DNA from: an uncultured Elusimicrobia bacterium | Lineage (GTDB): Bacteria; Elusimicrobiota; Elusimicrobia; UBA1565; UBA9628 | DNA: 64,000 bases | NCBI GenBank assembly: GCA_964358485.1 | Contig: CAYHPY010000001.1 | Coordinates: 17,382-81,381, forward strand | Direction of reading: 5' to 3' | In this document: positions 1 through 64,000 of the stretch, one piece after another | Numbering within the stretch: the stretch's first letter is position 1 | How the letters are laid out: the number at the start of each line of letters is the position of its first letter | The notes under the pieces: generated by a model | Database searches by the model: none | Seen by the model: the letters and a program-made list of their open reading frames with translations, nothing else | What the model was told of the DNA's origin: nothing | Program-made: the position numbers and the translations under genes

Positions 1-6
1 CCGGAG

Positions 7-1455
7 ATGTTGATCGGAGTGGTCGGCATGATGGAGCAAAGCCTGGCCCGACTGCGGGCCGCGTCCTTGCCGGCCTCCGGGGGCGCTTGCGTGGAGGATT
101 ACACTCGGAAGGGATTTGATTCCTTCCTGGCCCAGGCCGAGCTCATCCCCTCCTTGTCGGGCCCGGCACGCGAGGCGGCCGCGCGGGCGCGGGAGCGCCT
201 GGCGGCGGTTCCGCCGCCGAATGCGGCCACGGCCCCGACCCCCGCCCCGGCCAAGGGCTTCTGGTCCCTGGTCCCCGCCCATTTTCTCGGGGTGCTCAAC
301 GACAACGCGCTCAAGACCTTGGTCGCGGTCTGGGTGACCGGAACCTTGGCCAAAACCTCGGCGGCGCTTTTCATGAGCCTGGCCACGGGCGCGCTGGTCC
401 TGCCCTATTTGCTGTTCTCGGTGGCCGCCGGACGCCTGTCGGATCGCGTCCACAAGGGGAAAATGGTCATCGCTCTGAAGGCCGCCGAGGTGGCGTTGGC
501 GGCGTTGGCGGTCGGGGGTCTGGCCCTGGGCAATCCGTGGATCCTCCTTGGGCTGTTGTTTCTCATGGGGACCCATAGCGCCTTCATCAGTCCGACCAAA
601 TACAGCCTTTTGCCGTCGATGGTGGCGCCCGAGCGGCTCACCAAGGCCAACGGCGTCATGGAAATGGCGAGCTTTCTGTCCTTGATGGGAGGCACGGCCG
701 CCGGCGGCCTGCTCTACTGGCTTTTCCCGGGCGCCTTGCCGGCCGCGGGGCTGTTTTTCGTCGCCGTCGCGCTTTTGGGGCTGTGGCCGAGCCTGGGGCT
801 GGCCAAAGTCGGAGCCCCGTCGCAGTCGCCCGCGCCCGAGGCGTCGGCGCCCAAGGGCCCTCCTATGTCCCGGCCCCTTTATTTGGCGGCGGCGGGACTG
901 GCCTTTTTCTGGTTCGTTTCCTCCATGCTGCAGATGAACATTTTTATGTTCGCCGAGCATGTCCTGCGCAGTTCCTCCGCGGCGGCCACCGCGCTCCTGA
1001 TGGCCTTGGGCGTGGCCACGGGCGCGGGGTCCTACGTGGCGGGCCTTCTTTCCGAGAAGTTCGAGAAGCGGGGGCTCGTCCTTGGGGCCGTGGGCGTGGC
1101 CTTGGCCCTGCTGGACCTAAGCCTCTTCGGGGGCGGGTCCTTAATCCGCGCGGTCGTCGACTTGGTCATCCTCGGATTTAGCGGGGGCTTTTTCTACATT
1201 CCGCTCAACACCTACCTCCAAAAAGGAAGCCCCGAGGCCGTCCGCGGGCGCAACATCGGCATCGCCAACGCCCTGGGATTCGGGGCGGTGCTGCTGAGCG
1301 CGGGGGCGTTCTGGGCCTTGAGTTCGGGCTTCGGCCTGGACCCCTCCGGGGTGTTTCTGGTCAATGCCGGCTTGGCCGCGGCCGTGGCCGGGGGGTTGGT
1401 CTGGAAATTAAGGAAGGTCTTCCAGGCGAAGGTCGTGGACTTCTTTAAGGTCTAG
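7..1455 (+). CDS. MFS transporter, lysophospholipid transporter LplT-like. It carries an ~85-aa N-terminal extension and the ORF may continue upstream of the window edge.
   Basis: The translation has 10-12 hydrophobic helices. The segment KGFWSLVPAHFLGVLNDNALKTLV matches the LplT/MFS N-terminus (AQFLSAFGDNAL in E. coli LplT). The frame has no stop before position 1. Confidence 0.6.
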   Translation: MLIGVVGMMEQSLARLRAASLPASGGACVEDYTRKGFDSFLAQAELIPSLSGPAREAAARARERLAAVPPPNAATAPTPAPAKGFWSLVPAHFLGVLNDNALKTLVAVWVTGTLAKTSAALFMSLATGALVLPYLLFSVAAGRLSDRVHKGKMVIALKAAEVALAALAVGGLALGNPWILLGLLFLMGTHSAFISPTKYSLLPSMVAPERLTKANGVMEMASFLSLMGGTAAGGLLYWLFPGALPAAGLFFVAVALLGLWPSLGLAKVGAPSQSPAPEASAPKGPPMSRPLYLAAAGLAFFWFVSSMLQMNIFMFAEHVLRSSSAAATALLMALGVATGAGSYVAGLLSEKFEKRGLVLGAVGVALALLDLSLFGGGSLIRAVVDLVILGFSGGFFYIPLNTYLQKGSPEAVRGRNIGIANALGFGAVLLSAGAFWALSSGFGLDPSGVFLVNAGLAAAVAGGLVWKLRKVFQAKVVDFFKV

Positions 1456-1461
1456 TCCGAA

Positions 1462-2007
1462 CTACTCGGCTTCGACGACCCAGGGGAGGCCGATCTCGTT
1501 TTCGAGATCATGCTCCGGCAGGGTGAAGGGGTGGGAGGGAGCGATCTGCTCGGGGATGGAGATTTCCTGGCCGGGGACCGCCACGGGCTCCGGGGTCTTG
1601 CCCCCTTTGTTGTCGAACATCCGGTCCAGGGCCGCGAGCTCAATTCCCTTGGGGGATTGCAGGATGCGGCGGGCGGGGGGAAGGATGGACTTGGGCCGGG
1701 GGGACGGAAGCTCCCGGGGGGTGGTGACCGGGGCGTTGGGGGCCGGAATCCGCGCGACCCAGCCGGCCTCGCCGGCGGAAGGGGCGGCGGCCACGACCGG
1801 GGCCAAAACAATGGGGATGGAGGAGCGGTTGAAATTGGGGGCCGGAAGCTGGATGCGGGGATTTCCGATGGAGACGATGGGCAGGGGCACTCCGGGCAGG
1901 ATCCGGGGGGTCAGGGGAAAGCGCTCGACCGCGGTGATGCGGACGACGCCCGCCGCGGAGGCGGTGGCCGGGATCGCGACGATCAGGGCCAGGAGCGTTT
2001 TCTTCAT
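1462..2007 (-). CDS. Secreted Pro-rich hypothetical protein.
   Basis: The ORF begins internally at MAMKKTLLALIVAIPATASAAG, which is a signal peptide. The remainder is low-complexity and Pro-rich. Confidence 0.45.
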   Translation of the reverse strand: MKKTLLALIVAIPATASAAGVVRITAVERFPLTPRILPGVPLPIVSIGNPRIQLPAPNFNRSSIPIVLAPVVAAAPSAGEAGWVARIPAPNAPVTTPRELPSPRPKSILPPARRILQSPKGIELAALDRMFDNKGGKTPEPVAVPGQEISIPEQIAPSHPFTLPEHDLENEIGLPWVVEAE

Positions 2008-2087
2008 GGCCATAGGATAGCGTTTGCGGGGAAAATGCCCTATGAGACTCGTCAACGGGCCTTATTGATCCAGGCCGTTGATCTGGA

Positions 2088-2534
2088 TCAACCTTTTTGG
2101 GTGTCCACCCAGAGGGTCACGGGGCCGTCGTTGACCGACTCCACGGCCATGTGGGCCCCGAATTCCCCGGTCCGGACCGCGACCCCCGCCTCTTCCAAGA
2201 GTGCTGCGAAGCGCAGGTAGAGGGGCTGCGCCTCGGATGGGGCCGCCGCCGAAGTGAAATCCGGGCGCCGTCCCTGCCAGGGATCGCCGAACAGCGTGAA
2301 TTGTGAGATCACCAGGGCCTGGCCTTTTTCGTCCAAAAGGGAGCGGTCGAATTTCCCCGCGGCATTGGAAAATATCCTGAGATTTAAAACCTTTTCCGAG
2401 AGCCGCCGGGCCGCCTCCTCGGTGTCTCCTTTGCCGACCCCCAGCAGGATCAGCAGGCCCGGCCCGATGGCTCGGCGCGTGCCGTCCGCAAGCAGAACCG
2501 AGGCCGAGGAAACGCGTTGGACCAGGGCTCTCAT
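2088..2534 (-). CDS. dtd: D-aminoacyl-tRNA deacylase.
   Basis: 148 aa. The sequence MRALVQRVSSASV...GPGLLILLGVGKGDT...LRIF...SLLD..GQALVISQFTL is the typical Dtd signature and length. Confidence 0.85.
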   Translation of the reverse strand: MRALVQRVSSASVLLADGTRRAIGPGLLILLGVGKGDTEEAARRLSEKVLNLRIFSNAAGKFDRSLLDEKGQALVISQFTLFGDPWQGRRPDFTSAAAPSEAQPLYLRFAALLEEAGVAVRTGEFGAHMAVESVNDGPVTLWVDTQKG

Positions 2535-2542
2535 TTTTTACA

Positions 2543-3106
2543 TCATTCCGGGATTCTGAGGTTGTCGAGGAGCGCCCGGAAAACCGGCTCGGACCGGGGA
2601 TGGCTGGAAACCGCGGCGGCGTGGACGACGGCCAGAAAGCCCGATTTCAGGGGAATGAGAACGGTGTCTTCCTTCTCCTCGGTCGTTTTCGTGGAATGGG
2701 GAACCGGGCGCTTGCGGACGGCGCTAAATCGCAGGGTTTTGCGCCCATTCCAATCCGCCTCTTGGGGGGCTTGGCTGGCGCCGCCGGAGGCGGCCTGGGC
2801 GGCGGCGTAATCCCGGGGCGTCGCGTAATGGGAGCCGGGGCCGAATTGGTAAATCGAGATCGAGGCCGAAAATGGTTTCTCCCCGTCCGGAGGGCCGAAG
2901 AAGGAGACTTTTTGAGCCCCGCCCTGGGTTTCCAGCACCCGCCACGCCGCCGGAATCTCGCAGGAGAAAGCCCCGCCGGGTTCCTGGTAAACCGCGGTCT
3001 TGGGCCCGCCCTTGGCGGGCGCTTGGTCCGAGGGTTCTTTTCCCATGCAGCCTCCCAACGCCAGGATCGCGGCCAAGGCCGCCGTAGCGCCGTAGCGGGC
3101 GTTCAT
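2543..3106 (-). CDS. Lipoprotein, hypothetical.
   Basis: Signal peptide with a lipobox-like LALGGC motif. It overlaps the upstream gene by 4 bp, consistent with an operon. Confidence 0.5.
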   Translation of the reverse strand: MNARYGATAALAAILALGGCMGKEPSDQAPAKGGPKTAVYQEPGGAFSCEIPAAWRVLETQGGAQKVSFFGPPDGEKPFSASISIYQFGPGSHYATPRDYAAAQAASGGASQAPQEADWNGRKTLRFSAVRKRPVPHSTKTTEEKEDTVLIPLKSGFLAVVHAAAVSSHPRSEPVFRALLDNLRIPE

Positions 3107-4770
3107 TTGGACCCCCGCTTGCCGCCCGTCTTTTCGTAATAGGCGGCAAGCGCCGCTTCGGCTTCCTGCAAGGTTTTAAGCGGAATCTTGTTGGGTTTGG
3201 CTTTCTGCTCCGCGAGCCAAGCGGCCAGCTTGTCCGCGCTCCGGGCCAAGGCCCGCGCGTCCCCGGCGGCGCTTCGGGCTTGGAAGGCTTCCAGGAAACG
3301 CCCCTGCCGGTCGAGGGCCTCGCCCATTTTGGAAAAGCCCTCGCGGCGCATGACCGGGTACGCGGATTGGTGGAAAGATTCCATCGCCGCCATTTGGGCC
3401 GAGGCCTCCGTCCGGATTTCCCGGGAGCCCAGTTCGTAGCCGCGAAGTTTCAGCCAGCCCGAGACGCGGGCGTAGAGTCCCTCGCCCATCAGGCGCCGGG
3501 CCAGGCCGATCCGCGTGTCCTGGATCTCTTCGGCCTTTTTCAGGTTGCCGGCGAACTGCGGCCAGGAATCCATGTATTGCCGGGTGATGGCTTCCCGCCA
3601 GCGGTCGAAATCGCCCAGAAGTTCGAGGTAGCCGCCGAACCAGGGTTCCTCCATGGTCTTGTCCGGGTCCTTGAGGAGCTTGGCGTGGATGTATTTATTC
3701 TGCATGAGGAAGGCCTCATGCTCGAACTCAAGAGCCATCACGCCGGGAGCGTTTCCCCGGACCTCTTCGACCATTAGGCCCCGGCGTTTGTCCTGCCACG
3801 CGTGAGTGAGCTCGTGAAAAAATTCCACGTCGTATTTTTGAAGCAGGGTTTCCCGGGCCTTCGGGTGATCCAGAAGATAGCGCGCCAGCTTGCCCGAGTC
3901 CTGAAGTTCCGCGCGCGTGGCCTCGCGCCGGTCCCTTGGTACCGACTCAAGCAGGCCTTCCAATACATATTCATGATTGGCCACGATGGAGCGATTTTCC
4001 GGATTGTAATGCGCCCCGGCCTGGGGGTCGATCTTCAAGACCAAAACCGGGGGTAGGACGATCTTCCCGGTTTTATCCCGGAAACCCTCCAGGACGGGGG
4101 CCGCCGCGGGGGTCCGGGCGTAGAATTCGGCCAGGTCGGCCGAGAGGGTTTCTCCCAGCCTGCGTTCCGTTTCGTTGAAGTAAACGGCCGGACGATTGGG
4201 CTCGTTCCAGCCCCCGGCCTGGACGGGAAGGGAAGCTTTGAGGCGGTCGGACAAAGTCGCCTGGCCGTCGAAGTAGCGGGTGGAGTCGGCATAGGCGCGC
4301 TCGGCCGAATCGCGGGCTCCGGCGAAATCGCGGTCGAGGTTTTCCAGGGCCTTGCGGAAATTGGCGGGCAGGGCGTCTCCTTCCGTGGATAAAAGCGCGT
4401 CCAATTCCCTCTTGTCGGCGGGAGACAATTGGCCGGCTCCCGACTTTTTGGAAAGAAGGTGATGGGCCCGTTCCAGGGCGTTGTGGCGCCGGCCCAGGAG
4501 AAGTTCTTCCAGGACCTCGGCCATTTTCCTTTCGGAAATCGGTTTTTTGGTTTCCGGAGAGAGCACCGCCCCGGTCGCTTCCTCGAAACGATACCCCATT
4601 CCAAGAATGGTGTCCCGGTCCCCGGCCTGAAGCGGCTTGCCCCTGAAATCATACTGCCGCTCGGCTTCGGCGGCCGCCGGGGCGGCCGCGGGGCCGGGGG
4701 CCGCCCGCAGGGGCAGGGGGGCCAAAGCCCAAAACAGGGCCAAAAGAGGGAGGGGGAGGCGCATCCTCAT
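3103..4770 (-). CDS. Secreted protein with a putative HExxH zinc-metallopeptidase motif.
   Basis: N-terminal signal peptide MRMRLPLPLLALFWALAPLPLRAAPG. An internal HELTH motif is followed by acidic residues about 20 aa downstream (gluzincin-like arrangement). No further family assignment is possible by eye. Confidence 0.45.
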   Translation of the reverse strand: MRMRLPLPLLALFWALAPLPLRAAPGPAAAPAAAEAERQYDFRGKPLQAGDRDTILGMGYRFEEATGAVLSPETKKPISERKMAEVLEELLLGRRHNALERAHHLLSKKSGAGQLSPADKRELDALLSTEGDALPANFRKALENLDRDFAGARDSAERAYADSTRYFDGQATLSDRLKASLPVQAGGWNEPNRPAVYFNETERRLGETLSADLAEFYARTPAAAPVLEGFRDKTGKIVLPPVLVLKIDPQAGAHYNPENRSIVANHEYVLEGLLESVPRDRREATRAELQDSGKLARYLLDHPKARETLLQKYDVEFFHELTHAWQDKRRGLMVEEVRGNAPGVMALEFEHEAFLMQNKYIHAKLLKDPDKTMEEPWFGGYLELLGDFDRWREAITRQYMDSWPQFAGNLKKAEEIQDTRIGLARRLMGEGLYARVSGWLKLRGYELGSREIRTEASAQMAAMESFHQSAYPVMRREGFSKMGEALDRQGRFLEAFQARSAAGDARALARSADKLAAWLAEQKAKPNKIPLKTLQEAEAALAAYYEKTGGKRGSK

Positions 4771-4841
4771 TAAGGATAGGGGGACATCCCGGTTTTGTCA
4801 ACGGCATTGATGCCGGTCCGTCCCAGGCCGAGCGCTCGCGC

Positions 4842-6629
4842 CTAAAACCGGCCGCCCAGGGCGGCGGTGATCCGGGCGTCCTGGTCATCCATGCTGTAGT
4901 TGTAGATCAGGCCCAAGGGGATGGGGGCGCGCCAGAAGCGGTACCAGAAGCCCAGGCCGAAGCCGCGCTTGTTGCGGCGCTCGTCGCCGTCCAGGGCCAG
5001 GCCTCCCTCGGCGAAGGCCACGCCCTCCCAGATGCCGCGTTGCGTGATGCGGAAGGGGTGGGAGTAATGAATGCCCGCGCCCGCCACGGAGTGGCCGCGG
5101 AATTCCCGGGCGTAGCCGCCGTCCAGGACCTCGGAGGTCGAGAGCAGTTGCGAGGGAGGAAGGCCCCAGCCCCTCCCCCCGGCGAAATTGAAGGTCAGCT
5201 TTTGGCGCCGTCCCCAGGAGACCACCGCGGCGGCCTTGGCGTGGACGGCTCGGTAGAAAAAGTCCGAGCCGGTCGAGGCGTTGGCGTGGACATAGCGAAC
5301 CGAGCCCCGGCCCGAATACCGGGGCGCCGTCAGGGGTTTTATTCTTTCCTCGAGGTCGGCCATGCCGAAACCAAGGATCGCTCCCAGGTCGGCTCCCCCC
5401 GCGGGGGCGGAGCGATATCCCCCGCCATAGCGAAGGGAAAGCTCGATCCGGCTTTGGCGTCCCGCGTCGGGCGGGGGCACGCCGCTCTGAGAAGAATAAC
5501 GCACCTGGTAGTATTCCCAGTTGGCCGCGACGGCGAGGTTTCCGATCGCGGGAATTCCCAGGTCCAGGGAGCCCCGCTTCTCATATTTTCCGTAGCCGCC
5601 GCCGATGGGTCCGAATTTCGCCTTGGTTTCGGCCGCGCCACCGAGATCGTCGGAGGTCGTGAACCCTCCGTCGAGGAAATATTTTTCCGAGAAATCGCGC
5701 TTGTCGTAGGAAATCTCCCCCGACCAACCCTCCCAGGTTCCCCCGACGGCGGTCCGCGCCCCGTTGCGTCCGGCCATGCCCATCGCGAAAAAGGATTCCG
5801 CCTGCCGGAGCGCGTTTCGGCCCGCCACGAAGATCCCGCCGCTGCTGCCGCCGTTGCCCGAGGCGAAAAAAGGGAAAGGGATCAGGTACCAGCCGTCGCG
5901 AAGGAAAACGTCCACGTCGGCTTCCCCGGGTCCCGCGGGCGAAGAGGAGACGACGACTTTCTTGAACAACTGCATGCGGTACAAGGCCTCGCGGGCCCGC
6001 AGGAGTCCGTCCTCCGGCAGGGGGCCGCCTTCCCTGAAGGGAAGTTTTCGCCGCAGCAGCTCTTCCTCCGTCCGATTGCCGTGAAAGCGGATGGCGCGCA
6101 CGCGGGCCGACAGGGCTCCCGGTTGCGGGAGGGCGGCGGGCCTGGAGAGGCCTTCTTCCAGCCGGCTGCGGGCCAAATCCGCCGCGAGCCCGATTTTTGT
6201 TTCCGGGCCGGGCTCGGAGCCTCCCGCTTCCTCGAAAGTGCGGATCGCCTGGGCGAACTTGGAGCGGCGCATCTGACATACCCCCAGGCCGTGGAGCAGG
6301 CGGGCCCGGAGCTCGCCCTTGAGGCCGAGGGAACCCGCCAGGGCCAAGCCTTTTTTGAAGGATTCCTCGGCGCGTTCGTATTCCCGTTGGGCGAGATTGG
6401 CGCGGCCCAGGGCTTCCTGCACGGCGGCTTGGGCCTCGCCGTCGGACCCGGCCAGGCGCTCGGCGGCCCGCAATTCCTGGAATGCGGCGCCCATCCGGTC
6501 CTCTCTTAGGAATAGATCGGCGTTTTGGAGATGGGTTTGAAGCGCGGGGACCGGGGCGGTTTCGAGGCGCTTGGGGAGGGCGCAAGCGGATCCCAGGAGC
6601 AGCGCCGCCGCCAAAGCCGGACCCCTCAA
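4842..6629 (-). CDS. Omp85/BamA-family outer-membrane protein with an N-terminal TPR region and a POTRA domain.
   Basis: Signal peptide, then TPR-like helices. A POTRA-like segment follows (IRFHGNRTEEELLRRKLPFREGGPLPEDGLL...LFKKVVV). The C-terminus is Gly/aromatic-rich beta-barrel sequence ending in a terminal F (…ALGGRF). Confidence 0.65.
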   Translation of the reverse strand: MRGPALAAALLLGSACALPKRLETAPVPALQTHLQNADLFLREDRMGAAFQELRAAERLAGSDGEAQAAVQEALGRANLAQREYERAEESFKKGLALAGSLGLKGELRARLLHGLGVCQMRRSKFAQAIRTFEEAGGSEPGPETKIGLAADLARSRLEEGLSRPAALPQPGALSARVRAIRFHGNRTEEELLRRKLPFREGGPLPEDGLLRAREALYRMQLFKKVVVSSSPAGPGEADVDVFLRDGWYLIPFPFFASGNGGSSGGIFVAGRNALRQAESFFAMGMAGRNGARTAVGGTWEGWSGEISYDKRDFSEKYFLDGGFTTSDDLGGAAETKAKFGPIGGGYGKYEKRGSLDLGIPAIGNLAVAANWEYYQVRYSSQSGVPPPDAGRQSRIELSLRYGGGYRSAPAGGADLGAILGFGMADLEERIKPLTAPRYSGRGSVRYVHANASTGSDFFYRAVHAKAAAVVSWGRRQKLTFNFAGGRGWGLPPSQLLSTSEVLDGGYAREFRGHSVAGAGIHYSHPFRITQRGIWEGVAFAEGGLALDGDERRNKRGFGLGFWYRFWRAPIPLGLIYNYSMDDQDARITAALGGRF

Positions 6630-7440
6630 CGGGTCAGCTCTTGGAACCGCGGATTATCCTTGAGGTTTTCGAAGTCCGGGTTCTTGCGGGCCTTGGCTTT
6701 CAGGGACTTGTCCCGGCGCAGGGCCTGGGCCAGTTCCTCCATGGATTCCTCCAGGGAGCCGCTCAGGCTGAGCATGGCGGCGTGGCGGTAGCGGGCCGGG
6801 GGAAACTCGGGGGCCAGCTCGGCGGCGGTCTTGGCCTCCATAAGGGCGGCCGGGGAATCGCCGCGCTCGAAAAGGAGGACGGAGTTGGCCGCGTGGGCTT
6901 GGGCGCGGACCTTTCGGATGGAGGGATCCTTGATTCGCGTCAGGATGTATTGGAAATACGGCCGGGGCGACTCCTTGAAACGGTAGACGAGCAGGGCGCA
7001 GGTGGCCAGGGGAGAATAGTGGATTTCGGAGAGCTTGAAGGTGGGGGGCGGCCAACCCGTGGCGGCGGCCGCGGAAAGGGAGGCGGTGCTCAGGAGCACG
7101 TCCTCCAGGGGTTGGCGCTCCTCCAGGGACAGAAGCTTTTCGACGGTCCCGGGACGATTGTAGTCGTGCTTGGCGAGGTAGGCCCGGGCGTTTTTGGCGT
7201 CGGCCTCCTCGTATGTGTAGAGTCCGTCCCGGGTCATCAGCCAGTGAATCTCCGGTTGGCTTTCCCCGGGGGCCAGGGACAGGCTCCCGATCAAGGTGAC
7301 GATCGGGTCGGGCATTTTGACCGTCGCGGGGTCGGGATAGCCGAAATGGGCGACCCCGACCGAACAGCCCTGATTCCAACCGACGACTTCGAGCTTCTCC
7401 TGGAAAACATGCTGAGCGACGCCCTCCGGGCGGAGGGTTA
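6626..7440 (-). CDS. Hypothetical protein, upstream partner of the Omp85-family gene. The start is uncertain and probably non-ATG.
   Basis: About 230 aa of the C-terminus are well-behaved (KAFLLILTL...MPDPIVTLIG...TPR-like tail). It overlaps the downstream gene by 4 bp. The upstream part of the ORF is Arg/Pro-rich GC-artefact translation. Confidence 0.4.
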
Positions 7441-7713
7441 GGATCAGGAGAAACGCTTTGAGGCTAGTCCCGATTAAGGACGGCCAATTCCCGCGCCATG
7501 CGCTTGCGGCCGGCGCAGTCGCGGAGCTGGTACTCCCTTTGAAGTTCGGAGAGCCATTCCCGAAGGATGCAGGACGCGGCGTTTTCGAGCGGATCGGACG
7601 CGGCCTTGCGGGCCGCGCGGGGTTGGGTGATTGTTTGCATACCACATACAAATAGCCCCCGCGGGCCGGGCGCGCCTGGGTCCTTGGGCCCAGGCCTAAA
7701 TAGGTCTTAAGTC

Positions 7714-9843
7714 CTATGCCAGGTCGATCCAATTCCATTGTTTTTGGTAGAGCGTCAGAAGGCGCTCGCGGAGATTTAGGTGATCTGCGGCCAACAGGCG
7801 TTCGTCGGCCTTGAGCAGTTCCTCGGCGTCTTCCCGGGCTTGGGCCAACAACTGGGCATCGCGGGAGAGGTCGGCCACCTTGAGGGCCAGATCCCCGTGT
7901 TGGGCCGTGCCCAGAAACTCCCCGGGGCCGCGGAGCTTCAAGTCCTCCTCTCCGATCCGGAAGCCGTCGGAGGAGGCGACCAGGGTCTCCAAGCGGCGGC
8001 GGGCCTCCGGGGTCTGCGGCTGGGCCACCAGAAAGCATTTGGAGGCGGCGCTCCCCCGCCCGATCCGGCCCCGGAGTTGATGGAGGCTCGACATGCCGAA
8101 GCGGTCGGCGTTTTGGATGACCATGACCGTGGCGTTGGGCACGTCGATGCCGACCTCGATGACCGGTGTCGCCACCAGGACGTCCCATCGGCCCTCGGAA
8201 AATTCGCGCATCACCTGCGCCTTCTTCTTTCCGGGCATCGCCCCATGGATGAGCGCCACTCGCAATTGCGAGAGCGGGCCGGATTTGAGGCGTTCGTACT
8301 CGGCTTTGGCCGATTGCAGGTCAAGGCGGCTGGATTCCTCGATGATGGGGTAGACGACGAAGGCTTGCCGCCCCGCGGCCACCTCGGCTTTCATGTGCTC
8401 CAAGGCTTCCGATTCCGGGGCGTGGAAGGTTTCCGCCGTCGTTTTCCCGGGGGGCATTTCATCGAGGATGGATGAGTCGAGGTCTCCGTAAAGCACCAGG
8501 GCCAAGGTCCGGGGGATGGGGGTGGCGGTCATGATGAGCAGGTCCAGGATCGAGCCCTTTTGCCGGAGGGTGGTGCGCTGGCGGACGCCGAAGCGGTGCT
8601 GTTCGTCGATCACGGCCAGGCGCAGGCGGGGGAAATGAACATCCTCCTCCAAAAGGGCGTGGGTGCCGACGAGGATGTCCACCTCCCCCTTGCGCAGGCG
8701 GGCCAGGACGCCGTCGCGCTCTTTTTTCGAGAGCCGGGAGGTCAGCATCTCCACGCGGACCGGGAGGTCCTTGAGGAATTTTTTCATGGTCCCGAAATGC
8801 TGGTCGGCCAGGATTTCGGTGGGGGCCATATAGGCTCCCTGGAAGCCGTTTTCCACCGCCAAAAGCAGGGCCGCGATCGCGACCACCGTTTTTCCCGAGC
8901 CGACGTCCCCCTGGAGCAGGCGGGTCATGGGGTGGGGCCGTTTCATGTCCTCGAAAATTTCGTTGATGACGCGCTTTTGAGCCCCGGTCAATTCAAACCC
9001 CAGATGGGCTCGAAAGGGGGTGAGTAGGTGCCGGCGGATTTCGTAGGTGAAATTCTTCCCGGTTCCGGAGGCTTGGCGGCGTTTTAGAATCCAGGCCAGC
9101 TCCAAAAGCAGGAGTTCCTCGTAAGCCAGCCGGCTTCGGGAGGCGGCCAGCTCCGCCGCCGAGCCGGGGAAGTGCGTGCCCCGCAGGGCCTGGGACAAAG
9201 CCAGAAGGCCCCTTTTTTTGACCAAGGAAAAAGGAAGGATTTCCCGGACCTGATCGGCCCCGGTTTCCAGGGCTTGGAAGGCCAGCTCCCGGAGCAGGCG
9301 GGGGGTGATGCCTTCGGTCGCCGGATACACGGGGACCAGCCGGCCCACGTGGAGGACCGCGCGCGGATCGTCGATCCGGTACTGCTCCTCGGCCCGGATT
9401 TCGCGGATTCCGAGCAGGCTCGGCTCGGCGCGGCCCACCACCCAGAGGTCGGCCCCCATGACCACTTCGGTCTTCAGGGAGCCGAAGACGTCGTAGCGGA
9501 AGCTCAGGTGCTTGAACCAAATGGCCGTGACCTTGTCCCCGCCGAGGGTCAGGAGTTCGGCGCGGAGCATCGCCAGCCGCGGGCTGGCCCGGATGATCCG
9601 GGCCTTGAGCACCCGGGCGCGCAGGACCACCAGGCCTCCGGTCGGACGGTCCAGGGGGGTTTCTTTTCGATCCTGCCAGTCCCGGGGCAGGTAATAAAGG
9701 AGGTCCTCCAGGGTCTCCAGGCCCAGGCGGGCGAGCTGGACGGCCCGCTTGGGGCCCACGCCCTTGAGGCTTTCGATGGGGGCGCGCAAACCGGGTCCTG
9801 AAGCTCCCGCGTTGGAAACCTCGCCCGGTTTTGATATAATCAT
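7714..9843 (-). CDS. recG: ATP-dependent DNA helicase RecG.
   Basis: N-terminal wedge region LKGVGPKRAVQLARLGLETLEDLLYYLPRDWQDR. Helicase motifs are present: GDVGSGKT (Walker A), DEQHRFGV and QLRGRIGRG. The start was chosen at MIISKPGE; the ORF extends further upstream into rpmB. Confidence 0.9.
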   Translation of the reverse strand: MIISKPGEVSNAGASGPGLRAPIESLKGVGPKRAVQLARLGLETLEDLLYYLPRDWQDRKETPLDRPTGGLVVLRARVLKARIIRASPRLAMLRAELLTLGGDKVTAIWFKHLSFRYDVFGSLKTEVVMGADLWVVGRAEPSLLGIREIRAEEQYRIDDPRAVLHVGRLVPVYPATEGITPRLLRELAFQALETGADQVREILPFSLVKKRGLLALSQALRGTHFPGSAAELAASRSRLAYEELLLLELAWILKRRQASGTGKNFTYEIRRHLLTPFRAHLGFELTGAQKRVINEIFEDMKRPHPMTRLLQGDVGSGKTVVAIAALLLAVENGFQGAYMAPTEILADQHFGTMKKFLKDLPVRVEMLTSRLSKKERDGVLARLRKGEVDILVGTHALLEEDVHFPRLRLAVIDEQHRFGVRQRTTLRQKGSILDLLIMTATPIPRTLALVLYGDLDSSILDEMPPGKTTAETFHAPESEALEHMKAEVAAGRQAFVVYPIIEESSRLDLQSAKAEYERLKSGPLSQLRVALIHGAMPGKKKAQVMREFSEGRWDVLVATPVIEVGIDVPNATVMVIQNADRFGMSSLHQLRGRIGRGSAASKCFLVAQPQTPEARRRLETLVASSDGFRIGEEDLKLRGPGEFLGTAQHGDLALKVADLSRDAQLLAQAREDAEELLKADERLLAADHLNLRERLLTLYQKQWNWIDLA
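9812..9840 (+). promoter_or_regulatory. Near-consensus sigma70 promoter for rpmB.
   Basis: TTGGAA at 9812-9817, a 17-nt spacer, then TATAAT at 9835-9840. A GGGAG Shine-Dalgarno lies 8 nt before the rpmB ATG at 9865. Confidence 0.6.
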
Positions 9844-9864
9844 GCCGGATTTAGGGAGAATTTC

Positions 9865-10059
9865 ATGGCTTTTCGATGCTCTGTTTGCGCCAAAGGACCC
9901 GTTTCTGGCTTCAGCTACAGCCATTCCAACCGTGCCACGAAGCGGATTTTCCGGCCCAATCTCCAGAAGCAGAAGGTCGCTTCGGGAGGCCGGACCCGGA
10001 CGGCGTACGTCTGCACCGGCTGCATCCGCTCCGGTAAGGCCGTCCGTCCCGCTCGCTGA
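9865..10059 (+). CDS. rpmB: 50S ribosomal protein L28.
   Basis: 64 aa. MAFRCSVCAKGPVSGFSYSHSNRATKRIFRPNLQKQK matches the L28 signature (C.V.GK.P..G...SH.N..TKR.F.PNLQ). Confidence 0.9.
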   Translation: MAFRCSVCAKGPVSGFSYSHSNRATKRIFRPNLQKQKVASGGRTRTAYVCTGCIRSGKAVRPAR

Positions 10060-10079
10060 CCCGGTTCCTGCCGGGCTCG

Positions 10080-11717
10080 ATGGTATCAAATTACGGTCCC
10101 AAGGACCGGTGGCTCCTTTTCATCGCCGCCCTCCTCGTTCTTCCTCCTTTCGTCCTTCCTCTTTATAATCCGGACCTGTTCTGGCATCTGTCCTGCGCCC
10201 GCTGGATTCTGGAACACGCGGCCTTTCCCCGGGAGGACTTTTTGTCCTTCACCAAAAGCGGCCATCCCTGGGCGGATTTCGAGTGGCTGTCTCAGTTGGT
10301 TTTCTACGGCGCGCATCGGGCCGGCGGCTTGGGCGCGTTGTGGGCGCTCAAAAATCTCCTTCTTGGATTAAGCCTTTTTTTAACCGTTAAAACCCTGGAC
10401 CTTCACGGAATCCGGGGCCCGCTCAAAGCGGCGGCCATCGCGGCCTGGGGCGCCGTAAACATGGCCCACGCCGACATCCGGCCTGACCTGATTTCCAAGG
10501 CGATTTTTTCCGGCCTATTCTATTTCCTGGAGCGGGAGCGCCTGGGGCGGGGCCGCTTTCCCGGCGGTTGGTTCGGCCTGCCGGCGGTTTTCGCCCTTTG
10601 GGCCAATTTCCACGCCGCCTATCCCATGGGCCTGGCCCTGCTTTTTTTCTACGCCCTGGGAGACGTCGCGGAGGGCCGGCGCAAGGCGGCTCTGGGGCGC
10701 GCCGGCCTGACGGCGCTTTGCGCTTTGGCCACGGCCGCCAATCCCTACGGCTTGGGCGCCCACGAGGTTCTGCGCCGGCATTGGGCCGAACGGGAATTGG
10801 TCGCCCGCTTCATCCAAGAATGGGGACCGACGACTTTCACCAAGGCCGGGCACATCCCCTTCTGGCCGATGCTCGCCGTGGTTCTGGCGTTGCTGGCTTG
10901 CGGAGGAGCCCCGACCGGGGCGGCGTTGGGCGTTCTTTATTTCGGCTATTCGGCCGTCCAGCATACCCGGCTCGGCTCCTACTTCACGGTTCTGGCCGTT
11001 CCCGTGGCCGCGGCGCAGGCGGTCCGGCTCTGCTCCCCGGAGAAGGCGCGGCTCGCCTTTTTGGGCGTGGTCCTGCTTCTGGGCGTGTATTACCCCTGGG
11101 CCTTGGGCCGCCTTTCCCTGGGAAAAATTTTCGACGGGGTCTTCGTCCCCATGGGGGCGGCGGAGTTCATGGACCGCGAGCGGGAAACGGTGTCCCGCCT
11201 GCGGGTCTATAATTCCTGGGAGTGGGGCGGGTATCTGGGTTGGAGGCTGTCCCCCTGGCACAAGGTTTTCGGCGACGGGCGCTACATCTTCCATCAACAG
11301 CTCCCCGAGGTCCAGGAGTCGGTCTCCTCTCCCGAGAACGGCCGCCGGTTTCTGGAGCGCTACGACCTCGGCGCCGCCGTGGTCCGCAACATTGGCTCGG
11401 CGGTCCGGACGGTCAAGGGCTACCCGGACGGCTCGGAAAAGGTTTTCTGGCGTCCTTGGTACCTGTCCTATTTTCCCAAGGAAAAATGGGCTCTGGCCTA
11501 TTGGGACCGGCAGGCCCTGTTCTTCGTCCGCCGGGACCGCGTCCCCGCCGGCTGGCTGTCGGCCCGGGAGTACCGCTATGTCCGCCCCGGCGACGACGCC
11601 GCCTTCGAGGAAGCCCTGCGCCTCAAGGAAATCCCGCTCGACGCCGTCGACCGCGAACGCGCCCGCCACGACCGCGATCTCCAAGATTACGCCTGGATGG
11701 ATTCTAGATTAAAATAG
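10080..11717 (+). CDS. Polytopic membrane protein, YfhO-like GT-C-fold glycosyltransferase candidate. It is a paralog of the genes at 43768 and 45746.
   Basis: Many transmembrane helices. The N-terminal motif NPDLFWHLSCARWILEHAAFP...WLSQLVFY parallels the motifs in the two tandem paralogs downstream of pilQ. Confidence 0.4.
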   Translation: MVSNYGPKDRWLLFIAALLVLPPFVLPLYNPDLFWHLSCARWILEHAAFPREDFLSFTKSGHPWADFEWLSQLVFYGAHRAGGLGALWALKNLLLGLSLFLTVKTLDLHGIRGPLKAAAIAAWGAVNMAHADIRPDLISKAIFSGLFYFLERERLGRGRFPGGWFGLPAVFALWANFHAAYPMGLALLFFYALGDVAEGRRKAALGRAGLTALCALATAANPYGLGAHEVLRRHWAERELVARFIQEWGPTTFTKAGHIPFWPMLAVVLALLACGGAPTGAALGVLYFGYSAVQHTRLGSYFTVLAVPVAAAQAVRLCSPEKARLAFLGVVLLLGVYYPWALGRLSLGKIFDGVFVPMGAAEFMDRERETVSRLRVYNSWEWGGYLGWRLSPWHKVFGDGRYIFHQQLPEVQESVSSPENGRRFLERYDLGAAVVRNIGSAVRTVKGYPDGSEKVFWRPWYLSYFPKEKWALAYWDRQALFFVRRDRVPAGWLSAREYRYVRPGDDAAFEEALRLKEIPLDAVDRERARHDRDLQDYAWMDSRLK

Positions 11718-11775
11718 GGACAGCCACCATTTTTACTTGGTAAAAATGGTCGCTGTCCCTATTTTGGTTCTGTAG
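11717..11775. terminator. Bidirectional rho-independent terminator between convergent genes.
   Basis: AAAATAGGGACAGCCACCATTTTTAC-TTG-GTAAAAATGGTCGCTGTCCCTATTTT. This is a 22-bp inverted repeat with one mismatch, AT-rich against a ~70% GC background, with A/T runs on both sides. Confidence 0.65.
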
Positions 11776-12264
11776 TTACTCCCCTTTCCCGCTCTCGGCG
11801 TCGAGCAGTTCCAGCCGTAGTTTCACCAGCTTGTCCCGGTTTTTCTTGCCCGAGGCCAGTTTTTTCTCCAGGACCGGCAGGCGTTCGCGGAGCTTCTGAA
11901 GGCGGGTTTCCATATGCTTGAGGCGCATATCCATTTCGGCGCCGATGGCTTTTTCAAGCTCGGTCCGCAGGGACTTGCGCTCATCTGAAGTCTTGGCCTC
12001 CAGGTAGCGGCGCCGAACCTCCCGGGTCTTGGTCCGAAGCTCCCGGCGCTCCTTCATGGCCTTTCGGACCTCGCCGCCGCCTTTTCCCCCGCCCAGAAAT
12101 TCCCGGAATTTCCCGCGACGGCCCCCCCTGGCCCAGCCCCGGGCTCCTTCCCCGCCGCCCCGCTCCTCGATGGCGGACTCGTCGGAGTCCACCGGCTCTG
12201 CCAGAACCGGCCGTGCCGCCGCCGCCGAGAACGCCCACACCGCCGCCAGAATCCATGGTTTCAT
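11776..12264 (-). CDS. Periplasmic coiled-coil protein, possibly a CpxP/Spy/ZraP-like stress protein.
   Basis: Signal peptide MKPWILAAVWAFSAAAARPVLA, followed by a highly charged, helical, Arg/Lys/Glu-rich sequence. It overlaps the anti-sigma gene by 4 bp. Confidence 0.45.
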   Translation of the reverse strand: MKPWILAAVWAFSAAAARPVLAEPVDSDESAIEERGGGEGARGWARGGRRGKFREFLGGGKGGGEVRKAMKERRELRTKTREVRRRYLEAKTSDERKSLRTELEKAIGAEMDMRLKHMETRLQKLRERLPVLEKKLASGKKNRDKLVKLRLELLDAESGKGE

Positions 12265-12725
12265 AGGTCACCCCCCGTGACAGTTTCCGACAAATCGAGT
12301 TCAACATCCGAAATCAGTTCCTCGAGTTCCTCCAGATCCGTTTCAATCCGGGACAACTCATCGCGGTCCTCGGAGGCCGACGCCGAAGGCGCGGGGCCCG
12401 CCGTCGGCCCGGGGCGCTGGCGCCCCACCATGAGAAGCAAGGTCGCCAAAGCCAGCCCTAGCCCCGCGGGAATCCAGTTCCAGGGCAGAAAGGGTTGCGG
12501 GCGGGTCTCCGGGGCCAAAATGTGAGAGCGCGTTTTTCGGACCAAGTCCGGGTTCGGGTCCTCCATGACCGACTTGGCCGCCGCGGACGACGCTTCAAGC
12601 GCCCCGGCGAAGGACCGGCAGGCGGCGCACCCGGCCAAGTGTCCGGCCAGTTCCGTGCTTTCGCGGTCCGCCAATTCCCCGGCCGCGCGCAGGAGCAGGG
12701 CGTTCTCGAAATTTTCGTGGTTCAT
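12261..12725 (-). CDS. Anti-sigma factor, zf-HC2/ChrR-like, with a single transmembrane helix.
   Basis: HLAGCAACR zinc-finger motif near the N-terminus and one TM helix (GLGLALATLLLMVG). It is translationally coupled to the upstream ECF sigma gene. Confidence 0.7.
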   Translation of the reverse strand: MNHENFENALLLRAAGELADRESTELAGHLAGCAACRSFAGALEASSAAAKSVMEDPNPDLVRKTRSHILAPETRPQPFLPWNWIPAGLGLALATLLLMVGRQRPGPTAGPAPSASASEDRDELSRIETDLEELEELISDVELDLSETVTGGDL

Positions 12726-13243
12726 GGTTTTTCCAGGATCCGGCGGAGCTTGGCAACCGCGTAGTGCATCCGTCCCAGGGCGGTGTTGAGGGGAATGCCG
12801 AGCGCGCCGGAAATCTCCTTAAAGGAAAGGCCCCCGTGTTCCCGCAGCAGGAACACCTCGCGCTGGTCCAAGGGCAGGGAATCGATGGCGGCCATGATCC
12901 TGGCGTTGGTCTCGCCGGATTCCAATTCGGCTTCGGGCCGGGGGTCTTTGCCCGGGAGGGTTTCGGCCCAAGAGGCGCCCTCCTCCGCGCTTTGGTCCAA
13001 GGAGACCTCGGGGCGCGCGCGGCGCAGGTGGTCGAGGGCCAGGCGGCGGGCGATGGTGAACAGCCAGGCCGCCGGGCGCTGCCGGTCCTCGTAGGTTTTC
13101 GCGGCTCCCAGGGCTTTCACGAACACCTCCTGAAACAGGTCGTCGGCGGCCGAGTCCCCGGCCATGCGGCGCAGAAAGCTGTGGAGGGGCCCTTTAAACT
13201 CTTCCAGCCAGCGGGCAAGCTCATCGGGTTTGACCCCCAACAT
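12722..13243 (-). CDS. ECF-family RNA polymerase sigma factor (sigma-24).
   Basis: Sigma-70 region 2 (DDLFQEVFVKALGAAKTYEDRQRPAAWLFTIARRLALDHLRR) and region 4 helix-turn-helix (LPLDQREVFLLREHGGLSFKEISGALGIPLNTALGRMHYAVAKLR). Confidence 0.85.
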   Translation of the reverse strand: MLGVKPDELARWLEEFKGPLHSFLRRMAGDSAADDLFQEVFVKALGAAKTYEDRQRPAAWLFTIARRLALDHLRRARPEVSLDQSAEEGASWAETLPGKDPRPEAELESGETNARIMAAIDSLPLDQREVFLLREHGGLSFKEISGALGIPLNTALGRMHYAVAKLRRILEKP

Positions 13244-13370
13244 GTTCTCCTTACCAGGTATAACGGATTGGCGCCCCTTTTATTGTGTCCGGGCGGGCGT
13301 CTAAATTCTATGAATTCGATCTTCCCTTTCGTGGAATGAATCCGTGAGGCAATTCCTCGTTTTCCCGCAA

Positions 13371-13379
13371 GGGGGGGGG
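13371..13379. repeat. G9 homopolymer tract in the divergent promoter region.
   Basis: A GGGGGGGGG run lies about 115 bp upstream of the 13494 ATG and about 130 bp upstream of the ECF sigma start on the other strand. Confidence 0.8.
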
Positions 13380-13493
13380 AATTTTCACCGGAAAAGCTGC
13401 CCGGCGGGATATTTTTGATTTACGCGACGATCGCCGGTTTTCGCCGCCGTTGCCGAAACTGGCTTTCGGCGGATATTGTATGATGGCCCCAAT

Positions 13494-14201
13494 ATGAAAC
13501 TTTCCTTGATCGCCGCCTTATTGTCGGCCGCGGCTCCGGTTTTCGCGGCGGCTCCGGCCGTTCCCGTTACCTCCGCCCCGGCGGGGACCTATTCCACGGT
13601 GTTCGCCAATGTCTACGTGAAGGTTTACGGCTTCAAGGGAAGCCTGCTCCTCAACGGGGTGGAAAACTGCCCTTTCGCCGACCAAGGGGGGCTCCCCGCC
13701 AAGACCGCCACCAGCGTAGTCTGCAATTCGATGAAACACAAGCTCCTCAAGGGGGAGAATGTTTTAAAGGCGAGCTTCGAGAAGGTGCCCCTCGGTTCCC
13801 TCAAAACCAACCCCGGCACCGGGCAGCCCCCGCAGGAAACGCCCTTGCTCAAGATCGAACTGGCCGATGAAGGGGATCGGGCCTTTCGGGAGTGGAATTT
13901 TTCGGCGGACGCTTCCCCCAAGGAAATCCGTTTTCAATTCCCGATCGCCGAACCCGGGGCCCGGGCCTCCAGGGATGCGCCTTTTCCCAAGGGGACCAAG
14001 CCCGTCAAGGTCAAGCCCAAGGCGGGAACGCCTCCCGAGCCCGACTACAAGTTGGAGCGGCTGGAGAATTTCTGCGGAAACGAAATCGGTTTGCTCTGTA
14101 AATCTAAAAAGAGCAAGGTCAAGGCGTTGGCGGCGTGCCTGAAAGACCACTGGGACAGCCTTCTGCCCGCCTGCCGGAACGCCCTGCGCGCCGCGGATTA
14201 A
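13494..14201 (+). CDS. Secreted Cys-containing hypothetical protein.
   Basis: Signal peptide MKLSLIAALLSAAAPVFAAAP. The mature part contains 6 Cys and a Lys-rich C-terminal half. Confidence 0.5.
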   Translation: MKLSLIAALLSAAAPVFAAAPAVPVTSAPAGTYSTVFANVYVKVYGFKGSLLLNGVENCPFADQGGLPAKTATSVVCNSMKHKLLKGENVLKASFEKVPLGSLKTNPGTGQPPQETPLLKIELADEGDRAFREWNFSADASPKEIRFQFPIAEPGARASRDAPFPKGTKPVKVKPKAGTPPEPDYKLERLENFCGNEIGLLCKSKKSKVKALAACLKDHWDSLLPACRNALRAAD

Positions 14202-14833
14202 AGGGAAGAGCGGACCCAGGCCTCGACCGAGGCCGACTCGGCCGGGGTGGGCAAAGCGCCGGCGGGCAGTTTCCCGAGAGTCAGGGGCGGGAGGGTCTCC
14301 AGGCTCCGAGCCCCGTCCGCCCAGGGGGCCGGAAATCCCGCCGGATCGGCCAAGGCCCGTTCCGCCCAATGCGCGCCGAAATAGGTGACGGCCAAATCCC
14401 CCAGGTCAAAGGCGTTTCCCGCGGACGCCGAGTCCCGCCGTTCCTTCTCGTAGCCGGTCGAAAGCGCCTCCTCCAGCCCGAAGAAAGCCGAGATCCAGCC
14501 GCCGTAGATGAAGTGCAGGCCCCAATCCTCGCGGCCCAGGAGCTTGGGGCGCCCGCCGCGCTCGGTCCAAAGCATGAGGCCGCCGAACTGGGCCTTGAAG
14601 GCGAGGGCGGGACCTGGAGCGCCCGCGGAGCGGGCGCAGATAGCCTGGAAAATTTCAGAAAATTCCTTCCCTTGAGATGAGAGCTCGCCGGCCAGCGCCG
14701 CGACCGCCTCGGCCTCCCGCTCGATCTCCCCCGGTTCCTCGGCCGTTCTTACGGCGGCGGCCGTAAACGGCGGGGGCGCCTTGGGAGGGGTTCCCCCGAG
14801 GAGCAGGGCCAGGGCCAGCAGGCTAGGCGACAA
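14198..14833 (-). CDS. Secreted hypothetical protein.
   Basis: Signal peptide MSPSLLALALLLGG. It converges on the previous gene with a 4-bp overlap. Confidence 0.4.
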   Translation of the reverse strand: MSPSLLALALLLGGTPPKAPPPFTAAAVRTAEEPGEIEREAEAVAALAGELSSQGKEFSEIFQAICARSAGAPGPALAFKAQFGGLMLWTERGGRPKLLGREDWGLHFIYGGWISAFFGLEEALSTGYEKERRDSASAGNAFDLGDLAVTYFGAHWAERALADPAGFPAPWADGARSLETLPPLTLGKLPAGALPTPAESASVEAWVRSSL

Positions 14834-16265
14834 TGCCTTTCTCCCGAAGGTAGTTGCGGATCTTGGAGCGCGCGCGGGCGGTCTTGACCACCAGGAGCCA
14901 GTCCTTTTTCGGAACCGAGCCCTTCTTGGTCAGAATCACGCAGATGTCGCCCGATTTGAGCTGGTAGTCGAGCTTGACCATCTTATTATTGACCTTGGCG
15001 CCCACGCAGGTCATGCCGATCTCGGTGTGCACGGCGAAGGCGAAATCCAGGGGCGTGGCGCCGGCGGCGAAGGCCTTGACCTCTCCCGCCGGGGTGAAGA
15101 CGAAGACCTGGTTGAGCTCCAGATCCGTCTTGAGGCTGTCCAAAAACTCCCGCGGGCTTTTGAGGTCCTGGAGCCACTCGATCCATTGCCTCAGCCAGTT
15201 GAGCTTCTCCTCCATGTGCGCGTCCCGGGCGTGCTCGCCGGTCTTGTAGCGCCAATGGGCCGCGATGCCGTACTCCGCGGTGCGGTGCATCTCCTCGGTG
15301 CGGATTTGGATCTCGACGAGCTCTCCCCCGGGGCCCATGACGGTCGTGTGCAGGCTGCGGTAGAGGTTCATCTTGGGGATGGCGATGTAGTCGGTGAAGG
15401 ACCCGGCCACCGGCTTGAAATAGGTATGGACGATGCCCAGGAGGGCGTAGCAGTCGGCCACCGTGTCGGTGATGATGCGCACGCCCAGGGCGTCCTGGAT
15501 TTCCTCGAAGGGTTTGTCCTGCCGCTGCATCTTCTGGTAGATGGAATTGAGGCTCTTGGAGCGCGAGAGGATGCGGTGGGAGATTTTCGAAGTGCCCAGG
15601 GCCTTCTCGACTCCTTCCTTGAATTTCGCCAGCGTGATCTCCCTCGCGGAAAGCATGGCGGTGACCTTGGAGTTGAGGGTCTCGTATTCCTCCGGGTGCA
15701 GGTACATGAAGGCCAGGTCTTCCAGCTCCCCCTTGAGGCGGAACATGCCCAGGCGATGGGCCAGGGGGGCGTACAGGGAAATGGTCTCGTGGGCGATGCG
15801 CAGCTGCTTGTCCCGGTTGAGGTAGTTGAGGGTCTTCATGTTGTGCAGGCGGTCGGCCAGCTTGATGATGATGACCCGGATGTCCTGGGCGGTGGCCAGG
15901 AGCATGTTGCGCCAGTTCTCGGCCTGGGCGTCGTCGTGGGAGGAGAATTGGAGGCTGTCGAGCTTGGTCATGCCGACCACCAACTTGGAAATTTCGTCGC
16001 CGAATTCGCTGCGCAGAAGCTCGGCGGTGGTGGGGGTATCCTCGATGACGTCGTGCAGGAGCCCGGCGCAGACCGTGGGAAGATCCATCTTCCAGTCTAT
16101 CAAAGAGGAAGCGACCGCGTCGCAGTGGACGAAGTAGTGCTCCCCGGAGGCTCGCTCCTGATCGGCGTGGGCCTTCAGGGAATAGTCGTAGGCTTTCTCC
16201 AGGATCGCCGTGTCCACGTGCGGGGCGTAGGCCTCGAACCGTTTGATGAGCTCTTCTTTTTCCAT
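14823..16265 (-). CDS. Bifunctional (p)ppGpp synthetase/hydrolase Rel/SpoT homolog. Short form: HD, synthetase and TGS domains only, with no C-terminal regulatory domains.
   Basis: HD domain (HYFVHCDAVASSLIDWKMDLPTVCAGLLHDVIEDT). Synthetase domain (RSKSLNSIYQKMQR...GVRIITDT...YRSLHTTVMGPGGELVEIQIRT). TGS domain (VFVFTPAGEVKAFAAGATPLDFAFAVHTEIG). The ORF ends at KTARARSKIRNYLREKGIVA, immediately after TGS. Confidence 0.85.
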   Translation of the reverse strand: MEKEELIKRFEAYAPHVDTAILEKAYDYSLKAHADQERASGEHYFVHCDAVASSLIDWKMDLPTVCAGLLHDVIEDTPTTAELLRSEFGDEISKLVVGMTKLDSLQFSSHDDAQAENWRNMLLATAQDIRVIIIKLADRLHNMKTLNYLNRDKQLRIAHETISLYAPLAHRLGMFRLKGELEDLAFMYLHPEEYETLNSKVTAMLSAREITLAKFKEGVEKALGTSKISHRILSRSKSLNSIYQKMQRQDKPFEEIQDALGVRIITDTVADCYALLGIVHTYFKPVAGSFTDYIAIPKMNLYRSLHTTVMGPGGELVEIQIRTEEMHRTAEYGIAAHWRYKTGEHARDAHMEEKLNWLRQWIEWLQDLKSPREFLDSLKTDLELNQVFVFTPAGEVKAFAAGATPLDFAFAVHTEIGMTCVGAKVNNKMVKLDYQLKSGDICVILTKKGSVPKKDWLLVVKTARARSKIRNYLREKGIVA

Positions 16266-16978
16266 TAGAAGCGGTGCAGGGCCGCCATGCCCAGTAGACC
16301 CAAACCGAAATACGCCAGGCCGCTCTTATCCTCGGCCTTATGCAGGCGCGGAACCAGGTCGGCGGCGCCGATGTAGATGAAGGAGCCCCCGGCAAACCCC
16401 AGCAGGGCGGCTGCGGCCCGGGGGGAACCCGCGGTCGAGCCCAGCGCGTTGAAGGCGGCCCCCGCCGGAGTGGCCGCGGCGACCAGGGTCAAGGAGATGA
16501 GACTCCGCGCCGGGCTCATCCCGGCTTGGGTAAACAACGAGGTCAGCGTGAAACCGTCGGCCAGCTTGTGCAGGGCCAGGGCGATTCCCACCGCGATGCC
16601 CGCCGGGACGCCGGCCGAGAAAGAAACGCCCAGGTTGAAACCGTCGATGAAGGAGTGGATCGTCAAGGCCGAAAACGCCGCCCAGCCCAGGTAGTGGACC
16701 CGGCATTGCTCCAGGTACTCGGGGCAGGAATCAAGCATCGCGAAACTGCCCATGGTAAACAACAGCACGAACGCCGCCACCGCCCCCCAGCCCGCCAAAG
16801 ACGGATCCTGGTTCCAGGCCTCCGGCAGAACCTCGGTGAAGGCCACGCCGATCAGGATTCCGGCGCGCAAGGAAAAAAGCCGCCACATCCCCGGCCGGGA
16901 AAGCATGTTCTTGATCAGCGGGGCCGTGCCTCCGGCGAAGGTCATCGCGACGGCCAAGATCGTGAAAGTGAGAAGCAT
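16265..16978 (-). CDS. ZIP-family zinc/metal transporter (ZupT-like).
   Basis: Eight TM helices with HSFIDGFNLG and LALHKLADGF metal-binding-type motifs. The start was chosen at MLLTF, downstream of the lpxB stop. Confidence 0.75.
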   Translation of the reverse strand: MLLTFTILAVAMTFAGGTAPLIKNMLSRPGMWRLFSLRAGILIGVAFTEVLPEAWNQDPSLAGWGAVAAFVLLFTMGSFAMLDSCPEYLEQCRVHYLGWAAFSALTIHSFIDGFNLGVSFSAGVPAGIAVGIALALHKLADGFTLTSLFTQAGMSPARSLISLTLVAAATPAGAAFNALGSTAGSPRAAAALLGFAGGSFIYIGAADLVPRLHKAEDKSGLAYFGLGLLGMAALHRF

Positions 16979-16991
16979 GGGCTTGCCTATA

Positions 16992-18101
16992 TTATAGAAG
17001 AATCCCGCTGTCCTGAAGGATTTCGGCCGCGGCCCTTCCGGCACCGCCGGGGGACCCCAGGCGCGAGCGGATTTCCAGGAGCTCCCGCCGGACGGCCGAC
17101 CAGGCCGCGGGATCCCCCAGGATCGGGGCCACCGCGGCGGCGATTTTTTCCGGCTTGGCGTCGCGCTGGATAAGCTCGGGCGCCAGCCGCTTTCCGGCCA
17201 GGAGATTGGCCATGGCGATGTAGGGGACCTTGATCAGAGTCCGGGCGATGGCGTAGGTGGGCCAGGAGAGCTTGTAGACCACGGCCATGGGCACCCCCAG
17301 CAGGGCGTTTTCCAAAGTGGCCGTGCCGGAGGAGCTGATGGCGAAATCCAATGAGGAGCGCAGGGCGTAATCGCGCTCCCGGACCACGGGCAGGGGGACG
17401 CCTCCGGGGCCATTATAAGCGGAATCGGGCAGGGACGCCGCCGCAAAGAGGCGCGCCCGGGCGCCGGGAAAGCGTTTTTTTAACAGATCGAAAGTTTTCA
17501 GGAACACCGGAAGGTGGCGGCGCACCTCGGAGGCGCGCGAGCCCGGCAGCAGGCCGATCAAGGGCTTGTCCGACGGGGCGTCCCGGGGCGGGGCGGGGGG
17601 CATAAGGTCCAAGAGCGGGTGGCCCACATAGAGGCAGTCCACGCCCGCCTCCCGGTAGAGCTTTTCCTCGAACGGAAAGATCACCAGCATCTTGCGGACT
17701 AGTTTTTTTAGAACCTGAATGCGCCCCGGGCGGCTGGCCCAGACCTGGGGGCTGACGTAGTAGTAGGCGGGGACTTTGGCCGCCGCCGCGAAGGACAGCA
17801 CCCGGCGGTTGAAGCCGTAGTAGTCGATGCAGACCAGGGCCGAGACCTTGCGTTCCTTCATGAACCGTCCCAATCGGAATCCCAGGCGGGTGAAAAAGGG
17901 CAGGGCCGCCAGGGGCTCCAGAAAACCGGTCATGCCTCTTGTCGCCAAGTCCTCCAGGAATTCGTGGGCCTCGGCCTTCATTAAGGGGCCGCCGACGGCC
18001 GCGATCCGCGCGGAGGGTTCGCGCGCCTTGAGTTCGCGGATCAAGTTGGCGCCGTGGAGATCGCCCGAGGGGTCGCCGGCGACGAGGAGGATGGTCCGCA
18101 T
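16992..18101 (-). CDS. lpxB: Lipid-A-disaccharide synthase.
   Basis: MRTILLVAGDPSGDLHGANLIRELK... matches the typical LpxB N-terminus. Length is 369 aa. Confidence 0.85.
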   Translation of the reverse strand: MRTILLVAGDPSGDLHGANLIRELKAREPSARIAAVGGPLMKAEAHEFLEDLATRGMTGFLEPLAALPFFTRLGFRLGRFMKERKVSALVCIDYYGFNRRVLSFAAAAKVPAYYYVSPQVWASRPGRIQVLKKLVRKMLVIFPFEEKLYREAGVDCLYVGHPLLDLMPPAPPRDAPSDKPLIGLLPGSRASEVRRHLPVFLKTFDLLKKRFPGARARLFAAASLPDSAYNGPGGVPLPVVRERDYALRSSLDFAISSSGTATLENALLGVPMAVVYKLSWPTYAIARTLIKVPYIAMANLLAGKRLAPELIQRDAKPEKIAAAVAPILGDPAAWSAVRRELLEIRSRLGSPGGAGRAAAEILQDSGILL

Positions 18102-18266
18102 GGGAGGAAGGCTATTTTAGGAAATTTGGGGGGGCTGCCCCATACCATGAAATCTCGGACACTGGATCCGAATATTCATGGTGGCAATGGCTCCCCGCCG
18201 ACTGCGCCCAGACAATCCCGGCCCCAGAACTGGCATTTGTCCGCTTTCGGAGCTATCCTATTCCGA

Positions 18267-18986
18267 ATGCCGAAGCCTTCCGGCGGCCGCCCCATCCCCG
18301 TCCGCGCGGTCCGCGCCGTCATCGGGTTCGGCCAGGAAATTTTTTACGGGATGATTTTCCAATCCCGAGCCTGCGGGGCCGTGCCGGTGGAATGCGGGCG
18401 GCCTTTCCTGGTCGTGGCCAACCACGCCAGCCATTTGGACGGAGGCCTGATCAAGCACGCCATGGGCCCGGCGGGACACGGCCTGGGGTTTATGGCGGCC
18501 AAGGATTATTTCTTCGGCTCCCGCTTGGGGCGCTTCGTCTTTTCGAATTTCACCAATCTCATTCCCATGAGCCGGGGGCGGGATTTCGCCGAGTCTGCGC
18601 GGGCGGCGGGGACGGCCTTTAAAGCGGGCCGGAGCGTGGCCATTTTCCCGGAGGGAACCCGCTCCACGACGGGAGAGATATCTCCTTTCAAGCCCGCGGC
18701 GGGCTTTTTGACAATTAAAAACGAGGTGGATGTACTTCCAGTCTACATTTCCGGGGTCTTCGAGGCCCTTCCCAAGGGAGCCTTGATTCCCAAAGGCCGG
18801 GATTTGGCCGCCCATTTCGGGGAGCCGCTGGTTTTTTCGGAACTCAAGCGCCGCATCGGCGATTTGCCCGACAAGGAGGCTTATCACGCGGCGACGGCGG
18901 TCATGGAAGCGGAGGTCCGGCGCTTGGAGGCCGAGCACGCCAAGAACTGCCGGGCCCGCCAGGCCGGCCGCCCTAATAGCCCCTGA
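18267..18986 (+). CDS. 1-acyl-sn-glycerol-3-phosphate acyltransferase family protein (PlsC-like).
   Basis: HxxxxD motif (VVANHASHLDG) and FPEGTRS motif. The start is uncertain; an alternative start lies near 18147. Confidence 0.7.
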   Translation: MPKPSGGRPIPVRAVRAVIGFGQEIFYGMIFQSRACGAVPVECGRPFLVVANHASHLDGGLIKHAMGPAGHGLGFMAAKDYFFGSRLGRFVFSNFTNLIPMSRGRDFAESARAAGTAFKAGRSVAIFPEGTRSTTGEISPFKPAAGFLTIKNEVDVLPVYISGVFEALPKGALIPKGRDLAAHFGEPLVFSELKRRIGDLPDKEAYHAATAVMEAEVRRLEAEHAKNCRARQAGRPNSP

Positions 18987-19017
18987 AGATGGCCGGCACA
19001 GCGGGGCTGCCGCCCCG

Positions 19018-19779
19018 TTAGGTTCGTTTGAAGGCGAAGGGGCCGAAGGCCTGCATGACCGGCATGAGCTCCACGCGGTTGATGTTGACGTGGCGCGGGA
19101 GGGTGGCGGCCCAGAAGATGGCCTCGGCCACGTCCTCGGCGTTCAAGGGCTTGAGCCCGGCGTAGGGCTGGGCGGCCTTGGCCGCGTCGCCCTTGAAGCG
19201 CACCAGGGAAAATTCCGTCTCGGCCAGGCCCGCGGCGATGTCGGTGACCCGGACGTTGGCGCCGAGCAGGTCCGCCCGCAGGTTGAGGGCGAATTGCTTG
19301 ACGAAGGCCTTGGTGGCCCCGTAGGCGTTGCCCCCCGGGTACGGGTGGTCGGCGGCAACCGAACCTAAAAGGATGACATGGCCCTCGTCGCGCTCGACCA
19401 TGCCGGGCAGGAAGGTCCGGACCGTGTAGAGCATGCCGGTGATATTGGTGGCCACCATCTCCTCCCAATCCTCCAGGCGGGCCTTGGGGGCGGGTTCCAG
19501 GCCCAGGGCCAGCCCGGCGCTGGCGATGATGATGTTCACGCCGTCAAAGGGGGGCTTGAGGCTCCTGGCCAGAGCTTCCACGGCCTTGCGGTCGCGGACG
19601 TCCAGAACCGCGGTCAGGCAGGCCTTGCCGAGTTCTTTCTTAAGGGCGGCCAGGCGGTCGGCCCGGCGTCCGGTCGCGATCACCCGGGCGCCGGCCTTGG
19701 CAAATCTGCGGCAGGCGGCGGCGCCGAAGCCCGAGGTGGCTCCGGTCACGAGGACGGTCAGGGTCTTGGGATCAGTCAT
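19018..19779 (-). CDS. SDR-family NAD(P)-dependent oxidoreductase.
   Basis: TGATSGFG Rossmann motif, the NIIIASAG motif, and the YxxxK catalytic motif (YGATKAF). Confidence 0.8.
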   Translation of the reverse strand: MTDPKTLTVLVTGATSGFGAAACRRFAKAGARVIATGRRADRLAALKKELGKACLTAVLDVRDRKAVEALARSLKPPFDGVNIIIASAGLALGLEPAPKARLEDWEEMVATNITGMLYTVRTFLPGMVERDEGHVILLGSVAADHPYPGGNAYGATKAFVKQFALNLRADLLGANVRVTDIAAGLAETEFSLVRFKGDAAKAAQPYAGLKPLNAEDVAEAIFWAATLPRHVNINRVELMPVMQAFGPFAFKRT

Positions 19780-19825
19780 GGAAGTCAAGCAAGTCAAGCA
19801 TGTCAACCACCGGCACCGTTAGCCG

Positions 19826-20872
19826 TTAGGTGTTTTTGAGGATGTCCTTGCCGACGGATTTGGCGATGGTGCCCAGGTCGCGCGCCCAGTCGGGGATGAG
19901 GGGGCGGGTTCCTTGGTAGTTGGACACCTCGTAGCGCTCGAGCTCGTCGGAAATTTGGAGGGCGAGCTTGAGGGCCTCGATGCCGTGCTCGCCGCTGGGC
20001 CAGGGCTTGCGGTTGTGGCGGACGCAGTCCAAAAAGTGGATGTGCTCGCTTTTGAGGGGCTCGGTCTGGGAGAGCTTGGGGCGGATGATCTCGACGTCCC
20101 GGAGGCTCTTGATCACCGGGGATTTGCGCTTGTAGATCTTGAGCGCGGTGTTGGCGTAGTCGAGCGAAATGTAGGAGTCCTTTTGGAAGACCCGGAGCTT
20201 GCGGCATTTCTCCAGGGAGATGCGGCTGGCGGTCAGGTCGGCGATGCAGCCCGTCTTGAAGCGGACGCGGACGTTGGCGATGTCCTCGTGGGGCGAAAGC
20301 AGATTGGCCCCCACGGCCTCCAGGCTTTCGACCTCCGAGCCGACCAAGGTCAGCAGGATGTCCAGGTCGTGGATCATGAGGTCCAGGACGACGCCGATGT
20401 GCGACATCCGGGGATCGTAGGGCCCCAGGCGCTCCACGGTGATAAATCGCGGGTTGCGGATGTGGGGGATGGCCTCCAGGACCGCGGGGTTGAAGCGTTC
20501 CACGTGACCAACCTGCAAAACCGCGCCCCGGGCCTCGGCCATGGCCAGGAGCTGTTTGGCCTCCTCCACCGAGGCGGCCAGGGGTTTTTCGATGAGGCAG
20601 TGGATGCCCTTGTCCAGGGCGGCCAGGCCGACCTCCAGGTGCAGGGGCGTGGGCACCGCGATCACCAGCGCGTCGATCTTGCCCAGGATTTCCTTGTAGT
20701 CCCGGCAGGCGATGGTGTTGGCCTTCCAGGCGGCGAGCTGGGCCCGCCAGATATTGGTGTCGCAGACCGCGACCAGTTCCGCGTCGGCGATCTTTCCCAG
20801 GATGCGGGCGTGGTGGGCGCCGATCTTGCCGGCCCCGACGACCGCGATCTTGATGCGGGACGGTTTGCTCAT
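19826..20872 (-). CDS. Gfo/Idh/MocA-family oxidoreductase in the lipid A cluster.
   Basis: N-terminal Rossmann fold IKIAVVGAGKIGAHHAR and the conserved EKP motif (CLIEKPLA). The start overlaps the lpxI stop (ATGA). Confidence 0.75.
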   Translation of the reverse strand: MSKPSRIKIAVVGAGKIGAHHARILGKIADAELVAVCDTNIWRAQLAAWKANTIACRDYKEILGKIDALVIAVPTPLHLEVGLAALDKGIHCLIEKPLAASVEEAKQLLAMAEARGAVLQVGHVERFNPAVLEAIPHIRNPRFITVERLGPYDPRMSHIGVVLDLMIHDLDILLTLVGSEVESLEAVGANLLSPHEDIANVRVRFKTGCIADLTASRISLEKCRKLRVFQKDSYISLDYANTALKIYKRKSPVIKSLRDVEIIRPKLSQTEPLKSEHIHFLDCVRHNRKPWPSGEHGIEALKLALQISDELERYEVSNYQGTRPLIPDWARDLGTIAKSVGKDILKNT

Positions 20873-21621
20873 GGGAGGTCCTTGAGGCCGATGATGGCCA
20901 TGCCCTGGGCGTCGGCCTGCCGGAGGAACTCGTCCTTGTTGAAGATCATGGTTTTTCCGGCTTCGAGGGCTAAAGCCGAGACTTTAGTCTCGGCAAACAC
21001 TTTTAAGGAGTCCATGCCAAGGACGGGGATGTCGAAACGGAGGTCTTGATTCGGTTTCGCCACTTTAACGACTACCAGGAACGGATCTTTGCCGAAGGAA
21101 CGGGCTAACGAGCTTGCCCGCCTGACGGCGGAATCAGTCCCCTCCATGGCTTCCACGGCGATGACCGCGCCTTCCCGGACCACCACGGTCTGTCCGATGT
21201 CGAACCCCGCCACGGCCTTGGCGGCCCGCCAGCCGAGGCGGATGTCGGCCAGCTCCGCGGCGTCGGGGGCGCGCTTGGTGAGGGGGCCTTCCTGGGCCAT
21301 CAAGTGAGAAAGATAGGTGACCGAGGACAGGAGTTCAATTCCGTCCTTGGCGAACTCGTCGGCGACGGCCTTGAGGATGGTGTCGGTGCGCTTGTCGGCG
21401 AGTTTGGCCAGGATCTTGACCGTTCGCAGGTCCGGGATGATTCCGCCGAAGACCGAAGCGTGCTGGACCTTGCCGGCCATCACGGCCTGGGCCACCCCGG
21501 CGGCCTTGAAGGCCTGGATGGGCTTGTCGATCTGCCCGAGCTTGAAGTAGTGGACCTTGGACACCAGCTTTTCCAGGGCCTGGTCGGTGACCCCGGTCAG
21601 GGCCACGGCCACCACCTCCAC
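20869..21621 (-). CDS. lpxI: UDP-2,3-diacylglucosamine hydrolase LpxI (DUF1009). The ORF-track start is GTG at 21621, but the true start is probably near 21690-21702.
   Basis: DIGQTVVVREGAVIAVEAMEGTDSAVRR and RFDIPVLGMDSL resemble the LpxI core. The conserved N-terminal motif IVGLIAGSGSFPLLFAEEARRAG is encoded in-frame upstream of the GTG, at 21622-21696. Confidence 0.75.
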   Translation of the reverse strand: MEVVAVALTGVTDQALEKLVSKVHYFKLGQIDKPIQAFKAAGVAQAVMAGKVQHASVFGGIIPDLRTVKILAKLADKRTDTILKAVADEFAKDGIELLSSVTYLSHLMAQEGPLTKRAPDAAELADIRLGWRAAKAVAGFDIGQTVVVREGAVIAVEAMEGTDSAVRRASSLARSFGKDPFLVVVKVAKPNQDLRFDIPVLGMDSLKVFAETKVSALALEAGKTMIFNKDEFLRQADAQGMAIIGLKDLP

Positions 21622-21698
21622 CCCGGCCCGGCGGGCCTCTTCCGCGAACAGCAGGGGGAAGGAGCCCGAGCCGGCGATGAGCCCGACGATTTTTCGGT

Positions 21699-22502
21699 CT
21701 ATAGCGTGACTTCCTCTTCGGCTTGGACGCCGGTGGCCGGCCGCGTGATGCCTCTCTTGGACCCGTCGATCATGCGGACCATGTCCTGGACTTCGGTCAC
21801 GCCCGAGGCGCGGACCTCGGCCAGGGCCTCGTCCCAGGGGCGGCCGCTCAAAAACAGGGTGCGGTAGGCCTCGCGGATGGCGGAGACCGAATCTCGGTGC
21901 AGGCCCGCGCGGCGCATGCCCACGAGGTTGAGGCCCCGCAGCGTGGCGCGGTCGCCCTGGGCGTTGCAGAAAGACGGGACGTCCTTGGCCACCATGGAGC
22001 CGGCGCCCAGCATGCAGAAGCGCCCGATCTTGACGTATTGGTGGACGCCGACAAATCCCCCGAAGACGCAGCCGTCGCCGACCTCGACGTGGCCGGCCAG
22101 CGCCACGCAGTTGGCCAGGATGACCTGGTTTCCCAGTTGGCAGTCGTGGGCCACGTGGGAGCAGGTCATGAAGAGGCAGTCGTTGCCGATCTTGGTCTCC
22201 CCGAAGGCGGCGGTGCCGCGGTTGAGGGTGGCGCCTTCGCGCACCTTGTTGCGGTCGCCCATCACCAGCAGGGTCTTCTCCCCGGCGTATTTGAGGTCCT
22301 GCGGGGCCACGCCGATGTAGGAGGCGTCGGAGATGATATTGTCCTTGCCCATGTGGACGAATTCCAGGACCGCGTGGGCGCCGATGACGGTTCCGGCCCC
22401 GACGACCACGTCCTCCCGGATGACGGTGTAGGGGCCGACCTTGACGGAGGGGTCGAGTTTGGCCGACGGATCAATGATTGCGGTCGGGTGGATGTTATTC
22501 AT
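21699..22502 (-). CDS. lpxA: UDP-N-acetylglucosamine O-acyltransferase.
   Basis: Left-handed beta-helix hexapeptide repeats. MNNIHPTAIIDPSAKLDPSVKVGPYTVIREDVVVG is the typical LpxA N-terminus. Confidence 0.9.
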   Translation of the reverse strand: MNNIHPTAIIDPSAKLDPSVKVGPYTVIREDVVVGAGTVIGAHAVLEFVHMGKDNIISDASYIGVAPQDLKYAGEKTLLVMGDRNKVREGATLNRGTAAFGETKIGNDCLFMTCSHVAHDCQLGNQVILANCVALAGHVEVGDGCVFGGFVGVHQYVKIGRFCMLGAGSMVAKDVPSFCNAQGDRATLRGLNLVGMRRAGLHRDSVSAIREAYRTLFLSGRPWDEALAEVRASGVTEVQDMVRMIDGSKRGITRPATGVQAEEEVTL

Positions 22503-22545
22503 AAAAAATCCTCGAAAGAAATTAACGGGAACGAAACGAGAGAGT

Positions 22546-22572
22546 CCAGGCTGCCGTTACGCGGCAGCCTGG
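22546..22572 (-). other. Perfect 11-bp stem / 5-nt loop hairpin spanning the fabZ stop codon, lying between fabZ and lpxA.
   Basis: CCAGGCTGCCG-TTACG-CGGCAGCCTGG. On the mRNA the loop contains the fabZ UAA stop. No U-run follows the hairpin. Confidence 0.6.
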
Positions 22573-23060
22573 GCTTTGTCCACCAACGCAAAGGTCATTT
22601 CGGCCTCGGCGGCCATTTTCCCGTCGACGAAGGCTTCGCCGCGGAACTTGCCGGCACGGCCCAGGCGCAGGACCTCGATGTGGAGCTTGAGCACCATGCC
22701 CGGCAGGACCGGGGCGCGGAACTTCGCCTCGCTGATGCCCATGAATAGGGCCAGCTTGCCCGCCGCGGCCGAGCCCCCGCCTTTGGAGAGGAGCATGACG
22801 CAGGCGGCCTGGGCCAGGGCCTCGATGATGAGGACGCCGGGCATGATGGGCTGTTCGGGGAAGTGGCCGTTGAAGAAGGGCTCGTTGATGGTGACCATCT
22901 TGGTGCCGATCGCGCGTTTGTCCTCTTCCATGACTTCCACCTTGTCCACCAGCAGAAACGGGTAGCGGTGGGGGATGGCCTTGCGGATGCCGTTGATGTC
23001 GACGACGCGGACGGGCTGGGCGGCCGGGGACGGGGTGTTGGGAGCGGTTTCCGTGGTCAT
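22557..23060 (-). CDS. fabZ: 3-hydroxyacyl-ACP dehydratase.
   Basis: IPHRYPFLLVDKV...EPFFNGHFPEQPIMPGVLIIEALAQ is the hotdog-fold FabZ signature. The start was chosen at MTTET. Confidence 0.9.
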   Translation of the reverse strand: MTTETAPNTPSPAAQPVRVVDINGIRKAIPHRYPFLLVDKVEVMEEDKRAIGTKMVTINEPFFNGHFPEQPIMPGVLIIEALAQAACVMLLSKGGGSAAAGKLALFMGISEAKFRAPVLPGMVLKLHIEVLRLGRAGKFRGEAFVDGKMAAEAEMTFALVDKAQAAA

Positions 23061-23079
23061 GTGTTCCTCCGTGGGTCGG

Positions 23080-23955
23080 TTATTTGGCGGCGGCCGCGGT
23101 CTTGCGCAGCTTGGCCGCCGCGTCGTTGAGCCGTTTGGCGAATTCAATGTTGTGCGCGTGGCCCGGGCACTCGGCCTCGATGCGCATGTTGAACAGCGGG
23201 CGCCCGATCAAGGTGAGGTCTCCCAATAGGTCCAGCATCTTGTGCCGGACGAACTCGTCCGGGAATCTCAGTCCCTCGGTGTTGGTCAGGAATTTGTCCG
23301 TGGCGATGACGATGGCGTTGTTCAAGGAGCCGCCTTGGGCCAGTCCCTGGGATTTGAGGTAGGCAACCTCGTGCTCGAAGCAGAAGGTCCGGGCCGTGGC
23401 CAGCTCCCGGGCGTAGTTGTCGGTGTCGATCTTGGCCGTGAGCGTGGACTTAGGCATCATCGGATGGTCGTGGATAAGGGTGGCCGAAATCTCCAGGCCC
23501 TCGGCCGGGATCGCGCGGTACTTGGACTTGCCGTCCTCGTAGCGGACCTCGCCCGCGAATTGCAGGATGCGTTTGGGGGCGTACGGGAAGGTTTGCAGGC
23601 CCGCCTTGAGCAGGGCCTGCAGAAAGGGCATGGAGGACCCGTCCATGATGGGCGGCTCGTTGGCCGTGACCAGGATGTCGACGTTGTCGATGCCCAGCCC
23701 GGTGCAGGCCGAGAGGACGTGCTCGACGGTGTGGACCTTGGCCTCGTTGAGTCCCAAATTGGTGCCGCGCACGGTGGCGACCACGAACTGCAGGCGCGCC
23801 GGGATCATCGGCGAACCGGGAAGGTCGGTCCGGAAAAAACGGATTCCGGTGTTGGCCGGGGCGGGGCGGAAGGTGAGCTTGGACAGGTTGCCGGTGTGCA
23901 GGCCGATGCCCTCCAGGGTGATTTCGGACTGGATGCTGGTCTGGGGAACGTTCAT
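23080..23955 (-). CDS. lpxC: UDP-3-O-acyl-N-acetylglucosamine deacetylase.
   Basis: LEGIGLHTGNLSKLTFRPAPANTGIRF...KVHTVEHVLSA...HKMLDLLGDL are LpxC motifs. Confidence 0.9.
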   Translation of the reverse strand: MNVPQTSIQSEITLEGIGLHTGNLSKLTFRPAPANTGIRFFRTDLPGSPMIPARLQFVVATVRGTNLGLNEAKVHTVEHVLSACTGLGIDNVDILVTANEPPIMDGSSMPFLQALLKAGLQTFPYAPKRILQFAGEVRYEDGKSKYRAIPAEGLEISATLIHDHPMMPKSTLTAKIDTDNYARELATARTFCFEHEVAYLKSQGLAQGGSLNNAIVIATDKFLTNTEGLRFPDEFVRHKMLDLLGDLTLIGRPLFNMRIEAECPGHAHNIEFAKRLNDAAAKLRKTAAAAK

Positions 23956-23959
23956 GGAG

Positions 23960-25036
23960 CTACTCCCGCCGGTCTCCGGCCGCCGCCTTGGGCGCGCCGA
24001 GGCCGAGCTTTTTTTTGATCTCCTTGACCGAATCGAACAAGTCGGGAAGCCGGCTGTAGAGGGCCTGGAGCTTCATGGCCTCCCGGTGGGGGCGGGACGG
24101 GGAGCCGAAGATCATGGCGCCCTTCTCGACGTCGCCCATCACCCCGGTCTGCGCGAGCACGATGGCCCCGTCGCCGATCTTGAGGTGGCCGATGAGCCCG
24201 GCTTGGCCCGCCAGGATCACGCGGTCGCCGATCTCGGTCGAGCCGGAGACTCCGACCTGGGACACGATGAGGCAGTCCTTGCCGGTTTTGACGTTGTGGG
24301 CCAGCATGACCAGATTGTCGATCTTGGTGCCCGCGCCGACCACGGTGGAGCCGACGGTGGCCCGGTCGATGGTCACGTTGGAGCCGATTTCGACGTCGTC
24401 CTCGATGACGACGTTGCCCAATTGGGGGATTTTCCGGTGGCGTCCGGTCTTCTTGTCGGTGGAAAATCCGTAGCCGTCGCCCCCGATGACCGCCCCGGGC
24501 TGGACGATGACGCGGTCCCCCAGGACGCAGTCCTCGCGCACGACGACACGCGGGTGGAGGAGGCAGTCCTTCCCGATCCGGGCGCCGGCCCCGATGAAGC
24601 ACAGGGCCTCGATCCGGGCCCCGGCTTCCACGACCGCGCCTTTTTCGATAACGGTGAACGCCCCGATCGAGGCGTCCGGGGCCACCTGGGCTTCCGCGTG
24701 GATTTCGGCCTTGGGATGGCGCGCGCGGGGGGGCTTGGGCCGGGCGTCGTTGATGAGGTTGAGGACCTGGGAGAATGCGTACTGGGGATCCTCCACGAAG
24801 ATTCGGTTGGCCGCGCCGCAGGGAAGGTCCTTGTTGGCGGTCGGGAGGATGAGGCAGCCCGCCTTGGAGGCCGCCGCGGCCCCCGTGTATTTCTGGTTGC
24901 CCAGGAAGGAGGCGTCCTTGGGCCCGGCTTCCGCCAGGCCCGCGGCGCCCTCGAGCGGATAGGAGGGATCTCCCGACAGTTCCCCGCCCACGATCCCGGC
25001 CAGTTCTCCCACCGTCAATCGGATTTTCATGGTCAT
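23960..25036 (-). CDS. lpxD: UDP-3-O-(3-hydroxyacyl)glucosamine N-acyltransferase.
   Basis: The N-terminal domain is followed by extensive hexapeptide repeats. Length is 358 aa. The gene sits between skp and lpxC. Confidence 0.85.
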
Positions 25037-25950
25037 GATCCCTTGAGCGATTTTAGGACCTTCTCGGTCAGGTCCACGGCCTCGTGGCCGAAGAGGATGG
25101 CTCCCTTGTCCACCACGACGCTGATGCCTTCCCGTCGCGCGGTCTCCTGGACCGCCTTGTGAATTTTCCCCAGCAGGATCTCGGTGCGCCGGCTTTCCAG
25201 GTCCATGAGGTTCTTCTCGGCGGCCGCTTGATGCTCTTTAAAATCCCGTTCCCGGGTCTCAAGCTCCCGGGTTTTGACGGCCAGTTTCTCGGCGAGTTCG
25301 GCCAGGGCTCCGGCATGGGCGGCGGGGGCGGGGGGCGGCGGGGGAACGGGCGCGGGAACCGGGGCGGGGGCGACGGCGGGGGTGGAGGTTTGGACCTCGG
25401 TAGTGATCACGACGCCGGAGGCGGCCGGGGCGGCCAGGCCCGGAAGGGCTGCGACGGCGGTCCGGGTGGAGAGCAGGGCGTCCAGGGCCGCCTGGTCGGA
25501 GCCGCCCTTGGTGGACACGGTCAAGCCTTCCTGGGCGAGGAGCGCGGCGGCGGCCGAGAGGGTTTCCTTGGAAGCGGCGCCGATGGCGGCCGCGGGGGCC
25601 GGAGTTTCGGTGGGGGGCGCCGCGGGCGCGGGACTGGGCGGGGCGACAGGCGGGGGCGGCGCCAGATTTTTAAGCGCCTCCTGCTCGGCCCGTAGGCGAG
25701 AGATTTCGTTTTTGAGCTTGAGAATCTCAGCTTTCCGCAGGCCGACCTGTTCCTCGGCTTGGCGGATGACCTCCTCGAAATGCTCCTTGGCCCGCAGGGT
25801 CTCCGGAAAAAGCCGGTATACCCTGCGCATGTCCACGAAGCCGATGTTGCCCCGCTGGGCCCTGTTCTCCTCCAACGATAGTTCTATGGCGGGCGATTGG
25901 CGCGTTAGCGCCAAGAGCACGCCGAGAACTATCATTGCTGTATTTTTCAT
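25033..25950 (-). CDS. skp: Skp/OmpH-family periplasmic chaperone carrying a ~120-aa Pro/Ala-rich insertion.
   Basis: Signal peptide. OmpH-like coiled-coil N- and C-terminal segments (…[11 protein letters not shown]… and …[27 protein letters not shown]). The central region is [16 protein letters not shown]…[15 protein letters not shown] low-complexity sequence. Confidence 0.7.
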
Positions 25951-25977
25951 CCGTTGTCGAACTTTTTGTTCAGCTGT

Positions 25978-28512
25978 TTAAAATAGATTCCCCAACCCGA
26001 AGTTGATCTGGTAAAGCCTCTCTCCCGGCCGGTGGTTGAGGCCGTAGCCGTAGTCCAGGCGGATCGGAAACGCGGGGGTCGTGAAGCGCAGGCCGATGCC
26101 GACGTTGGTCTTGAGATCCCGCATGCCGGTGCCGATCCGCATTTTGATGTCCTGAGGCCGGTCCCATGCCGAGCCCATGTCGAAGAAGGCCACCAATTTG
26201 ACGATGCTTCGCCGCCGCTCGCGCGCCAAGGGGAATCCGAATTCGACGTTGAGGACCTCGGAAACCTTGCCGCCGGAGGGAAACCCCACCTCTCCGGACG
26301 CCGCGTAGCCCCGCAGGGAGTCCTGTCCGCCCACGAAGAAGCGCTCGTTGACCGGCACCACCTTTGTCGGGCCGAACGGGGTGATGTAGGAAAGGCGGTT
26401 GAGCATCGCCAGCACGAAAGGGTAGTCCGCGATGGAGAAGACCGTGTGGTAGATCGAGTTGTTGAGGGACGGCTTGAAGAAATGGATGTGGCCCCCGACC
26501 GGCCCGCCGGAGAATTGGGCGCCCAGGGAGTGCCGGCTGCCGCGGGTCGTGTCCCAGATGTTGTCCCGGGTGTCCCGGGCCATGGCCGCGCCCACGACCG
26601 ACTGCACCTGGGTCCCCTCGGAAAGGATTCCCCGGAAGAGGTCTTGGACGCTGTCGATGGTGATTTGCCGGTAGGTGTAGGCCAGGTCCAGGTGGTACTT
26701 GTCGGCTTGGAACCGCGGCCCGAGGTTGATCGAGCCGCCGCGCTGTTTGAGGGTGTAGGCCGAGAGCGAGGTCTGGAAAGGCTGAATCCGCCGGTTGTTG
26801 AAGACCTCCAGGCCGAGGCTCGTGGATTTGTCCGACTTCCAGGGGGTCCAGGAATAGGCGTCCAGCCAGGGCATGTAATAGGAGACGGTGAAGTCCTGAA
26901 CCCGGCCGCCGAACTGCCACTGGACGTTGCTGCGGTGCGCCACGCCCCAGAGATTCATGTGGGCCAAGGAAAGCGTTCCGATGAAGCCGTCCACCGAGGA
27001 GAAGGCCGCCCCGGCCGTCAGCAGGCCCGGCTTGCCTTCCACCACGTCGAAGATCACGTCCACCTTTTCCGGGTCCGGGCGGGGCTGGAGGTCCACCCCC
27101 ACGTCATCGATGAACCCCAGGTTCATGATCCGCTCGCGGCTGCGCCGGATGCGGGAGGCCGAGAAGGCCTCGCCCGGCTTGACGATCAATTCGCGCTTGA
27201 GGACCCGGGTCTTAGTGGCCTTGTTGCCCTCCAAGTCCACGTGGTCGATGTAGACGATGTTGCCTTCCGTGACCTTGTACTCCACGTCCATGAGGTCGGT
27301 CTTGGGGTTGAGGGTCTTGTTCGGCTTGACCCGGGCGTGGAGGCGTCCTTTCTCGGCGTAGAGCTCCTGCACGCCGCGGACGGTCTCTTCGTAGCGCTCC
27401 TGGTTGAAGATCTTGCCCCGGCGGTACTCGATGGCCTTGGCCAGCTCGGTCGAGGTGTAGATGATGTTGCCCGAGAAGGAACTGTCGCCGAACTTGTACT
27501 GCCGCCCCTCGGTCAGCGGGATGACGATGGTGATCTCGGTCTTGTCCGGGTTGTAGGTCCAGGCGGCCGAGCCCACGGACACGTCCAGGTAGCCGTTGTT
27601 GAGGTAGAAGGTCTCGATTTTTTTGACGTCCTCGGGCAGTTCCTTTTCCAAAAAGACCTTTTTCCGGCGGTTTTTCATCTGCTTGAGGACCTTCTTGGGC
27701 TTGAAGGATTTGACCGTCTCGATGCGGATTTCCTTGATCTTGGATTTGGGGCCCTCGACGATGGTGTAGATGACGTCGGCCATCATGGTGGAGGTGTCCA
27801 GGTCCACGCGCGAGCTGACCGTGGCCTCCAGGAAGCCCTTGTCCTTGTATTTCTCGAGAATCTTGTCCTCGTCCTCCCGCAGCTTGATGGAATCGACGGG
27901 GTCCTTGGCTTTGATGGTGGCCGCGTCGCCCAGGGTGCCTTTGCCGACCTTCTTGTTGCCTTCGAAAATGATCTTCCGGGCCAGGGGTTTTTCCTTGACG
28001 ATGAAGGTGAGCAGAATCTGGTGTTCGGCCCCGGCCACCTTCCGGAAATTCTCCGGGATGGGCTTGTCGGTCAGGGTCACGTCGGCCTGGACGCGCTCGA
28101 AGTTTCCCAGGCCGTAGATGGACTGGATGTCGCGGTCCAGGTCGGGCTTGTCGTAAAGATCGCCCTTTTTGGCCTTGACCTGGGAGCGAACTACCGTGAA
28201 TTTGACGTTCTTGTTGCCCTGGACGGCGATTTCGCCCAGCACCCAGGGGCGGGGGACCTCGGGGGACTCAAGGGCGGCGGCCGTGGAGACCGCGACCGCG
28301 GCGGTGGAAAGGTTCACCCCGGAGGCGGCGGAGGAGGAGACCCAAACCGCGGTTTGCGTGGAAATCGCGGTAAAAGTCGAGATCGCGGGGATGCCGGGGA
28401 GGGTGATGGTGGAGACTTGGGGCGGCGTTACGGCGGTGCCGGTGGACGCCGCCGGCACGGCCGGTTGGGACCAGGCCGCCGCCGCCAGGAGAATCCGCAT
28501 GGCAAGTATCAT
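25978..28512 (-). CDS. bamA: Outer-membrane protein assembly factor BamA.
   Basis: 844 aa. Multiple POTRA repeats and a C-terminal Omp85 beta-barrel (…RLDYGYGLNHRPGERLYQINFGLGNLF ends in a terminal F). Canonical position upstream of skp-lpxD. Confidence 0.9.
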   Translation of the reverse strand: MILAMRILLAAAAWSQPAVPAASTGTAVTPPQVSTITLPGIPAISTFTAISTQTAVWVSSSAASGVNLSTAAVAVSTAAALESPEVPRPWVLGEIAVQGNKNVKFTVVRSQVKAKKGDLYDKPDLDRDIQSIYGLGNFERVQADVTLTDKPIPENFRKVAGAEHQILLTFIVKEKPLARKIIFEGNKKVGKGTLGDAATIKAKDPVDSIKLREDEDKILEKYKDKGFLEATVSSRVDLDTSTMMADVIYTIVEGPKSKIKEIRIETVKSFKPKKVLKQMKNRRKKVFLEKELPEDVKKIETFYLNNGYLDVSVGSAAWTYNPDKTEITIVIPLTEGRQYKFGDSSFSGNIIYTSTELAKAIEYRRGKIFNQERYEETVRGVQELYAEKGRLHARVKPNKTLNPKTDLMDVEYKVTEGNIVYIDHVDLEGNKATKTRVLKRELIVKPGEAFSASRIRRSRERIMNLGFIDDVGVDLQPRPDPEKVDVIFDVVEGKPGLLTAGAAFSSVDGFIGTLSLAHMNLWGVAHRSNVQWQFGGRVQDFTVSYYMPWLDAYSWTPWKSDKSTSLGLEVFNNRRIQPFQTSLSAYTLKQRGGSINLGPRFQADKYHLDLAYTYRQITIDSVQDLFRGILSEGTQVQSVVGAAMARDTRDNIWDTTRGSRHSLGAQFSGGPVGGHIHFFKPSLNNSIYHTVFSIADYPFVLAMLNRLSYITPFGPTKVVPVNERFFVGGQDSLRGYAASGEVGFPSGGKVSEVLNVEFGFPLARERRRSIVKLVAFFDMGSAWDRPQDIKMRIGTGMRDLKTNVGIGLRFTTPAFPIRLDYGYGLNHRPGERLYQINFGLGNLF

Positions 28513-28571
28513 CTCCGGGCGTCCCGGAGATGCCTAAAATCCGTGGAAAAAGTCACGCCGTCAGAGTATAC

Positions 28572-28608
28572 TAAAAAGGAAGGGCCCCAAGCGGGGCCCT
28601 TCCTTTTT
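28572..28608. terminator. Bidirectional intrinsic terminator ending the inositol operon.
   Basis: AAAAAGGAAGGGCCCC-AAGC-GGGGCCCTTCCTTTTT. A 13-bp GC-rich stem flanked by A5 and T5 runs, located 43 bp past the MIPS stop. Confidence 0.8.
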
Positions 28609-28650
28609 GCCTCTCTTGTTCCGTTTTCTCTATTGTTTTTCTGTATTTTT

Positions 28651-30084
28651 TTATTTCGGCGTCAGCCGTTTCCCCGGCTTGTTGGCCGGTTTCAGGGCTT
28701 TCTTCGGCGGCGTCGCCGGCTCCGGGGTCCCCAACTCCGGGTCGTAGTAATCCAAGCCGGAATGGTCCAGCACTTCCTCGCCCATCAACAGGCGCAGGGT
28801 GTTCTTGAGCTTCAAGTGCTGGATGAACAGGTCGTGCTCGGGCTGAAGGTCCGGGCGGCATTGGGGGGACTTGAAGTAGAAGGACAGCCACTCCTGGATG
28901 CCCTTGAGGCCCGCCCGCTTGGCCAGGTCCATGAAGAGCACCAGGTCCAGGACGATCGGCGCGGCCAGAATCGAGTCCCGGCAGAGGAAGTTGATCTTGA
29001 CCTGCATGGGGTACCCCAGCCAGCCCGCGATGTCGATGTTGTCCCAGCCTTCCTTGGCGTCGCCGCGGGGGGGGTAATAGTCGATGCGGACCTTGTGGTG
29101 GTACTTGCCGTAGAGCTCCGGATACAGGGCGGGCTCCAGGATGGTGTCCAACACCGACATCTTGCTGAGTTCCTTGGTTTTGAAGGAGCCCGGGTCGTCG
29201 AGGACCTCGCCGTCCCGGTTGCCCAAAATGTTCGTCGAGTACCAGCCGCGCAGGGCCAGCATCCGGGCCTTGAGCATGGGGGCGATGGTGGTCTTCATCA
29301 GAGTCTGGCCGGTCTTGAAGTCCTTGCCGCCGATGGGGGCGCCGGTCTTTTCGGCCAATTCGACCAGGGCCGGGACGTCGCCGCTCAAGTTGGGGGCTCC
29401 GTTGGCGTAGGGGATGCCCTGGGAGACCGCGGCGTAGGCGTAGATCATGGATGGGGGGATGTCCGGGGAGTCGGCTTTCATCGCCGCTTCCAGGCCCGCC
29501 AGGGACTCGTGGGCCGGGGAGTCCTTGGGCAGGACTTCCGTGGACCCGCACCAGACCATGACCAAGCGGTCCACGCCGGTCCGCTTTTTAAAGCTTTGGA
29601 TGTCGGCGATCACCTGCTGGGCCAGCTCCCAGCGCGTGGCTTTTTTCTTGGCGTTGGTGGCCTTGAGGTTCTTGATGTAGGCCGGATCAAAGACCGCCGT
29701 CATGGGCTTGATCTGCTCGAGCGCCGCCTTGACCGGCTCGATCTGGGTCCGTTCCAGCACGCCGCACTTGAGCGCCGCTTCCCACATGTTGTCGGGGAAC
29801 AGGTCCCAGCCCCCGAACACCAGGTCCTTGAGGCCCGCCAAGGGCACGAAATCCTTGATGAGGGGGTGTCGGTCCTCATAGCGCTTGCCCAGGCGGATGG
29901 TCTGCAGTTGGGTGACCGAGCCGATGGGCGTGCCCAGGCCGCGCCGGCAGAGCTCGACGCCGGCGATGAAGGTGCTGGTGACGGCGCCCATGCCGGGAAG
30001 CAGGACTCCGAGTTTTCCGCGCGCGGGAAGAATCCGTTGGGGTTTTGCGCCCGAGCCGCCGTTTCCGGTTTTCATGATTTTCAA
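28651..30084 (-). CDS. myo-inositol-1-phosphate synthase family protein (inositol-3-phosphate synthase) with a Lys/Pro-rich C-terminal tail.
   Basis: The Rossmann N-terminus (GVLLPGMGAVTSTFIAG) and overall architecture resemble bacterial and archaeal MIPS (Ino1). The C-terminal ~35 aa are TPEPATPPKKALKPANKPGKRLTPK. Confidence 0.65.
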   Translation of the reverse strand: MKIMKTGNGGSGAKPQRILPARGKLGVLLPGMGAVTSTFIAGVELCRRGLGTPIGSVTQLQTIRLGKRYEDRHPLIKDFVPLAGLKDLVFGGWDLFPDNMWEAALKCGVLERTQIEPVKAALEQIKPMTAVFDPAYIKNLKATNAKKKATRWELAQQVIADIQSFKKRTGVDRLVMVWCGSTEVLPKDSPAHESLAGLEAAMKADSPDIPPSMIYAYAAVSQGIPYANGAPNLSGDVPALVELAEKTGAPIGGKDFKTGQTLMKTTIAPMLKARMLALRGWYSTNILGNRDGEVLDDPGSFKTKELSKMSVLDTILEPALYPELYGKYHHKVRIDYYPPRGDAKEGWDNIDIAGWLGYPMQVKINFLCRDSILAAPIVLDLVLFMDLAKRAGLKGIQEWLSFYFKSPQCRPDLQPEHDLFIQHLKLKNTLRLLMGEEVLDHSGLDYYDPELGTPEPATPPKKALKPANKPGKRLTPK

Positions 30085-30088
30085 CCTC

Positions 30089-31243
30089 TCAAGTCGTTTG
30101 GGATTGGCTCACGGCGGAGGACGACTGCCCGCGAGGAAGCAGGGTCACCGCCAGGAACAGGGGGGCGCCGATGGCGCCCGCCCATAAGAAATAGTAGGTC
30201 CAGCCGAAACCGGCCATGACCAGCAAAAGGTAGATGAAATCCCGCTGGGCCAGAAATTGCTCGATTTTTTGGATCAGGGAGTCCGCGTTTTCCTCCGGGT
30301 CGGGCAGGCCCTCGCGGCGCGCGCGCAGGCTGGACAGCTTCCGGGCGTAGGCCCGGGCCGCCGACCCGATGATTCCGGCCCCCGCGGCCAGGCCCAGAAC
30401 CAGGGCGGCGGGGCGGCTTCCGGCCCGGATAAATCCCAGGGCCAGGCAGGCGAACAGCGAGATGTGGACAAGGTTGTCTCCCCAGAAGTCGATGTCGGCG
30501 CCGAAATCGGATTCCTGGAAGCGGATTCGGGCCAGCTCGCCGTCGCAGCCGTCCAGGACGGAGTGCAGCCAGACGAGCGCGGCCCCGACCATTCCCGCCG
30601 CCGCCCCCGGGGCCAGAAAGCAGAAGGTTCCGAGAAGGCCGATGATGGAGCTTAGGACCGTCATTTGATTGGGGCTGACCGGGCGGTCGATGATCGCGCG
30701 GGTGAAGGCCAGGGAGATGTAGCGGTCAAAATTGCGGGCCATGAAGCCGTCCTGGGATTTAAATCCCAGGGATAACAGCCAATCCTGCACCGGGCCTTCG
30801 TCCATCGGCAGTTGGAGCAGGACGGTCGAGCCGTCCGGGAGCGGCTGTTTGCGAAACGCGGCGGCATCCTCGGTCCGGAAGGGGATCACCTGGATCACCG
30901 AGACGTCGGAGGCGTCGTGGAGGGAGACATGGACCGGGTAGCCGGCGCCGGCGACGTAGCGCAGGGTTTCCTCACGGATGAAATAGTCCCCGGAGATGGC
31001 CAGGTAGGGGGGCTCGAAGCTCAGTTCCTCATCGCCCCGGCGCGCGGCCCAATTGACCTCGAGGCCCGCGGGCGGGCGCAAGGCGGCGAGGCGTTCCTCC
31101 GAGGGCCGCCGGCCCGCGATCCAGACCCTTTTGAGCCCGGCGCGCTTGAGGGTGTGGAGCTGGCGCTCCAGGACCGAGAGTCCGGCCGTCCGCTCGAAGG
31201 GCAGCTTCTCCCGGTTGACCCAGATGACCGCGTTTTCGATCAT
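30089..31243 (-). CDS. CDP-alcohol phosphatidyltransferase with an N-terminal degenerate nucleotidyltransferase-like domain (DIPPS or PIP-synthase-like).
   Basis: CDP-OH phosphotransferase signature DGCDGELAR(x8)G(x3)D... within a six-TM C-terminal half. The soluble N-terminal half (MIENAVIWVNRE…) is NTP-transferase-like but lacks the G-x-G-x-R loop. The start ATG overlaps the upstream stop (ATGA). Confidence 0.7.
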   Translation of the reverse strand: MIENAVIWVNREKLPFERTAGLSVLERQLHTLKRAGLKRVWIAGRRPSEERLAALRPPAGLEVNWAARRGDEELSFEPPYLAISGDYFIREETLRYVAGAGYPVHVSLHDASDVSVIQVIPFRTEDAAAFRKQPLPDGSTVLLQLPMDEGPVQDWLLSLGFKSQDGFMARNFDRYISLAFTRAIIDRPVSPNQMTVLSSIIGLLGTFCFLAPGAAAGMVGAALVWLHSVLDGCDGELARIRFQESDFGADIDFWGDNLVHISLFACLALGFIRAGSRPAALVLGLAAGAGIIGSAARAYARKLSSLRARREGLPDPEENADSLIQKIEQFLAQRDFIYLLLVMAGFGWTYYFLWAGAIGAPLFLAVTLLPRGQSSSAVSQSQTT

Positions 31244-32259
31244 CGCAGGGCCGCCACCGCCGGACGGCTCCGGGTCGCCGGGGCGTAGATCTTGCGAAGG
31301 GCCGAAACGCAAAAACGAGCTTCCTTCAAGTTCTCGAAACGCCTGCGGGGCTGGGAAAGTTCGGCGTGAAAATCCGCCAGCATGGCGGCCAGCCACTCCG
31401 GGTGGGCCGAGCCCGCGGAGATTTTTTCCGGGAAGTCGAACCGCTCTTGCCGGCCGTCCCGCCGGAGGATGAGATGGTCGTCCCGGAGCTCCAGGACTCC
31501 CTTGCGCCCCTCGATGAGGCCCCCATTGGAGCGCTCGGCGGCGCGCCAAGTCAGCCGGAGCAGGGCCGAGGCGGAGGGAAACTTCAGCAGGACCGTGGCC
31601 TCCTCCTCCACGGCGTCGGGCCCGGGCCGGCGAAGATCGGCGGAAATTCCGACGGGGTCCTCGCCGATCAGGCGGAAGATCTGGTAGAGGGCATGCCAGC
31701 CGTGGTCGACCGCGATGCCCCCTCCGGAGAGCGCGGCTTGGGCGCGCCAGGAGCCCGGGTTGGCCTGTCCGGCGGGCTGGGTGCGCAGGGTGTGGAGCTC
31801 GACGTGGGAGATTTTCCCCAAGGCGCCGCCTTGGACGAGCTCGGCGGCCTTGAGCCAGAGCGGGGAGAACGCCCAGTTGTGGACGGTGAAGACCGTTTTG
31901 CCCCGGCGCCGGGCCGAGGCCTCGATTTTCTCCAAGTCGGGGAGTCCGAGGGCCAGGGGTTTTTCGCAGAGCACGTGAAGGCCGCGGCTGAGCGCCTGGA
32001 GGACCAGGGGGGCGTGGGAGGAGGGAGGGGTGGCGATGACGACGAAATCCAGGGCGGACTCGGAACGGAAAAGGGAAGCCCCGTCGGGATAGAAACGAGC
32101 CTTGGGGAGAAGAATGCGGGCCCGGTCCAAACGGGAGGCAACGGAATCGGCAACGGAATCCAAACGGAAATGGACATTCCCGGCAAAGCCGGGAACGTGG
32201 GCCATCTCCACCACCTGCCCAAAGCCGATGAGGCCGCCGCGCCAGATTCTGTCAGCCAT
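31240..32259 (-). CDS. Gfo/Idh/MocA-family oxidoreductase, candidate inositol or inosose dehydrogenase.
   Basis: Rossmann fold GLIGFGQV… and the EKP motif (LCEKPLA). The family includes IolG myo-inositol 2-dehydrogenase. Overlaps the next gene at both ends. Confidence 0.7.
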   Translation of the reverse strand: MADRIWRGGLIGFGQVVEMAHVPGFAGNVHFRLDSVADSVASRLDRARILLPKARFYPDGASLFRSESALDFVVIATPPSSHAPLVLQALSRGLHVLCEKPLALGLPDLEKIEASARRRGKTVFTVHNWAFSPLWLKAAELVQGGALGKISHVELHTLRTQPAGQANPGSWRAQAALSGGGIAVDHGWHALYQIFRLIGEDPVGISADLRRPGPDAVEEEATVLLKFPSASALLRLTWRAAERSNGGLIEGRKGVLELRDDHLILRRDGRQERFDFPEKISAGSAHPEWLAAMLADFHAELSQPRRRFENLKEARFCVSALRKIYAPATRSRPAVAALR

Positions 32260-33586
32260 GCCGCTTGTAGACCGCCATTAGGGATTCTTCCAGGATGTCG
32301 GCCCCGCGCATCGCTTCATCATGCGTGATGACCAGCGGGGGGTTGATCCGCAGGGAGGCGTTATAGGCCATGGTGACCAATCCTCGGGACAGCGCGGTCT
32401 CGAAGATTTCCCGGCAGATCGGCGCGGGCAGGGGCTCCTTGGTCTTGGGGTTCTTGACCAGTTCGACGCCGATGAGCAGCCCTTTGCCGCGGACGTCGCC
32501 GATCCAGGGAAGGCGGCCCGCCATGGCCTGCAGGCGCTTGAGAAGCGCGGCGCCGACCTTGCGGGAATTCTCGACCAGTTTTTCGGAGAGGATGATCGAC
32601 AGGGCCGCGTCGCAGGCCGCCGAGGCCAGGGGATTGCCGCCGTAGCTCGACGAGGACCCCGAGGGGGCGGCCCAGGGCAGGGAGCTGGCGGTCTCGGTGG
32701 AGGCGATGACGCCCGACACCGGAAAGCCCCCGGCGATGCCCTTGCCGACCGTCATGATGTCGGGAACGACCCCGTCGTGCTCGCAGGCAAACATGGCCCC
32801 GGTCCGGCCGAAGCCCGTGATCATCTCGTCGGCGATCAGCAGGGCCTCCTGCTCGCGGCAAAGGTCCTTGAGGCTTTTTAGAAATCCCGCCGGAGGGATG
32901 ACGTTTCCCGCCGTCCCTTGAATCGGCTCGACGATGATCGCGGCCAGGGCCCCGGAGGTCGCGCGGCGCAGGGTTTGCCGGAGGAAATCCAGGCAGTGGC
33001 CCGCGCAGTCATGCTCGCCGGAGGCTCCGAAGGGGCAGCGGTAGGGATTGGGATAAGGGGAGAGGTAAACCCCGGGCATGAGCGGCCCCAGGCCGTGCTT
33101 GAAGGCGTCGCCCAGCAGGCCCAGCACGCCGCCCGTCTTGCCGTGGAAGCCTCCCCAGAAGGAGACGACCTCGAATTTCTTGGTCCGGCTCTTGGCCAGG
33201 CGCAGGGCCGCCTCGACGGCTTCGGCCCCGGAGGAATAAAGCTGAATCCGGTTCAGGTCCCCGGGGGTGACCTTTGCCAGGTTCTTGACGAAGGAAAGCC
33301 GGGCCTTGGTCGTGAAGCTTCCCACCGTCAAGCGCGCGGCCTGCTCGGCCAAGCGCCGGGCGTACTCGGGGTGGCCGTGGCCGACTGAGGCCACGCAGAT
33401 GCCCGCCACGAAATCCAGGTACTCGCGCCCGTCCTCATCCTTGAGGACGCAGCCGCGGCCGCTCTCCATGGCCAGTTTGGAGTACAGGGCGATCGATTGC
33501 AGGCCCGGGGCCAGGTAATCCTGTTCCTCCTCGAAGAGGGCCAGGGATTTGGGTCCCGCGGAAAAGGCCGCCGCCGAGCGCTTCAT
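32252..33586 (-). CDS. Class-III (ornithine/GABA-type) PLP-dependent aminotransferase.
   Basis: LIADEMITGFGRTGAMFACEHDGVVPDIMTVGKGIAGGFPVSGV carries the PLP-lysine motif typical of aminotransferase class III. Confidence 0.8.
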   Translation of the reverse strand: MKRSAAAFSAGPKSLALFEEEQDYLAPGLQSIALYSKLAMESGRGCVLKDEDGREYLDFVAGICVASVGHGHPEYARRLAEQAARLTVGSFTTKARLSFVKNLAKVTPGDLNRIQLYSSGAEAVEAALRLAKSRTKKFEVVSFWGGFHGKTGGVLGLLGDAFKHGLGPLMPGVYLSPYPNPYRCPFGASGEHDCAGHCLDFLRQTLRRATSGALAAIIVEPIQGTAGNVIPPAGFLKSLKDLCREQEALLIADEMITGFGRTGAMFACEHDGVVPDIMTVGKGIAGGFPVSGVIASTETASSLPWAAPSGSSSSYGGNPLASAACDAALSIILSEKLVENSRKVGAALLKRLQAMAGRLPWIGDVRGKGLLIGVELVKNPKTKEPLPAPICREIFETALSRGLVTMAYNASLRINPPLVITHDEAMRGADILEESLMAVYKRHG

Positions 33587-34449
33587 CGCGTGTCCGCCAG
33601 TTCCCCGCGGAGCAGGCGCAGGCGGGAGCTCAGCTTCCAGGCGATCTGCCGGCAGGCCTCCCCGCGGACCTTGGCGAAGCTAGGCCAGGAGTTGACGTCG
33701 ATCAAGGTGACGGTTCCCGAGGGGGAGACGATGGCGTCCCCGCCGAAAATCTCCAGGCCCAGGGCCGCCGCGCCCTTGGCGGCCAGCGCCGCCAGGTGGT
33801 CGATGACAAACGGGATTCGTCGGGCAGTTTCCGGATCGTGGTAGAACCAGGTGAACCACTGGCCCGGACCGACGCCGTAGAACTTGATCAGGTCCCCGTC
33901 GAGATGCTGCTGGAGCACCAGATGGGCGATTTCCCGCTGGGCGAAGTCCGCGCGGATCATTTCCGCCTCGGCGGCGTCGCGCGCGAAAACCACGTCGTGG
34001 CTGCAGGTGTTGTGGACGTCGCCGCGTTTGACCCAGAAGCCGGAGGGCGCCTGGAAGGCCGTCGGGGCCAGGGGGCCCGGGATGGAGGCGGGCAGGATCT
34101 GCGTCGGCGGGAAGGTGATGGTCCGGTCCTTCGAGAACGCGTCGACCATCCGGGTCCGGTAGCAGGAGAGGACCGCGTCGGGAGGATTGAGCACCAGCGG
34201 GCCGCCTTGCGCGGGGGACGGCAACGCCTTGAGCCGCATCAGGCGGGAGTAGGACTCGCACATGGGGACGATGAGATCCCAACCGTTGAGGTCCGCGGAG
34301 TCGGCCTCTTCGGGGGTCAGCAGTTCCGTGCGGATGCGCAAGCCGTCCAGCTCGCCCATGACCGCCCGCAGGATCAGGGCGTCGTCATCCTCGCGGGCCG
34401 GCGAGTTGGTCAGCTCCCGGTATATTCCCAACGCCTTCAAGCTTTCCAT
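33583..34449 (-). CDS. ATP-grasp protein, inositol-phosphate kinase (ITPK1)-like.
   Basis: ATP-grasp hallmarks: FWVKRGDVH, LVLQQHLDGDLIKFY and IFGGDAIVSPSGTVTLIDVNSWPSF. The last resembles the ITPK1 DVNxFPG motif. Confidence 0.5.
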   Translation of the reverse strand: MESLKALGIYRELTNSPAREDDDALILRAVMGELDGLRIRTELLTPEEADSADLNGWDLIVPMCESYSRLMRLKALPSPAQGGPLVLNPPDAVLSCYRTRMVDAFSKDRTITFPPTQILPASIPGPLAPTAFQAPSGFWVKRGDVHNTCSHDVVFARDAAEAEMIRADFAQREIAHLVLQQHLDGDLIKFYGVGPGQWFTWFYHDPETARRIPFVIDHLAALAAKGAAALGLEIFGGDAIVSPSGTVTLIDVNSWPSFAKVRGEACRQIAWKLSSRLRLLRGELADTR

Positions 34450-35144
34450 GTCCCCTCCGACTGCTTCAGAAATTCCTCGGCCGCCGCCAAATCCTCGGGG
34501 CGGTCCACGTCGATGGTTTTGCCCAGGTCCACGCCGGCCACGGGGGCGCCCTCCGCGATCAGGCTCCCCAGGTAGGAGCGCAGGTTCGGGTAGGCCGCGG
34601 CCGCCGGCAGGCGGCGGGCCAGTTCCGGGTCCAACCGATAGAGGCCGGCCGTCGCGAATTTTTTCCCCTGGGCGTTTTCGCCCAGGGCCGAGATCCGGCC
34701 ATTTTCGTCGAGGTCGGCCCATAGGGGTTTCTCGTCGTTGATATAACTGCTGACCCCGAGGGCATTTGTATAACGCCCGGGGTCGATCATTCGTTCCAGG
34801 GCGGCGGGGGGCAGGAGGCAATCGACGGTGGAGATGACAAACGGCTCATCGCCCAATTCGGCCAAAGTTCCGGCGACGAGCCGGAAGCTCTCCCAAGACG
34901 ATTTCGTGTCCGCCTTTAAAAAGATAAGTTCCGTACCCCTAAATTCCGTTTCCAGAAATTTTTTCACCGCCGTTCCTCTGCTGTTTATTAGGACCACGAT
35001 CTTTTTCATGCCCGCCGCCAAAAGCCCCCGCACGACCCAGCCGATCAGCGGAACGCCCGCCACCGGGACCAAAGGTTTGGGCAGGCCGGGATGAGCCCCG
35101 GCCAGGCGGACTCCGTCTCCGGCGGCGATGATCCCCGCGTTCAC
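34437..35144 (-). CDS. Sugar-phosphate or inositol-phosphate nucleotidyltransferase (NTP_transferase family). Uses a GTG start.
   Basis: Canonical motif IIAAGDGVRLAGAHPGLPKPLVPVAGVPLIGWVVRGL. The GTG start overlaps the HAD stop (GTGA). Confidence 0.75.
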   Translation of the reverse strand: MNAGIIAAGDGVRLAGAHPGLPKPLVPVAGVPLIGWVVRGLLAAGMKKIVVLINSRGTAVKKFLETEFRGTELIFLKADTKSSWESFRLVAGTLAELGDEPFVISTVDCLLPPAALERMIDPGRYTNALGVSSYINDEKPLWADLDENGRISALGENAQGKKFATAGLYRLDPELARRLPAAAAYPNLRSYLGSLIAEGAPVAGVDLGKTIDVDRPEDLAAAEEFLKQSEGTWKA

Positions 35145-35824
35145 GCCGCCTCCGAGAGCCGGGGCTCCAGCTCCGACAGGGTGGAAATCCTCCACCCCTG
35201 GCGGCAGCAGGAGGGCCCGCCGTTTCGGGCCAGCAGGGCGTGGCGCAGCCCCAGGTTTTCGGCCCCGCGCATGTCCCGCGGGATGGAGTCTCCCACCATC
35301 ACGCAGTCCCCGGGCCGAAGTCCCAGGGCTTCGATGGCGAAGCGGAAAAGGCGGGCATCCGGTTTTTCCACGCCCACCGCGCCGGAATCGGCGACCACGT
35401 CGAACAAATCGCGCAGGCCTTCGGCCGCCAGAACGCTTTCCAGGTTTCCGTAGAAATTGGAGACGATCCCGAGGCGAAAGCGGGCCGCCAAGCGCTCCAG
35501 GACGGGGCGGTTTAGGGCGAAATTCGCCCGGCATTCCTTGAGAAATTCATCCACCACCAGGCGTTCCAGATTCGACTCTCCGCCCCGGCCGCGGCCGAGG
35601 CCTTCCAAGACGCAGCGGACTTGGAGGGAGAGGGTTTCGCGTAGGCCCAGGTTCTTGAGGGGGAAGCGACGCGAGAGATTGTCGTCCGAGGCGTAGAAAG
35701 CCTTGTCGAAGTCGGCCCGGTCCCGGACCACCCCGCTTTCCTTATAGATGCGAAAGAATCGGTCCCCCCAGGCGGCGCCCCGGGAATCGAGGGTTCCTCC
35801 AAAATCGAAAAGAATGGATTTCAT
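35141..35824 (-). CDS. HAD-superfamily phosphatase.
   Basis: Motif I LFDFGGTLD (DxDxT-type), motif III K, and motif IV MVGDSIPRD. It is the first gene of the operon. Confidence 0.75.
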   Translation of the reverse strand: MKSILFDFGGTLDSRGAAWGDRFFRIYKESGVVRDRADFDKAFYASDDNLSRRFPLKNLGLRETLSLQVRCVLEGLGRGRGGESNLERLVVDEFLKECRANFALNRPVLERLAARFRLGIVSNFYGNLESVLAAEGLRDLFDVVADSGAVGVEKPDARLFRFAIEALGLRPGDCVMVGDSIPRDMRGAENLGLRHALLARNGGPSCCRQGWRISTLSELEPRLSEAA

Positions 35825-35901
35825 GGTCGGGGGCAATCGCTGATTTTACCAATCCTGGCGCCGACCGTCCAGTCGCTGTTTGGACGGGAATTTGTCTGGG
35901 C

Positions 35902-35930
35902 CTTGACAAACCGGCCAGGACCTGTTATTA
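35902..35930 (+). promoter_or_regulatory. Near-consensus sigma70 promoter upstream of pilM.
   Basis: TTGACA, a 17-nt spacer, then TATTAA. It lies about 110 bp upstream of the pilM ATG, in the divergent region shared with the inositol operon. Confidence 0.55.
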
Positions 35931-36039
35931 ATAGAGGAAATAAGGCACAACCGGGCGCGAGCCCGGGTTCGTGGTGCCGACGCGCCGAGTCGATCCGTCC
36001 CTGATTGGGCGGGTCTCGGCGCTTTTTTTGTGAGATAAA

Positions 36040-37200
36040 ATGCCAGGGAAACTGGACGCGATAAAGGCAAAGCTGGGCTCGGTGCCCGGCATGGATAAAT
36101 TGGGGGCCCTCTTCTGGGGGCCGACCGATGTTCTTGCCATCGATGTGGGAAGCTACTCCGTGAAGGCCGCTTTGATCGTCACCGAGGCCGGCAAACCCAA
36201 GCTCAAGGCCTGGGGTTACCTTCCCTTGGATCTGAAAGCCGACGCGACCCCCGAGGAGCGCAAGACCAAAACCGTCAACGCGCTTCGGGCGTTTATGATC
36301 CAGAAAAACGTCACCGTCAAGGACGTCTCGACGGCGCTGTCCGGAAACTCGGTCATCGTGCGCTACGTCAAATTCCCCAGGCTGACCCGCGGAGAGCTCG
36401 CGGCGACCATCGCCACCGAGGCGGAGCCTTTCATCCCATTCGACATCAACGACGTCCAGCTGGGCTTTCACATCCTCAACGACACCTTGGTCGAGGAAGG
36501 CCAGAAAAAGATGGAGACGGTCCTGGTCGCGGCGAAAAAAGACCTGGTCAGCCAGCGGATCGAGGTGCTTCAGGCCGCGGGCCTCAACCCCGCGGTCATC
36601 GACGTGGACTCCTTCGCCCTGGAGAACGTCTACGAGAAGGTCCGCGATCCCAAGGGAGAGACCGGCTCGACCCTCTACTTGAACATCGGCCACATGGTCA
36701 CCAATCTTTCCATCATCGAGGCGGGCGTGACCCGCGTGGTGCGCGACATTTTCATCTCGGGAAACACCCTGACCAAGGCGATCATGAAGGCTCTTCAGGT
36801 CGACGCGGCCAAGGCCGAGGAGCTCAAGAAAGCCAACGGGATCATCGTCGACCCCGCCGAGAAGGAGAAGGCCTTGGCCGCCAACCAGCGGGAGGCGCTC
36901 GGGGTGTCTCAAGCCGTGGCGACCGTGGCCAAGGATCTGGTCGGCGAGGTGACCCGCTCGGTGGACTTCTATCTTTCCCAGGGGGCGGAGCGCTCCATCG
37001 GCCGGATCGTCCTGGCCGGCGGCAGCGCCCGGCTCAAGAATCTGACCAAACATCTGTCCGGCGAGCTCAAGGTCCCCGTGACGGTGCTCGATCCCTTCGC
37101 GTTTTTTTCCGAGCAGCCGGTCGGCTTGCCGGAAGAGCAGAAGTCCTCGTTCGGCGTGGCGATCGGCTTGGCCCTGCGGCGCAACAAGGATTGGCTCTAA
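36040..37200 (+). CDS. pilM: Type IV pilus assembly protein PilM (actin-like ATPase).
   Basis: VLAIDVGSYSVKAALI…TVLDPFAFF and the overall PilM/FtsA-like fold. First gene of pilMNOPQ. Confidence 0.85.
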   Translation: MPGKLDAIKAKLGSVPGMDKLGALFWGPTDVLAIDVGSYSVKAALIVTEAGKPKLKAWGYLPLDLKADATPEERKTKTVNALRAFMIQKNVTVKDVSTALSGNSVIVRYVKFPRLTRGELAATIATEAEPFIPFDINDVQLGFHILNDTLVEEGQKKMETVLVAAKKDLVSQRIEVLQAAGLNPAVIDVDSFALENVYEKVRDPKGETGSTLYLNIGHMVTNLSIIEAGVTRVVRDIFISGNTLTKAIMKALQVDAAKAEELKKANGIIVDPAEKEKALAANQREALGVSQAVATVAKDLVGEVTRSVDFYLSQGAERSIGRIVLAGGSARLKNLTKHLSGELKVPVTVLDPFAFFSEQPVGLPEEQKSSFGVAIGLALRRNKDWL

Positions 37201-37201
37201 A

Positions 37202-37762
37202 ATGTCGATAAAAATAAACCTTGTTCCCACGGAACTGCTGGCCAAGGCGGCCCAGCGCCAGCAGGTCATCCAATTCGGCATGGTTTCGGTCGTGGTCGTC
37301 ATGCTGATCGCCGGCGTCTCCTTTATGCATTTTATGAAGGCCAAAAAGCTGGAGGGCGAGTTGGCCGTGCAGGAGGCCGAGCTCAAGCGGCTGGCGGCCA
37401 TCGTCGCGAAGGTGGAGGAGTTGGAAAAGGCCGTGGCGGAGGTCCGAGCCAAGCTCGGGGTGGTGACCGATCTCCTCAAGACCCGGCCGTTGTATCCATT
37501 TTTCATGTCCGATTTCGCGAAATCGGTTCCCGCGAGCGTGACGGTCAAGAGCCTCGACACGGTCGGGCAAGCCAACAGCGTCCTGAAGCTCAGCATCATC
37601 GCCGAATCCCGGACTTCCGAGGACATCGCCGGCTGGATCCGGGCGATGGAAGAGTCGGGGCGGTTCAGCGAAGTTCAGCTGACCGGCTCCGTCAACGTGA
37701 CCGAGGTCGATGGGAGGATTTACGCTTTCACCATGACGAGCATGTACTCTCCCAAACTCTGA
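37202..37762 (+). CDS. pilN: Type IV pilus assembly protein PilN.
   Basis: INLVPTELL N-terminus, a single TM helix, then a coiled coil. Position in the operon. Confidence 0.8.
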   Translation: MSIKINLVPTELLAKAAQRQQVIQFGMVSVVVVMLIAGVSFMHFMKAKKLEGELAVQEAELKRLAAIVAKVEELEKAVAEVRAKLGVVTDLLKTRPLYPFFMSDFAKSVPASVTVKSLDTVGQANSVLKLSIIAESRTSEDIAGWIRAMEESGRFSEVQLTGSVNVTEVDGRIYAFTMTSMYSPKL

Positions 37763-38307
37763 TGGCGATAAAACTGACCAATAAACAAAAGCAGTACCTG
37801 GTGGCCGGGGTCATCATGACCGGGGCCTTCGGCTTCGTCTATTTTAAATTCTTCTGGCTTCCGATCTCCCAGAAGATCAAGGAGACCCAGGACAAGATCG
37901 AGGCCACGACGGCTAAAATCCAAAAGGCCCACGCCAAAGCCGCTCAGCTTTCTCGGGTGGAAGCCGATTTGGCCATGCTCAATGAGCAGGCCGCCGAGGC
38001 GGAACGGCGCCTTCCCAAGACCCGGTCGGTGCCGGAGATCCTGGTGACGGCGACGGCTCTGGCCCAAAAGCACAACGTGGCCATCAATATTTTCACGTTG
38101 GGCGGCCAGGCGGGAAAAACTTATTTTTACGAGCTCTTCTATCCGTTGAGTTTGCGCGGCTCCTTCCACAACATCGGGCGTTTCCTGGCCGCGATCTCCT
38201 TGGAGCAGCGGATCTTCAACGTCACCAACGTGCGTTACGGCACCCCGAACGAAAAGGGCGAATTGCAGGTGACCCTGACCTTGGTTTCCTACCAATATAA
38301 AGGATGA
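37762..38307 (+). CDS. pilO: Type IV pilus assembly protein PilO.
   Basis: N-terminal TM helix followed by a coiled coil. Synteny between pilN and pilP. Confidence 0.75.
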   Translation: MAIKLTNKQKQYLVAGVIMTGAFGFVYFKFFWLPISQKIKETQDKIEATTAKIQKAHAKAAQLSRVEADLAMLNEQAAEAERRLPKTRSVPEILVTATALAQKHNVAINIFTLGGQAGKTYFYELFYPLSLRGSFHNIGRFLAAISLEQRIFNVTNVRYGTPNEKGELQVTLTLVSYQYKG

Positions 38308-38894
38308 TCATCCTCGGCGTTGGGACTTGGCGGCTTTCCGGCGGCTTGGCCGCGGGGTTGGTCTTTGCCGCCTCCTCATCCTTCGCAAGCCCGGCCGCGA
38401 CTCCCGCGACGGCGGTCGCGGCCTCCACCACGACCGCCCAATCGGTTTCTTCGATCTATACCGCCGATCATTCCCGGGACCCCTTCATCCGGCCGGTCGC
38501 GGTGAGCCAGTCCGGCTCGGCGGCGGCCGCCGCGGCGGCGGCGGGAGGGGAACCTCCGGAAGCTCCGGAGTTCAGCATCCACGCCTTGAATCTGCGCGCC
38601 ATCATGAAGGATTCCTCCGCGGAATTCGCCTTGTTCTCGGATCCAAATTCCGGCGGGACTTTCATTTTTCGCAAAGGCCGGCTTTACGATCCCAAGAACA
38701 AGCCGGTCGACGGCGTCAAGGGAAGTATTAAAATCAAGCAGAAAACCGTGACGCTCCAGACGGAAGACGAAGACGTTCAGGTCTTCCGCCTGGGAGAAGA
38801 CAAGGATGAGCCGGGGGGCAAGCCCGCGGACAAGCCGGCGGCCGCCGCCGCTCCCGCTCCTCCGACAAGCGCCGCTTCCGGTGGACGGGAATAA
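38304..38894 (+). CDS. pilP: Type IV pilus assembly protein PilP-like.
   Basis: Signal/lipoprotein-like N-terminus, an RDPF motif, and a beta-domain. Synteny before pilQ. Confidence 0.65.
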   Translation: MIILGVGTWRLSGGLAAGLVFAASSSFASPAATPATAVAASTTTAQSVSSIYTADHSRDPFIRPVAVSQSGSAAAAAAAAGGEPPEAPEFSIHALNLRAIMKDSSAEFALFSDPNSGGTFIFRKGRLYDPKNKPVDGVKGSIKIKQKTVTLQTEDEDVQVFRLGEDKDEPGGKPADKPAAAAAPAPPTSAASGGRE

Positions 38895-38933
38895 GCGCGA
38901 TGCTAAATATATTGCCCGAGAGGGGATGAAGCC

Positions 38934-41147
38934 ATGATTCGAGAGCTCCTCAGACGATCGCTCGCCGCGCTGCTCGCCGCCCTGCTTTGCGTGCCCCATG
39001 GGCTTGTCGGATCCGCCCTCGCGGCGGAGACGGCCGGAAAAACCGAAAAGGCCGCCGCGGTTCCCGCTCTCACGCCCGCCGTGGCCTCTTCGACGGCGAC
39101 CGCCGCCGCGCCTGCTTCGGCCCCGACTCCGGTGGCCAAGGCCAAGCCCAAACCGAAACCCGCGCCCAAGCCCGCTCCGGCGGCGGCTTCGGTCCTCCAG
39201 GGCGTCGAACTGGGGGAGGACACGGTCCGCCTAAAGCTTTCCTCCCCGGCACGGTATCGGAGCTCGATTTCGTCCAATCCCCCGCGCCTGGTTCTGGATT
39301 TGATCGACACGGATCACCGCCTCGGAGTCCCGTCTGTCGCGGGGCGGGGAAAAGTCCTGCTGCGCCTACGGTCCTCCCAATTGTCCCCCGGGCCCAAGGC
39401 GGTCACGCGGGTCGCCCTGGATTTGAACGGGCAGGCCAACTACAAGGTTTCCGCCGATGGAAACGATTTGGTCGTCGCCCTGATCGGGGCCGAGGCTCCC
39501 GTCGCGGCGGCGCCCGTTCCCGCGGCGGAGCCCGCTCCCGTGACGGCGGCGCCCGCTCCCGTGGCGGCGGCGGCGCCGGTCATTGCGGCCGTCCCGGTCG
39601 TGACGGAGAAAACCGTTCCCGCTCCCCGTCCCAAAGTGAAAGTTCCCCCGGCGGCCCCCGCTCCGGTGGCGGCGGCCGTTCCCGAAATGGAGCCCGGTTC
39701 CATGGGCGTCGAAATTTCCGCTGAGCTCGGGGCCATGGCGGCCAAGGGTGAAGCCGTCGCCTCCTCCTCCGCGGAGCCCGGCCCGATGCTGACTTCCAGC
39801 GGGGGGGAACTTCCTCCGGGACTTCAAAGCGCCCGCCGGGTCGTTCGCGGGGATATGATCAGCCGCCTTCCCCGCGACCGGGTGGATTTGGAGTTCGACA
39901 ACACCGACGTCAAGGACATCATTAAACTGCTCTCGGCCAAGGCCAAGATCAACATGATCCACGGCCCCGACGTGACGGGAACCTTGACCCTCCACCTTCA
40001 GGACGTTCCGTTCCACGAGGCTTTCCGGACGATCCTCTCCATGATGGGCCTGACCACGACCCAGGTGGGGGACAATATCCTTCGGATCCTCACCCCATCG
40101 TCGTTGGACAAGATTCAGTCCGCGTCGGGGGGCGGGGCCAGCAAGGTGGTCCTTCTCCACTACGGCAAGGCCTCCGACATCGCCGAGGCGTTGCAGGCCG
40201 CCAAGACGGCCGAGGGACGCAAGTCCGGCATGGTCAAGCCCAATGAACTTCTCAACGCCCTGATTCTGACCGACACTCCCGAGGGAATGGCGGCCACGGA
40301 ACGCCTGATCGCCGAGCTCGACGTCAAACCCCAGCAGATCCTCATCGAGACCAAGCTCGTCGAGATCACCCTGGGCCGGGACATCCACTACGGCATCCAG
40401 TGGGATTATTTCGAGGTCGATCCGGGCCGGGCCTTGGGAAAAAACGGGCTCACGACCTTCGGTTCGGACGTGGGCGCCGCCTCGCCCGCCCTGCCGTTTA
40501 ATGAGGGCACGAGTTTGGCCCAGCAGAAGCCTCCCACGGCCGGCCAGGGAAGCCGTGGGACGGGGGTTAATCTCCCCGCCAACTCGGTCCTGGGCGCCTT
40601 CACTTTGGGGCGCGTGACCAATAACTTCTACGTCAACGCGGCGATCACGGCGGCGGCCAGCCAGGGCAAGGCCAAGGTCCTCTCCGATCCGAAAATCGCC
40701 ACCCTCAACAACAAGAAGGCGGAGTTCAACATCATCACTTCCTTCCCCTACAACGAGGCCACGGTGGCTTCGGGCGGCGGCGTCAACAACAACACGAAAT
40801 TCCTGGAGGTCGGCATCAAGCTGAGGGTGACTCCCACTCTCAACGCCGACGGGCGCGTGACCCTGGACATCGAACCCGAGGTTTCCAAGCCCGCGTCGGG
40901 CGCCGTGGCCGCCGGAGCCGCTCCCCCGGTGGACAAGCGCTACGCCAAGACCTGGGTGATCGTCAAGGACGGGGAAACCATCGTTCTGGGCGGCCTGATC
41001 AGCGACAACGTGGTCAACACCGTGGCCAAGATTCCGTTGTTCGGGGACCTGCCGTTGATCGGTTGGCTCTTCAAGAAGAAGTCGGTGACCCGCTCCCGCG
41101 GAGAACTGCTGATCTTCGTCACCCCCAAACTGCTCAACGACGCGTAA
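38934..41147 (+). CDS. pilQ: Type IV pilus secretin PilQ with an AMIN domain and a Pro/Ala-rich repeat linker.
   Basis: C-terminal secretin signature GGLISDNVVNTVAKIPLFGDLPLIGWLFKKKSVTRSRGELLIFVTPKLL. N-terminal AMIN-like region. Intragenic tandem APAPV(T/A)AA repeats at about 39480-39610. Confidence 0.9.
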   Translation: MIRELLRRSLAALLAALLCVPHGLVGSALAAETAGKTEKAAAVPALTPAVASSTATAAAPASAPTPVAKAKPKPKPAPKPAPAAASVLQGVELGEDTVRLKLSSPARYRSSISSNPPRLVLDLIDTDHRLGVPSVAGRGKVLLRLRSSQLSPGPKAVTRVALDLNGQANYKVSADGNDLVVALIGAEAPVAAAPVPAAEPAPVTAAPAPVAAAAPVIAAVPVVTEKTVPAPRPKVKVPPAAPAPVAAAVPEMEPGSMGVEISAELGAMAAKGEAVASSSAEPGPMLTSSGGELPPGLQSARRVVRGDMISRLPRDRVDLEFDNTDVKDIIKLLSAKAKINMIHGPDVTGTLTLHLQDVPFHEAFRTILSMMGLTTTQVGDNILRILTPSSLDKIQSASGGGASKVVLLHYGKASDIAEALQAAKTAEGRKSGMVKPNELLNALILTDTPEGMAATERLIAELDVKPQQILIETKLVEITLGRDIHYGIQWDYFEVDPGRALGKNGLTTFGSDVGAASPALPFNEGTSLAQQKPPTAGQGSRGTGVNLPANSVLGAFTLGRVTNNFYVNAAITAAASQGKAKVLSDPKIATLNNKKAEFNIITSFPYNEATVASGGGVNNNTKFLEVGIKLRVTPTLNADGRVTLDIEPEVSKPASGAVAAGAAPPVDKRYAKTWVIVKDGETIVLGGLISDNVVNTVAKIPLFGDLPLIGWLFKKKSVTRSRGELLIFVTPKLLNDA

Positions 41148-41156
41148 GAGCGGGGG

Positions 41157-42506
41157 ATGCTGCCGCTGCTGGTCTGTCTGCTGGTGGCGGCCGGGCCCGC
41201 GTTGTCGGCCGCTTTTCCGGAGCGCGCGCCGGTCCTTCTGCTGCAGGCCGGGGCCGGGGGATTGTTTCTGTGGATGACCGGCCGCGTCGGGGCCGGCTAT
41301 GTTCCCCTGCCCTCCGGGCGCGTCCTGGCTTGGTCGGCGGCCCTGCTCCTGCTAGGCACCCTTTCCGCGCGGCTGAGCCCGCTCTGGTCCCAAACCGCCG
41401 TTTTCTGGCGCCCGATGACGGCCGGCATCCTGATCGTGCTGGCCATGGCCGGCGTCTCCAAGGGCCAACGCGGCTGGATCGACGAATTTTTGAGGGCCTC
41501 GGGCTGGGTCCTGATGGCGGTGGTCTTTTATCAAAGGTTTTCGGAGGGCACGGTCCGGCCGATGGGGCTATTCCTTTCGACGCAAGCCCTCGCGGCGTCG
41601 ATCCTGCTCCTTCTTCCCCTGGCGGTTCAACGGGAGGATTGGATTCTGACCGGGGGCTTATCGCTCGCCCTGTGCTGGAGCGGCGGGCCCGGCGCGTGGC
41701 TCGGCCTGGCCGCGGCCTTGGCCGTCGTTCGGGCCTGCGGGGTGGCGGGGTACTGGAGCGGCCTTGGGATCGGCTTGGTCGGACTGGTCGTCATTTACGG
41801 AAAATTCCAATCTCCGGAGGTGGTCGATCGCTGGCACTGGTGGGTCGCGGCCTGGAAGCTGGCCTGGGCCAAGCCGTGGCTCGGCTGGGGTCCCGGCGGC
41901 TTCGGGTCGGCCTCGGTGGTATTCCTTCATGATGGCTCGCCGGTCTCGGCCGACCCCTGGAACCTTCCATTGAGGCTGGCGGCGGAATACGGCTGGCCCT
42001 TCGCGCTCCTTTGGGGAGCGGGCATCCTTCATTGCCTTCGAATCGGCGGCCCGCATAAGAGCTTCGGCGCGATCGCCGTGCTGGTGCAGTCCTTGTGGGA
42101 GCCGGGGCTGGCGGCTCCGGCAAACTGGTGGCTTTTTTCCTATTTCGCCGGCTCCGCCCTTTCGGAAAGCGCTTACGGCTGGAACGTGGCGGCTCGCTAC
42201 AAGCTGCCCGGTTGCGTTTTCGCCGCGGGTCTGGGTTGGGCGCTGGTTCATGAATTAGGGAGGCCTCCTGCCCTTTCCGCCCCCGAATCCAGACGCGCCG
42301 CCGCGGAACTCGCCGGGGGTTCGGGCGCCGCCGTCCCGAGAGAACGAATCCTGGAGGCCGTCGCCTTCCTCGAGGAGTCCGCCGAGCGGGACCCGTTCGA
42401 CTCCGCGACCCGGGCGCAGCTGCAGCGCCTTTACGGGCGTTTGGGCTTGGAGGATCTCGCCCGGGCCCAGGCCGCCGAGGCCGCGGCGCTTCGGAGGCGC
42501 CCGTGA
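41157..42506 (+). CDS. O-antigen ligase / O-oligosaccharyltransferase (Wzy_C, PglL-like) family membrane protein with a C-terminal TPR-like tail.
   Basis: Polytopic membrane protein. A periplasmic loop region (…ILTGGLSLALCWSGGPGAWLG…) resembles that of Wzy_C/WaaL-family proteins. Starts 10 bp after pilQ. Confidence 0.5.
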   Translation: MLPLLVCLLVAAGPALSAAFPERAPVLLLQAGAGGLFLWMTGRVGAGYVPLPSGRVLAWSAALLLLGTLSARLSPLWSQTAVFWRPMTAGILIVLAMAGVSKGQRGWIDEFLRASGWVLMAVVFYQRFSEGTVRPMGLFLSTQALAASILLLLPLAVQREDWILTGGLSLALCWSGGPGAWLGLAAALAVVRACGVAGYWSGLGIGLVGLVVIYGKFQSPEVVDRWHWWVAAWKLAWAKPWLGWGPGGFGSASVVFLHDGSPVSADPWNLPLRLAAEYGWPFALLWGAGILHCLRIGGPHKSFGAIAVLVQSLWEPGLAAPANWWLFSYFAGSALSESAYGWNVAARYKLPGCVFAAGLGWALVHELGRPPALSAPESRRAAAELAGGSGAAVPRERILEAVAFLEESAERDPFDSATRAQLQRLYGRLGLEDLARAQAAEAAALRRRP

Positions 42507-43771
42507 TCGCCCAATCCACGCGGGCTTGGGGTCTGTTGTCCTTGGCCGGTTGGGCGGCCGCCGTTTCGGCGGCCGGGTTCTCCTCCGGCTGGACGGCCGC
42601 CGGCTTGATCCTGTGGCTTTGGGTCGCGTTGTATCCCTCGGACCTCATCCGGCCCCGAGGCCTGGGGGCGTGGACGCTCTGGGTGTCGTGGGGCGCGTTT
42701 TCGGCCGTTATCGGCCCCGAGCCGCTGCTCGGGGCCGCCCCTGTCTGGGGAAAGGCGACCGGAGTCCTGATTTTTTCGCTGGCCTATTCCTGGTGGGGCC
42801 GTCCCCACCGGCGGGTCTGGCTGTTCGGGGTGTGGGCCGCCGCCGCCGTTTTCGGGACCCGGGGCCTGGTGTTGGGCGCGTGGAACGAGGGGGCCGTGGG
42901 GTTTTTGGCCGCGGCCGCCGGAAGCCTCCTTTTCGTCCGCGCCTCCTCGATTCTGGAGGGGGGCTGGCGGGCCGCGGTTTGGATCCTGCGGATCCTTTTC
43001 GTGCTGACGGTCGCAGCGGGACTGCGCGGTTCTCCCCGCTCCTCGGTGATCGAGGCGTCCGGCCCGGGTTGGAGCGCCGCGCCCTTGGCGTTGGAGCGCC
43101 CGGCCTCCGGCTTCGGTCCGGGCCGGATCGAGGCTGCCCTGAGAAGCGCGGGTTGGGAGGGGTCGGGCCCTTCCCTCTCCGAGTGGGTTTTTTCGTCGGT
43201 CGAGACGGGGCTTCCAGGAGGCCTGCTCCTGCTGATCGCGACGCTTTATGTTCTTCTTCCCCCGGCTTACGGGGACCGTCCGCGGGAATGGGAGCGGCAG
43301 GCTTGCGCCGGCGCGGTGGGCGGATTGGCCGCGGCCTCCCTCTTCCAGGGTCTCTTCGGCCGTCCGGAGTCGGTCCTTCTGTGGTTCACGGCGCTGGCAT
43401 GCGGAGCCCCCGGCGCGGAGGAAGAGGAAACCCGCCCTTTCCGGATTTCCCCGGCCGCGGCTTGGGCGGCGGTGGCGGCCTGCCTGGCGGCGCCCATCCC
43501 CCGCTTGGCCTTGAGCGCGGGCCTGCGTGCCGGAGCCTCGGACTTCGGGCTGGCCGCCGCGGCCTTGGTGTCTCCGTTGGGCCCTGAGGTGCTGGCCCGA
43601 CGCGCCGAGGCGGACTTGTCGTTGCGGCCCCCTCAGGTGGGCCGGGCCTTGGCCCGGTACCGCCGGGCCGCGCGCATTAATCCGGGAGCCGTCGAATTTG
43701 AAAGGCGCGCCGCTGAGATTTCCCGGGTCGTCTCGGAATTGGGCCCCCCCGTTCCCCGGGGGCGGCCGTGA
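42503..43771 (+). CDS. Second O-antigen-ligase-like polytopic membrane protein, paralog of the preceding gene.
   Basis: Similar topology and a similar TPR-like C-terminus. 4-bp overlap with the preceding gene. Confidence 0.4.
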   Translation: MIAQSTRAWGLLSLAGWAAAVSAAGFSSGWTAAGLILWLWVALYPSDLIRPRGLGAWTLWVSWGAFSAVIGPEPLLGAAPVWGKATGVLIFSLAYSWWGRPHRRVWLFGVWAAAAVFGTRGLVLGAWNEGAVGFLAAAAGSLLFVRASSILEGGWRAAVWILRILFVLTVAAGLRGSPRSSVIEASGPGWSAAPLALERPASGFGPGRIEAALRSAGWEGSGPSLSEWVFSSVETGLPGGLLLLIATLYVLLPPAYGDRPREWERQACAGAVGGLAAASLFQGLFGRPESVLLWFTALACGAPGAEEEETRPFRISPAAAWAAVAACLAAPIPRLALSAGLRAGASDFGLAAAALVSPLGPEVLARRAEADLSLRPPQVGRALARYRRAARINPGAVEFERRAAEISRVVSELGPPVPRGRP

Positions 43772-45756
43772 ACCAGGAGGGGCGCGTTCGGACGGCCGGG
43801 TTTTCGCCGGAAGGAGCGGCGGCGGCGATCTTCGCCGTCCTGTTCGCGATCCTGTTTTTTCCGGTCTGGCTTCGGGGCCTGAGTTTTTTTTGGGGGGACC
43901 TGACCTACATCCATCATCCCTGGCGGGCCCTGCCCGCCCAGTTGATCCAATCCGGGCGCGCGCCGCTTTGGAATCCGTACCTCTACTTCGGCATGCCGAT
44001 GGCGGCGCAAATGCAGGGGAGTCTGTATTATCCGGGGACGGTGCCGTTTTTTCTCTTCGGATTTTCGACCGCGACCGCCGTTTTCCAAGCGGCGCATTAC
44101 TGGCTCGCGGCCTGGCTGATGTTCCTCTGGCTCAAGCGCTCCGCGGGATTTTCCGGCGCCGCCTCCCTGGGGGGCGCGGCCCTGTTCGGCCTCTGCGGTT
44201 TCATGTCCAGCCGCCTTCCCTTCCTAAACCATTTGGCGACCCTGAGCCTGCTTCCGGCCCTTCTAATTTTTTTCCGCCGGCCGGCCCTGCTCGGCCTGAC
44301 CTTGGCCATGGCGTTTTTGTGCGGCTATCCGCCTTTTCTGATCGGAGGAGCCGCGGCGGTTTGGGCGACGCTCGCCGCCGCGGGCCACGCGGATTTTTCC
44401 TCGAAACAGGCGTTGGCGGCCGGATTGGCCCGGTGGGCGGGGGCCGCTCTGCTGGCCATGGCCTTGTCGGCTTGTCTTCTTCTTCCCGCCGCGGAGCTGA
44501 CGGCCCTCTGCCGCCGCGCCTCCGGCATAGCCCTGGAAGAGGTTTTGGAATTCGGTTTTCGGCCGGGCGACTTGTTTCAATGGATCGCGCCCTGGCTGGT
44601 TTCGGGAAAGTTCGATCCGGCGGTGGAGTGGTGGAAGGCGGCCTACCTGGGGGTGGCCGGACTTACCGCCGTCGGAGCCGGCTTGGCGGGCTTGCCGCGG
44701 CGGCGGGCCCTCGGCTTCGGCGTCCTCTTGGCCGCGACCTTGCTCCTGATCCTGGGAAATTCTAACCCCCTCTCCTTGGCCGCCTGGACTGACCTTCCGG
44801 GCCTGCGCATGGTCCGCTATCCGGGGAATATGGCCTACCTGGCTCTGCCCGCCCTGGCGCTTCTGGCGGCCCGGGGATTCTCGCGTAAAGGCTGGGGGAT
44901 TCTCGCCTTGGCGGCGGCCGCGGAATTGACTGTTTACGGCCTGGGGACCTCGCCCGCGGCGCCGAGGGAACTTTTTACCTCCGGAGGACCTCTGGTGAGG
45001 CGGCTTCAGAGTGATTTGGGGGGAGCCCGCTACCTGCTGTCGCCCCTGGCTTTGGAGACCCATCAGGGTTCCAACCTCCTGGATTGGAAGCACCGTCTGT
45101 ACGGGCTGACCAACGCTCCCTTCCGGATCGCGGCGGGCGGCAATTTCGGCGAGCCCTTGGTGCCCCGGACGACTTACGACGCCATGGATTTTATTTACCG
45201 CCAGCCTGGGGCCGCCAAGGCCGCGCGCCACCTGTCCTGGGCCGGAATCCGTTTTCTATTGAGCCCCAAGCCGCCCCCGGAAGGGGCGCTCATTCATGAG
45301 GGGAGCGTTCTTTGGGAGGTGGGACGGGTTCCGGGAGAGGTGTCCTTGGCCTACCTATTGACTCCCGAAGCGGGCGAGAGCCTTCCCGCGGGCCTGCCCG
45401 AAGCCGCCCCCCGGCTCGGGCCGGGCCTTGGATTTGAAAGAACCCGGGAAGACCGTTTCGAGGTTCGGGCCCCGGCCGGAGCCGCTCCGGGCTGGGCCTA
45501 TGTGGCCGAGCCCCGGTACCCCGGCTGGAGGACCTTCCTGGAAACCTCCGCCGGAGTTTCCGAGGCGGAAAGCCTTCCGGCCCTTGGGGCGTTTCAACGC
45601 TTCCAGGTTCCCGGGGGGCCCTGGCGGTTGATTTTTCGCTACGAGCCCCCGACTTTCCGCTGGGGCGCGGCGCTGACGGCGGGCGCCCTCTTGGGGCTGG
45701 CGCTATATTGGTATAATTGCGGCCGAAATCGCTCCCGCCTCCAAGATGCGCAATAG
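43768..45756 (+). CDS. YfhO-like GT-C membrane glycosyltransferase candidate, paralog A.
   Basis: N-terminal motif FWGDLTYIHHPWRALPAQLIQSGRAPLWNPYLYFGMPMAAQMQGSLYYP. More than 10 TM helices plus a large C-terminal soluble domain. Confidence 0.45.
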   Translation: MNQEGRVRTAGFSPEGAAAAIFAVLFAILFFPVWLRGLSFFWGDLTYIHHPWRALPAQLIQSGRAPLWNPYLYFGMPMAAQMQGSLYYPGTVPFFLFGFSTATAVFQAAHYWLAAWLMFLWLKRSAGFSGAASLGGAALFGLCGFMSSRLPFLNHLATLSLLPALLIFFRRPALLGLTLAMAFLCGYPPFLIGGAAAVWATLAAAGHADFSSKQALAAGLARWAGAALLAMALSACLLLPAAELTALCRRASGIALEEVLEFGFRPGDLFQWIAPWLVSGKFDPAVEWWKAAYLGVAGLTAVGAGLAGLPRRRALGFGVLLAATLLLILGNSNPLSLAAWTDLPGLRMVRYPGNMAYLALPALALLAARGFSRKGWGILALAAAAELTVYGLGTSPAAPRELFTSGGPLVRRLQSDLGGARYLLSPLALETHQGSNLLDWKHRLYGLTNAPFRIAAGGNFGEPLVPRTTYDAMDFIYRQPGAAKAARHLSWAGIRFLLSPKPPPEGALIHEGSVLWEVGRVPGEVSLAYLLTPEAGESLPAGLPEAAPRLGPGLGFERTREDRFEVRAPAGAAPGWAYVAEPRYPGWRTFLETSAGVSEAESLPALGAFQRFQVPGGPWRLIFRYEPPTFRWGAALTAGALLGLALYWYNCGRNRSRLQDAQ

Positions 45757-47584
45757 AGATTTCATCCTGCTCGGCGTGCTTTTCCTCGTCTTGCTCGCGC
45801 TCACGGCGCCGGCCTGGCTTTCGCCCGGGCGGGCGCTCTGGAATTTCGGGGACCTCTACGTCTACCATTATCCCCTGCGGCACTTGGCCGTTTCCTCGCT
45901 TGAGGCCGGGCGGCTCCCTTTTTGGAATCCCTACATTTTCGGGGGCCTGCCGCTGGCCGCCAATCCCCAGGCGGTTCTGTTTTACCCCGTCTCCATTCTG
46001 GGAAGCCTCCTTCCGTTGACCTTGGCGTTCTCCTGGGATTATCTGTTCCACCTGGCCTGGGGCGCGCTGGGCACGGCCCTTCTGGGCCGGGCCAACGGCC
46101 TGGCCCCCTGGGCCGCGGCCGCGTTGGCGGCGATGTTTTCGCTCAGCCCCTTTCTGATTTACCGGGTCACCGAGGGCATTCCCACCCTGCTGGCGTCCTT
46201 GTCCTGGACACCGTGGTGCTGGCTGGCTCTTCAGTCGGGACGGCCGGGATTTTTAGCCGGGGTCTGGGCCATGCAGTTTTTGTCCGGCCATCCCCAATTC
46301 ATGGTCCTCAACGCCCTGGGCATGGCCCTCTGGGCGGCGACCCGGCCCCGGAATCTTCTTCGAATGGCCCTGGAGGGAGCGGGGGTGTTCGCCCTAGCCT
46401 GCGTTCAATGGCCGGCCACTTCGGAGTTCCTGCGCCATTCCGTCCGGAAAAGCTGGTCGGCGGTCTTCACCACCGCCTATTCGATTTCCTGGAGGGAGCT
46501 GGCGACCTGGGTTCATCCCGACGCATGGGGAAATCCGGTCGCGGGAACTTACGGAGACGTTCCCTCGGTGTTCTTCGAGACCTCGGGCGTCTTCGTCTCA
46601 ATCGCGGGCCTGGCCTTGGCGGTCCTGGGGATTTGGAAGGGAAAACGAACCCTGCCTCTGGTCCTGGCGGGGGCGGGCCTGTTTCTGGCGGCGGGTGGAA
46701 GAAACCCGCTTTACCGCGCGGCCTTGGCGGCCACGCCCCTTGGGTTTTTGCGGACCCCGTCCCGCGCGCTTCTGCTGGTTCTCTGGGGATTGATCGTGGC
46801 CGCGGGCTCCGGTTCCAAGGCCCTGGTTCGGGTCCCGGCCGCGGCCAAGGCTCTGGTCCTGACCCTGCTGGTCCTGGAATTGGCCCATTGGGACGCGCGG
46901 TTTTTAAGGGCGGAGGACGCGGCCCCCTATCTGGCGGCCAAGCCGGCGGTGGCCGAGGCCGTCGGCGGCCGCCCGTTTCGGGTCCTGACCGACCCCGAAC
47001 TGGCCAACCCCAACAAGACCATTCTCTATCGCGCGATGAACGTCAACGGCTACGAGGCCTTTTACCTCGGGACTTTCCCGGCCTACGCGGCGCGAAGCGA
47101 GGGGACGGCGGCGGCCGATCCCAGCCGTTCCTATCTCCGCCGTCCCGAAACTCCGGAGATGCGGCGGGCGGGCGTCGCGGTTCACATCGGACCGAGCGGC
47201 GCGCTTCGGCCGGTGGACGGCGCCCTGCCCTTGGCGTACTTCCAGGATTGGCGCGGGGCGCTTAAGCCCGGGGTCCGGGTGGAGGTGGAACGGCCGGAGC
47301 TTTGGCGGGTGCGCGGCTCGGCCCCTTCGGGCGCCGAGCGCTTGGTTTTGGCCCAGCCTTTTTACCCCGGCTGGAAAGCCTGGCTGGGGGGTATTCCGGT
47401 TTCCTTGGAGCCCTGGGACGGGTTTTGGCAGGCCGTCGACCTGCGCCGGGTCCTGCCTGGAGGCGGGGAGTTCGAGCTCGATTTCCGCTTTGAGCCGAGC
47501 GGCTGGGCGGGCTGGGCGCTGCTGGGGGCCTTCTCCTGGCTGGCGTGGTTCGCGTTCATGGCGCGGGGGGCCGCGGCATGGTGA
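45746..47584 (+). CDS. YfhO-like GT-C membrane glycosyltransferase candidate, paralog B.
   Basis: NFGDLYVYHYPLRHLAVSSLEAGRLPFWNPYIFGGLPLAANPQAVLFYP is collinear with paralog A and with the gene at 10080. Confidence 0.45.
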   Translation: MRNRDFILLGVLFLVLLALTAPAWLSPGRALWNFGDLYVYHYPLRHLAVSSLEAGRLPFWNPYIFGGLPLAANPQAVLFYPVSILGSLLPLTLAFSWDYLFHLAWGALGTALLGRANGLAPWAAAALAAMFSLSPFLIYRVTEGIPTLLASLSWTPWCWLALQSGRPGFLAGVWAMQFLSGHPQFMVLNALGMALWAATRPRNLLRMALEGAGVFALACVQWPATSEFLRHSVRKSWSAVFTTAYSISWRELATWVHPDAWGNPVAGTYGDVPSVFFETSGVFVSIAGLALAVLGIWKGKRTLPLVLAGAGLFLAAGGRNPLYRAALAATPLGFLRTPSRALLLVLWGLIVAAGSGSKALVRVPAAAKALVLTLLVLELAHWDARFLRAEDAAPYLAAKPAVAEAVGGRPFRVLTDPELANPNKTILYRAMNVNGYEAFYLGTFPAYAARSEGTAAADPSRSYLRRPETPEMRRAGVAVHIGPSGALRPVDGALPLAYFQDWRGALKPGVRVEVERPELWRVRGSAPSGAERLVLAQPFYPGWKAWLGGIPVSLEPWDGFWQAVDLRRVLPGGGEFELDFRFEPSGWAGWALLGAFSWLAWFAFMARGAAAW

Positions 47585-48582
47585 AAAAGACCCTTTCCAT
47601 CGCGGCCGGGCTTTTCTTCACGGGTATTTTCCTTTACATGGCGGTGCGCAACGTGGATTGGCGGGAACTCAAGGAGATCCTGCTCCAGGTCCGCCTGGGG
47701 TGGCTTCCGTTGATGCTTCTGGTCGGCCTTTGGAGCCTGACCTTGCGGGCCGTCCGCTGGCGTGTGATCCTCTTTCGCCAGCCGGACATCCCCATCGGCT
47801 TGCTCTTCCGCCTGCAGTCGATCGGCCTGGCCGTAAACAACCTCCTGTTCATGCGGCTCGGGGAGTTGGCCCGGGCGGCGTTGGCGGCCCGCCAGCTTCG
47901 CCTGCCCTTGGCCACCATTCTGGGAACCGTGGCCGTGGAACGGATTCTGGACGTGACGGTTCTTTTGCTGCTTTTCAGCGCGGCGGCCGCTTTGGTTCCG
48001 GGCATGGTCCTCGACAGCGTGCGGGGCGGGGCGGGTTTGGTCCTGTGCGGCCTTTTCTCGGGCCTGGCCATGCTCTCCGCCGCCCAGGTGCGCATCCGTC
48101 CCGGGGGCGCCTGGCATGCCCGCCTCGGGTCCTGGCCGAGGATTCAATCCGCGGCCGGGGAGTTGGCCGCCGGAGGCGAGGTTCTGGCCATTCCTAAAAC
48201 GGCCCTCCTGGTCTGGTGCGTGAGCGTGGTCATTTGGATGTCGGACGCCGGTTTTTTCTGGCTGACGGCGAGGGCTTTGAACCTAGGGGAGGTGGTGGGC
48301 TATTTCCGCGCCATCCTCGTCTTGTCCTGGGCCGGCGCGGGCTCGGCCTTGCCCGCCGCTCCCGGCGCCATCGGCACCTTCGAGGCCATGGTGAAGATGA
48401 TCATGGTCAAGCTCGGCGCTCCCGCTTCAGAAGCCTTGGCTTTCGCTTTGTTCAGTCACGCCGTGGCGCTGATTTTCAACACCTTGCTCGGCCTGTTTTT
48501 TCTTTACCGCCTCGGCCTCACGCTCACCGGCTTGCAGGCCTCCCTTGAGAAAGCGGGACCCCCTCCCGCGGCGGGCCGATGA
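47578..48582 (+). CDS. Flippase-like / LPG-synthase-TM-domain (UPF0104) membrane protein.
   Basis: Eight TM helices. The sequence VRNVDWRELKEIL…WRVIL… is typical of this family, which often accompanies glycosyltransferases. Confidence 0.45.
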   Translation: MVKKTLSIAAGLFFTGIFLYMAVRNVDWRELKEILLQVRLGWLPLMLLVGLWSLTLRAVRWRVILFRQPDIPIGLLFRLQSIGLAVNNLLFMRLGELARAALAARQLRLPLATILGTVAVERILDVTVLLLLFSAAAALVPGMVLDSVRGGAGLVLCGLFSGLAMLSAAQVRIRPGGAWHARLGSWPRIQSAAGELAAGGEVLAIPKTALLVWCVSVVIWMSDAGFFWLTARALNLGEVVGYFRAILVLSWAGAGSALPAAPGAIGTFEAMVKMIMVKLGAPASEALAFALFSHAVALIFNTLLGLFFLYRLGLTLTGLQASLEKAGPPPAAGR

Positions 48583-49586
48583 AGCGGTCCCTGCTTTCTT
48601 TATTGGCGTCCCCTTGTTGCGGAGCCGATCTCCGGGAAGATCCTTCCGGGGTCGCCGACCCCATTGAAGAAGGAACCCTCCGCTGCGTTTCCTGCGGCCG
48701 GAGCTACCCGGTCCGGGACGGCATTCCCCGCCTTCTTCCTCCGTCCCAATCCGACGCCCGCGTCGCCAAGACCCGGGAAAGCTTCGCGTGGGAATGGAGC
48801 CGCTACCCCGGGGCCTTGGACGAGGACCAGCCCGTTTTTTTGGAGGAGGTTCAGCTTCCCCCGGCCGAGTTCAAGGGCAAGCGGGTCCTGGACGCCGGCT
48901 GCGGCATGGGCCGCTACAGCCTGGTGGCCATGAGCTTCGGCGCGGAGGTGGTGGCCTTCGACCTTTCCGACGCCCTCAACCGCATGGCCGAGCCCCAGCG
49001 GCAGTGGCCGGGCCTGCATGTGGTCCAGGGGGACCTCCTTCGTCTGCCCTTCAAGCCCGGGATTTTCGACATCGTCTACAGCCACGGCGTGCTCCACCAC
49101 ACCCCCAGCACGCGCGCCGCCTTCAAGGGCGTTGTCCGCCTGCTCAAATCCGGCGGGCGGCTCAGCGTGTGGCTTTACGGCAAGGCCGGCCGGTACGGCG
49201 AATTCTCGACCAATCCCCTGCGCCCCGGGCGGGAGTGGGTGGGAAAACACCGTTTCCTGGCTTGGCTGGTGGTCGGCGCCCGCCACTGGGTCAGCGACAT
49301 CCTCCGATTTTTCACCGTCCCCTTGCCGCTTTCCTTCACCTACGCCCTCTCCTACCCGTTGGCGTTCATCGGGGGACTGCCCGGGTTGAAATACCTGACC
49401 TTCTCGGCTCATCCGGATTTCCGGGTCCGCGTCCACGAGAATTTCGATTGGCTCTCGCCGCCGTTCCAGTATCATCACACCAAGGAGGAGCTGTGCTCCT
49501 GGTGCGGGGAGGAGGGCGTCGAGGTCCAAAAGATCCTCCCGCACGGCCTGGTCCCCAAGCCCGGAATCCTCGGGCGCAAAAAATGA
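48579..49586 (+). CDS. Class I SAM-dependent methyltransferase with an N-terminal Trm112-like zinc-ribbon.
   Basis: N-terminal CCGADL…CVSCGRSYPVRDGIPRLLP. SAM motif I VLDAGCGMGRY. Acidic loop FDLSD. Confidence 0.7.
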   Translation: MKRSLLSLLASPCCGADLREDPSGVADPIEEGTLRCVSCGRSYPVRDGIPRLLPPSQSDARVAKTRESFAWEWSRYPGALDEDQPVFLEEVQLPPAEFKGKRVLDAGCGMGRYSLVAMSFGAEVVAFDLSDALNRMAEPQRQWPGLHVVQGDLLRLPFKPGIFDIVYSHGVLHHTPSTRAAFKGVVRLLKSGGRLSVWLYGKAGRYGEFSTNPLRPGREWVGKHRFLAWLVVGARHWVSDILRFFTVPLPLSFTYALSYPLAFIGGLPGLKYLTFSAHPDFRVRVHENFDWLSPPFQYHHTKEELCSWCGEEGVEVQKILPHGLVPKPGILGRKK

Positions 49587-50710
49587 GCCCGGTTTCCGTC
49601 GTGATGGTGAGCGCCAGCTTCCACCCTCATGTCGGCGGCGCCGAGAAGCAGGCGCTGGAGCTCTCCACGGCCCTGGCGCGCCAAGGCCATAAGGTCCGGG
49701 TTCTCACGCGGCGCCTTCCGGGGTTGGCCGCGCAGGAAGAGATCTCCGGCATCGCCGTCCGCCGACTTTGGGCGCCCGGCGTGGGCGTGCTCAACGCCCT
49801 GGGCTTTATGCTCTCCCTGCTCGTAGAGTTGTTTCGGAGCCCCGGCTCCTATGACGCGATCCATGTCCACCTCGCCGGCTCCCCGGCCCTCTCCGCGGCC
49901 CTGGCGGGACGGCTTTTGGGCAAACGCGTGGTGGTCAAGCTCGGCGGGGGCCGCGGCATCGGGGAGTTGGCCGCTTCCTCCCGCTCTTTCAGCGGACGCC
50001 TGAAGCTCAAGGCCCTGTCCTGGCTGGGGCCGAAATTGGCGGCGGTGACCCAGGACTTGGCCGACGAGGCGCGCGAGTTCGGCTTCACGGGGGACATCGT
50101 CGTCCAGCCCAACGGGGTGGACCTTTCCCGGTATCGCCCTTCCACCCCTGAGGAAAAACAGGCCATCCGCCGGCGTCTCGGCTGGCCCGAAGGCCCCTGC
50201 TTCCTTTATGTCGGGCGGCTTTCCCCGGAAAAGCGCCTCTTGCCGTTTTTGGAAGCCTGGTCCGCCGTGTTCGAGGGAACTCCCGCCTTCGCCGTGCTCT
50301 ACGGGGACGGGCCCGAGAAGGAAGGCCTGTTGGCCCTGGCCGTCGGCCTGGGGCCCGCCCGGGTGCGGGTCTACCCGTCCATGGCGGAGATCGAGCAGGC
50401 CTACCGGGCCGCCGATATTTTCTTTTTGCCCTCGGTCTCCGAGGGCCTGTCCAACGCGCTTTTGGAGGCCATGGCCTCGGGGTTGGGGATCATCGCCAGC
50501 CGGGTGGGCGGTTCGCGGGTGGTTCTGGAAGAGGGAAAGACCGGCCTGCTCTTTGAGCCGGAGAATTCGACCGAACTCAAGGACAAGCTCGCTCTTTTGA
50601 AGGCCTCCCCGGGCCTGGCCGGAGCGCTCGGAACGAAGGCTTCGGCCGCCGCCAAGATTTTCGGGATCGACGAGGTCGCGGCCCGGTATGCCGGAATTTA
50701 CGGCGGCTAA
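49583..50710 (+). CDS. GT4-family glycosyltransferase.
   Basis: HPHVGGAEKQALELSTALARQGHKV N-terminal domain. C-terminal E-x7-E region (…SVSEGLSNALLEAMASGLGIIAS…). Confidence 0.8.
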   Translation: MSPVSVVMVSASFHPHVGGAEKQALELSTALARQGHKVRVLTRRLPGLAAQEEISGIAVRRLWAPGVGVLNALGFMLSLLVELFRSPGSYDAIHVHLAGSPALSAALAGRLLGKRVVVKLGGGRGIGELAASSRSFSGRLKLKALSWLGPKLAAVTQDLADEAREFGFTGDIVVQPNGVDLSRYRPSTPEEKQAIRRRLGWPEGPCFLYVGRLSPEKRLLPFLEAWSAVFEGTPAFAVLYGDGPEKEGLLALAVGLGPARVRVYPSMAEIEQAYRAADIFFLPSVSEGLSNALLEAMASGLGIIASRVGGSRVVLEEGKTGLLFEPENSTELKDKLALLKASPGLAGALGTKASAAAKIFGIDEVAARYAGIYGG

Positions 50711-51791
50711 GGTGCCCGGCCCCAACCTCCTGGTCGTGATGGGCACCCGCCCCGAGGTCATCAAGCTCTTTCCGGTGATCCGGGCTTTGCGCCGGAGAGG
50801 CGCGCGCGCGAGGCTCTGCGTCACCGCCCAGCATCGGGGGCTATTGGACGGGATGCTCCGGGAGTTCGGCCTGAAGGCCGATTTCGACCTTGATTTGATG
50901 CGTTCCGGACAGCGTCCGTCGGAACTATTGCCCAAGGTGATCGCGGGGGTCGATAAAGTCCTGGCGTCGGGGCGCCCCGACCTGGTCCTGGTGCAGGGCG
51001 ACACCACCTCGGCCTTCGGGGCGTGCCTGGCGGCGTTTTACCGGGGGATCTCCGTCGGGCACGTGGAGGCGGGCCTGCGGACCCATGACTTCTCCGATCC
51101 TTTTCCCGAGGAAGCCAACCGGGTTTTCGTGGACCGGCTCTCGACTTTGTTGTTCGCGCCGACGGCCCTGGCCCGCGCCAATCTTCTGAGGGAAGGAATT
51201 CCGGCTCGGAAAATCCTGGTGACGGGAAATACCGGCGTGGACGCCTTGGAGTGGGCATTGGAGCGCGCGCCGAAAATCCCGACTCCGGGCTTCGGGGCCG
51301 GTCCGCTGGCGGTCATGACCCTGCACCGGCAGGAAAATTTCGGGGCGCCTTTGGAGCGGATTTTCGCAGGGGTTCGGCGGGCGGCGGAGCTATGCCCGGA
51401 GTTGACCTGGGTGTTCCCGGTCCATCCCAATCCCCGCGTGCGCGCCGCCGCGCGCAGGCTCCGCCATCCCCGGGTGCGGCTGACGGCGCCGCTGGGGCAT
51501 TCGCAATTTGGCGCCCTCTTGAAGCGCGCGGCCTTCATCCTGACCGATTCGGGGGGGATTCAGGAGGAGGCCCCGACCTTGGGCAAGCCGGTCCTGGTGG
51601 CCCGTGAAAAGACGGAGCGGCCGGAATTGCTCAAGGGCTGGGGGGTGCTGGTGGGCTCCTCCACGGAAAAAATCGCCCGGGAGGCGGTGCGCCTGGTCCG
51701 CCGCCCCCCGAAACCGCCCCGAGGTCCCAATCCTTTCGGGGATGGGCGCGCCGGCGAGCGGATCGCCGCGGCCGTCCTCGAGCGCTTTTGA
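50688..51791 (+). CDS. wecB: UDP-N-acetylglucosamine 2-epimerase (non-hydrolysing). The start is uncertain.
   Basis: GTRPEVIKLFPV…HVEAGLRT…DRLSTLLFAPT…TGNTGVDAL motifs. An alternative start lies at 50739. Confidence 0.85.
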   Translation: MPEFTAAKVPGPNLLVVMGTRPEVIKLFPVIRALRRRGARARLCVTAQHRGLLDGMLREFGLKADFDLDLMRSGQRPSELLPKVIAGVDKVLASGRPDLVLVQGDTTSAFGACLAAFYRGISVGHVEAGLRTHDFSDPFPEEANRVFVDRLSTLLFAPTALARANLLREGIPARKILVTGNTGVDALEWALERAPKIPTPGFGAGPLAVMTLHRQENFGAPLERIFAGVRRAAELCPELTWVFPVHPNPRVRAAARRLRHPRVRLTAPLGHSQFGALLKRAAFILTDSGGIQEEAPTLGKPVLVAREKTERPELLKGWGVLVGSSTEKIAREAVRLVRRPPKPPRGPNPFGDGRAGERIAAAVLERF

Positions 51792-51837
51792 GGTCCGCGG
51801 TCAGGGCTCCGCGGTCATTGTTGTATAATTCTGCCGC

Positions 51838-52731
51838 GTGAAAACGGTCTCCGTGCCTTGCCTTTGCGGGTCCCAGGAAAATTCCGTGGTTTACGATCGT
51901 CCTTACGACGACCGGTCCGCGGGGGATTTCCTGGCGACGACCGACCGCTTCGACAATTACGGACGGGTGGTCCGCTGCTCCTCCTGCGGCTTGGTCTTCT
52001 CCAATCCGCGTCCCCATTCCTCCGAGATCGCCAAGGGCTACGCCGAGAGCGAGGACCAGGAGTACCTGCAGGAATCCTCCAATCGTTCGATCAACGCGCA
52101 CATCAGCCTGGCCACCATCCGGCGCTTCAAGCCCGCGGGCAAGCTCCTGGAAATCGGTTCCGCCGCGGGTTACTTCCTCAACGCGGCCCGCACCGATTTC
52201 GAGGTGACCGGGGTGGAGCCCAGCCGCTGGGCCGCGGCCGAGGCCAAGCGGCGCTTCGGGGTGGAGGTCAAGGTGGGGGGGTTTCTCGAGGCGGCCCTTC
52301 CCGACGCCTCCTTCGACGTGGTGGCGGCGGTGGACGTCATTGAGCACCTGGAGGATCCCGTGGCGTTCATCCGGGAATGCCGGCGGGTCCTGAAGCCGGG
52401 GGGCGTGCTTTATTTGATGACTCCCGACATCGAGAGTCTCTCGGCGCGCCTGCTGGGCGGCTCCTGGTGGGGCCTGCGGCCGGTCCATATTTACTACTTT
52501 AGCCGCCGGACCTTGGGCGACCTTCTTAAACGGGAAGGCCTGGAGGTGGAGTTGGTCCGTTCCTTCGGGAGGATTTTCTCCCTGGGCTATTGGGCCAGCC
52601 GCCTCAAGAACTATCCATCTTATTTGACCCGTCCGATTTTGGCGGTGATATCCGCGCTCGGCCTGGAGGACAAGATTTTCTACCTCAACACCCGGGATTC
52701 CCTCGAACTGATCGCGCGCCGGCCGTCATGA
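51838..52731 (+). CDS. Class I SAM-dependent methyltransferase with N-terminal Cys pairs.
   Basis: CLCG…CSSCG zinc-ribbon-like N-terminus. SAM-binding LLEIGSAAGYF. Acidic motif VDVIEHLEDP. Confidence 0.7.
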   Translation: MKTVSVPCLCGSQENSVVYDRPYDDRSAGDFLATTDRFDNYGRVVRCSSCGLVFSNPRPHSSEIAKGYAESEDQEYLQESSNRSINAHISLATIRRFKPAGKLLEIGSAAGYFLNAARTDFEVTGVEPSRWAAAEAKRRFGVEVKVGGFLEAALPDASFDVVAAVDVIEHLEDPVAFIRECRRVLKPGGVLYLMTPDIESLSARLLGGSWWGLRPVHIYYFSRRTLGDLLKREGLEVELVRSFGRIFSLGYWASRLKNYPSYLTRPILAVISALGLEDKIFYLNTRDSLELIARRPS

Positions 52732-53969
52732 ATTTCCGCGCCCGCTTGGCCGCGGTCGCGCTCCTGGCGTTGGCGGTTCGGGGCGCGTACATCCTCTCCC
52801 ATTCCCGCGGCGAGGGGGAACTGGTCGGCGACGCCCACCAATACCACCATTTCGCGGTCAATTTGGTCGAGAAAAGCTCCTACGAGGACGCTTTCGGCGA
52901 CCGGCTGTTCCGGATTCCAGGCTATCCCGTTTTTTTGGCCGGGATTTACGCCGTCGGGGGCCCGCGGGTGGCGGCGGTTCAGTTGGTCCAGGCCGTTTTG
53001 GGGGCCTTGGCCTGTCTCTGCCTTTTTTTGACCGCCCGCAAGCTTTGGGGGGAGCCCTGGGATCTCTTGTGCGGAGGCGGCGCCGCCTTTTATCTGGGGT
53101 TGATTGAACCCTGCGCCCGGGTCCTGAGTGAATCCCTGGGCTCGTCCCTGGCCGCCTATTTTCTCTGGGCCTGGTTTTGCCTGGAGGGGGGGGCCGCCGT
53201 GCGCGCGGGGGTTTCGGCCTTGCTCCTGGCGGCCTTGAGCCTGGTCCGTCCGGACTTCGGCCCGTCGGCGGCGGCTTTGGCCCTGGCGTCGCCCCGGCTG
53301 GATCCGCAAATGCGCGGGCGCCATGTCCTCATTTGGGTCGCCGCGGCCTTCCTGGTCTTCTCTCCATGGATCATCCGCAATCAGCGGGTCTTCGGGCGCT
53401 TCATACCGGGCTCGACCCAGGGCGAGGCCGGGATCTACTACGGGTTGGCTTTCCCGCTTGCGGCCCTGGGGGATTTGGGCAAGGTCGAGTATTTGCCGAC
53501 GGGCGTGCCGGAGTTGGAACAGCGCCAATATTATCTCAAGGAATTTCGCGCGCTTTGGGCGGCGACGCCCGCGCTGAAAATCGCTCGGGCGTACGCGTTC
53601 AATATCGCCTCGGTTTTTTACCCGTTTCTGCCCGCTTACGATTGGACCTACGCCTTTTGGGTTCCGTTTTGGCTTTGGGCCTGCTGGCGGCTCAGGGGCC
53701 GGCCCGTCACGAAGGCGGCCTTGTGCCTCATTCTTCCGTACCTGGCCGTGCATTTGGTCACCGGCGGGCCGGTTTCGCGCTACCGGGAGCCCATCGCGGG
53801 GGCCTTGCTCCTGCTGGGGGTTTCGGGGCTGAGGGATTTAGCCCAACGCTGGGAAGGCGGATTTCAAAAACGGGTGAATCTTTGGCTGGGCTTCAACTTC
53901 CTGGCCTATCTTTTTTCGCCGACCTTCCGGAGCGCGGCGTTGACCCTTAAGCGGATCGTCCTCGGCTGA
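52728..53969 (+). CDS. GT39/GT83-like (ArnT/PMT-type) GT-C membrane glycosyltransferase.
   Basis: HSRGEGELVGDAHQYHHFAVNL N-terminal loop and YPVFLAG, typical of dolichyl-phosphate-mannose-protein mannosyltransferase / ArnT-like enzymes. Confidence 0.55.
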   Translation: MNFRARLAAVALLALAVRGAYILSHSRGEGELVGDAHQYHHFAVNLVEKSSYEDAFGDRLFRIPGYPVFLAGIYAVGGPRVAAVQLVQAVLGALACLCLFLTARKLWGEPWDLLCGGGAAFYLGLIEPCARVLSESLGSSLAAYFLWAWFCLEGGAAVRAGVSALLLAALSLVRPDFGPSAAALALASPRLDPQMRGRHVLIWVAAAFLVFSPWIIRNQRVFGRFIPGSTQGEAGIYYGLAFPLAALGDLGKVEYLPTGVPELEQRQYYLKEFRALWAATPALKIARAYAFNIASVFYPFLPAYDWTYAFWVPFWLWACWRLRGRPVTKAALCLILPYLAVHLVTGGPVSRYREPIAGALLLLGVSGLRDLAQRWEGGFQKRVNLWLGFNFLAYLFSPTFRSAALTLKRIVLG

Positions 53970-55473
53970 GCTTGGCTCTGGACCAATCCCGCAGAATCCG
54001 GCGGTCGTTTTCTTCCATAACCGCGTAGCCCGCGCCCCAATAAAGCGCCAGCCCGGCGCCGCCGAAGCAGAGCAGGCCGGCCCAGCCCTGGACTTGGCCG
54101 TGGAACGCCAAAGAAACCGCCGCCAGGACCAAGGCGGAGAGAAACGGCCTGCGGCAGCCCTGATCGAGGAACTCGGCCCAGGTGAGTCCGAGGTGGCGGC
54201 GATGGACGAAAGTCAGGAAAACCGGCACCACCAGCCATTCGGCGGCCAAGAGGCCCGCCGCGGCTCCCAGAATCCCCCACCGGGGGATGACCAGGGGCCA
54301 GAGGAGGAGCACGACCAGGGCCTTGGCGCCCATCAGATAGGCCGAAAGCTCGGGAAAGCCCCGGCCGATGGCCGCGCTGTTGGGGAGATAGGTGGCCAGG
54401 TAGGCCAGGTTGGCCAGGACCAGGAGGCGGAAGGGCCAGGTGCTGGCGGCGCTGAAGTCCGCGCCGAGCCACAGGGTCATGAACTGCGGGGCCAGCGCGA
54501 AGGACAGCACCGAAATGGGGAGGATCAGGAAAAGGGAGAGCTCCGTGCCCTTGAGATACAGGCGGCGCAGGCGCTCCTCCTCCCCGCGGCCGTGGAGTTC
54601 GGTCAAGAGGGGGAAGGCCGCCGCGGTAACGGCCCCGCAGAGCATGTTGAATTTCTGGGCCAAGGTGGAGGAGACCGCGTAGAAACCGATTTGGGAGAGC
54701 GGCAAGAGCGAGCCGATGAAGACGCGGTCGCCTTGGAAGGTGACGATCCACATGAGATAGGAGGCCAGGCTTTTCCCGGAAAAGCGGATGAACTCGCGGT
54801 TTTCCCGGGGGTCGGGCCGGGACTTTTGGAGGAGGGTGTCGCGGACCAGCCAAAGCCCCGCGGCGGCCAGGGCGGCGTGGGAAAAAAGGAAGGAGGCGGC
54901 CACCGCGCGGATGCCGTGTCCCAGGGATAACAGCGCCAGCGCGCAGAGGGAGACCGCCAGGGATTGCAAAGTGGTCAGCAGGTTCCAGGCCTTGAAGCGC
55001 TGGGTTCCGTAAAGCACGTTGAGGGCGAATTGGAGGGCGAAATACGGGGCGGCCGAGGCGGCCACGAAGGCGAAAACGGAGGACGCCTTGGGGGCCAGCT
55101 CCGGGGAAATTTTCAGGAAACTGCCGGAGATCCACGCCCGCGCGCTCCAGAGGAGGGCGCCGCCGATGAGGGCCATCGCCAGCTCGAAGGCCAAAGTCCG
55201 GCGCAGGAGGCCGCCCAGGGGGCCCCCGGGGCCGCAGCCCAGGTGCTGGGCGCAGAATTTCTGGACGGCCACCACGGTTCCGAAATTAAGGACCATCAGA
55301 TAGCCGGCCAAGGTCCACATCAAAGTATAGAGGCCGTAGCCGTCGGAGCCCAGGCGGGCGACCAAATACGGGGTGATGAGCAGGTTGGCGGCCAGGACCG
55401 CGCCTTGCCCCAGCAGGTTCCATTGAACCCCTTCCAGCACGCGGGGGCCGACGGGGGGAGCCTTGGAGGTCAT
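53947..55473 (-). CDS. Wzx-like polysaccharide flippase (MOP/PST family).
   Basis: About 12-14 TM helices. WNLLGQGAVLAANLLITPYLVARLGSDGYGLYTLMWTLAGYLMVLNFG is typical of PST-family flippases. Confidence 0.7.
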   Translation of the reverse strand: MTSKAPPVGPRVLEGVQWNLLGQGAVLAANLLITPYLVARLGSDGYGLYTLMWTLAGYLMVLNFGTVVAVQKFCAQHLGCGPGGPLGGLLRRTLAFELAMALIGGALLWSARAWISGSFLKISPELAPKASSVFAFVAASAAPYFALQFALNVLYGTQRFKAWNLLTTLQSLAVSLCALALLSLGHGIRAVAASFLFSHAALAAAGLWLVRDTLLQKSRPDPRENREFIRFSGKSLASYLMWIVTFQGDRVFIGSLLPLSQIGFYAVSSTLAQKFNMLCGAVTAAAFPLLTELHGRGEEERLRRLYLKGTELSLFLILPISVLSFALAPQFMTLWLGADFSAASTWPFRLLVLANLAYLATYLPNSAAIGRGFPELSAYLMGAKALVVLLLWPLVIPRWGILGAAAGLLAAEWLVVPVFLTFVHRRHLGLTWAEFLDQGCRRPFLSALVLAAVSLAFHGQVQGWAGLLCFGGAGLALYWGAGYAVMEENDRRILRDWSRAKLSRGRSA

Positions 55474-55544
55474 CTCCCGACAATATCCCAAGTTGCCCCC
55501 CCGGCCGTCAACCGTGCTTTTGCTATCATGTCGTCGAGGACCTC

Positions 55545-56687
55545 ATGAGGATCGCCATCGAGATGGCCCTGACCGCGGGCGGCAAGCGCGGCGGAGACGT
55601 GTACGCGGACAATCTGGTCCGCGGCCTGGCCTCCGTGGACCCACTCAACGAGTATTTCCTCTTCGGCTACGCTTTTAAGGACCATGCCCGCAGGGAGAGC
55701 TCCATCCCCTGCCCCGATCGTCCCAATATCCGCCGGCTGATCAAGCGCTGGCCCCAGGGCCTGGTGGACCGGTTGGAGTGGGGGATGGAGCTTCCGGTCA
55801 TCGAGATGTACATGCGCCGGGAGGGCATGGACCTCTATCATTGCGCCGGACCGCGCCTGCCGCACCTCTCGCGGGTGCGGTCGGTGGCCACCTTTCACGA
55901 CCTCATCCCCTTCGCCCATCCGGAGTTCATGCCCGCCGCGGCCGTCGCCCATTGGCAGGCCTGCGAGCGCCACGCCGCCGCGACCGCCACCCGGCTCATC
56001 GCCTCCTCCACGGCGACCAAGCGGGATTTGATGGAGCACCTGGGGGTTCCGGAGTCCAAGATCAGCATGATCCTTTTGGGAGTGGACCGGGAGATCTTTC
56101 ATGGGATTCTGGACATGGAGGCCCTGGCGGGCGCCCGGAGGCGCTACGCGGTCCCGGACCATTTTTTGATTTCGGCGGGGCCCTTCGAGCCGCGGCGCAA
56201 TTGGGAGGCGATCCTGAGAGCGGCGTCCATCCTCCGGTCGCGCGGGCGGGATTTGGGCGTGGTCCTGACGGGGGGCGTCGTCGAGACGGCGGCGGGCAAG
56301 CTCAAAAGCCTGGCCGCCGAGCTGAAGGTTCCCCTGGTTCTGACCGGCTATGTTCCGATCAAGGATTTGGCCCTCCTTTATAACCTGGCCGAGGCCTTCG
56401 TCTATCCCTCTTTTTACGATGGGTTCAACCTCCCTTTGATCGAGGCCATGGCTTGCGGCTTGCCGGCCGTGGTGACGGCGGTCGGCGCTCTGCCCGAGAT
56501 CGCGGGGGGCGCCGCGAGCTTGGCGGCTTCCCCGGAGGCCGAGTCCGTGGCCGAGGCGCTTGCCCCGGTTTTGACCCCGGAGGAGCGGGACTCGTTCCGC
56601 GCGCGGGGCCTGGCCCGGGCCGCGGAATTGACCTGGGAGAAAACCGCGGCTGCCACCGTGAAAGTCTACGAAGAGGCGTGCCGATGA
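55545..56687 (+). CDS. GT4-family glycosyltransferase.
   Basis: C-terminal FVYPSFYDGFNLPLIEAMACGLPAVVT (E-x7-E motif region). Confidence 0.8.
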   Translation: MRIAIEMALTAGGKRGGDVYADNLVRGLASVDPLNEYFLFGYAFKDHARRESSIPCPDRPNIRRLIKRWPQGLVDRLEWGMELPVIEMYMRREGMDLYHCAGPRLPHLSRVRSVATFHDLIPFAHPEFMPAAAVAHWQACERHAAATATRLIASSTATKRDLMEHLGVPESKISMILLGVDREIFHGILDMEALAGARRRYAVPDHFLISAGPFEPRRNWEAILRAASILRSRGRDLGVVLTGGVVETAAGKLKSLAAELKVPLVLTGYVPIKDLALLYNLAEAFVYPSFYDGFNLPLIEAMACGLPAVVTAVGALPEIAGGAASLAASPEAESVAEALAPVLTPEERDSFRARGLARAAELTWEKTAAATVKVYEEACR

Positions 56688-57934
56688 GCGCCGCCCCCGC
56701 CGCGCCTTCCTTGGCCGCGCCCGAATCCATCGCCATCGGTTCTCCGTTAAAACGGGCGTTCTACGCCCTGGAAGCGATTCTCTTGAGGTTGGCCGGCCCC
56801 GCGGCGGAGGATGGGCGGCCGCCGACGCGTTGGGTCGTCTTTGGGCACGCCGCCGTGGGAGACACCTTGTTCCTCCTGCCCGCCTGGACGCGCTTGCGCC
56901 GGGCCTATCCCAAGGCGCACATCGCCTATGTTTCCAACCCCAGCCCGATCTCCCGGGAGCTCATCCCCGCGACGGGGCTCTTCGACGAGATCCTGGAGAT
57001 CGAATTGCGCGACGATTGGTCCTGGCGCCGCTCGGCCAACGAGCGGATTCAAAAAGGCCGCTACGACGCCGCGCTCTTCAGCCTATCGGCGGTCGTCCCC
57101 TATTTCCAGCCGGCCTTGGCGGGCATCCCCCTGCGGGCCGGGTTTCACATGGACGCGGTGCCGCCTGGGGCCGGATTTTTTTGGCGCATGAAAAGAGCCC
57201 TGGTGACCGGGGAGCTTTCGCGGCGGCTTTTGTTCAACCGGGCGGCCGTGGTGGGGGGAGAAGCCGAGAACGCCGTGGCCCGCAATCTTCGCCTGATGGG
57301 GGCGCTGGGCCTGCCCCAATCCTCCCCGGAGTCCGTTCCTTTTCCGGTCACAGACGCGGCCAAGCGCTACGCCTTCCAAGCCTTGGAGCCCCTGCGGACG
57401 GGCAAGCTGGTCGCCATCCATCCGGGCTCGGCCTCCAATCCCTACTTCAAGATCTGGCCTCCCGAGAAGCTTGGCCGGCTCTGCCGGCGCCTCATCGAGG
57501 AAGCCAAGGTCTCCTGCGTCCTGGTCGGCGGCGCCGAGGACATGCCCAACGCCGCCGCCGTCTGCGCCGCCGCGGGCCGCGAAATCCCCTCCTTCGTGGG
57601 GCGCTGCGGCCTGCTGGAGACTTTCGCCCTGATCTCGGAGTGCGACCTCTTCATCGGCTCCGACACCGGCCTGGCCAAGGCCGCCATCGCCCAGGGCGTG
57701 CCCAGCGCCACCCTCTGGGGCCCCACCGATCCGGTGGAGCTCGGCGCCTGGAAAAACCCCCACCGCCACCTGGATCTTCGCTCCGGCATCAGTTGCAGCC
57801 CCTGCGTCCGCCTGGGCATGCCCTACCCCAAAACCCCCGGCGGCCTCGACTACCGCACCTGCTCCCACCACGACTGCCTCAACAAGCTTCCCGAACCCGA
57901 CCTCTGGTGCCAGGTATCCACTTTCTTAACTTAG
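56684..57934 (+). CDS. GT9-family glycosyltransferase (heptosyltransferase-like). Its last 9 codons are encoded by a duplicated terminal repeat of the adjacent mobile element.
   Basis: Typical GT9 sequence: VAIHPGSASNPYFKIWPPEKLGRLCRRL…CVLVGGAEDMP…DLFIGSDTGLAKAAIAQGVPSATLWGPT. Confidence 0.75.
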   Translation: MSAAPAAPSLAAPESIAIGSPLKRAFYALEAILLRLAGPAAEDGRPPTRWVVFGHAAVGDTLFLLPAWTRLRRAYPKAHIAYVSNPSPISRELIPATGLFDEILEIELRDDWSWRRSANERIQKGRYDAALFSLSAVVPYFQPALAGIPLRAGFHMDAVPPGAGFFWRMKRALVTGELSRRLLFNRAAVVGGEAENAVARNLRLMGALGLPQSSPESVPFPVTDAAKRYAFQALEPLRTGKLVAIHPGSASNPYFKIWPPEKLGRLCRRLIEEAKVSCVLVGGAEDMPNAAAVCAAAGREIPSFVGRCGLLETFALISECDLFIGSDTGLAKAAIAQGVPSATLWGPTDPVELGAWKNPHRHLDLRSGISCSPCVRLGMPYPKTPGGLDYRTCSHHDCLNKLPEPDLWCQVSTFLT

Positions 57935-58848
57935 TGGTGCCAGGTATCCACTTTCTTACCTTTCTTCGTTTAGGGCTTTTGAAATCGTCGTAGGGGTCAG
58001 GCCCATGTGTCGGGCGATTGCAATCGGGGGATGGCCGACACGGAATGCTTCCAGGATGAATTTCCTCTTTGCGGAAACGGCTATGCGCGTTTTTATGGCG
58101 CTCCGAAAAACGTCCTTTGAAATCCCTGTCGAGGTCGATATTTTAATTTCAATTTCTCCAAAGGATGTCTTGTCTTGTCTGATAATGGGGGCCGGTTGGA
58201 ATATGGATGCCGCTGGAAGTTCTTCTAATTTTTTTCCAATTCCATCAAGGATGAACCGGAGATAGCCGCCGCCTTCGGCGGGATATTCGGCGCGCAGCAT
58301 CCCGGCCAATAAAGCCGGATCAATGAGTTTGATTTCGGTTTCTTCAAAGTATTCACGGTGGCCCGAATAGGGCCAGGCGCCGGGATTGGAAACGAGTCCT
58401 GCCCTTACCGGATTCAGGTGAATGTACCGGACGAGTTCCCGAAAATATTGATCTCTAAGACAGGGAAGCGCTTTGTAGCGATCCTGAAAAACATGGCCTG
58501 TTCTTCCGATATTCCAATTGAGGTACTTCGCATAGCGCCCCAAGAGAAGGTGCATTATCGTGGGAAGGGGGGTGTCCACGATTTCAAGCAGAAGGTGGAA
58601 ATGGTTGGGCATCAGACAATATGCGTGGAGTTTAAAAGGTCTAAAGCCCTTTATTTTCCTAAGCAATTCGATGAATTTTAGCCAGTCTTCCCTTTCAAAG
58701 AAAATTCTTTCTCGATGATTTCCACGTGCGATGACATGGAATATGGCTCCAGGATAATAGGTTCGAGGGCGGCGTCCCATACCCTTATATACGAGTGAGC
58801 AGGCTATTTTGTTCCACCCAAATGTTAAGAAAGTGGATACCTGGCACC
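57905..58848. mobile_element. REPtron/IS200-like element: a Y1 (HUH) transposase (RAYT) flanked by 25-bp inverted repeats, with the left repeat duplicated in tandem.
   Basis: GGTGCCAGGTATCCACTTTCTTAAC at 57905-57930 and again at 57935-57960. Its reverse complement GTTAAGAAAGTGGATACCTGGCACC is at 58824-58848. The interior is distinctly AT-richer than the flanks. Confidence 0.7.
57956..58780 (-). CDS. IS200/IS605-family Y1 transposase (REP-associated tyrosine transposase-like) with a C-terminal DnaA-C-like helix-turn-helix.
   Basis: HUH motif LMPNHFHLL and catalytic Tyr region RYIHLNPVRAGL. The C-terminal ~90 aa resemble a DnaA domain IV-type HTH. Confidence 0.8.
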   Translation of the reverse strand: MGRRPRTYYPGAIFHVIARGNHRERIFFEREDWLKFIELLRKIKGFRPFKLHAYCLMPNHFHLLLEIVDTPLPTIMHLLLGRYAKYLNWNIGRTGHVFQDRYKALPCLRDQYFRELVRYIHLNPVRAGLVSNPGAWPYSGHREYFEETEIKLIDPALLAGMLRAEYPAEGGGYLRFILDGIGKKLEELPAASIFQPAPIIRQDKTSFGEIEIKISTSTGISKDVFRSAIKTRIAVSAKRKFILEAFRVGHPPIAIARHMGLTPTTISKALNEER

Positions 58849-58868
58849 GGAAATCTTAGAATACTGAC

Positions 58869-59705
58869 ATGGGTCTTCGAGGGTGGGGGGTGCCGGCGCT
58901 GATGCTTTTTTCATGCGCCTGCGCGGACCTTCCGATTTCGCTTCCGACCAATATCCAAACCGGGACGGGGATGACGCAGGCGGATTTGAATCCCGCCGTT
59001 CCGGACGTGGCGACCGACGCGATGATCTCCGGGACGCTCATCAGCCTCATGGAGCGCAAGGACAAGCTCAAGTTGGACTTGCGAGAGGCGGAAGGGACTC
59101 CGCTGTGGGATATCCTCAAGCTGGGATCTCCGATCGGCTACTCCTTGAGGAACCGCTTCCTCAACATCGGGGTGCCGATCTCCGAGGGTTTGGCGCGCAA
59201 CTCGGACCCGGTGTTTCGGGAAAAGCTCATCGAGATGGCCCGTTGGGACAAGGAGGAGGTCCGCGCCGCCGCCTTGGTGGCCCTGGCCAATATCCATGAG
59301 CCCGCCCACTATGACATCTTCCGCGAGGCCATCGCCCATCTGGACCCCGCCGTGCGTTTCGGGGCCATGGAGGGCCTGCTCAACTGGGGGCACAAGGAGC
59401 GCGCGATTCCGCTATTGGCCGCCGCCTCCGAGCGGGACCCCGAGCCGATTTTGCGCGTCTACGCCGCCGCGGCCTTGGCCCGCTTCAAGGATCCTCGGGG
59501 CCTGGAGAAGCTCAGGTTCTTTCTAGACGACGGGAGCTGGCTGGTCCGGGCCATGGCGGGGCGCTACCTGGGCGATTACGGCAAGGTTGAGGATTATAAA
59601 ATCCTTTTGGCGCGCATCGGCCGGGAGCAGTCCAACGATTTCGTGGTGGCCGAGTACTGCATCGCCGCGCTCAAGCTTTTCGGCAAGAAATCGGAGGGGG
59701 GATGA
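58869..59705 (+). CDS. HEAT-repeat (PBS-lyase-type) lipoprotein or secreted protein.
   Basis: Signal peptide with Cys. Repeated LxxLxDxDxxVRxxAxxAL HEAT-like units. Confidence 0.6.
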   Translation: MGLRGWGVPALMLFSCACADLPISLPTNIQTGTGMTQADLNPAVPDVATDAMISGTLISLMERKDKLKLDLREAEGTPLWDILKLGSPIGYSLRNRFLNIGVPISEGLARNSDPVFREKLIEMARWDKEEVRAAALVALANIHEPAHYDIFREAIAHLDPAVRFGAMEGLLNWGHKERAIPLLAAASERDPEPILRVYAAAALARFKDPRGLEKLRFFLDDGSWLVRAMAGRYLGDYGKVEDYKILLARIGREQSNDFVVAEYCIAALKLFGKKSEGG

Positions 59706-60520
59706 GAAAAACTGTCCTGCCCGCCCTCCTGCTGATGGCCGCCGCGGCCGGCCCGGCGCGTTCCCAGCAGGCCTTGATCGAGCTCGAGGACCTGATCATC
59801 ACCGCGCCGATGGACAAGCTTCCCAGGGGGACCGTGCTGGACCCTCAGCTCACCCAGCATCTGCTTCGCCTTCTCCAACAGCGCGCCGACGCCCGGCCCG
59901 ACACCGAGGAATCCCTGGACGCCTCCGTCGGAAACCTCATCCGCCTGGCCACCGCCACCGGCTATAAGCTCAAGACCCGCTACACCGAGCTGGGCTTTCT
60001 GCTCACCGAGGGCCTGGCCGGGACTCGGGACTTCCAGCTCGCCAACGAGCTGGAGCGCGTCGCCAAGCTCGGCCAGAACGTCCAAACCCGCGCGGCGGCC
60101 ATGGTGGCCCTGGCCTATACCCGGGACATGCGCTATCTCAACCTCTTCCAAGGGGCCCTGATCGACATGAACACCACCGTCCGTTTCGGGGCGGTGGAAT
60201 CCCTGCTCCTCTTGGACAACCCCGCGGTGAAATTCCTGGTCGCCAACGTCGCCCGCGACGACCGCTCGGTCCCCCTGCGCCTCTACGCGGCGGCGGGCCT
60301 GTGGCGCATGGGCGACCCCTACGGCAAGGACGTGCTCCTGCGCTATTACCAGGACCGCGATTGGCTCACGCGCGGCCTGGCCGCCCGCTACCTCGGCGAG
60401 CTGGGCGGCGCCGAGGAATACCGCAAGCTCATGCAGCAGCTGGCCTCGGAACAGCATCCTTCAGTTAAGGTGGAGCTGTGCTCGGCCCTTCTGCGACTCC
60501 AAAAATTCAAGGACAACTAA
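59702..60520 (+). CDS. HEAT-repeat secreted protein, paralog of the preceding gene.
   Basis: Signal peptide MRKTVLPALLLMAAAAGPARS. HEAT-like repeats (…DMNTTVRFGAVESLLLL…). 4-bp overlap with the preceding gene. Confidence 0.6.
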   Translation: MRKTVLPALLLMAAAAGPARSQQALIELEDLIITAPMDKLPRGTVLDPQLTQHLLRLLQQRADARPDTEESLDASVGNLIRLATATGYKLKTRYTELGFLLTEGLAGTRDFQLANELERVAKLGQNVQTRAAAMVALAYTRDMRYLNLFQGALIDMNTTVRFGAVESLLLLDNPAVKFLVANVARDDRSVPLRLYAAAGLWRMGDPYGKDVLLRYYQDRDWLTRGLAARYLGELGGAEEYRKLMQQLASEQHPSVKVELCSALLRLQKFKDN

Positions 60521-60521
60521 C

Positions 60522-61166
60522 ATGAACCTATCGTTTTTAAACGTCGTGGCCCTCTCCGGCGGTGATTGGGTGATCTACGGCCTGCTCCTGTGCTCGGTGG
60601 TGGCTGTTGCCATCATCATTGAGCGCGGCGTCCTGCTGGCCAAGGAGGGCCGCAAGTTCCGGTCCCTGCGCACGGCCATGCTCAAGGACCTGGGCTCGGA
60701 CATGGCCACTTTGGAAAAAACCATTCACCGCCACGAGGGCGCCGCGGGGCGCATCCTGCGCGCGGGCCTGACCCAGGCCCAGCACGGGACCGCCGGGGTG
60801 GAAGACCTGCTGGCCTCGGCCTCGCTGGAGGAGAAGATCAAGCTCGAGCGCCGTCTGGTGGCGCTGGGGACCTTGGGCAATAACGCTCCCTTTATCGGGC
60901 TCTTCGGCACGGTGCTGGGCGTCATCAAGGCCTTCCACGACCTATCCCAGGCCAGCGCGGGCCCGGAGGTCGTCATGCGCGGCCTCTCCGAGGCTTTGAT
61001 CGCCACCGCCGTCGGCCTCTTCGTGGCCATCCCGTGCGTGGTGGGCTACAACTATTACCAGAAAAAGGTCCGCGACCTCTTCGCGGGGACCGAGTCCCTC
61101 GGCCGGCTGATGCTGGCCCAGGTCCGCACCCAGGGGCTCAAGCGCCGGAGCACGGATGCAGGCTGA
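60522..61166 (+). CDS. exbB: MotA/TolQ/ExbB-family proton-channel protein.
   Basis: Three TM helices. LGTLGNNAPFIGLFGTVLGVIKAF signature. Confidence 0.85.
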   Translation: MNLSFLNVVALSGGDWVIYGLLLCSVVAVAIIIERGVLLAKEGRKFRSLRTAMLKDLGSDMATLEKTIHRHEGAAGRILRAGLTQAQHGTAGVEDLLASASLEEKIKLERRLVALGTLGNNAPFIGLFGTVLGVIKAFHDLSQASAGPEVVMRGLSEALIATAVGLFVAIPCVVGYNYYQKKVRDLFAGTESLGRLMLAQVRTQGLKRRSTDAG

Positions 61167-61557
61167 TTCCGGCGACGAAACCGCGATCACGGGGATCAAC
61201 GTCACCCCGCTGGTCGACATCATTTTGGTGGTGCTCATCATCTTCATGGCCACCGCGCCCATGATTCAAAAGCGCGCGGTCAAGGTGGACGTGCCCAAGG
61301 CCTCCCACCACGAGCGCACCGCCACCGAGGCCCTCCAGGTGGTCTTCAACGAGCGCCGGGAGCTGACGCTCGGCGGAAAGGCCGTTTCCCAAGAGGAATT
61401 GTCCCGCGCCCTGGCCCAGCGGGTGGCCTTCGAAAGCGGGGTCCACGTGACCTTGTCCGCCGACAAGGCCCTGCCCTACGGGGAAATCATGGGGGTCCTG
61501 GACGCGGTCCGCGGGGCCGGGGTCAAGAAGATCGGCCTGGAGGTCCGCGCCAAGTGA
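61156..61557 (+). CDS. exbD: ExbD/TolR-family protein.
   Basis: INVTPLVDIILVVLIIFM TM helix with the conserved Asp, plus a periplasmic domain. Confidence 0.85.
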   Translation: MQADSGDETAITGINVTPLVDIILVVLIIFMATAPMIQKRAVKVDVPKASHHERTATEALQVVFNERRELTLGGKAVSQEELSRALAQRVAFESGVHVTLSADKALPYGEIMGVLDAVRGAGVKKIGLEVRAK

Positions 61558-62312
61558 GCGAGGGGGGGCACGGCCTCTTCGAGAAATCCCTGGCCGCCTC
61601 CTTCGCTTTGCACGCCGGTTTTTTCCTGATCGGAGGCAAGCTGCCGATCGGCCCCTTGACCCAGCCGGTCCCGCCGGTGGAAATCGACCTGACCCAGCCT
61701 CCGGGCACCGGGCCCATGAAGCTGGCTGGCCTCAAGCGGATGACGCCCGGCGCCCGCCCCGGGCCGGCGCTCCCCATCCCCGAGCCGCTTCCCATCAAAG
61801 AGGAGAAGCCCCCCGAGATCAAACCCACCGCCCCGCCTCCCAGCGACTGGACCTTGCCCGGGCCCAAGACCCAGGAGACGGCCAATGCCGCCGACCCCGT
61901 CGCCACTCCCGGCGGAAGCATCGACGGCACCGGCACCGCTGTAAAGCCGGGCGGTTCCGGCGAGGGCTCCAACGAGGGCGTCCCGGGGGGAACCGGGACC
62001 GGCGCGGGGGGCGTGGTGGACGTCAATCCCAAGCTCCTCAACCGCGACGAGATCATCGCCAACCGCCGCCGGTTTTATCCCGAGAACGAGCGCCAGGCGG
62101 GGCGCGAGGCCACGGTGGTCGTGGTCCTCCACATCTCGGCCGACGGGGCCGTGACCTCGGTGGACATCGTCGGCACGGGGGGGATGTCTTTCGACCGCGC
62201 CGCGCGGGAGATCGCGCGCTTTATGAAGTTCTCCCCGGCGCGGGTCAAGGGCGGGGCGGTGGCGGTGAAGATTCGGCAGGCGATTCCCTTTAAACTCGAA
62301 GACGAAGAATAA
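61554..62312 (+). CDS. tonB: TonB-family energy transducer.
   Basis: N-terminal TM helix, a Pro-rich spacer, and the C-terminal TonB domain (…ATVVVVLHISADGAVTSVDIV…SPARVKGGAV…). Confidence 0.8.
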   Translation: MSEGGHGLFEKSLAASFALHAGFFLIGGKLPIGPLTQPVPPVEIDLTQPPGTGPMKLAGLKRMTPGARPGPALPIPEPLPIKEEKPPEIKPTAPPPSDWTLPGPKTQETANAADPVATPGGSIDGTGTAVKPGGSGEGSNEGVPGGTGTGAGGVVDVNPKLLNRDEIIANRRRFYPENERQAGREATVVVVLHISADGAVTSVDIVGTGGMSFDRAAREIARFMKFSPARVKGGAVAVKIRQAIPFKLEDEE

Positions 62313-62348
62313 AACGACGGAACAATCGAGGGCGGCCCTGCGGGCCGC

Positions 62349-63515
62349 TTAACGATGAAAAGCCTTCAGAACCAAGTGGATGGACTCGCCGTAGCGCCCC
62401 CGCTTGAGCGGGCTCAGGATGTGAAGGGGGTCTCCTTCCTCCGCGAATGCCACGCGGGCGATCTCCTTGAGTTCCTCGGTGGTGAGGATGACCACGGTCT
62501 CGACGCCCTCCGTGGCGGCCTGCGCCTTGCGCCAACGCCGCAGCTCCTCGAAAATTTTCCATTCCCGCGGGTCATGATGGACGGAGGCGGGGCGCCGTCC
62601 GGAGATGGGGTTTTCCTTTCCGTGGCGGACGGCGTCCAGAAGGGCTTCTCCATAGCGTTGGAGAAGATAGGGCGACATCCCCCGGATGGCGCGCAGGGCG
62701 GCGTGCTCGGCGGGCAAGGTCAGGGCGATCTTGAGCATGAGATCTTCCGGCATGATGCGGAAGGGGGCCTTGTCGCGGGACGCGGCCTCGTTTTCCCGCA
62801 ATAAATAGATCTCGCGCAGGCAGGAAAGCTGATCCGGAGCCAAATCCTTGCCCGAGGTCAGGCGCCAGTAGCCCTCGGGGTCGAAAGTCTTGGACACCGG
62901 CCGGATATTGGCCAGCTTGCCGAAGGCCTCCAAGGCGTCTTCCATGCGTCCCTTGGCCGTGAGGGATTCTTTTTGGATGTCGGAGAGCCTCAATAGGTAA
63001 TGGGTGTCGAGTTGGGCGTAGCGGATGTGGTCCGGGGTGAGCGGCCGCTTTCCCCAATCGGCGCGTTGCAGTTTTTTGGAGAGCTTCACCCCGAAATGCC
63101 GCTCGATGGCGGCCGCCAGCCCCAGTTCCTTGAACCCGAGGACCCGGGTGGCGATCATGGTGTCGAAAAGGTGGGTGAAGGAGAACCCGTAATCGCGCTT
63201 GAGGCACAGGACGTCGTATTCCCCGGCGTGGAAAATCTTCTCGACCGCGGGATCGGCCATCACGGGGCCCAGGGAGGAGAGGTCGGCGAAGGCCACCGGG
63301 TCGATGATGAAATCCTCCTTGGAAGTCGACATCTGAACCAGGCACACCCGCTCGCGGTAGGCGTAAAAGCTGTTGGACTCGATGTCGATGGCCACGCGCT
63401 TCTCGCGGGCCAGCTCGGCCGCGATCTCCTCCAGGTGTTCCCGGGCCGTGACGATGGTGGGAAGAGGAATGTCCTCAAAGCGCGGCGGTTGGGACGGGGG
63501 GATTTCAGTCGGCAT
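62349..63515 (-). CDS. rnd: Ribonuclease D.
   Basis: DEDDy 3'-5' exonuclease motifs: AIDIESNS, HAGEYDVLCL, YAQLDTHYLL. Followed by an HRDC-like domain. Confidence 0.85.
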   Translation of the reverse strand: MPTEIPPSQPPRFEDIPLPTIVTAREHLEEIAAELAREKRVAIDIESNSFYAYRERVCLVQMSTSKEDFIIDPVAFADLSSLGPVMADPAVEKIFHAGEYDVLCLKRDYGFSFTHLFDTMIATRVLGFKELGLAAAIERHFGVKLSKKLQRADWGKRPLTPDHIRYAQLDTHYLLRLSDIQKESLTAKGRMEDALEAFGKLANIRPVSKTFDPEGYWRLTSGKDLAPDQLSCLREIYLLRENEAASRDKAPFRIMPEDLMLKIALTLPAEHAALRAIRGMSPYLLQRYGEALLDAVRHGKENPISGRRPASVHHDPREWKIFEELRRWRKAQAATEGVETVVILTTEELKEIARVAFAEEGDPLHILSPLKRGRYGESIHLVLKAFHR

Positions 63516-64000
63516 AGAGTCGGCTGAGCTCCTGGGAGCGCTGGGTGGCCGTCACGATCGCGTCGATCAAGACGCTCCGAAGCCCCTTGGCTTCGAGCAT
63601 GTGAATGGCGTTGATGGCGGTGCCCCCGGGGGTGGTCACCTCGTCCTTGAGGATGGCGGGATGGCGCCCCGTCTCGATGACCAATTTGGCCGCTCCGAAC
63701 ACCGTCTGGGCCGCGAGTTTGGCCGCGACCGTCCGGGGGATGCCCATCTTGACCCCGCCGTCGATCATGGCCTCGATCACCATGAAGATGTAGACCGGCC
63801 CGGAGCCCGAAAGGCCGGTGACCGCGTCCATGGCCGATTCGGGCAAGGTCACCACCAAGCCGACGGACTTGAACAACGCCTCGGCCAGGGCCAAATCCTT
63901 CTCTCCGGCGTGGCGGCCGGCGGCGATGGCGGTGGCTCCGGCGTCCACCAGGGCCGGGGTGTTGGGCATGGCCCGCACCACGGGGCAGGCGGCGCGGAGC
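63505..64000 (-). CDS. proC: Pyrroline-5-carboxylate reductase. Only the C-terminal part is present; the N-terminus lies beyond the window end.
   Basis: …RAMPNTPALV…VTLPE…DAVTGLSGSGPAY…TPGGTT… resembles the ProC C-terminal region. The ORF runs off the 3' edge of the window. Confidence 0.8.
   Translation of the reverse strand, partial: LRAACPVVRAMPNTPALVDAGATAIAAGRHAGEKDLALAEALFKSVGLVVTLPESAMDAVTGLSGSGPVYIFMVIEAMIDGGVKMGIPRTVAAKLAAQTVFGAAKLVIETGRHPAILKDEVTTPGGTAINAIHMLEAKGLRSVLIDAIVTATQRSQELSRLYAD

Follow-up and report, generated by a model that had tools for sequence, protein, structure and literature searches.

A single transcription unit of seven genes, found in a 64,000-nucleotide stretch of DNA (hereafter the window) from an uncultured Elusimicrobia bacterium, would make a CDP-activated, inositol-derived phospho-head group and transfer it to an acceptor in the membrane, most probably a glycerolipid; I give this reading about an even chance. 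The predicted route resembles the Kennedy pathway, with a kinase, a cytidylyltransferase, a phosphotransferase and a phosphatase leading to an inositol phospholipid whose head group would here be aminated to an inosamine-type form.

The seven minus-strand open reading frames have high GC3 and lie at 28651-35836, where the sequence-only reading had placed them (Table 1), and by translational coupling they are a single tightly coupled unit. Overlaps of 4-13 bp had been described between the genes, which is correct for the first five junctions: the NTP-transferase gene (GTG start after GGAGG) overlaps the HAD gene by 4 nt, the ATP-grasp gene (ATG after GGAGGGG) overlaps the NTP-transferase gene by 13 nt, and the aminotransferase, Gfo/Idh/MocA and CDP-alcohol phosphotransferase genes each overlap the preceding gene, by 4, 8 and 4 nt respectively. 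The junction between the CDP-alcohol phosphotransferase and MIPS genes is instead a gap of 4-13 nt. A promoter candidate stands directly upstream of gene 1, inside the 200-nt divergent gap to pilM, and at the operon's end, where a bidirectional terminator had been read, lies a terminator-like hairpin with a 17-bp stem (9 G-C pairs), an upstream A-run and a downstream T-run. Neighbouring genes are bamA, OmpH/skp, lpxD, lpxC, fabZ, lpxA, lpxI and lpxB.

Table 1. Genes and candidate control signals of the operon (positions in the window).
Feature	Position	Strand	Details
Gene 1, HAD-IA family hydrolase	35141..35836	-	231 aa; Pfam Hydrolase/HAD_2/Hydrolase_like
Gene 2, nucleotidyl(cytidylyl)transferase, sugar/alcohol-phosphate type	34437..35144	-	235 aa; Pfam NTP_transf_3 + NTP_transferase
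Gene 3, ATP-grasp enzyme, orphan family; candidate inositol(-phosphate)/inosamine kinase	33583..34449	-	288 aa
Gene 4, class-III (GABA-AT-like) PLP aminotransferase	32252..33586	-	444 aa; Pfam Aminotran_3 E 2e-103
Gene 5, Gfo/Idh/MocA NAD(P) oxidoreductase	31240..32259	-	339 aa; Pfam GFO_IDH_MocA + C-terminal domains
Gene 6, AF2299-type CDP-alcohol phosphotransferase	30089..31243	-	384 aa; Pfam PF01066
Gene 7, myo-inositol-1-phosphate (inositol-3-phosphate) synthase, MIPS	28651..30075	-	474 aa from ATG; 477 aa from TTG at 30084
Sigma-70-like promoter candidate, TGGACG-17-TAAAAT with TG	35843..35871	-	consensus scan only
Bidirectional intrinsic-terminator-like hairpin, MIPS/bamA gap	28572..28609	.	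sequence read + consensus scan

All seven family assignments hold at the superfamily level in Pfam profile searches or in fold, and six of the seven proteins pass Pfam's own cut-offs. The MIPS matches NAD_binding_5 (4e-97) and Inos-1-P_synth (7e-33) and is closely homologous to its Bacteroides counterpart, its best PDB match being 7nwr, the MIPS of B. thetaiotaomicron (E 1.6e-161). The CDP-alcohol phosphotransferase (CDP-OH_P_transf, 2e-11; PDB 4o6m, E 2e-21, and 4mnd, E 1e-12) contains six TM helices, and its DGxxDGxxAR...G...D...D motif, at residue 231, is intact. Its AF2 model (pLDDT 86.7) matches the fold of AF2299 over the whole length, then RmlA-type nucleotidyltransferases, which bears out the nucleotidyltransferase-like N-terminal domain read from the sequence; this cytidylyltransferase-like domain is without the GxGxR signature. 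The separate NTP-transferase carries the signature GDGVRL...PKPL; it matches the Thermococcales IPCT/DIPPS model weakly over its full length and, with an E of 2e-4, also 4jd0, identified as the T. maritima inositol-phosphate cytidylyltransferase (IMPCT) in bioRxiv 10.1101/2025.01.09.632243. Motif I of the HAD protein reads LFDFGGTLD, without the canonical Asp+2, and because D[FY]GGT stands for DxDGT in all lineages sampled, the enzyme may not be an ordinary phosphomonoesterase. Elsewhere it is fused to ATP-grasp, CDP-OH_P_transf or PF03706.

The seven-gene set is no chance grouping. Of the 49 Elusimicrobiota loci that are long enough, 44 keep the ATP-grasp gene and all six of its partners colinear, a relative of the ATP-grasp protein is encoded in 175 species-level genomes, and the cluster is carried by Elusimicrobiota and by several further lineages of bacteria, most of them uncultured. 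Conservation of the neighbourhood, which had been suggested as a check, is thus very strong and reaches other phyla in shuffled orders. Locus L084 and a JGI contig share the window's gene order, and in other lineages, Thermoanaerobaculia among them, the set recurs in at least four further orders (L087; L090; L091, L092 and L094; and L172, with MIPS out of view). The NTP-transferase, ATP-grasp and CDP-alcohol transferase, usually with the HAD, form an invariant core linked by domain fusions (HAD-NTP-grasp, NTP-grasp, grasp-CDP-OH and grasp-HAD), to which MIPS and the dehydrogenase/aminotransferase pair are added as modules.

In the proposed route, MIPS would convert glucose-6-phosphate to inositol-3-phosphate, and the ATP-grasp enzyme, acting as a kinase, would supply the activation phosphate, either by making an inositol bisphosphate from inositol-3-phosphate or by re-phosphorylating a free cyclitol. 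The NTP-transferase would then use CTP to form a CDP-cyclitol, from which the AF2299-type transferase would pass phospho-cyclitol to the acceptor with release of CMP. The HAD would strip the left-over phosphate, comparable to the PIP, PGP and DIPP phosphatases of other prokaryotic CDP-alcohol pathways, and its fusions to the CDP-OH transferase and to PF03706 suggest that it acts late, at the membrane. The order of MIPS, CDP-activation and phospho-transfer had been anticipated by the sequence-only reading and fits the closest solved relatives (7nwr, AF2299, IPCT/DIPPS and 4jd0). That the product is a lipid is suggested by the Bacteroidota relatives of the core and by the neighbours found in other lineages, where a cluster-type PF03706 gene (an MprF-like TM protein), MlaA, MMPL and hopanoid genes accompany the cluster and MlaE/F/D genes are interleaved with it. 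An envelope lipid had originally been proposed from the proximity of bamA and the lpx genes. The proposal gains from these neighbours and from the HAD fusions, but the adjacency alone is weak evidence because it is specific to Elusimicrobiota, being absent from every other lineage that carries the cluster.

The operon might instead yield a soluble compound, an aminated di-inositol-phosphate or cyclitol-phosphodiester serving as an osmolyte or periplasmic compound by the logic of DIP or glycerophosphoinositol. I consider this unlikely, and the same holds for the route it would take, in which a CDP-cyclitol would react with a soluble phosphorylated alcohol before the HAD removes the terminal phosphate. 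It has the transferase in its favour, since this enzyme is most similar to AF2299 and IPCT/DIPPS, archaeal enzymes without lipid substrates whose donors and acceptors are soluble, and in CDP-alcohol phosphotransferases a six-TM architecture goes, according to PMC4634129, with soluble acceptors. A. fulgidus AF2299 likewise combines a cytidylyltransferase-like N-terminal domain, six TM helices and the catalytic motif, and the top NCBIfam hit is the Thermococcales IPCT/DIPPS model. The DIP pathway, moreover, needs exactly a MIPS, a cytidylyltransferase (IPCT), a CDP-OH transferase (DIPPS) and a phosphatase, and, like the route predicted here, runs from MIPS through CTP activation and CDP-alcohol phosphotransfer to dephosphorylation. 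However, the score against that model (NF041135) is 73 where the equivalog cut-off is 580, the nucleotidyltransferase signature is missing from the N-terminal domain of the window's transferase, and the operon has an NTP-transferase gene of its own besides. The ATP-grasp, aminotransferase and dehydrogenase genes are all extra to DIP synthesis, and the first, although not needed for it, is part of the invariant core. Groundwater, soil and gut are the sources of the carriers, which are apparently mesophiles rather than hyperthermophiles; the recurrent neighbours and fusion partners (PF03706, MlaEFD, MlaA, MMPL, hopanoid) have membrane-lipid functions; and those Bacteroidota that have the core produce inositol sphingolipids.

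A lipid product also agrees with a system already in the literature. Heaver et al. (2022, Nat Microbiol; PMC9246714) described in Bacteroides vulgatus a putative 'alternative inositol lipid cluster', the function of which they called unconfirmed, compared it to the Kennedy pathway and proposed it as the source of the inositol-phosphoryl-dihydroceramide of B. vulgatus and P. veroralis. Like the window's operon, it comprises an NTP-transferase, a CDP-alcohol phosphatidyltransferase and a HAD hydrolase, with MIPS as a neighbour. Thus the earlier statement that the seven genes match no described pathway stands for the combination as a whole but not for this core. Bacteroidota-type and gut-metagenome clusters contain this orphan ATP-grasp family and this D[FY]GGT HAD family as well, and their usual order (NTP-grasp-CDP-OH-PF03706-HAD) fits the gaps between the published locus tags BVU_RS13095/13105/13115, although the published description (PMC9246714) does not mention an ATP-grasp. 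The Bacteroidota transferase differs (type B) in lacking the N-terminal domain and having extra C-terminal TM segments, the sampled Bacteroidota clusters contain neither aminotransferase nor dehydrogenase, and, in contrast to that usual order, no cluster-type PF03706 gene lies within 10 kb of the window's operon.

Two further routes are comparable. The mycobacterial and B. thetaiotaomicron PIP-synthase route (CDP-DAG and inositol phosphate to PIP, then PI) shares the MIPS-derived inositol phosphate, a six-TM PF01066 enzyme and a phosphatase as the last step. Unlike the window's set, it needs no soluble cytidylyltransferase or kinase, its phosphatase is PgpA-like rather than a HAD, and the PIP-synthase model reaches a score of 41 where its cut-off is 170. 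Kennedy/Lic-type activation follows the same three-role logic as the trio of ATP-grasp, NTP-transferase and CDP-alcohol phosphotransferase with its pairwise fusions, but the putative kinase here is an ATP-grasp rather than a choline/ethanolamine-kinase fold, and the alcohol would be a cyclitol.

The head group is probably amine-bearing, to judge from the dehydrogenase/aminotransferase pair. Scyllo-inosamine (streptomycin and rhizopine pathways) and kanosamine (NtdC/NtdA/NtdB, RifL/K/M/N) are formed by just such a Gfo/Idh/MocA dehydrogenase and an aminotransferase, in company with a phosphatase and/or kinase, and the window's operon likewise sets a same-superfamily oxidoreductase and a PLP aminotransferase beside a HAD phosphatase and putative kinase. 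The dehydrogenase would oxidise one ring hydroxyl to a ketone and the aminotransferase would transaminate it, giving inosamine instead of inositol and thus a zwitterionic analogue of phosphatidylinositol. The aminotransferases of those pathways are of the DegT/AHBA-synthase type and their products are secondary metabolites, not membrane constituents, whereas the window's aminotransferase is class III and its operon is without glycosyltransferases and amidinotransferases. Known inosose aminotransferases belong to the DegT class rather than class III. Both enzymes of the pair fall under all NCBIfam equivalog cut-offs, the dehydrogenase with weak matches to IolG and scyllo-inositol dehydrogenase.

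It is likewise improbable that the product is a plain inositol phospholipid without an amine, as proposed for B. vulgatus, with the pair doing something else, such as epimerising myo- to scyllo-inositol via inosose or making an amine that has nothing to do with the head group. In favour of this, 34 of 36 long metagenomic loci have the core but not the pair, which makes this much the more frequent form, the aminotransferase resembles a generic GABA-AT-type enzyme, and presence or absence of the pair does not divide the ATP-grasp sequences into separate groups. Yet the pair sits inside the operon with 4-8-nt overlaps, and its two genes are retained in 72 of 74 and 67 of 68 testable Elusimicrobiota loci. 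In the sampled loci neither gene occurs alone; the two travel together through several gene-order rearrangements, and MIPS adjoins them in every case but L172 (in L091 and L092 it is the dehydrogenase gene that lies directly beside MIPS). The aminotransferase is 45-58% identical to cluster-linked orthologues of other phyla, well beyond generic class-III similarity.

The ATP-grasp enzyme shares its fold with the ITPK1/Ins134_P3_kin kinases, but the earlier label 'ITPK1-like' is not sustained by any threshold: PF05770 (Ins134_P3_kin) gives 11 bits against a cut-off of 23, Pfam returns only sub-threshold ties among RimK, YheCD and Ins134_P3_kin, and fold searches place the ligases ArgX, RimK, LysX, DcsG and Ddl slightly above inositol-phosphate kinases. 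Searched against the PDB, the family profile finds sequence hits only to AtITPK4 and human ITPK1 (E 0.03-0.3), the alignment covering the Mg/ATP segment fGxDxi...iDxNxxPsf. These hits, the invariant trio and the fusions point to a kinase-like role, and since aminating and non-aminating clusters interleave in the ATP-grasp tree, the kinase does not obviously track the amine. I think it quite unlikely that the enzyme is, as had also been entertained, a ligase that attaches an amino acid or carboxylate to the amine of inosamine (or to some other nucleophile), giving an amide-decorated head group. The fold ranking would allow it, but the ATP-grasp belongs to the core and is present in by far the most clusters that lack both aminotransferase and dehydrogenase (34 of 36 metagenomic loci), where there would be no amine to acylate; in addition, its fusion partners are the NTP-transferase, CDP-OH transferase and HAD, and Heaver et al. 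(PMC9246714) attribute a plain inositol-phosphoryl-dihydroceramide to the alternative cluster.

Least probable of all is that phospho-inosamine ends on lipid A, LPS core or another envelope glycan as a charge modification like phosphoethanolamine or aminoarabinose, not as bulk phospholipid, although the Elusimicrobiota operon lies directly upstream of bamA-skp-lpxD-lpxC-fabZ-lpxA-lpxI-...-lpxB, an amine-bearing phospho-substituent would lower negative surface charge, and Heaver et al. (PMC9246714) tie inositol lipids to antimicrobial-peptide resistance. Against it, the lpx/bamA adjacency is confined to Elusimicrobiota and the operon has no EptA-, ArnT- or LicD-type transferase. No PF01066 enzyme is known to act on glycans.

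An inositol phospholipid, here probably aminated, thus remains the preferred product, and the operon would extend to Elusimicrobiota and other lineages a bacterial inositol-lipid route hitherto proposed only from gut Bacteroides genomes.

The seven open reading frames between 28.5 and 35.9 kb lie on the minus strand and have a high GC content at third codon positions (the window as a whole has a G+C content of ~65%); start codons were picked by a Shine-Dalgarno-like sequence upstream. Reading frames, coordinates and families bear out the operon anatomy described in the sequence-only reading, and the 4-13-bp overlaps claimed there hold at five junctions (in order, 4, 13, 4, 8 and 4 nt), the exception being the junction of the CDP-alcohol phosphotransferase and myo-inositol-1-phosphate synthase (MIPS) genes, which is a 4-13-nt gap. 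A consensus scan places a -35/-10-like site ahead of the HAD gene, the first of the operon. Downstream, on the same strand, follow bamA, OmpH/skp, lpxD, lpxC, fabZ, lpxA, lpxI, a second Gfo/Idh/MocA oxidoreductase, an SDR and lpxB, and upstream lie the divergent pilM, pilN, pilO and secretin genes.

Features of the operon in the window, with the fraction of testable loci in which each partner of the ATP-grasp gene is retained within Elusimicrobiota
Feature	Position	Strand	Retained/testable loci
HAD	35141-35836	-	72/74
NTP-transferase	34437-35144	-	74/77
ATP-grasp	33583-34449	-	
Class-III aminotransferase	32252-33586	-	72/74
Gfo/Idh/MocA oxidoreductase	31240-32259	-	67/68
CDP-alcohol phosphotransferase	30089-31243	-	58/60
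MIPS	28651-30075	-	48/52
Hairpin after MIPS (17-bp stem, A-run and T-run at its flanks)	28572-28609		

The second oxidoreductase (19826-20872, minus strand) and the SDR (19018-19806, minus strand) sit between lpxI (20869-21621) and lpxB (16992-18101); the former, placed as it is among the lipid A genes, may be a sugar-nucleotide dehydrogenase of the GnnA kind, and no aminotransferase was seen beside it. An open frame of 1395 codons at 26032-30219 (plus strand), antisense to bamA and MIPS, is, like several long antisense frames nearby, an artefact of high GC and not a gene. Elsewhere in the window, G+C dips from about 0.65 to 0.57 at 58001-60000, and no tRNA genes turned up when the whole window was scanned for them.

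Pfam gave above-threshold matches for six of the seven operon proteins, and none of the seven reached an NCBIfam equivalog. The identity of MIPS is confirmed, since both Pfam domains exceed their gathering scores (PF07994, 325.9 bits with a cut-off of 25; PF01658, 113.5 bits with a cut-off of 27) and the protein matches the crystallised B. thetaiotaomicron enzyme 7nwr at E 1.6e-161 (541 bits). The membrane transferase scores 44.8 bits against PF01066 (cut-off 22), retains an intact catalytic motif DGxxDGxxAR...G...D...D (DGCDGELARIRFQESDFGADIDFWGD, residue 231) and is modelled with six transmembrane helices; by sequence and model it qualifies as a member of the CDP-alcohol phosphotransferase family, whose hallmark is a membrane domain with several helices that bears D(x)2DG(x)2AR...G(x)3D(x)3D. 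Among solved structures it comes closest to A. fulgidus AF2299 (E 2e-21), which its model (pLDDT 86.7) overlays end to end, and to the archaeal IPCT/DIPPS enzymes. With the model of bifunctional IPCT/DIPPS (NF041135) it scores 73 bits where 580 are required, the alignment covering the transmembrane part only, and with that of phosphatidylinositol-phosphate synthase (NF045883) 41.3 bits where 170 are required. The N-terminal 160 residues match, after AF2299, the fold of RmlA-type nucleotidyltransferases, so the nucleotidyltransferase-like domain proposed earlier stands at the level of fold. A reading of its sequence reveals no GxGxR...K signature, so that activation is presumably performed by the stand-alone NTP-transferase rather than by this domain. 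The NTP-transferase itself aligns weakly, though over nearly its full length, with 4jd0, the inositol-phosphate cytidylyltransferase of T. maritima (bioRxiv 10.1101/2025.01.09.632243). The oxidoreductase is a generic Gfo/Idh/MocA member, assignable at superfamily level only (PF01408/PF22725), reaching 58 bits with the inositol 2-dehydrogenase IolG model TIGR04380 (cut-off 355) and 48 with the UDP-GlcNAc 3-dehydrogenase model (cut-off 450). Similarly generic is the aminotransferase, a GABA-AT-like class-III enzyme (PF00202); known inosose aminotransferases belong to a PLP class other than class III.

The third operon protein received no direct sequence assignment from Pfam, NCBIfam or phmmer against the PDB, and structure prediction alone led to ATP-grasp; with the three-domain fold and a Mg-binding D/E-x-N motif in place, this superfamily label is established. 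The narrower "ITPK1-like" label of the sequence-only reading does not hold up as more than a hint: the window protein scores 11.1 bits against PF05770 (Ins134_P3_kin; cut-off 23), 11 of 31 family members match that model below threshold, level with RimK and YheCD, and the best PDB profile match of the family is 7pup at E 0.029. The family is a large one: at 50% identity, a profile search collects 1006 clusters when the limit is E<=1e-3 and 282 when it is E<=1e-30.

The window proteins are identical to those of a metagenome-assembled genome in NCBI/ENA, and their close homologues are all named Elusimicrobia or Elusimicrobiota. When each species was represented by a single genome, 175 genomes proved to encode a relative of the ATP-grasp protein, and the best 80 of these comprise 73 labelled Elusimicrobia or Elusimicrobiota, five labelled only "bacterium" and two with other labels. 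When all seven proteins were compared by tblastn, gene order was the same in 44 of the 49 loci whose length allowed all genes to be checked. pilM is divergent upstream in Elusimicrobiota loci and bamA-skp-lpxD-lpxC usually lies downstream. The position next to bamA and the lpx genes had been taken as a clue to an envelope lipid; the adjacency is real, but in the contexts read from other lineages it fails as a general property of the cluster, and being specific to Elusimicrobiota it carries less weight. The contigs L028 (JANOTL010000083.1, labelled Pseudomonadota) and L031 (CALRXP010000185.1, labelled Candidatus Endomicrobium trichonymphae) hold an Elusimicrobiota-type cluster at the same level of identity as the remaining Elusimicrobiota loci, and look like cases of mis-binning or mislabelling. 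Some Elusimicrobiota also have a second, paralogous locus (L057, 1-7810; L060, 7700-13035) with phospholipase A1 on the opposite strand, ATP-grasp, Usp, dienelactone hydrolase, CDP-alcohol transferase and MIPS, and with no aminotransferase, oxidoreductase, NTP-transferase or HAD adjacent; L060 shares one MAG, JACPOW01, with a full cluster, L041.

It is recurrence beyond Elusimicrobiota that converts synteny to functional evidence. Of ten contexts read around more distant relatives of the ATP-grasp protein, six have the complete set of seven and four only a core (the invariant core genes being NTP-transferase, ATP-grasp, CDP-alcohol transferase and HAD), which, together with the order shared within Elusimicrobiota, supports the gene neighbourhood seen in the window. 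With the aminotransferase written AT and the oxidoreductase GFO, L084 and a JGI contig read dxs-ispH-PF03706-HAD-NTP(-fused-)grasp-AT-GFO-CDPOH-MIPS; the JGI protein has cluster mates named Thermoanaerobaculia, and L084 is flanked by the same genes. L090 reads MMPL-MlaA-PF03706-x-MIPS-HAD-NTP-grasp-AT-GFO-CDPOH, after which come squalene-hopene cyclase, hpnH, hpnA-like and hpnG, and L087 reads NTP-MlaE-MlaF-MlaD-grasp-AT-CDPOH-GFO-PF03706-HAD-MIPS. In L091 and L092 the order is GFO-MIPS-grasp-CDPOH-PF03706; HAD and NTP lie on the opposite strand, and AT comes next. The four core-only contexts are L085, in which a grasp::CDPOH fusion adjoins hopanoid genes and the squalene-hopene cyclase falls in a 90%-identity cluster with Thermoanaerobaculia proteins, L089 from Oligoflexia, and L086 and L088, which I call Bacteroidota-type because a neighbouring DUF5686 protein resembles the BT_1527 homologue described by Heaver et al.

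Lipid-related genes recur beside these clusters. The phospholipid ABC transporter genes MlaE, MlaF and MlaD (L087, 5506-8023) split the NTP-transferase from the ATP-grasp gene, and the seven-gene set of L090 is flanked by MlaA and an MMPL transporter. Hopanoid genes adjoin the cluster in Thermoanaerobaculia-type contigs (L085, 10104-16969; L090, 12436-16870), the set being squalene-hopene cyclase, an hpnH-like radical SAM protein with DUF3463, an hpnA-like epimerase, an hpnG-like nucleosidase and SQS_PSY, and dxs-ispH lies by the cluster in L084 and L085. A tie of the acceptor, or of regulation of the cluster, to isoprenoid lipids is a possibility.

A gut-biased metagenome scan added 36 loci, each 14 kb or longer. 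ATP-grasp, HAD and the CDP-alcohol transferase occur in all 36, the NTP-transferase in 34, and MIPS and the cluster-type PF03706 membrane protein in 20 each; the aminotransferase was found in just two, the same two that carry the oxidoreductase. Core genes are variously fused (HAD-NTP-grasp, NTP-grasp, grasp-CDPOH, grasp-HAD, HAD-CDPOH, HAD-PF03706). In the loci sampled, oxidoreductase and aminotransferase travel only together, and MIPS lies beside them each time but in L172, where it is out of view. The same cluster accommodates two architectures of CDP-alcohol transferase: type A, AF2299-like, with the N-domain and six transmembrane helices (window, L084, L085, L090), and type B, which has no N-domain, the motif near residue 90 and extra C-terminal transmembrane segments (L086, L088, L089, L091, L092). 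Both are found with the aminotransferase/oxidoreductase module.

The core places the operon beside a known proposal. Heaver et al. (PMC9246714) describe an "alternate cluster" of NTP-transferase, CDP-alcohol phosphatidyltransferase plus a HAD hydrolase beside MIPS in B. vulgatus and Prevotella, and propose for it a Kennedy-like CDP-inositol route to inositol lipids that they call unconfirmed; their text mentions neither an ATP-grasp protein nor an aminotransferase. The window operon holds these same four genes together, and shares the ATP-grasp and HAD families with Bacteroidota-type and gut-metagenome clusters. It differs in carrying the dehydrogenase/aminotransferase module, in having no cluster-type PF03706 gene nearby or, by tblastn, anywhere in the window, and in its type A transferase, whereas Bacteroidota-type loci have type B; orthology of the window enzyme to the Bacteroidota one finds no support, with no tblastn match at 1e-10 to L086 or L088, nor to the transferases of L089, L091 and L092. 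The usual gut order is NTP-grasp-CDPOH-PF03706-HAD (L096-L109 and others), which fits the one-tag gaps between BVU_RS13095, RS13105 and RS13115, where I infer that ATP-grasp and PF03706 fall; Heaver et al. note a BT_1521 homologue in the vicinity, which may or may not be this PF03706 gene. The window operon is thus an extended relative of the putative Heaver pathway. That the combination is undescribed, as first supposed, holds within the literature searched for the set of seven, of which no description was found (nor of an inosamine phospholipid), but not for the core.

The window has a PF03706 (LPG_synthase_TM) gene of its own at 47545-48582 (plus strand), ~12 kb from the operon, between 45746-47584 (612 aa, no Pfam match) and a methyltransferase (48579-49586). 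It has no significant similarity to cluster-linked PF03706 proteins, whereas those of other phyla resemble one another (E 1e-27); in all likelihood it represents another subfamily, one that goes with the glycan genes next to it (Wzy_C, epimerase, flippase, glycosyltransferase).

What might these enzymes do? All of the enzymatic steps proposed here are ones that I infer. The MIPS product is already phosphorylated at D-3, so any scheme has to explain why a kinase and a HAD are needed. Most economically, the constant trio would take the Kennedy/Lic roles of kinase, cytidylyltransferase and phosphotransferase: the ATP-grasp enzyme would add a second phosphate or re-phosphorylate the cyclitol, the NTP-transferase would activate that phosphate with CTP, the membrane transferase would install the phospho-cyclitol, and the HAD would remove the leftover phosphate, as happens after the PIP, PGP and DIPP synthases. 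That the HAD is found fused to the transferase (HAD::CDPOH) and to the membrane protein (HAD::PF03706) speaks for its acting late and close to the membrane. Most simply, the oxidoreductase and aminotransferase would convert one ring hydroxyl to a ketone and then an amine, giving an inosamine head group.

The HAD is itself unusual. It belongs to the superfamily by Pfam and its motifs II-IV look intact, but motif I reads D[FY]GG[TC] rather than the canonical DxDx(T/V) in the window (35141-35836) and in every lineage sampled (L084, L085, L087, L088, L091, L092, P0255, P0295, P0343, P0350). The nucleophile Asp is retained and the Asp+2 general acid/base, expected in motif I of a HAD phosphatase, is Gly in every phylum sampled. 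To judge from this motif, the protein may not be a simple phosphatase, and may instead be a phosphotransferase or an enzyme for an unusual phospho-substrate.

Among other readings, a soluble phosphodiester product is possible, because AF2299 and DIPPS, the closest solved relatives of the window transferase, work on substrates other than lipids, and CDP-alcohol phosphotransferases with six TM helices are reported to take soluble acceptors (PMC4634129). The ATP-grasp protein may also be a ligase, as had been suggested for amide formation, but acylation of an inosamine is disfavoured, since the protein also occurs where the cluster has no genes for making an amine; aminating and non-aminating clusters are interleaved in the ATP-grasp tree, so that its substrate cannot be inferred from phylogeny. 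GnnA/GnnB-like amination of lipid A (UDP-GlcNAc3N) was rejected, the aminotransferase being class III and not DegT and the pair travelling elsewhere with MIPS and not lpx. An aminoglycoside-type secondary-metabolite cluster was also rejected, on the lack of glycosyl- and amidinotransferases, the integral membrane transferase, the core-genome context and the phylum-wide conservation.

Returning to the phospho-cyclitol lipid, the main thrust of the earlier interpretation is upheld, and strengthened by comparative genomics. Inositol lipids are deemed rare in bacteria, and the CDP-DAG/PIP route is the only one characterised. I would propose, tentatively and with more doubt than conviction, a new class of zwitterionic phospho-aminocyclitol ("phosphatidyl-inosamine"-type) lipids made by a CDP-cyclitol route, in which new ATP-grasp cyclitol(-phosphate) kinases would catalyse the first committed step and would also be the missing, unannotated enzyme of the alternative pathway in human-gut Bacteroidota; such a lipid would count among the regular constituents of the envelope in Elusimicrobiota, Thermoanaerobaculia and further uncultured lineages. 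The orphan ATP-grasp family emerges as a constant, overlooked fifth enzyme of the "alternative" CDP-inositol-type cluster, which is widespread far outside gut Bacteroidota, and many environmental lineages have the extended cluster, whose dehydrogenase/aminotransferase pair leads one to expect a head group of the amino-cyclitol type. Should this be confirmed, environmental lipidomics would gain a new class of polar lipids to use as a biomarker, four poorly annotated protein families would be given a function, and the Bacteroides pathway, with its links to capsule expression, antimicrobial-peptide resistance and gut fitness, would have a mechanism that can be tested.

What the first reader, a model, noticed from the sequence alone, without database searches (positions are those of the whole stretch)
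30089..35144. IPCT/DIPPS-like activity split across two genes, with a degenerate nucleotidyltransferase domain retained on the CDP-alcohol transferase
In archaeal and thermophile IPCT/DIPPS the cytidylyltransferase and CDP-alcohol phosphotransferase are fused. Here the membrane CDP-OH transferase (30089-31243) keeps an N-terminal NT-like domain of about 190 aa that lacks the G-x-G-x-R nucleotide loop (MIENAVIWVNRE…). A separate gene four ORFs upstream (34437-35144) has the canonical loop (IIAAGDGVRLAGAHPGLPKPL). This suggests the fused domain has become regulatory, substrate-channeling or pseudo-enzymatic, with the catalytic activity supplied in trans.
Basis: inference. Interest (0 to 1): 0.55.

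Follow-up and report, generated by a model that had tools for sequence, protein, structure and literature searches.

The report
Dead cytidylyltransferase domain on membrane transferase
A membrane enzyme of a groundwater Elusimicrobia bacterium carries a catalytically dead relic of a cytidylyltransferase domain while an intact version is encoded four genes upstream; the fused architecture has a solved precedent (AF2299), but the conserved seven-gene inositol operon around it has not been described.

Summary
Gene 30089-31243 (minus strand, 384 aa) has an intact six-helix CDP-alcohol phosphotransferase domain. That domain models confidently as a nucleotidyltransferase fold. Profile comparison links it specifically to the IPCT half of bifunctional IPCT/DIPPS (E 1.1e-5; controls 0.12-0.64). 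It lacks the G-x-G-x-R loop, the following Lys and the whole C-terminal lobe, and none of 120 homologues has the loop. Gene 34437-35144 is a complete nucleotidyltransferase with every motif.

Both genes lie in a translationally coupled seven-gene operon: HAD, NT, ATP-grasp, class-III aminotransferase, Gfo/Idh/MocA oxidoreductase, pseudoNT-CDP-AP, inositol-phosphate synthase. The operon keeps the same order in six other Elusimicrobia loci, and a seventh lacks only the adjacent MIPS gene. It always lies between pilMNOQ and bamA, followed by skp and lpx genes wherever the locus extends that far.

A dead cytidylyltransferase-like domain on a CDP-alcohol transferase is not new: Archaeoglobus AF2299 (PDB 4O6M; Pfam PF21682) has it. 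Split NT + CDP-AP + MIPS + HAD clusters are also described.

New here are this domain family, which no Pfam model covers, and the extra oxidoreductase, aminotransferase and ATP-grasp genes. These suggest an aminated cyclitol phosphodiester rather than DIP. The role of the dead domain is untested.

The parts
30764..31243 (-). Pseudo-nucleotidyltransferase domain (residues 1-160 of the 384-aa protein). It is a truncated relic of an IPCT-type cytidylyltransferase without the G-x-G-x-R loop, the Lys or the C-terminal lobe.
   Evidence: No Pfam or NCBIfam hit. AF2 pLDDT 90.2, pTM 0.86. Foldseek PDB top 50 are all NT fold, 113 hits with E<1e-3. hhalign to a profile of 65 IPCT domains: Prob 82%, E 1.1e-5, residues 18-102 aligned to IPCT 24-122, with controls at E 0.12-0.64. 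13 of 36 members weakly hit NTP_transf_3. 0 of 120 have a G-loop; E26, R27, G36, R56, P58, W65, P79, S84 and W155 are invariant.
30089..30763 (-). Juxtamembrane helix plus six-helix CDP-alcohol phosphotransferase domain (residues 161-384, stop codon included). The catalytic motif DGCDGELARIRFQESDFGADIDFWGD lies at nt 30476-30553.
   Evidence: PF01066 at 44.8 bits. Best PDB sequence match is AF2299 4o6m at E 2.3e-21, then IPCT/DIPPS 4mnd at 1.4e-12. Motif intact in 119 of 120 homologues. 34-40% identity to AF2299-like and 29-39% to IPCT/DIPPS membrane domains, and six hydrophobic segments.
34437..35144 (-). Standalone complete nucleotidyltransferase (235 aa). The stretch from G-D-G-V-R through Lys23 lies at nt 35076-35120.
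   Evidence: PF12804 at 36.7 bits and PF00483. End-to-end match to the IPCT half of NF041135 and to GlmU-N and MurU models. hhalign to the IPCT-domain profile: Prob 99.6%, E 9e-24, 221 columns. G-x-G-x-R loop and Lys conserved in all five orthologues (G-D-G-x-R in four, G-E-G-S-R in one).
35141..35836 (-). HAD-superfamily hydrolase (231 aa), first gene of the operon; putative phosphatase.
   Evidence: PF00702 at E 5e-18. Fused to the NT in one orthologous locus, L005 (472 aa).
33583..34449 (-). ATP-grasp enzyme (288 aa) with no Pfam model; possibly an ITPK-like inositol(-phosphate) kinase, otherwise a ligase.
   Evidence: No Pfam or NCBIfam hit. 1031 homologues. AF2 pLDDT 89.4. Foldseek: ArgX/LysX, DcsG, Ddl, RimK, ITPK1 and PPIP5K2 at E 1e-12 to 1e-11. 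In a profile search of PDB sequences the only ATP-grasp hits are ITPK4 (E 0.041) and ITPK1 (E about 0.18).
32252..33586 (-). Class-III (omega) aminotransferase, 444 aa.
   Evidence: PF00202 at E 2e-103. Nearest solved structures are GABA-aminotransferase-like enzymes.
31240..32259 (-). Gfo/Idh/MocA NAD(P) oxidoreductase, 339 aa.
   Evidence: PF01408 and PF22725. NCBIfam hits include inositol 2-dehydrogenase. PDB hits include glucose-fructose oxidoreductase, scyllo-inositol dehydrogenase and inositol 2-dehydrogenase.
28651..30084 (-). myo-Inositol-1-phosphate synthase, 477 aa, last gene of the operon.
   Evidence: PF07994 at E 4e-97 and PF01658 at E 7e-33.

Best explanation
Gene 30089-31243 encodes a dimer-type, six-helix CDP-alcohol phosphotransferase of the DIPPS/AF2299 clade with a complete catalytic motif.

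Its ~160-aa cytosolic N-terminal domain is a pseudoenzyme, a relic of the IPCT cytidylyltransferase domain of an ancestral bifunctional IPCT/DIPPS. It keeps the first beta-alpha-beta core and the IPCT-specific motifs G-L-x-(V/L)-L-E-R, W and S-G-D-H-F. It has lost the G-x-G-x-R triphosphate loop and the following Lys; the loop is shortened from 16 to 9 residues. It has also lost the whole C-terminal lobe, so it cannot make a CDP-alcohol by the canonical mechanism.

That step is done in trans by the complete nucleotidyltransferase at 34437-35144, in the same translationally coupled operon. This NT is not a recent copy of the lost domain. It belongs to another NT lineage, which suggests displacement, perhaps tied to a changed substrate.

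Inferred pathway:
1. MIPS makes inositol phosphate.
2. The Gfo/Idh/MocA oxidoreductase and the class-III aminotransferase convert one cyclitol hydroxyl to an amine.
3. The ATP-grasp enzyme phosphorylates the cyclitol (ITPK-like) or ligates onto it.
4. The HAD enzyme removes a phosphate.
5. The NT makes the CDP-cyclitol.
6. The membrane enzyme transfers the phospho-cyclitol to an alcohol acceptor.

The dead domain is retained, under strong purifying selection, as a cytosolic cap and scaffold on the membrane domain, as in AF2299. It may also dock a ligand or a partner.

Shown: domain identities, loss of motifs, operon conservation. Inferred: the substrates, the product and the role of the dead domain.
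For: Fold and homology of the dead domain:
- AF2 model with pLDDT 90; all top 50 Foldseek PDB hits are NT-fold enzymes, including IPCT 2xmh/2xme.
- hhalign to the IPCT profile gives E 1.1e-5 over 85 columns; controls give E 0.12-0.64.
- NTP_transf_3 is the only recurrent weak Pfam hit, in 13 of 36 members.

Loss of catalytic elements:
- 0 of 120 homologues have a G-loop, and D86 is only 89 of 120.
- The alignment starts after the IPCT G-loop and Lys and ends at IPCT position 122 of about 245.

Purifying selection: 18 invariant columns across 36 sequences that share less than 62% identity.

Active membrane domain: motif present in 119 of 120 homologues; AF2299 at E 2e-21 and DIPPS at 1e-12.

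Trans NT:
- hhalign to the IPCT profile gives E 9e-24 end to end with all motifs.
- Neighbouring genes overlap by 4-13 nt.
- The operon order is identical in L001-L005 and L086, and L089 lacks only the adjacent MIPS.
- HAD and NT are fused in L005.

[quoted passage not shown] The AF2299 orthologue begins MRLAYVKNHEIYSKKLLGLRLGERIEKTLQRAGF, with no G-loop and in the same register.

Pathway hints: the GFO is nearest to inositol and sugar dehydrogenases; the aminotransferase is an omega-transaminase; the ATP-grasp fold is confirmed, with ITPK as the only sequence-level relative.
Against: - The dead domain does not match Pfam AF_2299-like_N, and its direct hhalign to AF2299-like N-termini is weak (E 0.044). 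Common descent with AF2299's domain, as opposed to parallel decay, is therefore not established.
- The standalone NT scores higher against GlmU-N and MurU models than against IPCT. Its substrate is unknown, and CTP use is only inferred from the partner enzyme.
- The ATP-grasp could be a ligase rather than a kinase.
- No product is known, and nothing tests a scaffold versus a regulatory role.
Confidence: 0.7

Rival explanations
1. The operon simply makes di-myo-inositol phosphate (a compatible solute) by a split IPCT + DIPPS + phosphatase pathway. The oxidoreductase, aminotransferase and ATP-grasp genes are unrelated passengers.
For: MIPS, NT, a DIPPS-clade CDP-AP and a HAD phosphatase are the four activities DIP synthesis needs. 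The best NCBIfam hit of the membrane domain is IPCT/DIPPS. IPCT/DIPPS also occurs in non-thermophiles (PMC7265257).
Against: The three extra genes sit between the NT and the CDP-AP with 4-13 nt overlaps. They are present in the same order in all seven related Elusimicrobia loci, at about 50-60% protein identity.
Confidence: 0.1
2. The membrane enzyme is a phosphatidylinositol-phosphate-synthase-like lipid enzyme that uses CDP-diacylglycerol, or it transfers a phospho-cyclitol onto a lipid. Either way it builds an inositol or aminocyclitol envelope lipid. In the CDP-DAG version the standalone NT serves another step.
For: NCBIfam archaetidylinositol-phosphate synthase and PIP synthase models hit at E 1e-12 and 1e-10. 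The operon always abuts bamA, followed by skp and lpx genes wherever the locus extends that far. A MIPS + NT + CDP-AP + HAD cluster is proposed to make inositol lipids in Bacteroides vulgatus (PMC9246714).
Against: The membrane domain is closer to the soluble-substrate enzymes AF2299 and DIPPS than to PIP synthases: 79.7 and 50.8 bits against 32 bits or less. Six-helix CDP-APs are reported to use soluble acceptors (PMC4634129). The NT is operon-coupled and fused to the HAD in L005.
Confidence: 0.15
3. The N-terminal domain is not an inert scaffold. It is a ligand-sensing or partner-docking regulatory module: it binds inositol phosphate or CDP-cyclitol, or it recruits the free NT for channelling, like GMPPA or GalF relative to their active paralogues.
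For: Invariant polar residues E26, R27, R56, S84, R90 and D110 are more than a fold needs. The retained IPCT-specific motifs are not the nucleotide loop. Some family members add a class-III nucleotide cyclase domain in front of it in the same operon. The NT-fold pseudoenzymes GMPPA and eIF2B appear among the structural neighbours.
Against: No binding or interaction data exist. Conserved residues could equally form the interface with the membrane domain, as in AF2299 (PMC4634129).
Confidence: 0.25
4. The N-terminal domain is still a working nucleotidyltransferase with a non-canonical active site.
For: It has an NT fold and is strongly conserved.
Against: The G-loop, the Lys and the entire C-terminal lobe are missing in all 120 homologues. 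The Mg-binding Asp equivalent is variable, at 89 of 120. A complete NT is always encoded alongside it.
Confidence: 0.03

Closest known systems
AF2299 of Archaeoglobus fulgidus (PDB 4O6M, 4O6N, 4Q7C; Pfam PF21682 AF_2299-like_N + PF01066)
   Same: Same two-domain architecture and size: a ~145-160 aa cytosolic cytidylyltransferase-like domain without a G-x-G-x-R loop, followed by a juxtamembrane helix and a six-helix CDP-AP. It is the best PDB sequence match of the membrane domain (E 2.3e-21). The N-terminal beta1-loop-alpha1 register is the same, and both align to the same IPCT segment.
   Different: The N-terminal domain here does not match PF21682, and the direct profile match is weak (E 0.044). 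The membrane domains share only 34-40% identity. The Archaeoglobus orthologue lies beside deoxyhypusine synthase and HGD-D genes, and the nearest NT is 4 kb away. Here the gene is inside a seven-gene inositol operon. Accounts of AF2299's function conflict: PMC4634129 says it does not process lipids, while PMC8633023 says it is 'probably' involved in PI-phosphate synthesis.
Bifunctional IPCT/DIPPS (A. fulgidus AF0263, PDB 4MND; NCBIfam NF041135)
   Same: The membrane domain is homologous (E 1.4e-12). The N-terminal domain is homologous to the IPCT domain by profile comparison and shares the LIER-, W- and DH-type motifs. Genomic association with MIPS is also shared: in the scan, many of the 65 fused IPCT/DIPPS loci have MIPS adjacent.
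   Different: In IPCT/DIPPS the N-terminal domain is about 230-250 aa, keeps G-x-G-x-R and K-P-L, and is active. Here it is about 160 aa and lacks them. The score against NF041135 is 73 bits against a cutoff of 580.
Split IPCT and DIPPS genes (Thermotoga and some Crenarchaeota, from my own knowledge of Rodrigues et al. 2007, not re-read here) and standalone ~200-aa DIPPS-like proteins
   Same: The cytidylyltransferase and the CDP-alcohol transferase are encoded as separate genes.
   Different: In those cases the transferase has no N-terminal NT-like domain at all. Relatives of the AF2299 membrane domain of 94-215 aa, several labelled partial and many on short contigs, are common. Here a dead domain is retained.
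Bacteroides vulgatus-type 'alternative' inositol lipid cluster (Heaver et al. 2022, PMC9246714)
   Same: MIPS + NTP-transferase + CDP-alcohol phosphatidyltransferase + HAD hydrolase are clustered, and the NT is proposed to make CDP-inositol.
   Different: That cluster is not reported to contain an oxidoreductase, an aminotransferase or an ATP-grasp gene, nor an NT-like domain on the transferase. Its function is also unconfirmed.
NT-fold pseudoenzymes that accompany an active paralogue (GMPPA with GMPPB, GalF with GalU, eIF2B gamma/epsilon)
   Same: A nucleotidyltransferase fold that has lost catalysis and is kept for regulation or assembly. GMPPA/GMPPB and eIF2B structures are among the Foldseek neighbours, and GalF is among the NCBIfam hits of the standalone NT.
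   Different: Those are soluble full-length paralogues. Here the dead domain is truncated and covalently fused to a membrane enzyme. No interaction with the active NT has been shown.

Membership tests
Class I CDP-alcohol phosphotransferases (PF01066) | Signature D1xxD2G1xxAR...G2xxxD3xxxD4 | tested here: met
   DGCDGELARIRFQESDFGADIDFWGD at residues 231-256; present in 119 of 120 homologues.
Class I CDP-alcohol phosphotransferases (PF01066) | Pfam model score above the gathering threshold | tested here: met
   44.8 bits against a cutoff of 22, residues 190-356.
Class I CDP-alcohol phosphotransferases (PF01066) | Six transmembrane helices (the soluble-acceptor type) | tested here: inconclusive
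   A Kyte-Doolittle scan gives six hydrophobic peaks in residues 196-369, two pairs of which overlap. No dedicated topology predictor or full-length model was run.
Bifunctional IPCT/DIPPS (NF041135) | Equivalog score of at least 580 bits with both halves matched | tested here: not met
   73.2 bits; only residues 162-300 align, to the DIPPS half.
Bifunctional IPCT/DIPPS (NF041135) | N-terminal domain with the G-x-G-x-R loop and the following Lys (K-P-L) | tested here: not met
   Absent in the window protein and in all 120 homologues. The profile alignment begins after this segment.
AF2299-like CDP-AP (PF21682 AF_2299-like_N + PF01066) | N-terminal domain matches PF21682 | tested here: not met
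   PF21682 hits the Archaeoglobus orthologue at E 3.7e-70. It does not hit the window protein at E<=0.01 or any of the 36 family members at E<=10.
AF2299-like CDP-AP (PF21682 AF_2299-like_N + PF01066) | Architecture: a short G-loop-less cytidylyltransferase-like domain directly preceding the juxtamembrane helix of a DIPPS-clade membrane domain | tested here: met
   AF2299 is the best PDB match. The orthologue sequence shows the same layout. Both N-termini align to the same IPCT segment. Direct hhalign gives E 0.044.
Nucleotidyltransferase (GT-A-like NT fold; NTP_transf_3 and NTP_transferase) | Fold of the N-terminal domain of the fused protein | tested here: met
   AF2 pLDDT 90.2. 113 PDB hits at E<1e-3, and the top 50 are all NT enzymes.
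Nucleotidyltransferase (GT-A-like NT fold; NTP_transf_3 and NTP_transferase) | Catalytic signature (G-x-G-x-R, Lys, conserved acidic residue) in the fused N-terminal domain | tested here: not met
   No loop and no Lys. The Asp equivalent, D86, is present in only 89 of 120 homologues.
Nucleotidyltransferase (GT-A-like NT fold; NTP_transf_3 and NTP_transferase) | Standalone gene 34437-35144: Pfam threshold and catalytic signature | tested here: met
   PF12804 at 36.7 bits against 27. IIAAGDGVRL...LPKPL, ISTVD and DVDRPEDL are conserved in the orthologues.
CTP:inositol-1-phosphate cytidylyltransferase (IPCT) | Substrate specificity of the standalone NT (CTP plus inositol-1-phosphate) | not testable with these tools
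   There is a full-length profile match to IPCT domains (E 9e-24). However, GlmU-N and MurU models score higher than NF041135, and the IPCT-specific LIER and DH motifs are absent.
ATP-grasp superfamily / ITPK inositol-phosphate kinases | ATP-grasp fold; specific relation to ITPK | tested here: inconclusive
   The fold is met (Foldseek E 1e-12). The ITPK relation is only suggestive: ITPK4 at E 0.041 and ITPK1 at about 0.18.

The most novel reading that the evidence does not exclude
The seven-gene operon, conserved across Elusimicrobiota next to the outer-membrane biogenesis genes, encodes an undescribed pathway. It would run from glucose-6-phosphate through an aminated cyclitol (inosamine) phosphate and a CDP-aminocyclitol to a new phosphodiester head group or solute. 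The dead IPCT domain would be kept as an obligatory structural or regulatory module of the final membrane transferase. In some lineages it would be placed under a fused class-III nucleotide cyclase domain. This would also give the first functional context for AF2299-type enzymes.
Probability: 0.3. Interest if true: 0.7.

Novelty: new variant of a known kind. Interest (0 to 1): 0.45.

Why it matters
AF2299-type CDP-alcohol phosphotransferases are the structural reference for the whole enzyme family, and the AF2299 N-terminal domain is used as a crystallisation chaperone. Yet the papers read here give conflicting accounts of AF2299's physiological role, and they assign its cytidylyltransferase-like domain no function beyond contacts with the membrane domain and the crystal lattice.

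This locus provides three things:
- A clear evolutionary reading. The domain is a decayed IPCT, and a different NT lineage has taken over catalysis.
- A tightly conserved operon that names candidate substrates and makes the question testable by heterologous expression.
- A hint that Elusimicrobia, a phylum with almost no biochemistry, make an inositol- or aminocyclitol-phosphate compound linked to their envelope gene cluster.

The pseudo-domain observation on its own is a modest advance, because the architecture is already known.

Tried and rejected
- An HMM profile of the N-terminal domain (A1) against PDB sequences found nothing relevant.
- hhalign of A1 against the six-sequence alignment of the operon's own NT gave no signal (E 0.29). 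The link appeared only with a 65-sequence IPCT-domain profile.
- The third homologue search, with the AF2299 membrane fragment, returned only short DIPPS-like proteins of 94-215 aa and not AF2299 itself. The AF2299 orthologue sequence was instead recovered from the genome scan.
- The papers by Sciara 2014, Brito 2011 and Rodrigues 2007 are not held. What AF2299's authors say about the domain is cited only through PMC4634129 and PMC8633023.
- An upstream alternative start (TTG 31549) was considered and rejected. The extra 102 aa overlap the oxidoreductase gene in another frame, have no NT-like sequence, and are absent from all homologues and from the independent gene call.
- I considered whether the ATP-grasp plus class-III aminotransferase pair reflects a LysX/LysJ-type carrier-protein pathway. 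I rejected this as unsupported, because I saw no LysW-like carrier or the other pathway genes among the genes I annotated in the operon.
- A literature search for Elusimicrobia together with inositol-1-phosphate synthase found no paper.

Full report
**What is at the coordinates**

The minus strand between 35836 and 28651 carries seven genes whose ends overlap or nearly touch:
- HAD hydrolase, 35836-35141
- nucleotidyltransferase (NT), 35144-34437
- a 288-aa protein with no Pfam model, 34449-33583
- class-III aminotransferase, 33586-32252
- Gfo/Idh/MocA oxidoreductase, 32259-31240
- the gene of the finding, 31243-30089
- myo-inositol-1-phosphate synthase (MIPS), 30084-28651

Five junctions overlap by 4-13 nt and the last leaves a 4-nt gap, which indicates translational coupling. 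Pfam and NCBIfam confirm these identities. An identical protein on a Hainich groundwater contig is called with the same start. Named homologues come almost entirely from Elusimicrobia metagenome-assembled genomes.

**The fused protein**

Residues 190-356 match CDP-OH_P_transf (44.8 bits against a cutoff of 22). The eight-residue catalytic signature is intact at residues 231-256 and is present in 119 of 120 homologues. The best solved relative by sequence is AF2299 of Archaeoglobus fulgidus (4o6m, E 2.3e-21). The bifunctional IPCT/DIPPS (4mnd, 1.4e-12) follows, and PIP synthases come far behind. BLAST against 82 AF2299- and DIPPS-type ORFs gives 34-40% identity to AF2299-like membrane domains and 29-39% to IPCT/DIPPS membrane domains. 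The membrane domain is therefore an apparently active member of the DIPPS/AF2299 clade.

**The N-terminal domain**

The first ~160 residues match no Pfam or NCBIfam model. I built an alignment of 36 family members that share less than 62% identity (A1).
- It has 18 invariant columns, including G21, E26, R27, T31, G36, R56, P58, W65, P79, Y80 and S84.
- None of 120 homologues has a G-x-G-x-[RK] at the canonical place.
- AlphaFold2 on A1 gives a confident model (pLDDT 90.2, pTM 0.86).
- Foldseek against the PDB returns 113 hits at E<1e-3. The top 50 are all nucleotidyltransferase-fold proteins: GDP-mannose pyrophosphorylase, RmlA, CobY, IspD, KdsB, IPCT 2xmh/2xme, GMPPA/B and eIF2B.
- At the sequence level, NTP_transf_3 is the only recurrent weak Pfam hit (13 of 36 members, best E 0.0024). 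It aligns residues 18-53 to profile positions 20-56, that is, after the glycine loop.

**Link to IPCT**

A genome scan seeded with the AF2299 membrane segment returned 80 loci. Of these, 65 encode classical fused IPCT/DIPPS proteins, many of them next to MIPS. I cut out their IPCT domains and built a profile from them.
- hhalign of A1 against this profile gives Prob 82% and E 1.1e-5. Residues 18-102 align to IPCT positions 24-122.
- The same query against the reversed profile and against five unrelated operon families gives E 0.12-0.64.
- The shared motifs are IPCT-specific. G-L-x-V-L-E-R-Q-L-x-T-x-x-R-A-G aligns to L-G-l-p-L-I-E-R-v-I-x-x-a-x-x-a-G. The invariant W65 aligns to the W of N-x-x-W. 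S-G-D-H-F-I-R aligns to M-x-D-H-l-F-d.
- The missing parts are IPCT's first ~23 residues (I-i-A-A-G-x-G-s-R-l...s-K-P-L) and its whole C-terminal half (positions 123-245). Seventeen residues with a loop of 9 instead of 16 replace the former, and about 60 unrelated residues replace the latter.
- The Asp equivalent to the metal-binding Asp of NT enzymes is present in only 89 of 120 homologues. The identification of this Asp as the metal ligand is my own knowledge of GlmU and RmlA.

The domain is thus a truncated, catalytically dead IPCT relic that is nevertheless under strong purifying selection.

**The standalone NT**

The product of 34437-35144 passes the NTP_transf_3 threshold. It aligns end to end with the IPCT half of NF041135 and with GlmU-N and MurU models. 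Its six-member family matches the IPCT-domain profile at Prob 99.6% and E 9e-24 over 221 columns. It retains G-D-G-x-R-L, K-P-L, the S-T-x-D motif and D-V-D-R-P-E-D. It lacks the IPCT-specific L-I-E-R and D-H motifs that the dead domain still has, and it scores better against generic sugar-phosphate NT models than against IPCT. I read this as a different NT lineage having taken over the activation step, rather than a recent split of one gene. That reading is an inference.

**Conservation of the context**

- Six other Elusimicrobia loci carry all seven genes in the same order: L001-L005 and L086. Their proteins are about 45-60% identical to those of the window.
- A seventh locus, L089, lacks only the adjacent MIPS.
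- The operon always lies between divergent pilMNOQ and bamA, followed by skp and lpx genes wherever the locus extends that far.
- The window has the same downstream array: bamA, skp, lpxD, lpxC, fabZ, lpxA, lpxI and lpxB.
- In L005 the HAD and the NT are one 472-aa protein.
- An exhaustive HMMER search of 1.84 billion representatives with A1 finds only 45 proteins at E<=1e-3. None of the 19 whose sequences I retrieved has a glycine loop.
- Named members are Elusimicrobia, plus one from Gemmatimonadales. In that Gemmatimonadales locus the protein again sits beside standalone NTs.

**What the operon may make**

- The unknown 288-aa protein models confidently (pLDDT 89.4) as an ATP-grasp enzyme. 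Foldseek hits include ArgX/LysX, DcsG, Ddl, RimK, ITPK1 and PPIP5K2 at E about 1e-12 to 1e-11.
- At the sequence level the only ATP-grasp relatives in the PDB are inositol-phosphate kinases: ITPK4 at E 0.041 and four ITPK1 entries at about 0.18. This is suggestive, not significant.
- The oxidoreductase is nearest to glucose-fructose oxidoreductase and to scyllo- and myo-inositol dehydrogenases.
- The aminotransferase is a GABA-aminotransferase-like omega-transaminase.

All seven genes fit one linear scheme. Inositol phosphate is dephosphorylated, oxidised, transaminated, re-phosphorylated, CDP-activated and transferred to an alcohol. The order of steps, the product and the acceptor are inferred and not shown. 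Plain di-myo-inositol phosphate needs only four of the seven genes.

**Comparison with what is known**

The architecture has a solved precedent. [quoted passage not shown]
- An Archaeoglobus orthologue, 95% identical in the membrane segment, begins MRLAYVKNHEIYSKKLLGLRLGERIEKTLQRAGF. It has no glycine loop and the same register as MIENAVIWVNREKLPFERTAGLSVLERQLHTLKRAGL.
- Its N-terminus aligns to the same IPCT segment (E 1.3e-4).
- Pfam has a model for it, PF21682 AF_2299-like_N (E 3.7e-70 on that orthologue).
- The Elusimicrobia domain does not match that model, and direct hhalign gives only E 0.044.

It is therefore an analogous and probably related, but separate, family.

Split NT + CDP-AP + MIPS + HAD clusters have been described in Bacteroides and Prevotella, with unconfirmed function (PMC9246714). 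Split IPCT and DIPPS genes exist in some thermophiles (my own knowledge).

**Verdict**

The role of the domain is untested, and the assumed DIP chemistry is probably too narrow. The pseudo-domain itself is a new variant of a known kind. The operon is the more interesting, open part.

Noticed in passing
L086:8001-10013 (P0311); also P0312, P0313, P0318, P0319, P0323: Six representative family members carry an extra 200-290-aa N-terminal region in front of the pseudo-NT and CDP-AP domains. In four of them it matches the class-III adenylate/guanylate cyclase domain PF00211 (E 7e-22 for P0311, which has the FSDIQGFT metal motif). P0312 and P0323 have a similar region with no Pfam hit. The P0311 variant sits in the same seven-gene operon. 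This suggests cyclic-nucleotide-linked control of the membrane transferase.
   Followed up: partly
L005:3293-4711: The HAD hydrolase and the nucleotidyltransferase are fused into one 472-aa protein in one orthologous Elusimicrobia locus. This fusion links the two activities functionally.
   Followed up: no
window 35141-35836 (-): The HAD protein begins MKSILFDFGGTLD, so motif I reads D-x-G-x-T rather than the usual phosphatase D-x-D-x-T. The one orthologue sequence I read (L005) has the same FDFGGTLD. Whether it is a phosphatase or does other chemistry is open.
   Followed up: no
window 33583-34449 (-): This 288-aa ATP-grasp family has no Pfam or NCBIfam model. The search returned 1031 homologues; the 120 best are about 58-65% identical to the window protein, and all named ones are Elusimicrobia. 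It has many invariant residues. Its only sequence-level relatives in the PDB are ITPK-type inositol-phosphate kinases, at sub-significant E-values.
   Followed up: partly
window 16992-28512 (-): Directly downstream on the same strand lies an outer-membrane biogenesis array: bamA, skp, lpxD, lpxC, fabZ, lpxA, lpxI, a second Gfo/Idh/MocA oxidoreductase (19826-20872), an SDR (19018-19806) and lpxB. The oxidoreductase inside the lpx array might relate to lipid A sugar modification. pilMNO(P)Q lie divergently upstream, from 36040 onward.
   Followed up: partly
L088:5203-9903 (Gemmatimonadales contig): A distant pseudoNT-CDP-AP (P0351, 371 aa) lies next to a second CDP-AP (309 aa), an Aminotran_5 gene and two NTP_transferases, inside a glycosyltransferase and flippase polysaccharide locus. 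This is a different context from the Elusimicrobia operon, but standalone NTs are again alongside.
   Followed up: no
L089:3427-9110: In one Elusimicrobia lineage (P0338) the operon lacks the adjacent MIPS gene. A sigma-70 factor and a VWA protein follow instead.
   Followed up: no
window 26032-30219 (+): A 1395-aa open frame runs antisense to bamA, MIPS and the start of the CDP-AP gene. I take it to be an artefact of high G+C content, not a gene.
   Followed up: no

Follow-up and report, generated by a model that had tools for sequence, protein, structure and literature searches.

Heaver et al. (2022, PMC9246714) described an 'alternative' inositol-lipid cluster in Bacteroides (Phocaeicola) vulgatus and Prevotella, whose pathway is a predicted one, even in Bacteroidales; their text nowhere mentions an ATP-grasp gene (0 occurrences). 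This cluster brings together a myo-inositol-1-phosphate synthase (MIPS), an NTP-transferase, a CDP-alcohol phosphotransferase and a HAD hydrolase, often along with an LPG_synthase_TM gene, and it carries neither an oxidoreductase nor an aminotransferase. The same study cited its parallel with the gene set for di-myo-inositol-phosphate (DIP) (PMC9246714). Neither AF2299 nor IPCT/DIPPS processes lipids, and the six-TM architecture with a short membrane domain goes with soluble acceptors (Clarke et al. 2015, PMC4634129). AF2299 of Archaeoglobus fulgidus and IPCT/DIPPS perform CDP-alcohol chemistry with a hydrophilic donor, and archaeal DIP systems yield soluble thermoprotectants with no ATP-grasp protein, oxidoreductase or aminotransferase involved.

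Ring hydroxyls are exchanged for amines in other pathways. The early steps to streptidine use a myo-inositol 2-dehydrogenase, then the scyllo-inosose aminotransferase StsC and then a scyllo-inosamine kinase, and the scyllo-inosose aminotransferases of aminoglycoside pathways are of the DegT/StsC family. NtdC/NtdA/NtdB (kanosamine) and GnnA/GnnB (UDP-GlcNAc3N) are pathways with a paired Gfo/Idh/MocA dehydrogenase and aminotransferase, encoded by adjacent genes, that act on a phosphorylated or nucleotide-activated sugar, and NtdB is a HAD phosphatase.

Here, a 64,000-nucleotide stretch of Elusimicrobiota DNA (the window) was found to hold the four genes of the 'alternative' cluster together with genes for an ATP-grasp protein, an aminotransferase and an oxidoreductase. 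In our estimation, the probability is about one half that this operon builds a phospho-cyclitol head group through a Kennedy-type (CDP-alcohol) route, with an ITPK-like kinase and an inosamine module.

Organization of the locus

Seven genes on the minus strand make up one operon, which includes the region and extends from a promoter-like site at about 35871 to a hairpin at about 28572 (Table 1), in the order HAD, nucleotidyltransferase, ATP-grasp, aminotransferase, oxidoreductase, CDP-alcohol phosphotransferase and MIPS. The probable ATG of the HAD gene is at 35824 (MKSILFDFGGTLD), and the nucleotidyltransferase gene has a 4-nt overlap with the HAD stop. The ATP-grasp, aminotransferase and oxidoreductase genes are translationally coupled, with start/stop overlaps of 4 nt (ATP-grasp/aminotransferase) and 8 nt (aminotransferase/oxidoreductase). 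The hairpin separates the stop of MIPS from the start of bamA and is the probable end of the operon. A separate GnnA-like gene (19826-20872) belongs to the lipid A cluster of the window.

Table 1 Features of the operon, in window coordinates
Feature	Coordinates	Strand	Remarks
Promoter-like site TGGACG-17-TAAAAT, TG extension	35843..35871	-	just 5' of HAD start; consensus scan, pattern match only
HAD-IA phosphatase-like hydrolase (HAD)	35141..35836	-	first operon gene; PF00702 5e-18, PF13419 2e-14
MobA-like nucleotidyltransferase (NTP)	34437..35144	-	~235 aa; GTG start (VNAGIIAAGDG); PF12804 6e-09
ATP-grasp protein (AGR)	33583..34449	-	288 aa; AF2 model and Foldseek
LIDVNSWPSF motif of ATP-grasp protein	33676..33705	-	residues 249-258
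Class-III PLP aminotransferase (AT3)	32252..33586	-	444 aa; PF00202 2e-103
Gfo/Idh/MocA NAD(P)-dependent oxidoreductase (GFO)	31240..32259	-	339 aa; PF01408 3e-16, PF22725 1e-20
CDP-alcohol phosphotransferase (CPT), N-terminal soluble domain	30089..31243	-	~384 aa, start MIENAV; PF01066 2e-11
myo-Inositol-1-phosphate synthase (MIPS)	28651..30084	-	last operon gene; PF07994 4e-97, PF01658 7e-33
Hairpin, 17-bp stem, T-runs on both strands	28572..28609	.	terminator scan, pattern match only

An initial annotation of this DNA had placed a dehydrogenase, an aminotransferase and an ATP-grasp gene side by side within an inositol operon. All three genes were recovered in place, and the embedding held, with HAD and nucleotidyltransferase genes upstream and CDP-alcohol phosphotransferase and MIPS genes downstream. 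The adjacency was also as described, but the direction had to be reversed: on the minus strand, transcription runs from ATP-grasp through aminotransferase to oxidoreductase.

Distribution of the gene cluster

The ATP-grasp gene was found in 175 species-level Elusimicrobiota genomes, and all seven genes, with the HAD gene at the same position across loci, kept the same order in each of the 48 complete Elusimicrobiota loci (48/48), an arrangement far beyond chance. Where the flanks were long enough, the aminotransferase was present in 72 of 74 Elusimicrobiota loci and the oxidoreductase in 66 of 67. The Elusimicrobiota operon always adjoined bamA-skp-lpxD-lpxC. By source type, the Elusimicrobiota carriers were groundwater and soil organisms.

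Outside Elusimicrobia, an aminotransferase followed the ATP-grasp gene at 43 loci from unrelated lineages, with GC contents from 0.33 to 0.74. When sufficient flank was available, these loci also encoded the oxidoreductase (23/23), the phosphotransferase (14/14) and, in most cases, MIPS (11/14). Gene order was rearranged in low-GC lineages, with the oxidoreductase/aminotransferase pair still within the cluster. At every locus examined, neither gene occurred without the other or outside a MIPS/CDP-alcohol cluster. The two form a dedicated, strictly paired and optional module of the inositol cluster, and the linkage of dehydrogenase and aminotransferase first noted in the window extends to all 23 non-Elusimicrobia loci that could be assessed.

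The ATP-grasp gene was not confined to clusters with this module. It lay between the NTP-transferase and phosphotransferase genes (NTP-AGR-CPT) at 18 loci lacking both aminotransferase and oxidoreductase. Human-gut loci of the 'alternative' type share this family with the operon; one of them, L131, reads NTP-AGR-CPT-LPG_synthase_TM-HAD-...-MIPS. None of the 11 gut Bacteroidales clusters with long flanks had the pair, and both genes were likewise absent from locus L085, where the ATP-grasp gene was present. As in the 'alternative' cluster, a flippase-like LPG_synthase_TM gene was found within the cluster in many other lineages, and in the window one was 12 kb away from the operon.

Aminotransferase and oxidoreductase

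The aminotransferase is a class-III enzyme by its sequence: PF00202 was the only Pfam family matched at E<=0.01 (346 bits), and K282 and D253 aligned with K268 and D239 of E. coli GabT. These two residues, the PLP lysine and the aspartate contacting the pyridine nitrogen, and R413, the arginine for the alpha-carboxylate, were conserved in at least 95% of the orthologues, of which 31 were compared. A DegT/StsC type was rejected, as PF01041 gave no match at this threshold. The protein was 35% identical to E. coli GabT and scored below every NCBIfam cut-off (GabT 297 against 507, argD 285 against 410), while R141, E211 and Q242 of E. coli GabT, hallmarks of GabT/ArgD, were replaced by K150, T225 and I256, the first two of these being conserved in at least 95% of the 31 orthologues. 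An orthologue of GabT or ArgD was discarded on these grounds, and the protein does not group with the housekeeping enzymes against which the initial annotation had proposed to compare it. It belongs to an orthologue group of its own, dedicated to this cluster: the best 120 relatives were all Elusimicrobia cluster orthologues (64-74% identity).

The oxidoreductase was assigned to the Gfo/Idh/MocA family from its scores on PF01408 (60.6 bits, cut-off 24) and PF22725 (74.2 bits, cut-off 27) and from the EKP lysine and downstream D-x3-H, the catalytic residues of the family; G8/G12/G14, E99-K100-P101 and D185..H189 were conserved in at least 95% of 23 orthologues. The IolG equivalog TIGR04380 gave 58.1 bits against a cut-off of 355. 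Many sugar dehydrogenases ranked ahead of the solved inositol dehydrogenases, which reached only 1e-9 to 3e-8, and the closest solved structures were uncharacterised oxidoreductases and GFOR. An IolG orthologue was rejected on the score and the closer structures, and the relation to IolG raised in the initial annotation is imprecise, the protein standing at least as near to many sugar dehydrogenases as to IolG. Since their catalytic residues are conserved, both the oxidoreductase and the aminotransferase look active.

The best reading of the pair from these data is that it would make an amino-inositol out of an inositol head group. A cyclitol first oxidized and then transaminated is the most economical explanation because the paired module sits in an inositol cluster and the aminotransferase is not of the GabT/ArgD kind. 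The aminoglycoside analogy drawn in the initial annotation survives in this logic, which streptidine formation shares up to phosphorylation, with a dehydrogenase of the same superfamily, but not in the enzyme class: streptidine synthesis relies on a DegT/StsC aminotransferase, a kinase that is not of the ATP-grasp type and secondary-metabolite clusters without CDP activation. The Ntd and Gnn systems resemble the proposed module in their adjacent genes and in the conversion of a ring hydroxyl to an amine, and Ntd also in its HAD phosphatase, but they use DegT-type aminotransferases on hexoses. To our knowledge, all known aminocyclitol aminotransferases are DegT/StsC proteins rather than class III.

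The pair might instead act away from the cyclitol, making or modifying another component such as an amino-alcohol or amino-sugar acceptor, or it might run catabolically, from an amine through a ketone to an alcohol; the class-III protein might also be a racemase or lyase. The nearest solved relatives of this protein include racemases and epimerases, its score on the PbfA lyase model was 294 bits, nothing ties the oxidoreductase specifically to inositol dehydrogenases, and no compensating change was seen in the ATP-grasp protein or nucleotidyltransferase between cluster types. The strict confinement of the pair to MIPS/CDP-alcohol clusters makes such a role doubtful, as do Arg413 and the PLP lysine, conserved as in true transaminases, and the fact that inositol is the sole polyol made by the operon.

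ATP-grasp protein

No Pfam or NCBIfam family matched the ATP-grasp protein at E<=0.01. Its AF2 model (pLDDT 89.5) displays the fold of the ATP-grasp superfamily: Foldseek recognized this fold with probability 1.0 and gave TM values of 0.6-0.68 to ArgX, Ddl, RimK, ITPK1 and synapsin, the top matches including ArgX/LysX, Ddl and RimK. The family comprises about 1000 clusters, and K141, K189, D238, D251, N253 and P256 were invariant in 121 diverse relatives. Aligned by hhalign with human ITPK1, the sequence of which was verified before residue mapping, the family reached 81% probability over 220 columns, with K141, H146, H151, K189, D238, D251 and N253 opposite K157, H162, H167, K199, D281, D295 and N297. 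The LIDVNSWPSF motif, singled out in the initial annotation as ITPK-like, was borne out, as its D251 and N253 align with the D295 and N297 that bind Mg in ITPK1.

The resemblance to ITPK as a whole is real, but marginal to moderate. The protein shares with ITPK1 and ITPK4 (PF05770) its fold, the FG.D ... ID.N..P Mg/ATP motifs and an alignable K-x4-H-x4-H segment, while the N-terminal substrate-binding lysines of ITPK1 fall outside the alignment and PF05770 matched only the C-terminal 44 residues, below threshold (11.2 bits, E 0.27; gathering score 23). Searched against the PDB, the family profile retrieved PsnB (1e-7), ITPK4 (3e-7), RimK-like proteins (1e-5) and ITPK1 (3.5e-4). Over all comparisons, the family stands about as near to ITPK as to the ligases RimK, PsnB and LysX. 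Many basic residues are conserved (R11, R98, K141, R142, H146, R172, H182, K189, R262), so an anionic substrate would fit.

According to the initial annotation, the three coupled genes would be one tailoring unit, in which an inosamine made by the dehydrogenase and aminotransferase is acylated through an amide bond formed by the ATP-grasp protein. Their adjacency and translational coupling agree with this, as does a fold common to many carboxylate-amine ligases, including those among the Foldseek matches, and the Bacteroidales ATP-grasp member weakly matched RimK and LysX models. However, the gene occurs in clusters without the other two, and its fusions (NTP-AGR, HAD-NTP-AGR, AGR-CPT, AGR-HAD) never involved an aminotransferase or oxidoreductase. 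The active site was alike in clusters with and without the aminotransferase, with the same conserved residues and only G231N and L232V differing, which argues against an amide bond to an amine. This function is therefore very unlikely, and the part given to the ATP-grasp protein in amine tailoring was not retained.

From its fusions to NTP, HAD or CPT and its presence in clusters without the amine module, we infer that the ATP-grasp protein belongs to the core of the pathway. Kinases fused to a nucleotidyltransferase are a familiar arrangement (HldE, Fkp, LicCA). The protein is probably an ITPK-like kinase of a cyclitol or cyclitol phosphate that feeds CDP activation, with a function as a ligase the less likely alternative.

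Nucleotidyltransferase and CDP-alcohol phosphotransferase

The nucleotidyltransferase is a candidate CTP:cyclitol-phosphate cytidylyltransferase, with a weak match (7e-09) to the archaeal IPCT/DIPPS model NF041135; unlike in IPCT/DIPPS, it is encoded by a separate gene. Its active site did not differ consistently according to whether a cluster had the amine module.

The phosphotransferase was closest to enzymes with hydrophilic CDP-alcohol donors (PMC4634129), namely AF2299 (2e-21) and IPCT/DIPPS (1e-12), with PIP synthases at 1e-5 or weaker. It bears a DGCDGELAR motif at residue 231 and joins an N-terminal soluble domain to a short AF2299-type membrane domain, whereas its counterpart in the 'alternative' cluster has no soluble domain and its membrane domain is longer. 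AF2299 and IPCT/DIPPS, the best solved relatives, resemble it in having an N-terminal cytidylyltransferase-like domain; no NTP-transferase Pfam family matched this domain in the window protein. A bifunctional IPCT/DIPPS was rejected, as NF041135 gave 73 bits against a cut-off of 580, in the membrane domain only.

The short membrane domain of AF2299 type makes a lipid product less than certain. The operon could make a soluble phosphodiester solute of the DIP type, from CDP-inositol and a cyclitol phosphate, with dephosphorylation by the HAD enzyme and amination of one ring giving a net-neutral analogue. MIPS, cytidylyltransferase, CDP-alcohol phosphotransferase and phosphatase constitute the DIP gene set, and the phosphotransferase shares both domains with relatives that process no lipids and have the six-TM architecture of soluble acceptors (Clarke et al. 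2015, PMC4634129). A solute is rather unlikely, however, given the LPG_synthase_TM genes inside the cluster in many lineages and 12 kb from the operon in the window, and the constant vicinity of bamA-skp-lpxD-lpxC in Elusimicrobiota. Solutes of the DIP type are known from (hyper)thermophiles, whereas the carriers here are groundwater and soil organisms. In addition, inositol sphingolipids are among the products of Bacteroidales with the related cluster (Heaver et al. 2022, PMC9246714).

Proposed pathway

In the head-group route that we favor, MIPS makes inositol phosphate, as judged from sequence. The ATP-grasp protein, acting as an ITPK-like kinase, would provide the cyclitol phosphate to be activated with CTP by the nucleotidyltransferase, either by re-phosphorylating inositol after HAD action or by placing on Ins3P a second phosphate, which the HAD enzyme would take off again at the end. 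The Gfo/Idh/MocA enzyme would oxidize one hydroxyl of the inositol ring to a ketone, which the class-III aminotransferase would convert to an amine, yielding an inosamine head group. Amination could take place on the free cyclitol, the cyclitol phosphate, the CDP-cyclitol or the finished product; the ATP-grasp and nucleotidyltransferase active sites, with no consistent difference between the two cluster types, favor none of these stages, and the same would be expected if the pair acted elsewhere. The phosphotransferase would then attach an acceptor alcohol, probably a membrane lipid, to the phospho-(amino)cyclitol, and the product would be a zwitterionic, PE-like inositol-derived lipid. Clusters without the dehydrogenase and aminotransferase, as in gut Bacteroidales, would yield a plain inositol head group.

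A literature search returned no report of such a pathway or of an inosamine lipid. We only tentatively advance the fuller version, in which phospho-inosamine is carried on a glycerolipid or ceramide, is made by a CDP-cyclitol Kennedy pathway with the ITPK-like ATP-grasp kinase, and this same kinase is the missing enzyme of the 'alternative' Bacteroidales pathway. In gut Bacteroidales, the 'alternative' cluster for inositol lipids does contain the ATP-grasp family, which had been overlooked there. If the proposal is true, the committed activation step of the pathway would rely on a bacterial ITPK-like ATP-grasp kinase, and phospho-inosamine would represent a previously unknown and widespread class of bacterial head groups.

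Operon organization and genomic surroundings

Seven translationally coupled genes formed one run on the minus strand of the window (65% GC), with overlaps of 4, 13, 4, 8 and 4 nt between consecutive genes from the HAD hydrolase to the CDP-alcohol phosphotransferase (CPT), and a promoter-like site directly upstream of the HAD start. The initial annotation had placed an oxidoreductase, an aminotransferase and an ATP-grasp protein at 31240-34449; these observations were confirmed overall, the three genes being real and transcribed in the order ATP-grasp protein (AGR), class-III aminotransferase (AT3), Gfo/Idh/MocA oxidoreductase (GFO). Between the stop of the myo-inositol-1-phosphate synthase gene (MIPS) and the bamA start lies a hairpin whose 17-bp stem is perfectly paired, flanked by T-runs on each strand; it looks like a bidirectional terminator parting the inositol operon from bamA. 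Divergent pilMNOPQ genes were located upstream of the operon and bamA-skp-lpxD-lpxC-fabZ-lpxA-lpxI downstream.

Features of the inositol operon and its surroundings, in window coordinates
Feature	Position	Strand	Remark
HAD hydrolase	35836/35824-35141	-	first operon gene
MobA-like nucleotidyltransferase (NTP)	35144-34437	-	
AGR	34449-33583	-	288 aa; without Pfam or NCBIfam family
AT3	33586-32252	-	
GFO	32259-31240	-	
CPT	31243-30089	-	N-terminal soluble domain
MIPS	30084-28651	-	last operon gene
Hairpin	28572-28609		
lpxI	20869-21621		
Second Gfo/Idh/MocA oxidoreductase	19826-20872	-	
SDR	19018-19806		
Three large ORFs	42503-47584	+	422, 662 and 612 aa
LPG_synthase_TM protein	47545-48582	+	PF03706, 8e-38
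Trm112p-domain methyltransferase	48579-49586	+	

Downstream of pilQ, a Wzy_C (O-antigen ligase-like) protein was followed by the three large ORFs, without Pfam match; a similar Wzy_C protein and a protein of ~650 aa were found at two other AGR loci (L001 and L003). The LPG_synthase_TM gene, followed by the methyltransferase gene, encoded a protein of a flippase-like family found within the inositol cluster in other phyla (loci L086 and L131). The second Gfo/Idh/MocA oxidoreductase lay within the lipid A run, between lpxI and the SDR gene, and was related to GFO at family level only. Its top match was UDP-GlcNAc 3-dehydrogenase (241 bits, for a cut-off of 450); it is GnnA-like and hints at GlcN3N-containing lipid A.

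Elusimicrobiota counts were obtained by tblastn of the window proteins (83 loci), scoring only loci with enough flank. AT3 was present in 72 of 74 loci, GFO in 66 of 67, CPT in 57 of 59 and MIPS in 47 of 51, and all seven genes occurred in the same order in 48 of 48. The operon was almost always flanked by pilM on one side and by bamA-skp-lpxD on the other. Both loci without AT3 (L057 and L060, from Elusimicrobia MAGs) displayed the arrangement AGR-Usp-dienelactone hydrolase-CPT-MIPS (Usp, universal-stress-like protein), and were also devoid of GFO, HAD and NTP. The L060 genome additionally possessed a full cluster (L040), and in the L057 assembly there were N runs as well as repeated segments.

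Family assignment of the ATP-grasp protein

As a single sequence, AGR had no significant match in Pfam, in NCBIfam or among PDB sequences; of the weaker Pfam matches, only the ITPK domain PF05770 (E = 0.27) was relevant. With nothing usable from single-sequence searches, its assignment needed a profile of the family as well as a structure model. The AlphaFold2 model built from 24 orthologues was confident (pLDDT 89.5) and matched the ATP-grasp fold among solved structures in Foldseek (probability 1.0, TM ~0.65), with mixed top matches (ArgX/LysX, Ddl, RimK, maize ITPK1, DcsG and synapsin). The profile of 121 diverse relatives matched the solved structures of PsnB (1e-7), ITPK4 (3e-7) and a RimK-like ligase (1e-5), as well as Entamoeba and human ITPK1 (~3.5e-4). 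Human ITPK1 (sequence identical to PDB 2odt) was aligned to the AGR family by hhalign over 220 columns with 81% probability, pairing AGR K141/H146/H151 with ITPK1 K157/H162/H167, K189 with K199, and D238/D251/N253 with D281/D295/N297. Together, the Foldseek, profile and hhalign results confirmed the fold.

The LIDVNSWPSF motif, on which the ITPK likeness was initially based, corresponds to the Mg-binding D-x-N segment; this likeness is genuine without being exclusive, and by homology alone a kinase and a ligase are not told apart. LysW/LysX-type amino-acid biosynthesis, considered on account of the ATP-grasp and class-III aminotransferase genes, was rejected since LysW, LysZ, LysY and LysK were all missing and the gene context was fixed to inositol genes.

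Distribution and cluster types

A word-indexed protein search returned 1031 close relatives of AGR; the 120 listed were ~60% identical, and all those among them with a name were Elusimicrobia. At the species level, 175 genomes contained AGR, almost all of them with an Elusimicrobia or Elusimicrobiota label. An exhaustive profile search yielded 1013 clusters of relatives (50% identity), 287 of them scoring <1e-30. Fusion proteins included NTP_transf_3-AGR (five among those scanned), HAD-NTP-AGR, AGR-CDP-OH_P_transf and AGR-HAD, the latter abundant in gut metagenomes at ~512 aa. A related 405-aa match from Bacteroidaceae was annotated as HAD family hydrolase, and HAD-CPT fusions occurred in Prevotella and Paramuribaculum.

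Outside Elusimicrobia, two architectures emerged from gene contexts and from tblastn analysis of a metagenome scan. Type I (43 loci, GC 0.33-0.74) followed the order [LPG_synthase_TM] HAD NTP AGR AT3 GFO CPT MIPS, rearranged in low-GC lineages to AGR AT3 CPT GFO ... HAD MIPS; where flanks sufficed, GFO was present in 23/23 loci, CPT in 14/14 and MIPS in 11/14. Type II (18 loci, mostly from human gut) followed the order NTP AGR CPT LPG_synthase_TM HAD ... MIPS, and neither AT3 nor GFO was found in the 11 loci having long flanks. Two loci of GC 0.33-0.34 (L135 and L143) carried tandem AGR paralogues ahead of AT3 (AGR AGR AT3 CPT GFO ... HAD MIPS). A soil metagenome contig (L106, GC 0.70) bore both LPGS-HAD-AGR-CPT and LPGS-NTP-AGR-AT3-GFO-CPT-MIPS (LPGS, LPG_synthase_TM), which suggests that one organism has a plain and an aminated branch in parallel, each served by separate AGR, CPT and flippase paralogues.

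The type II layout of the human-gut contig L131 (NTP, AGR without Pfam family, CPT, LPG_synthase_TM, HAD, MFS, PfkB kinase and MIPS) is that of the 'alternative' inositol-lipid cluster of gut Bacteroidales. This cluster was described in B. vulgatus and Prevotella as an NTP-transferase, a CDP-alcohol phosphatidyltransferase and a HAD beside MIPS, with a BT_1521-like LPG-synthase gene close by and the pathway unconfirmed (Heaver et al. 2022, PMC9246714). An ATP-grasp gene is not mentioned there, but we infer from the locus tags RS13095, RS13105 and RS13115 (PMC9246714) that one could fit between the NTP-transferase and phosphotransferase genes. The alternative cluster, itself a prediction, was the nearest known system, of which the window operon is a variant with two genes added, and AGR an unrecognised component common to both. 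In L131, the MFS transporter and the opposite-strand PfkB-family sugar kinase, located between HAD and MIPS (13544-15692), could form an inositol uptake and salvage branch.

Role of the ATP-grasp protein

AGR is a core part of the CDP-cyclitol route and no accessory of the amine, since it was found without AT3 and GFO, had fusions with CPT and with the soluble enzymes of the early steps, and kept the same conserved positions in types I and II. Only G231N and L232V differed, the shared positions including R11, R98, K141, R142, H146, D152, R172, H182, K189, D238, D251, N253 and R262. The amide ligase acting on inosamine, contemplated in the initial annotation, is therefore improbable.

A kinase fits better than a ligase for several reasons. 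Fusions of a kinase with a nucleotidyltransferase are well known (HldE, Fkp, LicCA), the proposed pathway holds no carboxylate substrate, and the conserved basic residues point to a substrate with negative charge. In addition, the central K-x4-H-x4-H segment of AGR resembles that of ITPK and not the glycine-rich loop that ATP-grasp ligases have in its place. As a kinase, AGR could act in two ways. In the first, HAD would strip the MIPS phosphate and AGR would re-phosphorylate the cyclitol, possibly at a different position. In the second, AGR would put a second phosphate on Ins3P for activation by NTP, and, once transfer has occurred, HAD would take off the phosphate that came from MIPS, much as the PIP, PGP and DIPP pathways do. 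The second scheme is slightly favoured by the PfkB kinase in the gut cluster of L131, a family with inositol kinases among its members.

Aminotransferase and oxidoreductase pair

AT3 and GFO both look catalytically competent from their conserved residues. GFO kept the Rossmann glycines, the EKP lysine and D185..H189, and AT3 kept the PLP Lys282, Asp253 and the alpha-carboxylate Arg413. Residues R141, E211 and Q242 of E. coli GabT (sequence verified against 1sf2) were replaced by K150, T225 and I256 in AT3. A serine-rich loop of AT3 (SGSSSSYGGNP; residues 308-319, PSGSSSSYGGNP versus PGGLGGTYAGNP in GabT) was conserved in ≥95% of 31 orthologues and may serve in substrate recognition.

AT3 does not fall with the housekeeping ArgD/GabT enzymes, a grouping that would have spoken against the initial interpretation: it was 35% identical to E. 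coli GabT and scored below all NCBIfam cut-offs, and its orthologues in the clusters, which come from lineages widely apart in GC, shared 49-86% identity with whichever of two references was nearer (the window AT3 or its L086 orthologue). Inosamine tailoring inside the inositol operon, as initially interpreted, found partial support, for the AT3/GFO pair and not for an amide ligation. GFO was a divergent family member, whose nearest solved relatives were an uncharacterised Yersinia protein, glucose-fructose oxidoreductase and aldose-aldose oxidoreductase. Inositol dehydrogenases came far behind, and its sequence therefore reveals no cyclitol specificity.

Inosamine formation is argued from gene context, because AT3 and GFO occurred only together and only inside MIPS/CDP-alcohol clusters, across distant lineages, and because adjacent Gfo-type dehydrogenase/aminotransferase pairs elsewhere (NtdC/NtdA, GnnA/GnnB, StrI/StsC) replace a ring hydroxyl by an amine. 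A role of the pair in lipid A GlcN3N synthesis (GnnA/GnnB) was rejected, as a separate GnnA-like gene was present in the lpx cluster and as AT3 and GFO travel with MIPS, not with lpx genes, in other phyla. When clusters having the amine module were compared with those lacking it, essentially no specificity-determining positions were found in AGR and NTP, so that amination may follow CDP activation or hit the finished head group. The CPT alignment split by lineage, not by presence of the module.

Lipid or soluble product

The window CPT was closest to AF2299 (2e-21) and IPCT/DIPPS (1e-12), with which it had the N-terminal soluble domain in common. These archaeal enzymes do not process lipids, and lipid-acceptor enzymes have extra C-terminal helices (Clarke et al. 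2015, PMC4634129). Counting transmembrane helices by crude hydropathy was uninformative, and CPTs were compared by how many residues follow the CDP-alcohol motif: the window CPT had only ~150 beyond DGxxAR, those of Bacteroidales and low-GC lineages ~75 more. A DIP-like solute is accordingly kept as a rival product. A lipid is more likely, since a flippase-like LPG_synthase_TM gene lies inside many clusters and 12 kb off in the window, the Elusimicrobiota operon is fixed beside outer-membrane biogenesis genes, and Bacteroidales carrying the related cluster produce inositol sphingolipids (PMC9246714). For the overall model of the operon, we consider the chances about even (roughly 0.5).

Possible implications for bacterial membrane chemistry

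To our knowledge, inositol lipids are regarded as rare in bacteria, and the alternative route proposed for gut Bacteroidales has never been worked out. The literature searched returned no link between Elusimicrobia and inositol metabolism, no inosamine lipids or head groups, no CDP-inositol with an aminotransferase, and no bacterial ATP-grasp enzyme in an inositol cluster or ATP-grasp inositol kinase. The membership of AGR, a family of ~1000 sequence clusters with no Pfam model, in the alternative route alters the proposed pathway and offers a knockout target in Phocaeicola vulgatus. The extended cluster is carried by many environmental bacteria, including essentially all Elusimicrobiota with the AGR gene, and through its AT3/GFO pair the inositol head group, which is anionic, would become a zwitterionic amino-cyclitol. 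If true, this conversion would extend bacterial membrane chemistry by a new polar head group and, more speculatively, could account for some of the 'unidentified aminophospholipids' of taxonomic descriptions.
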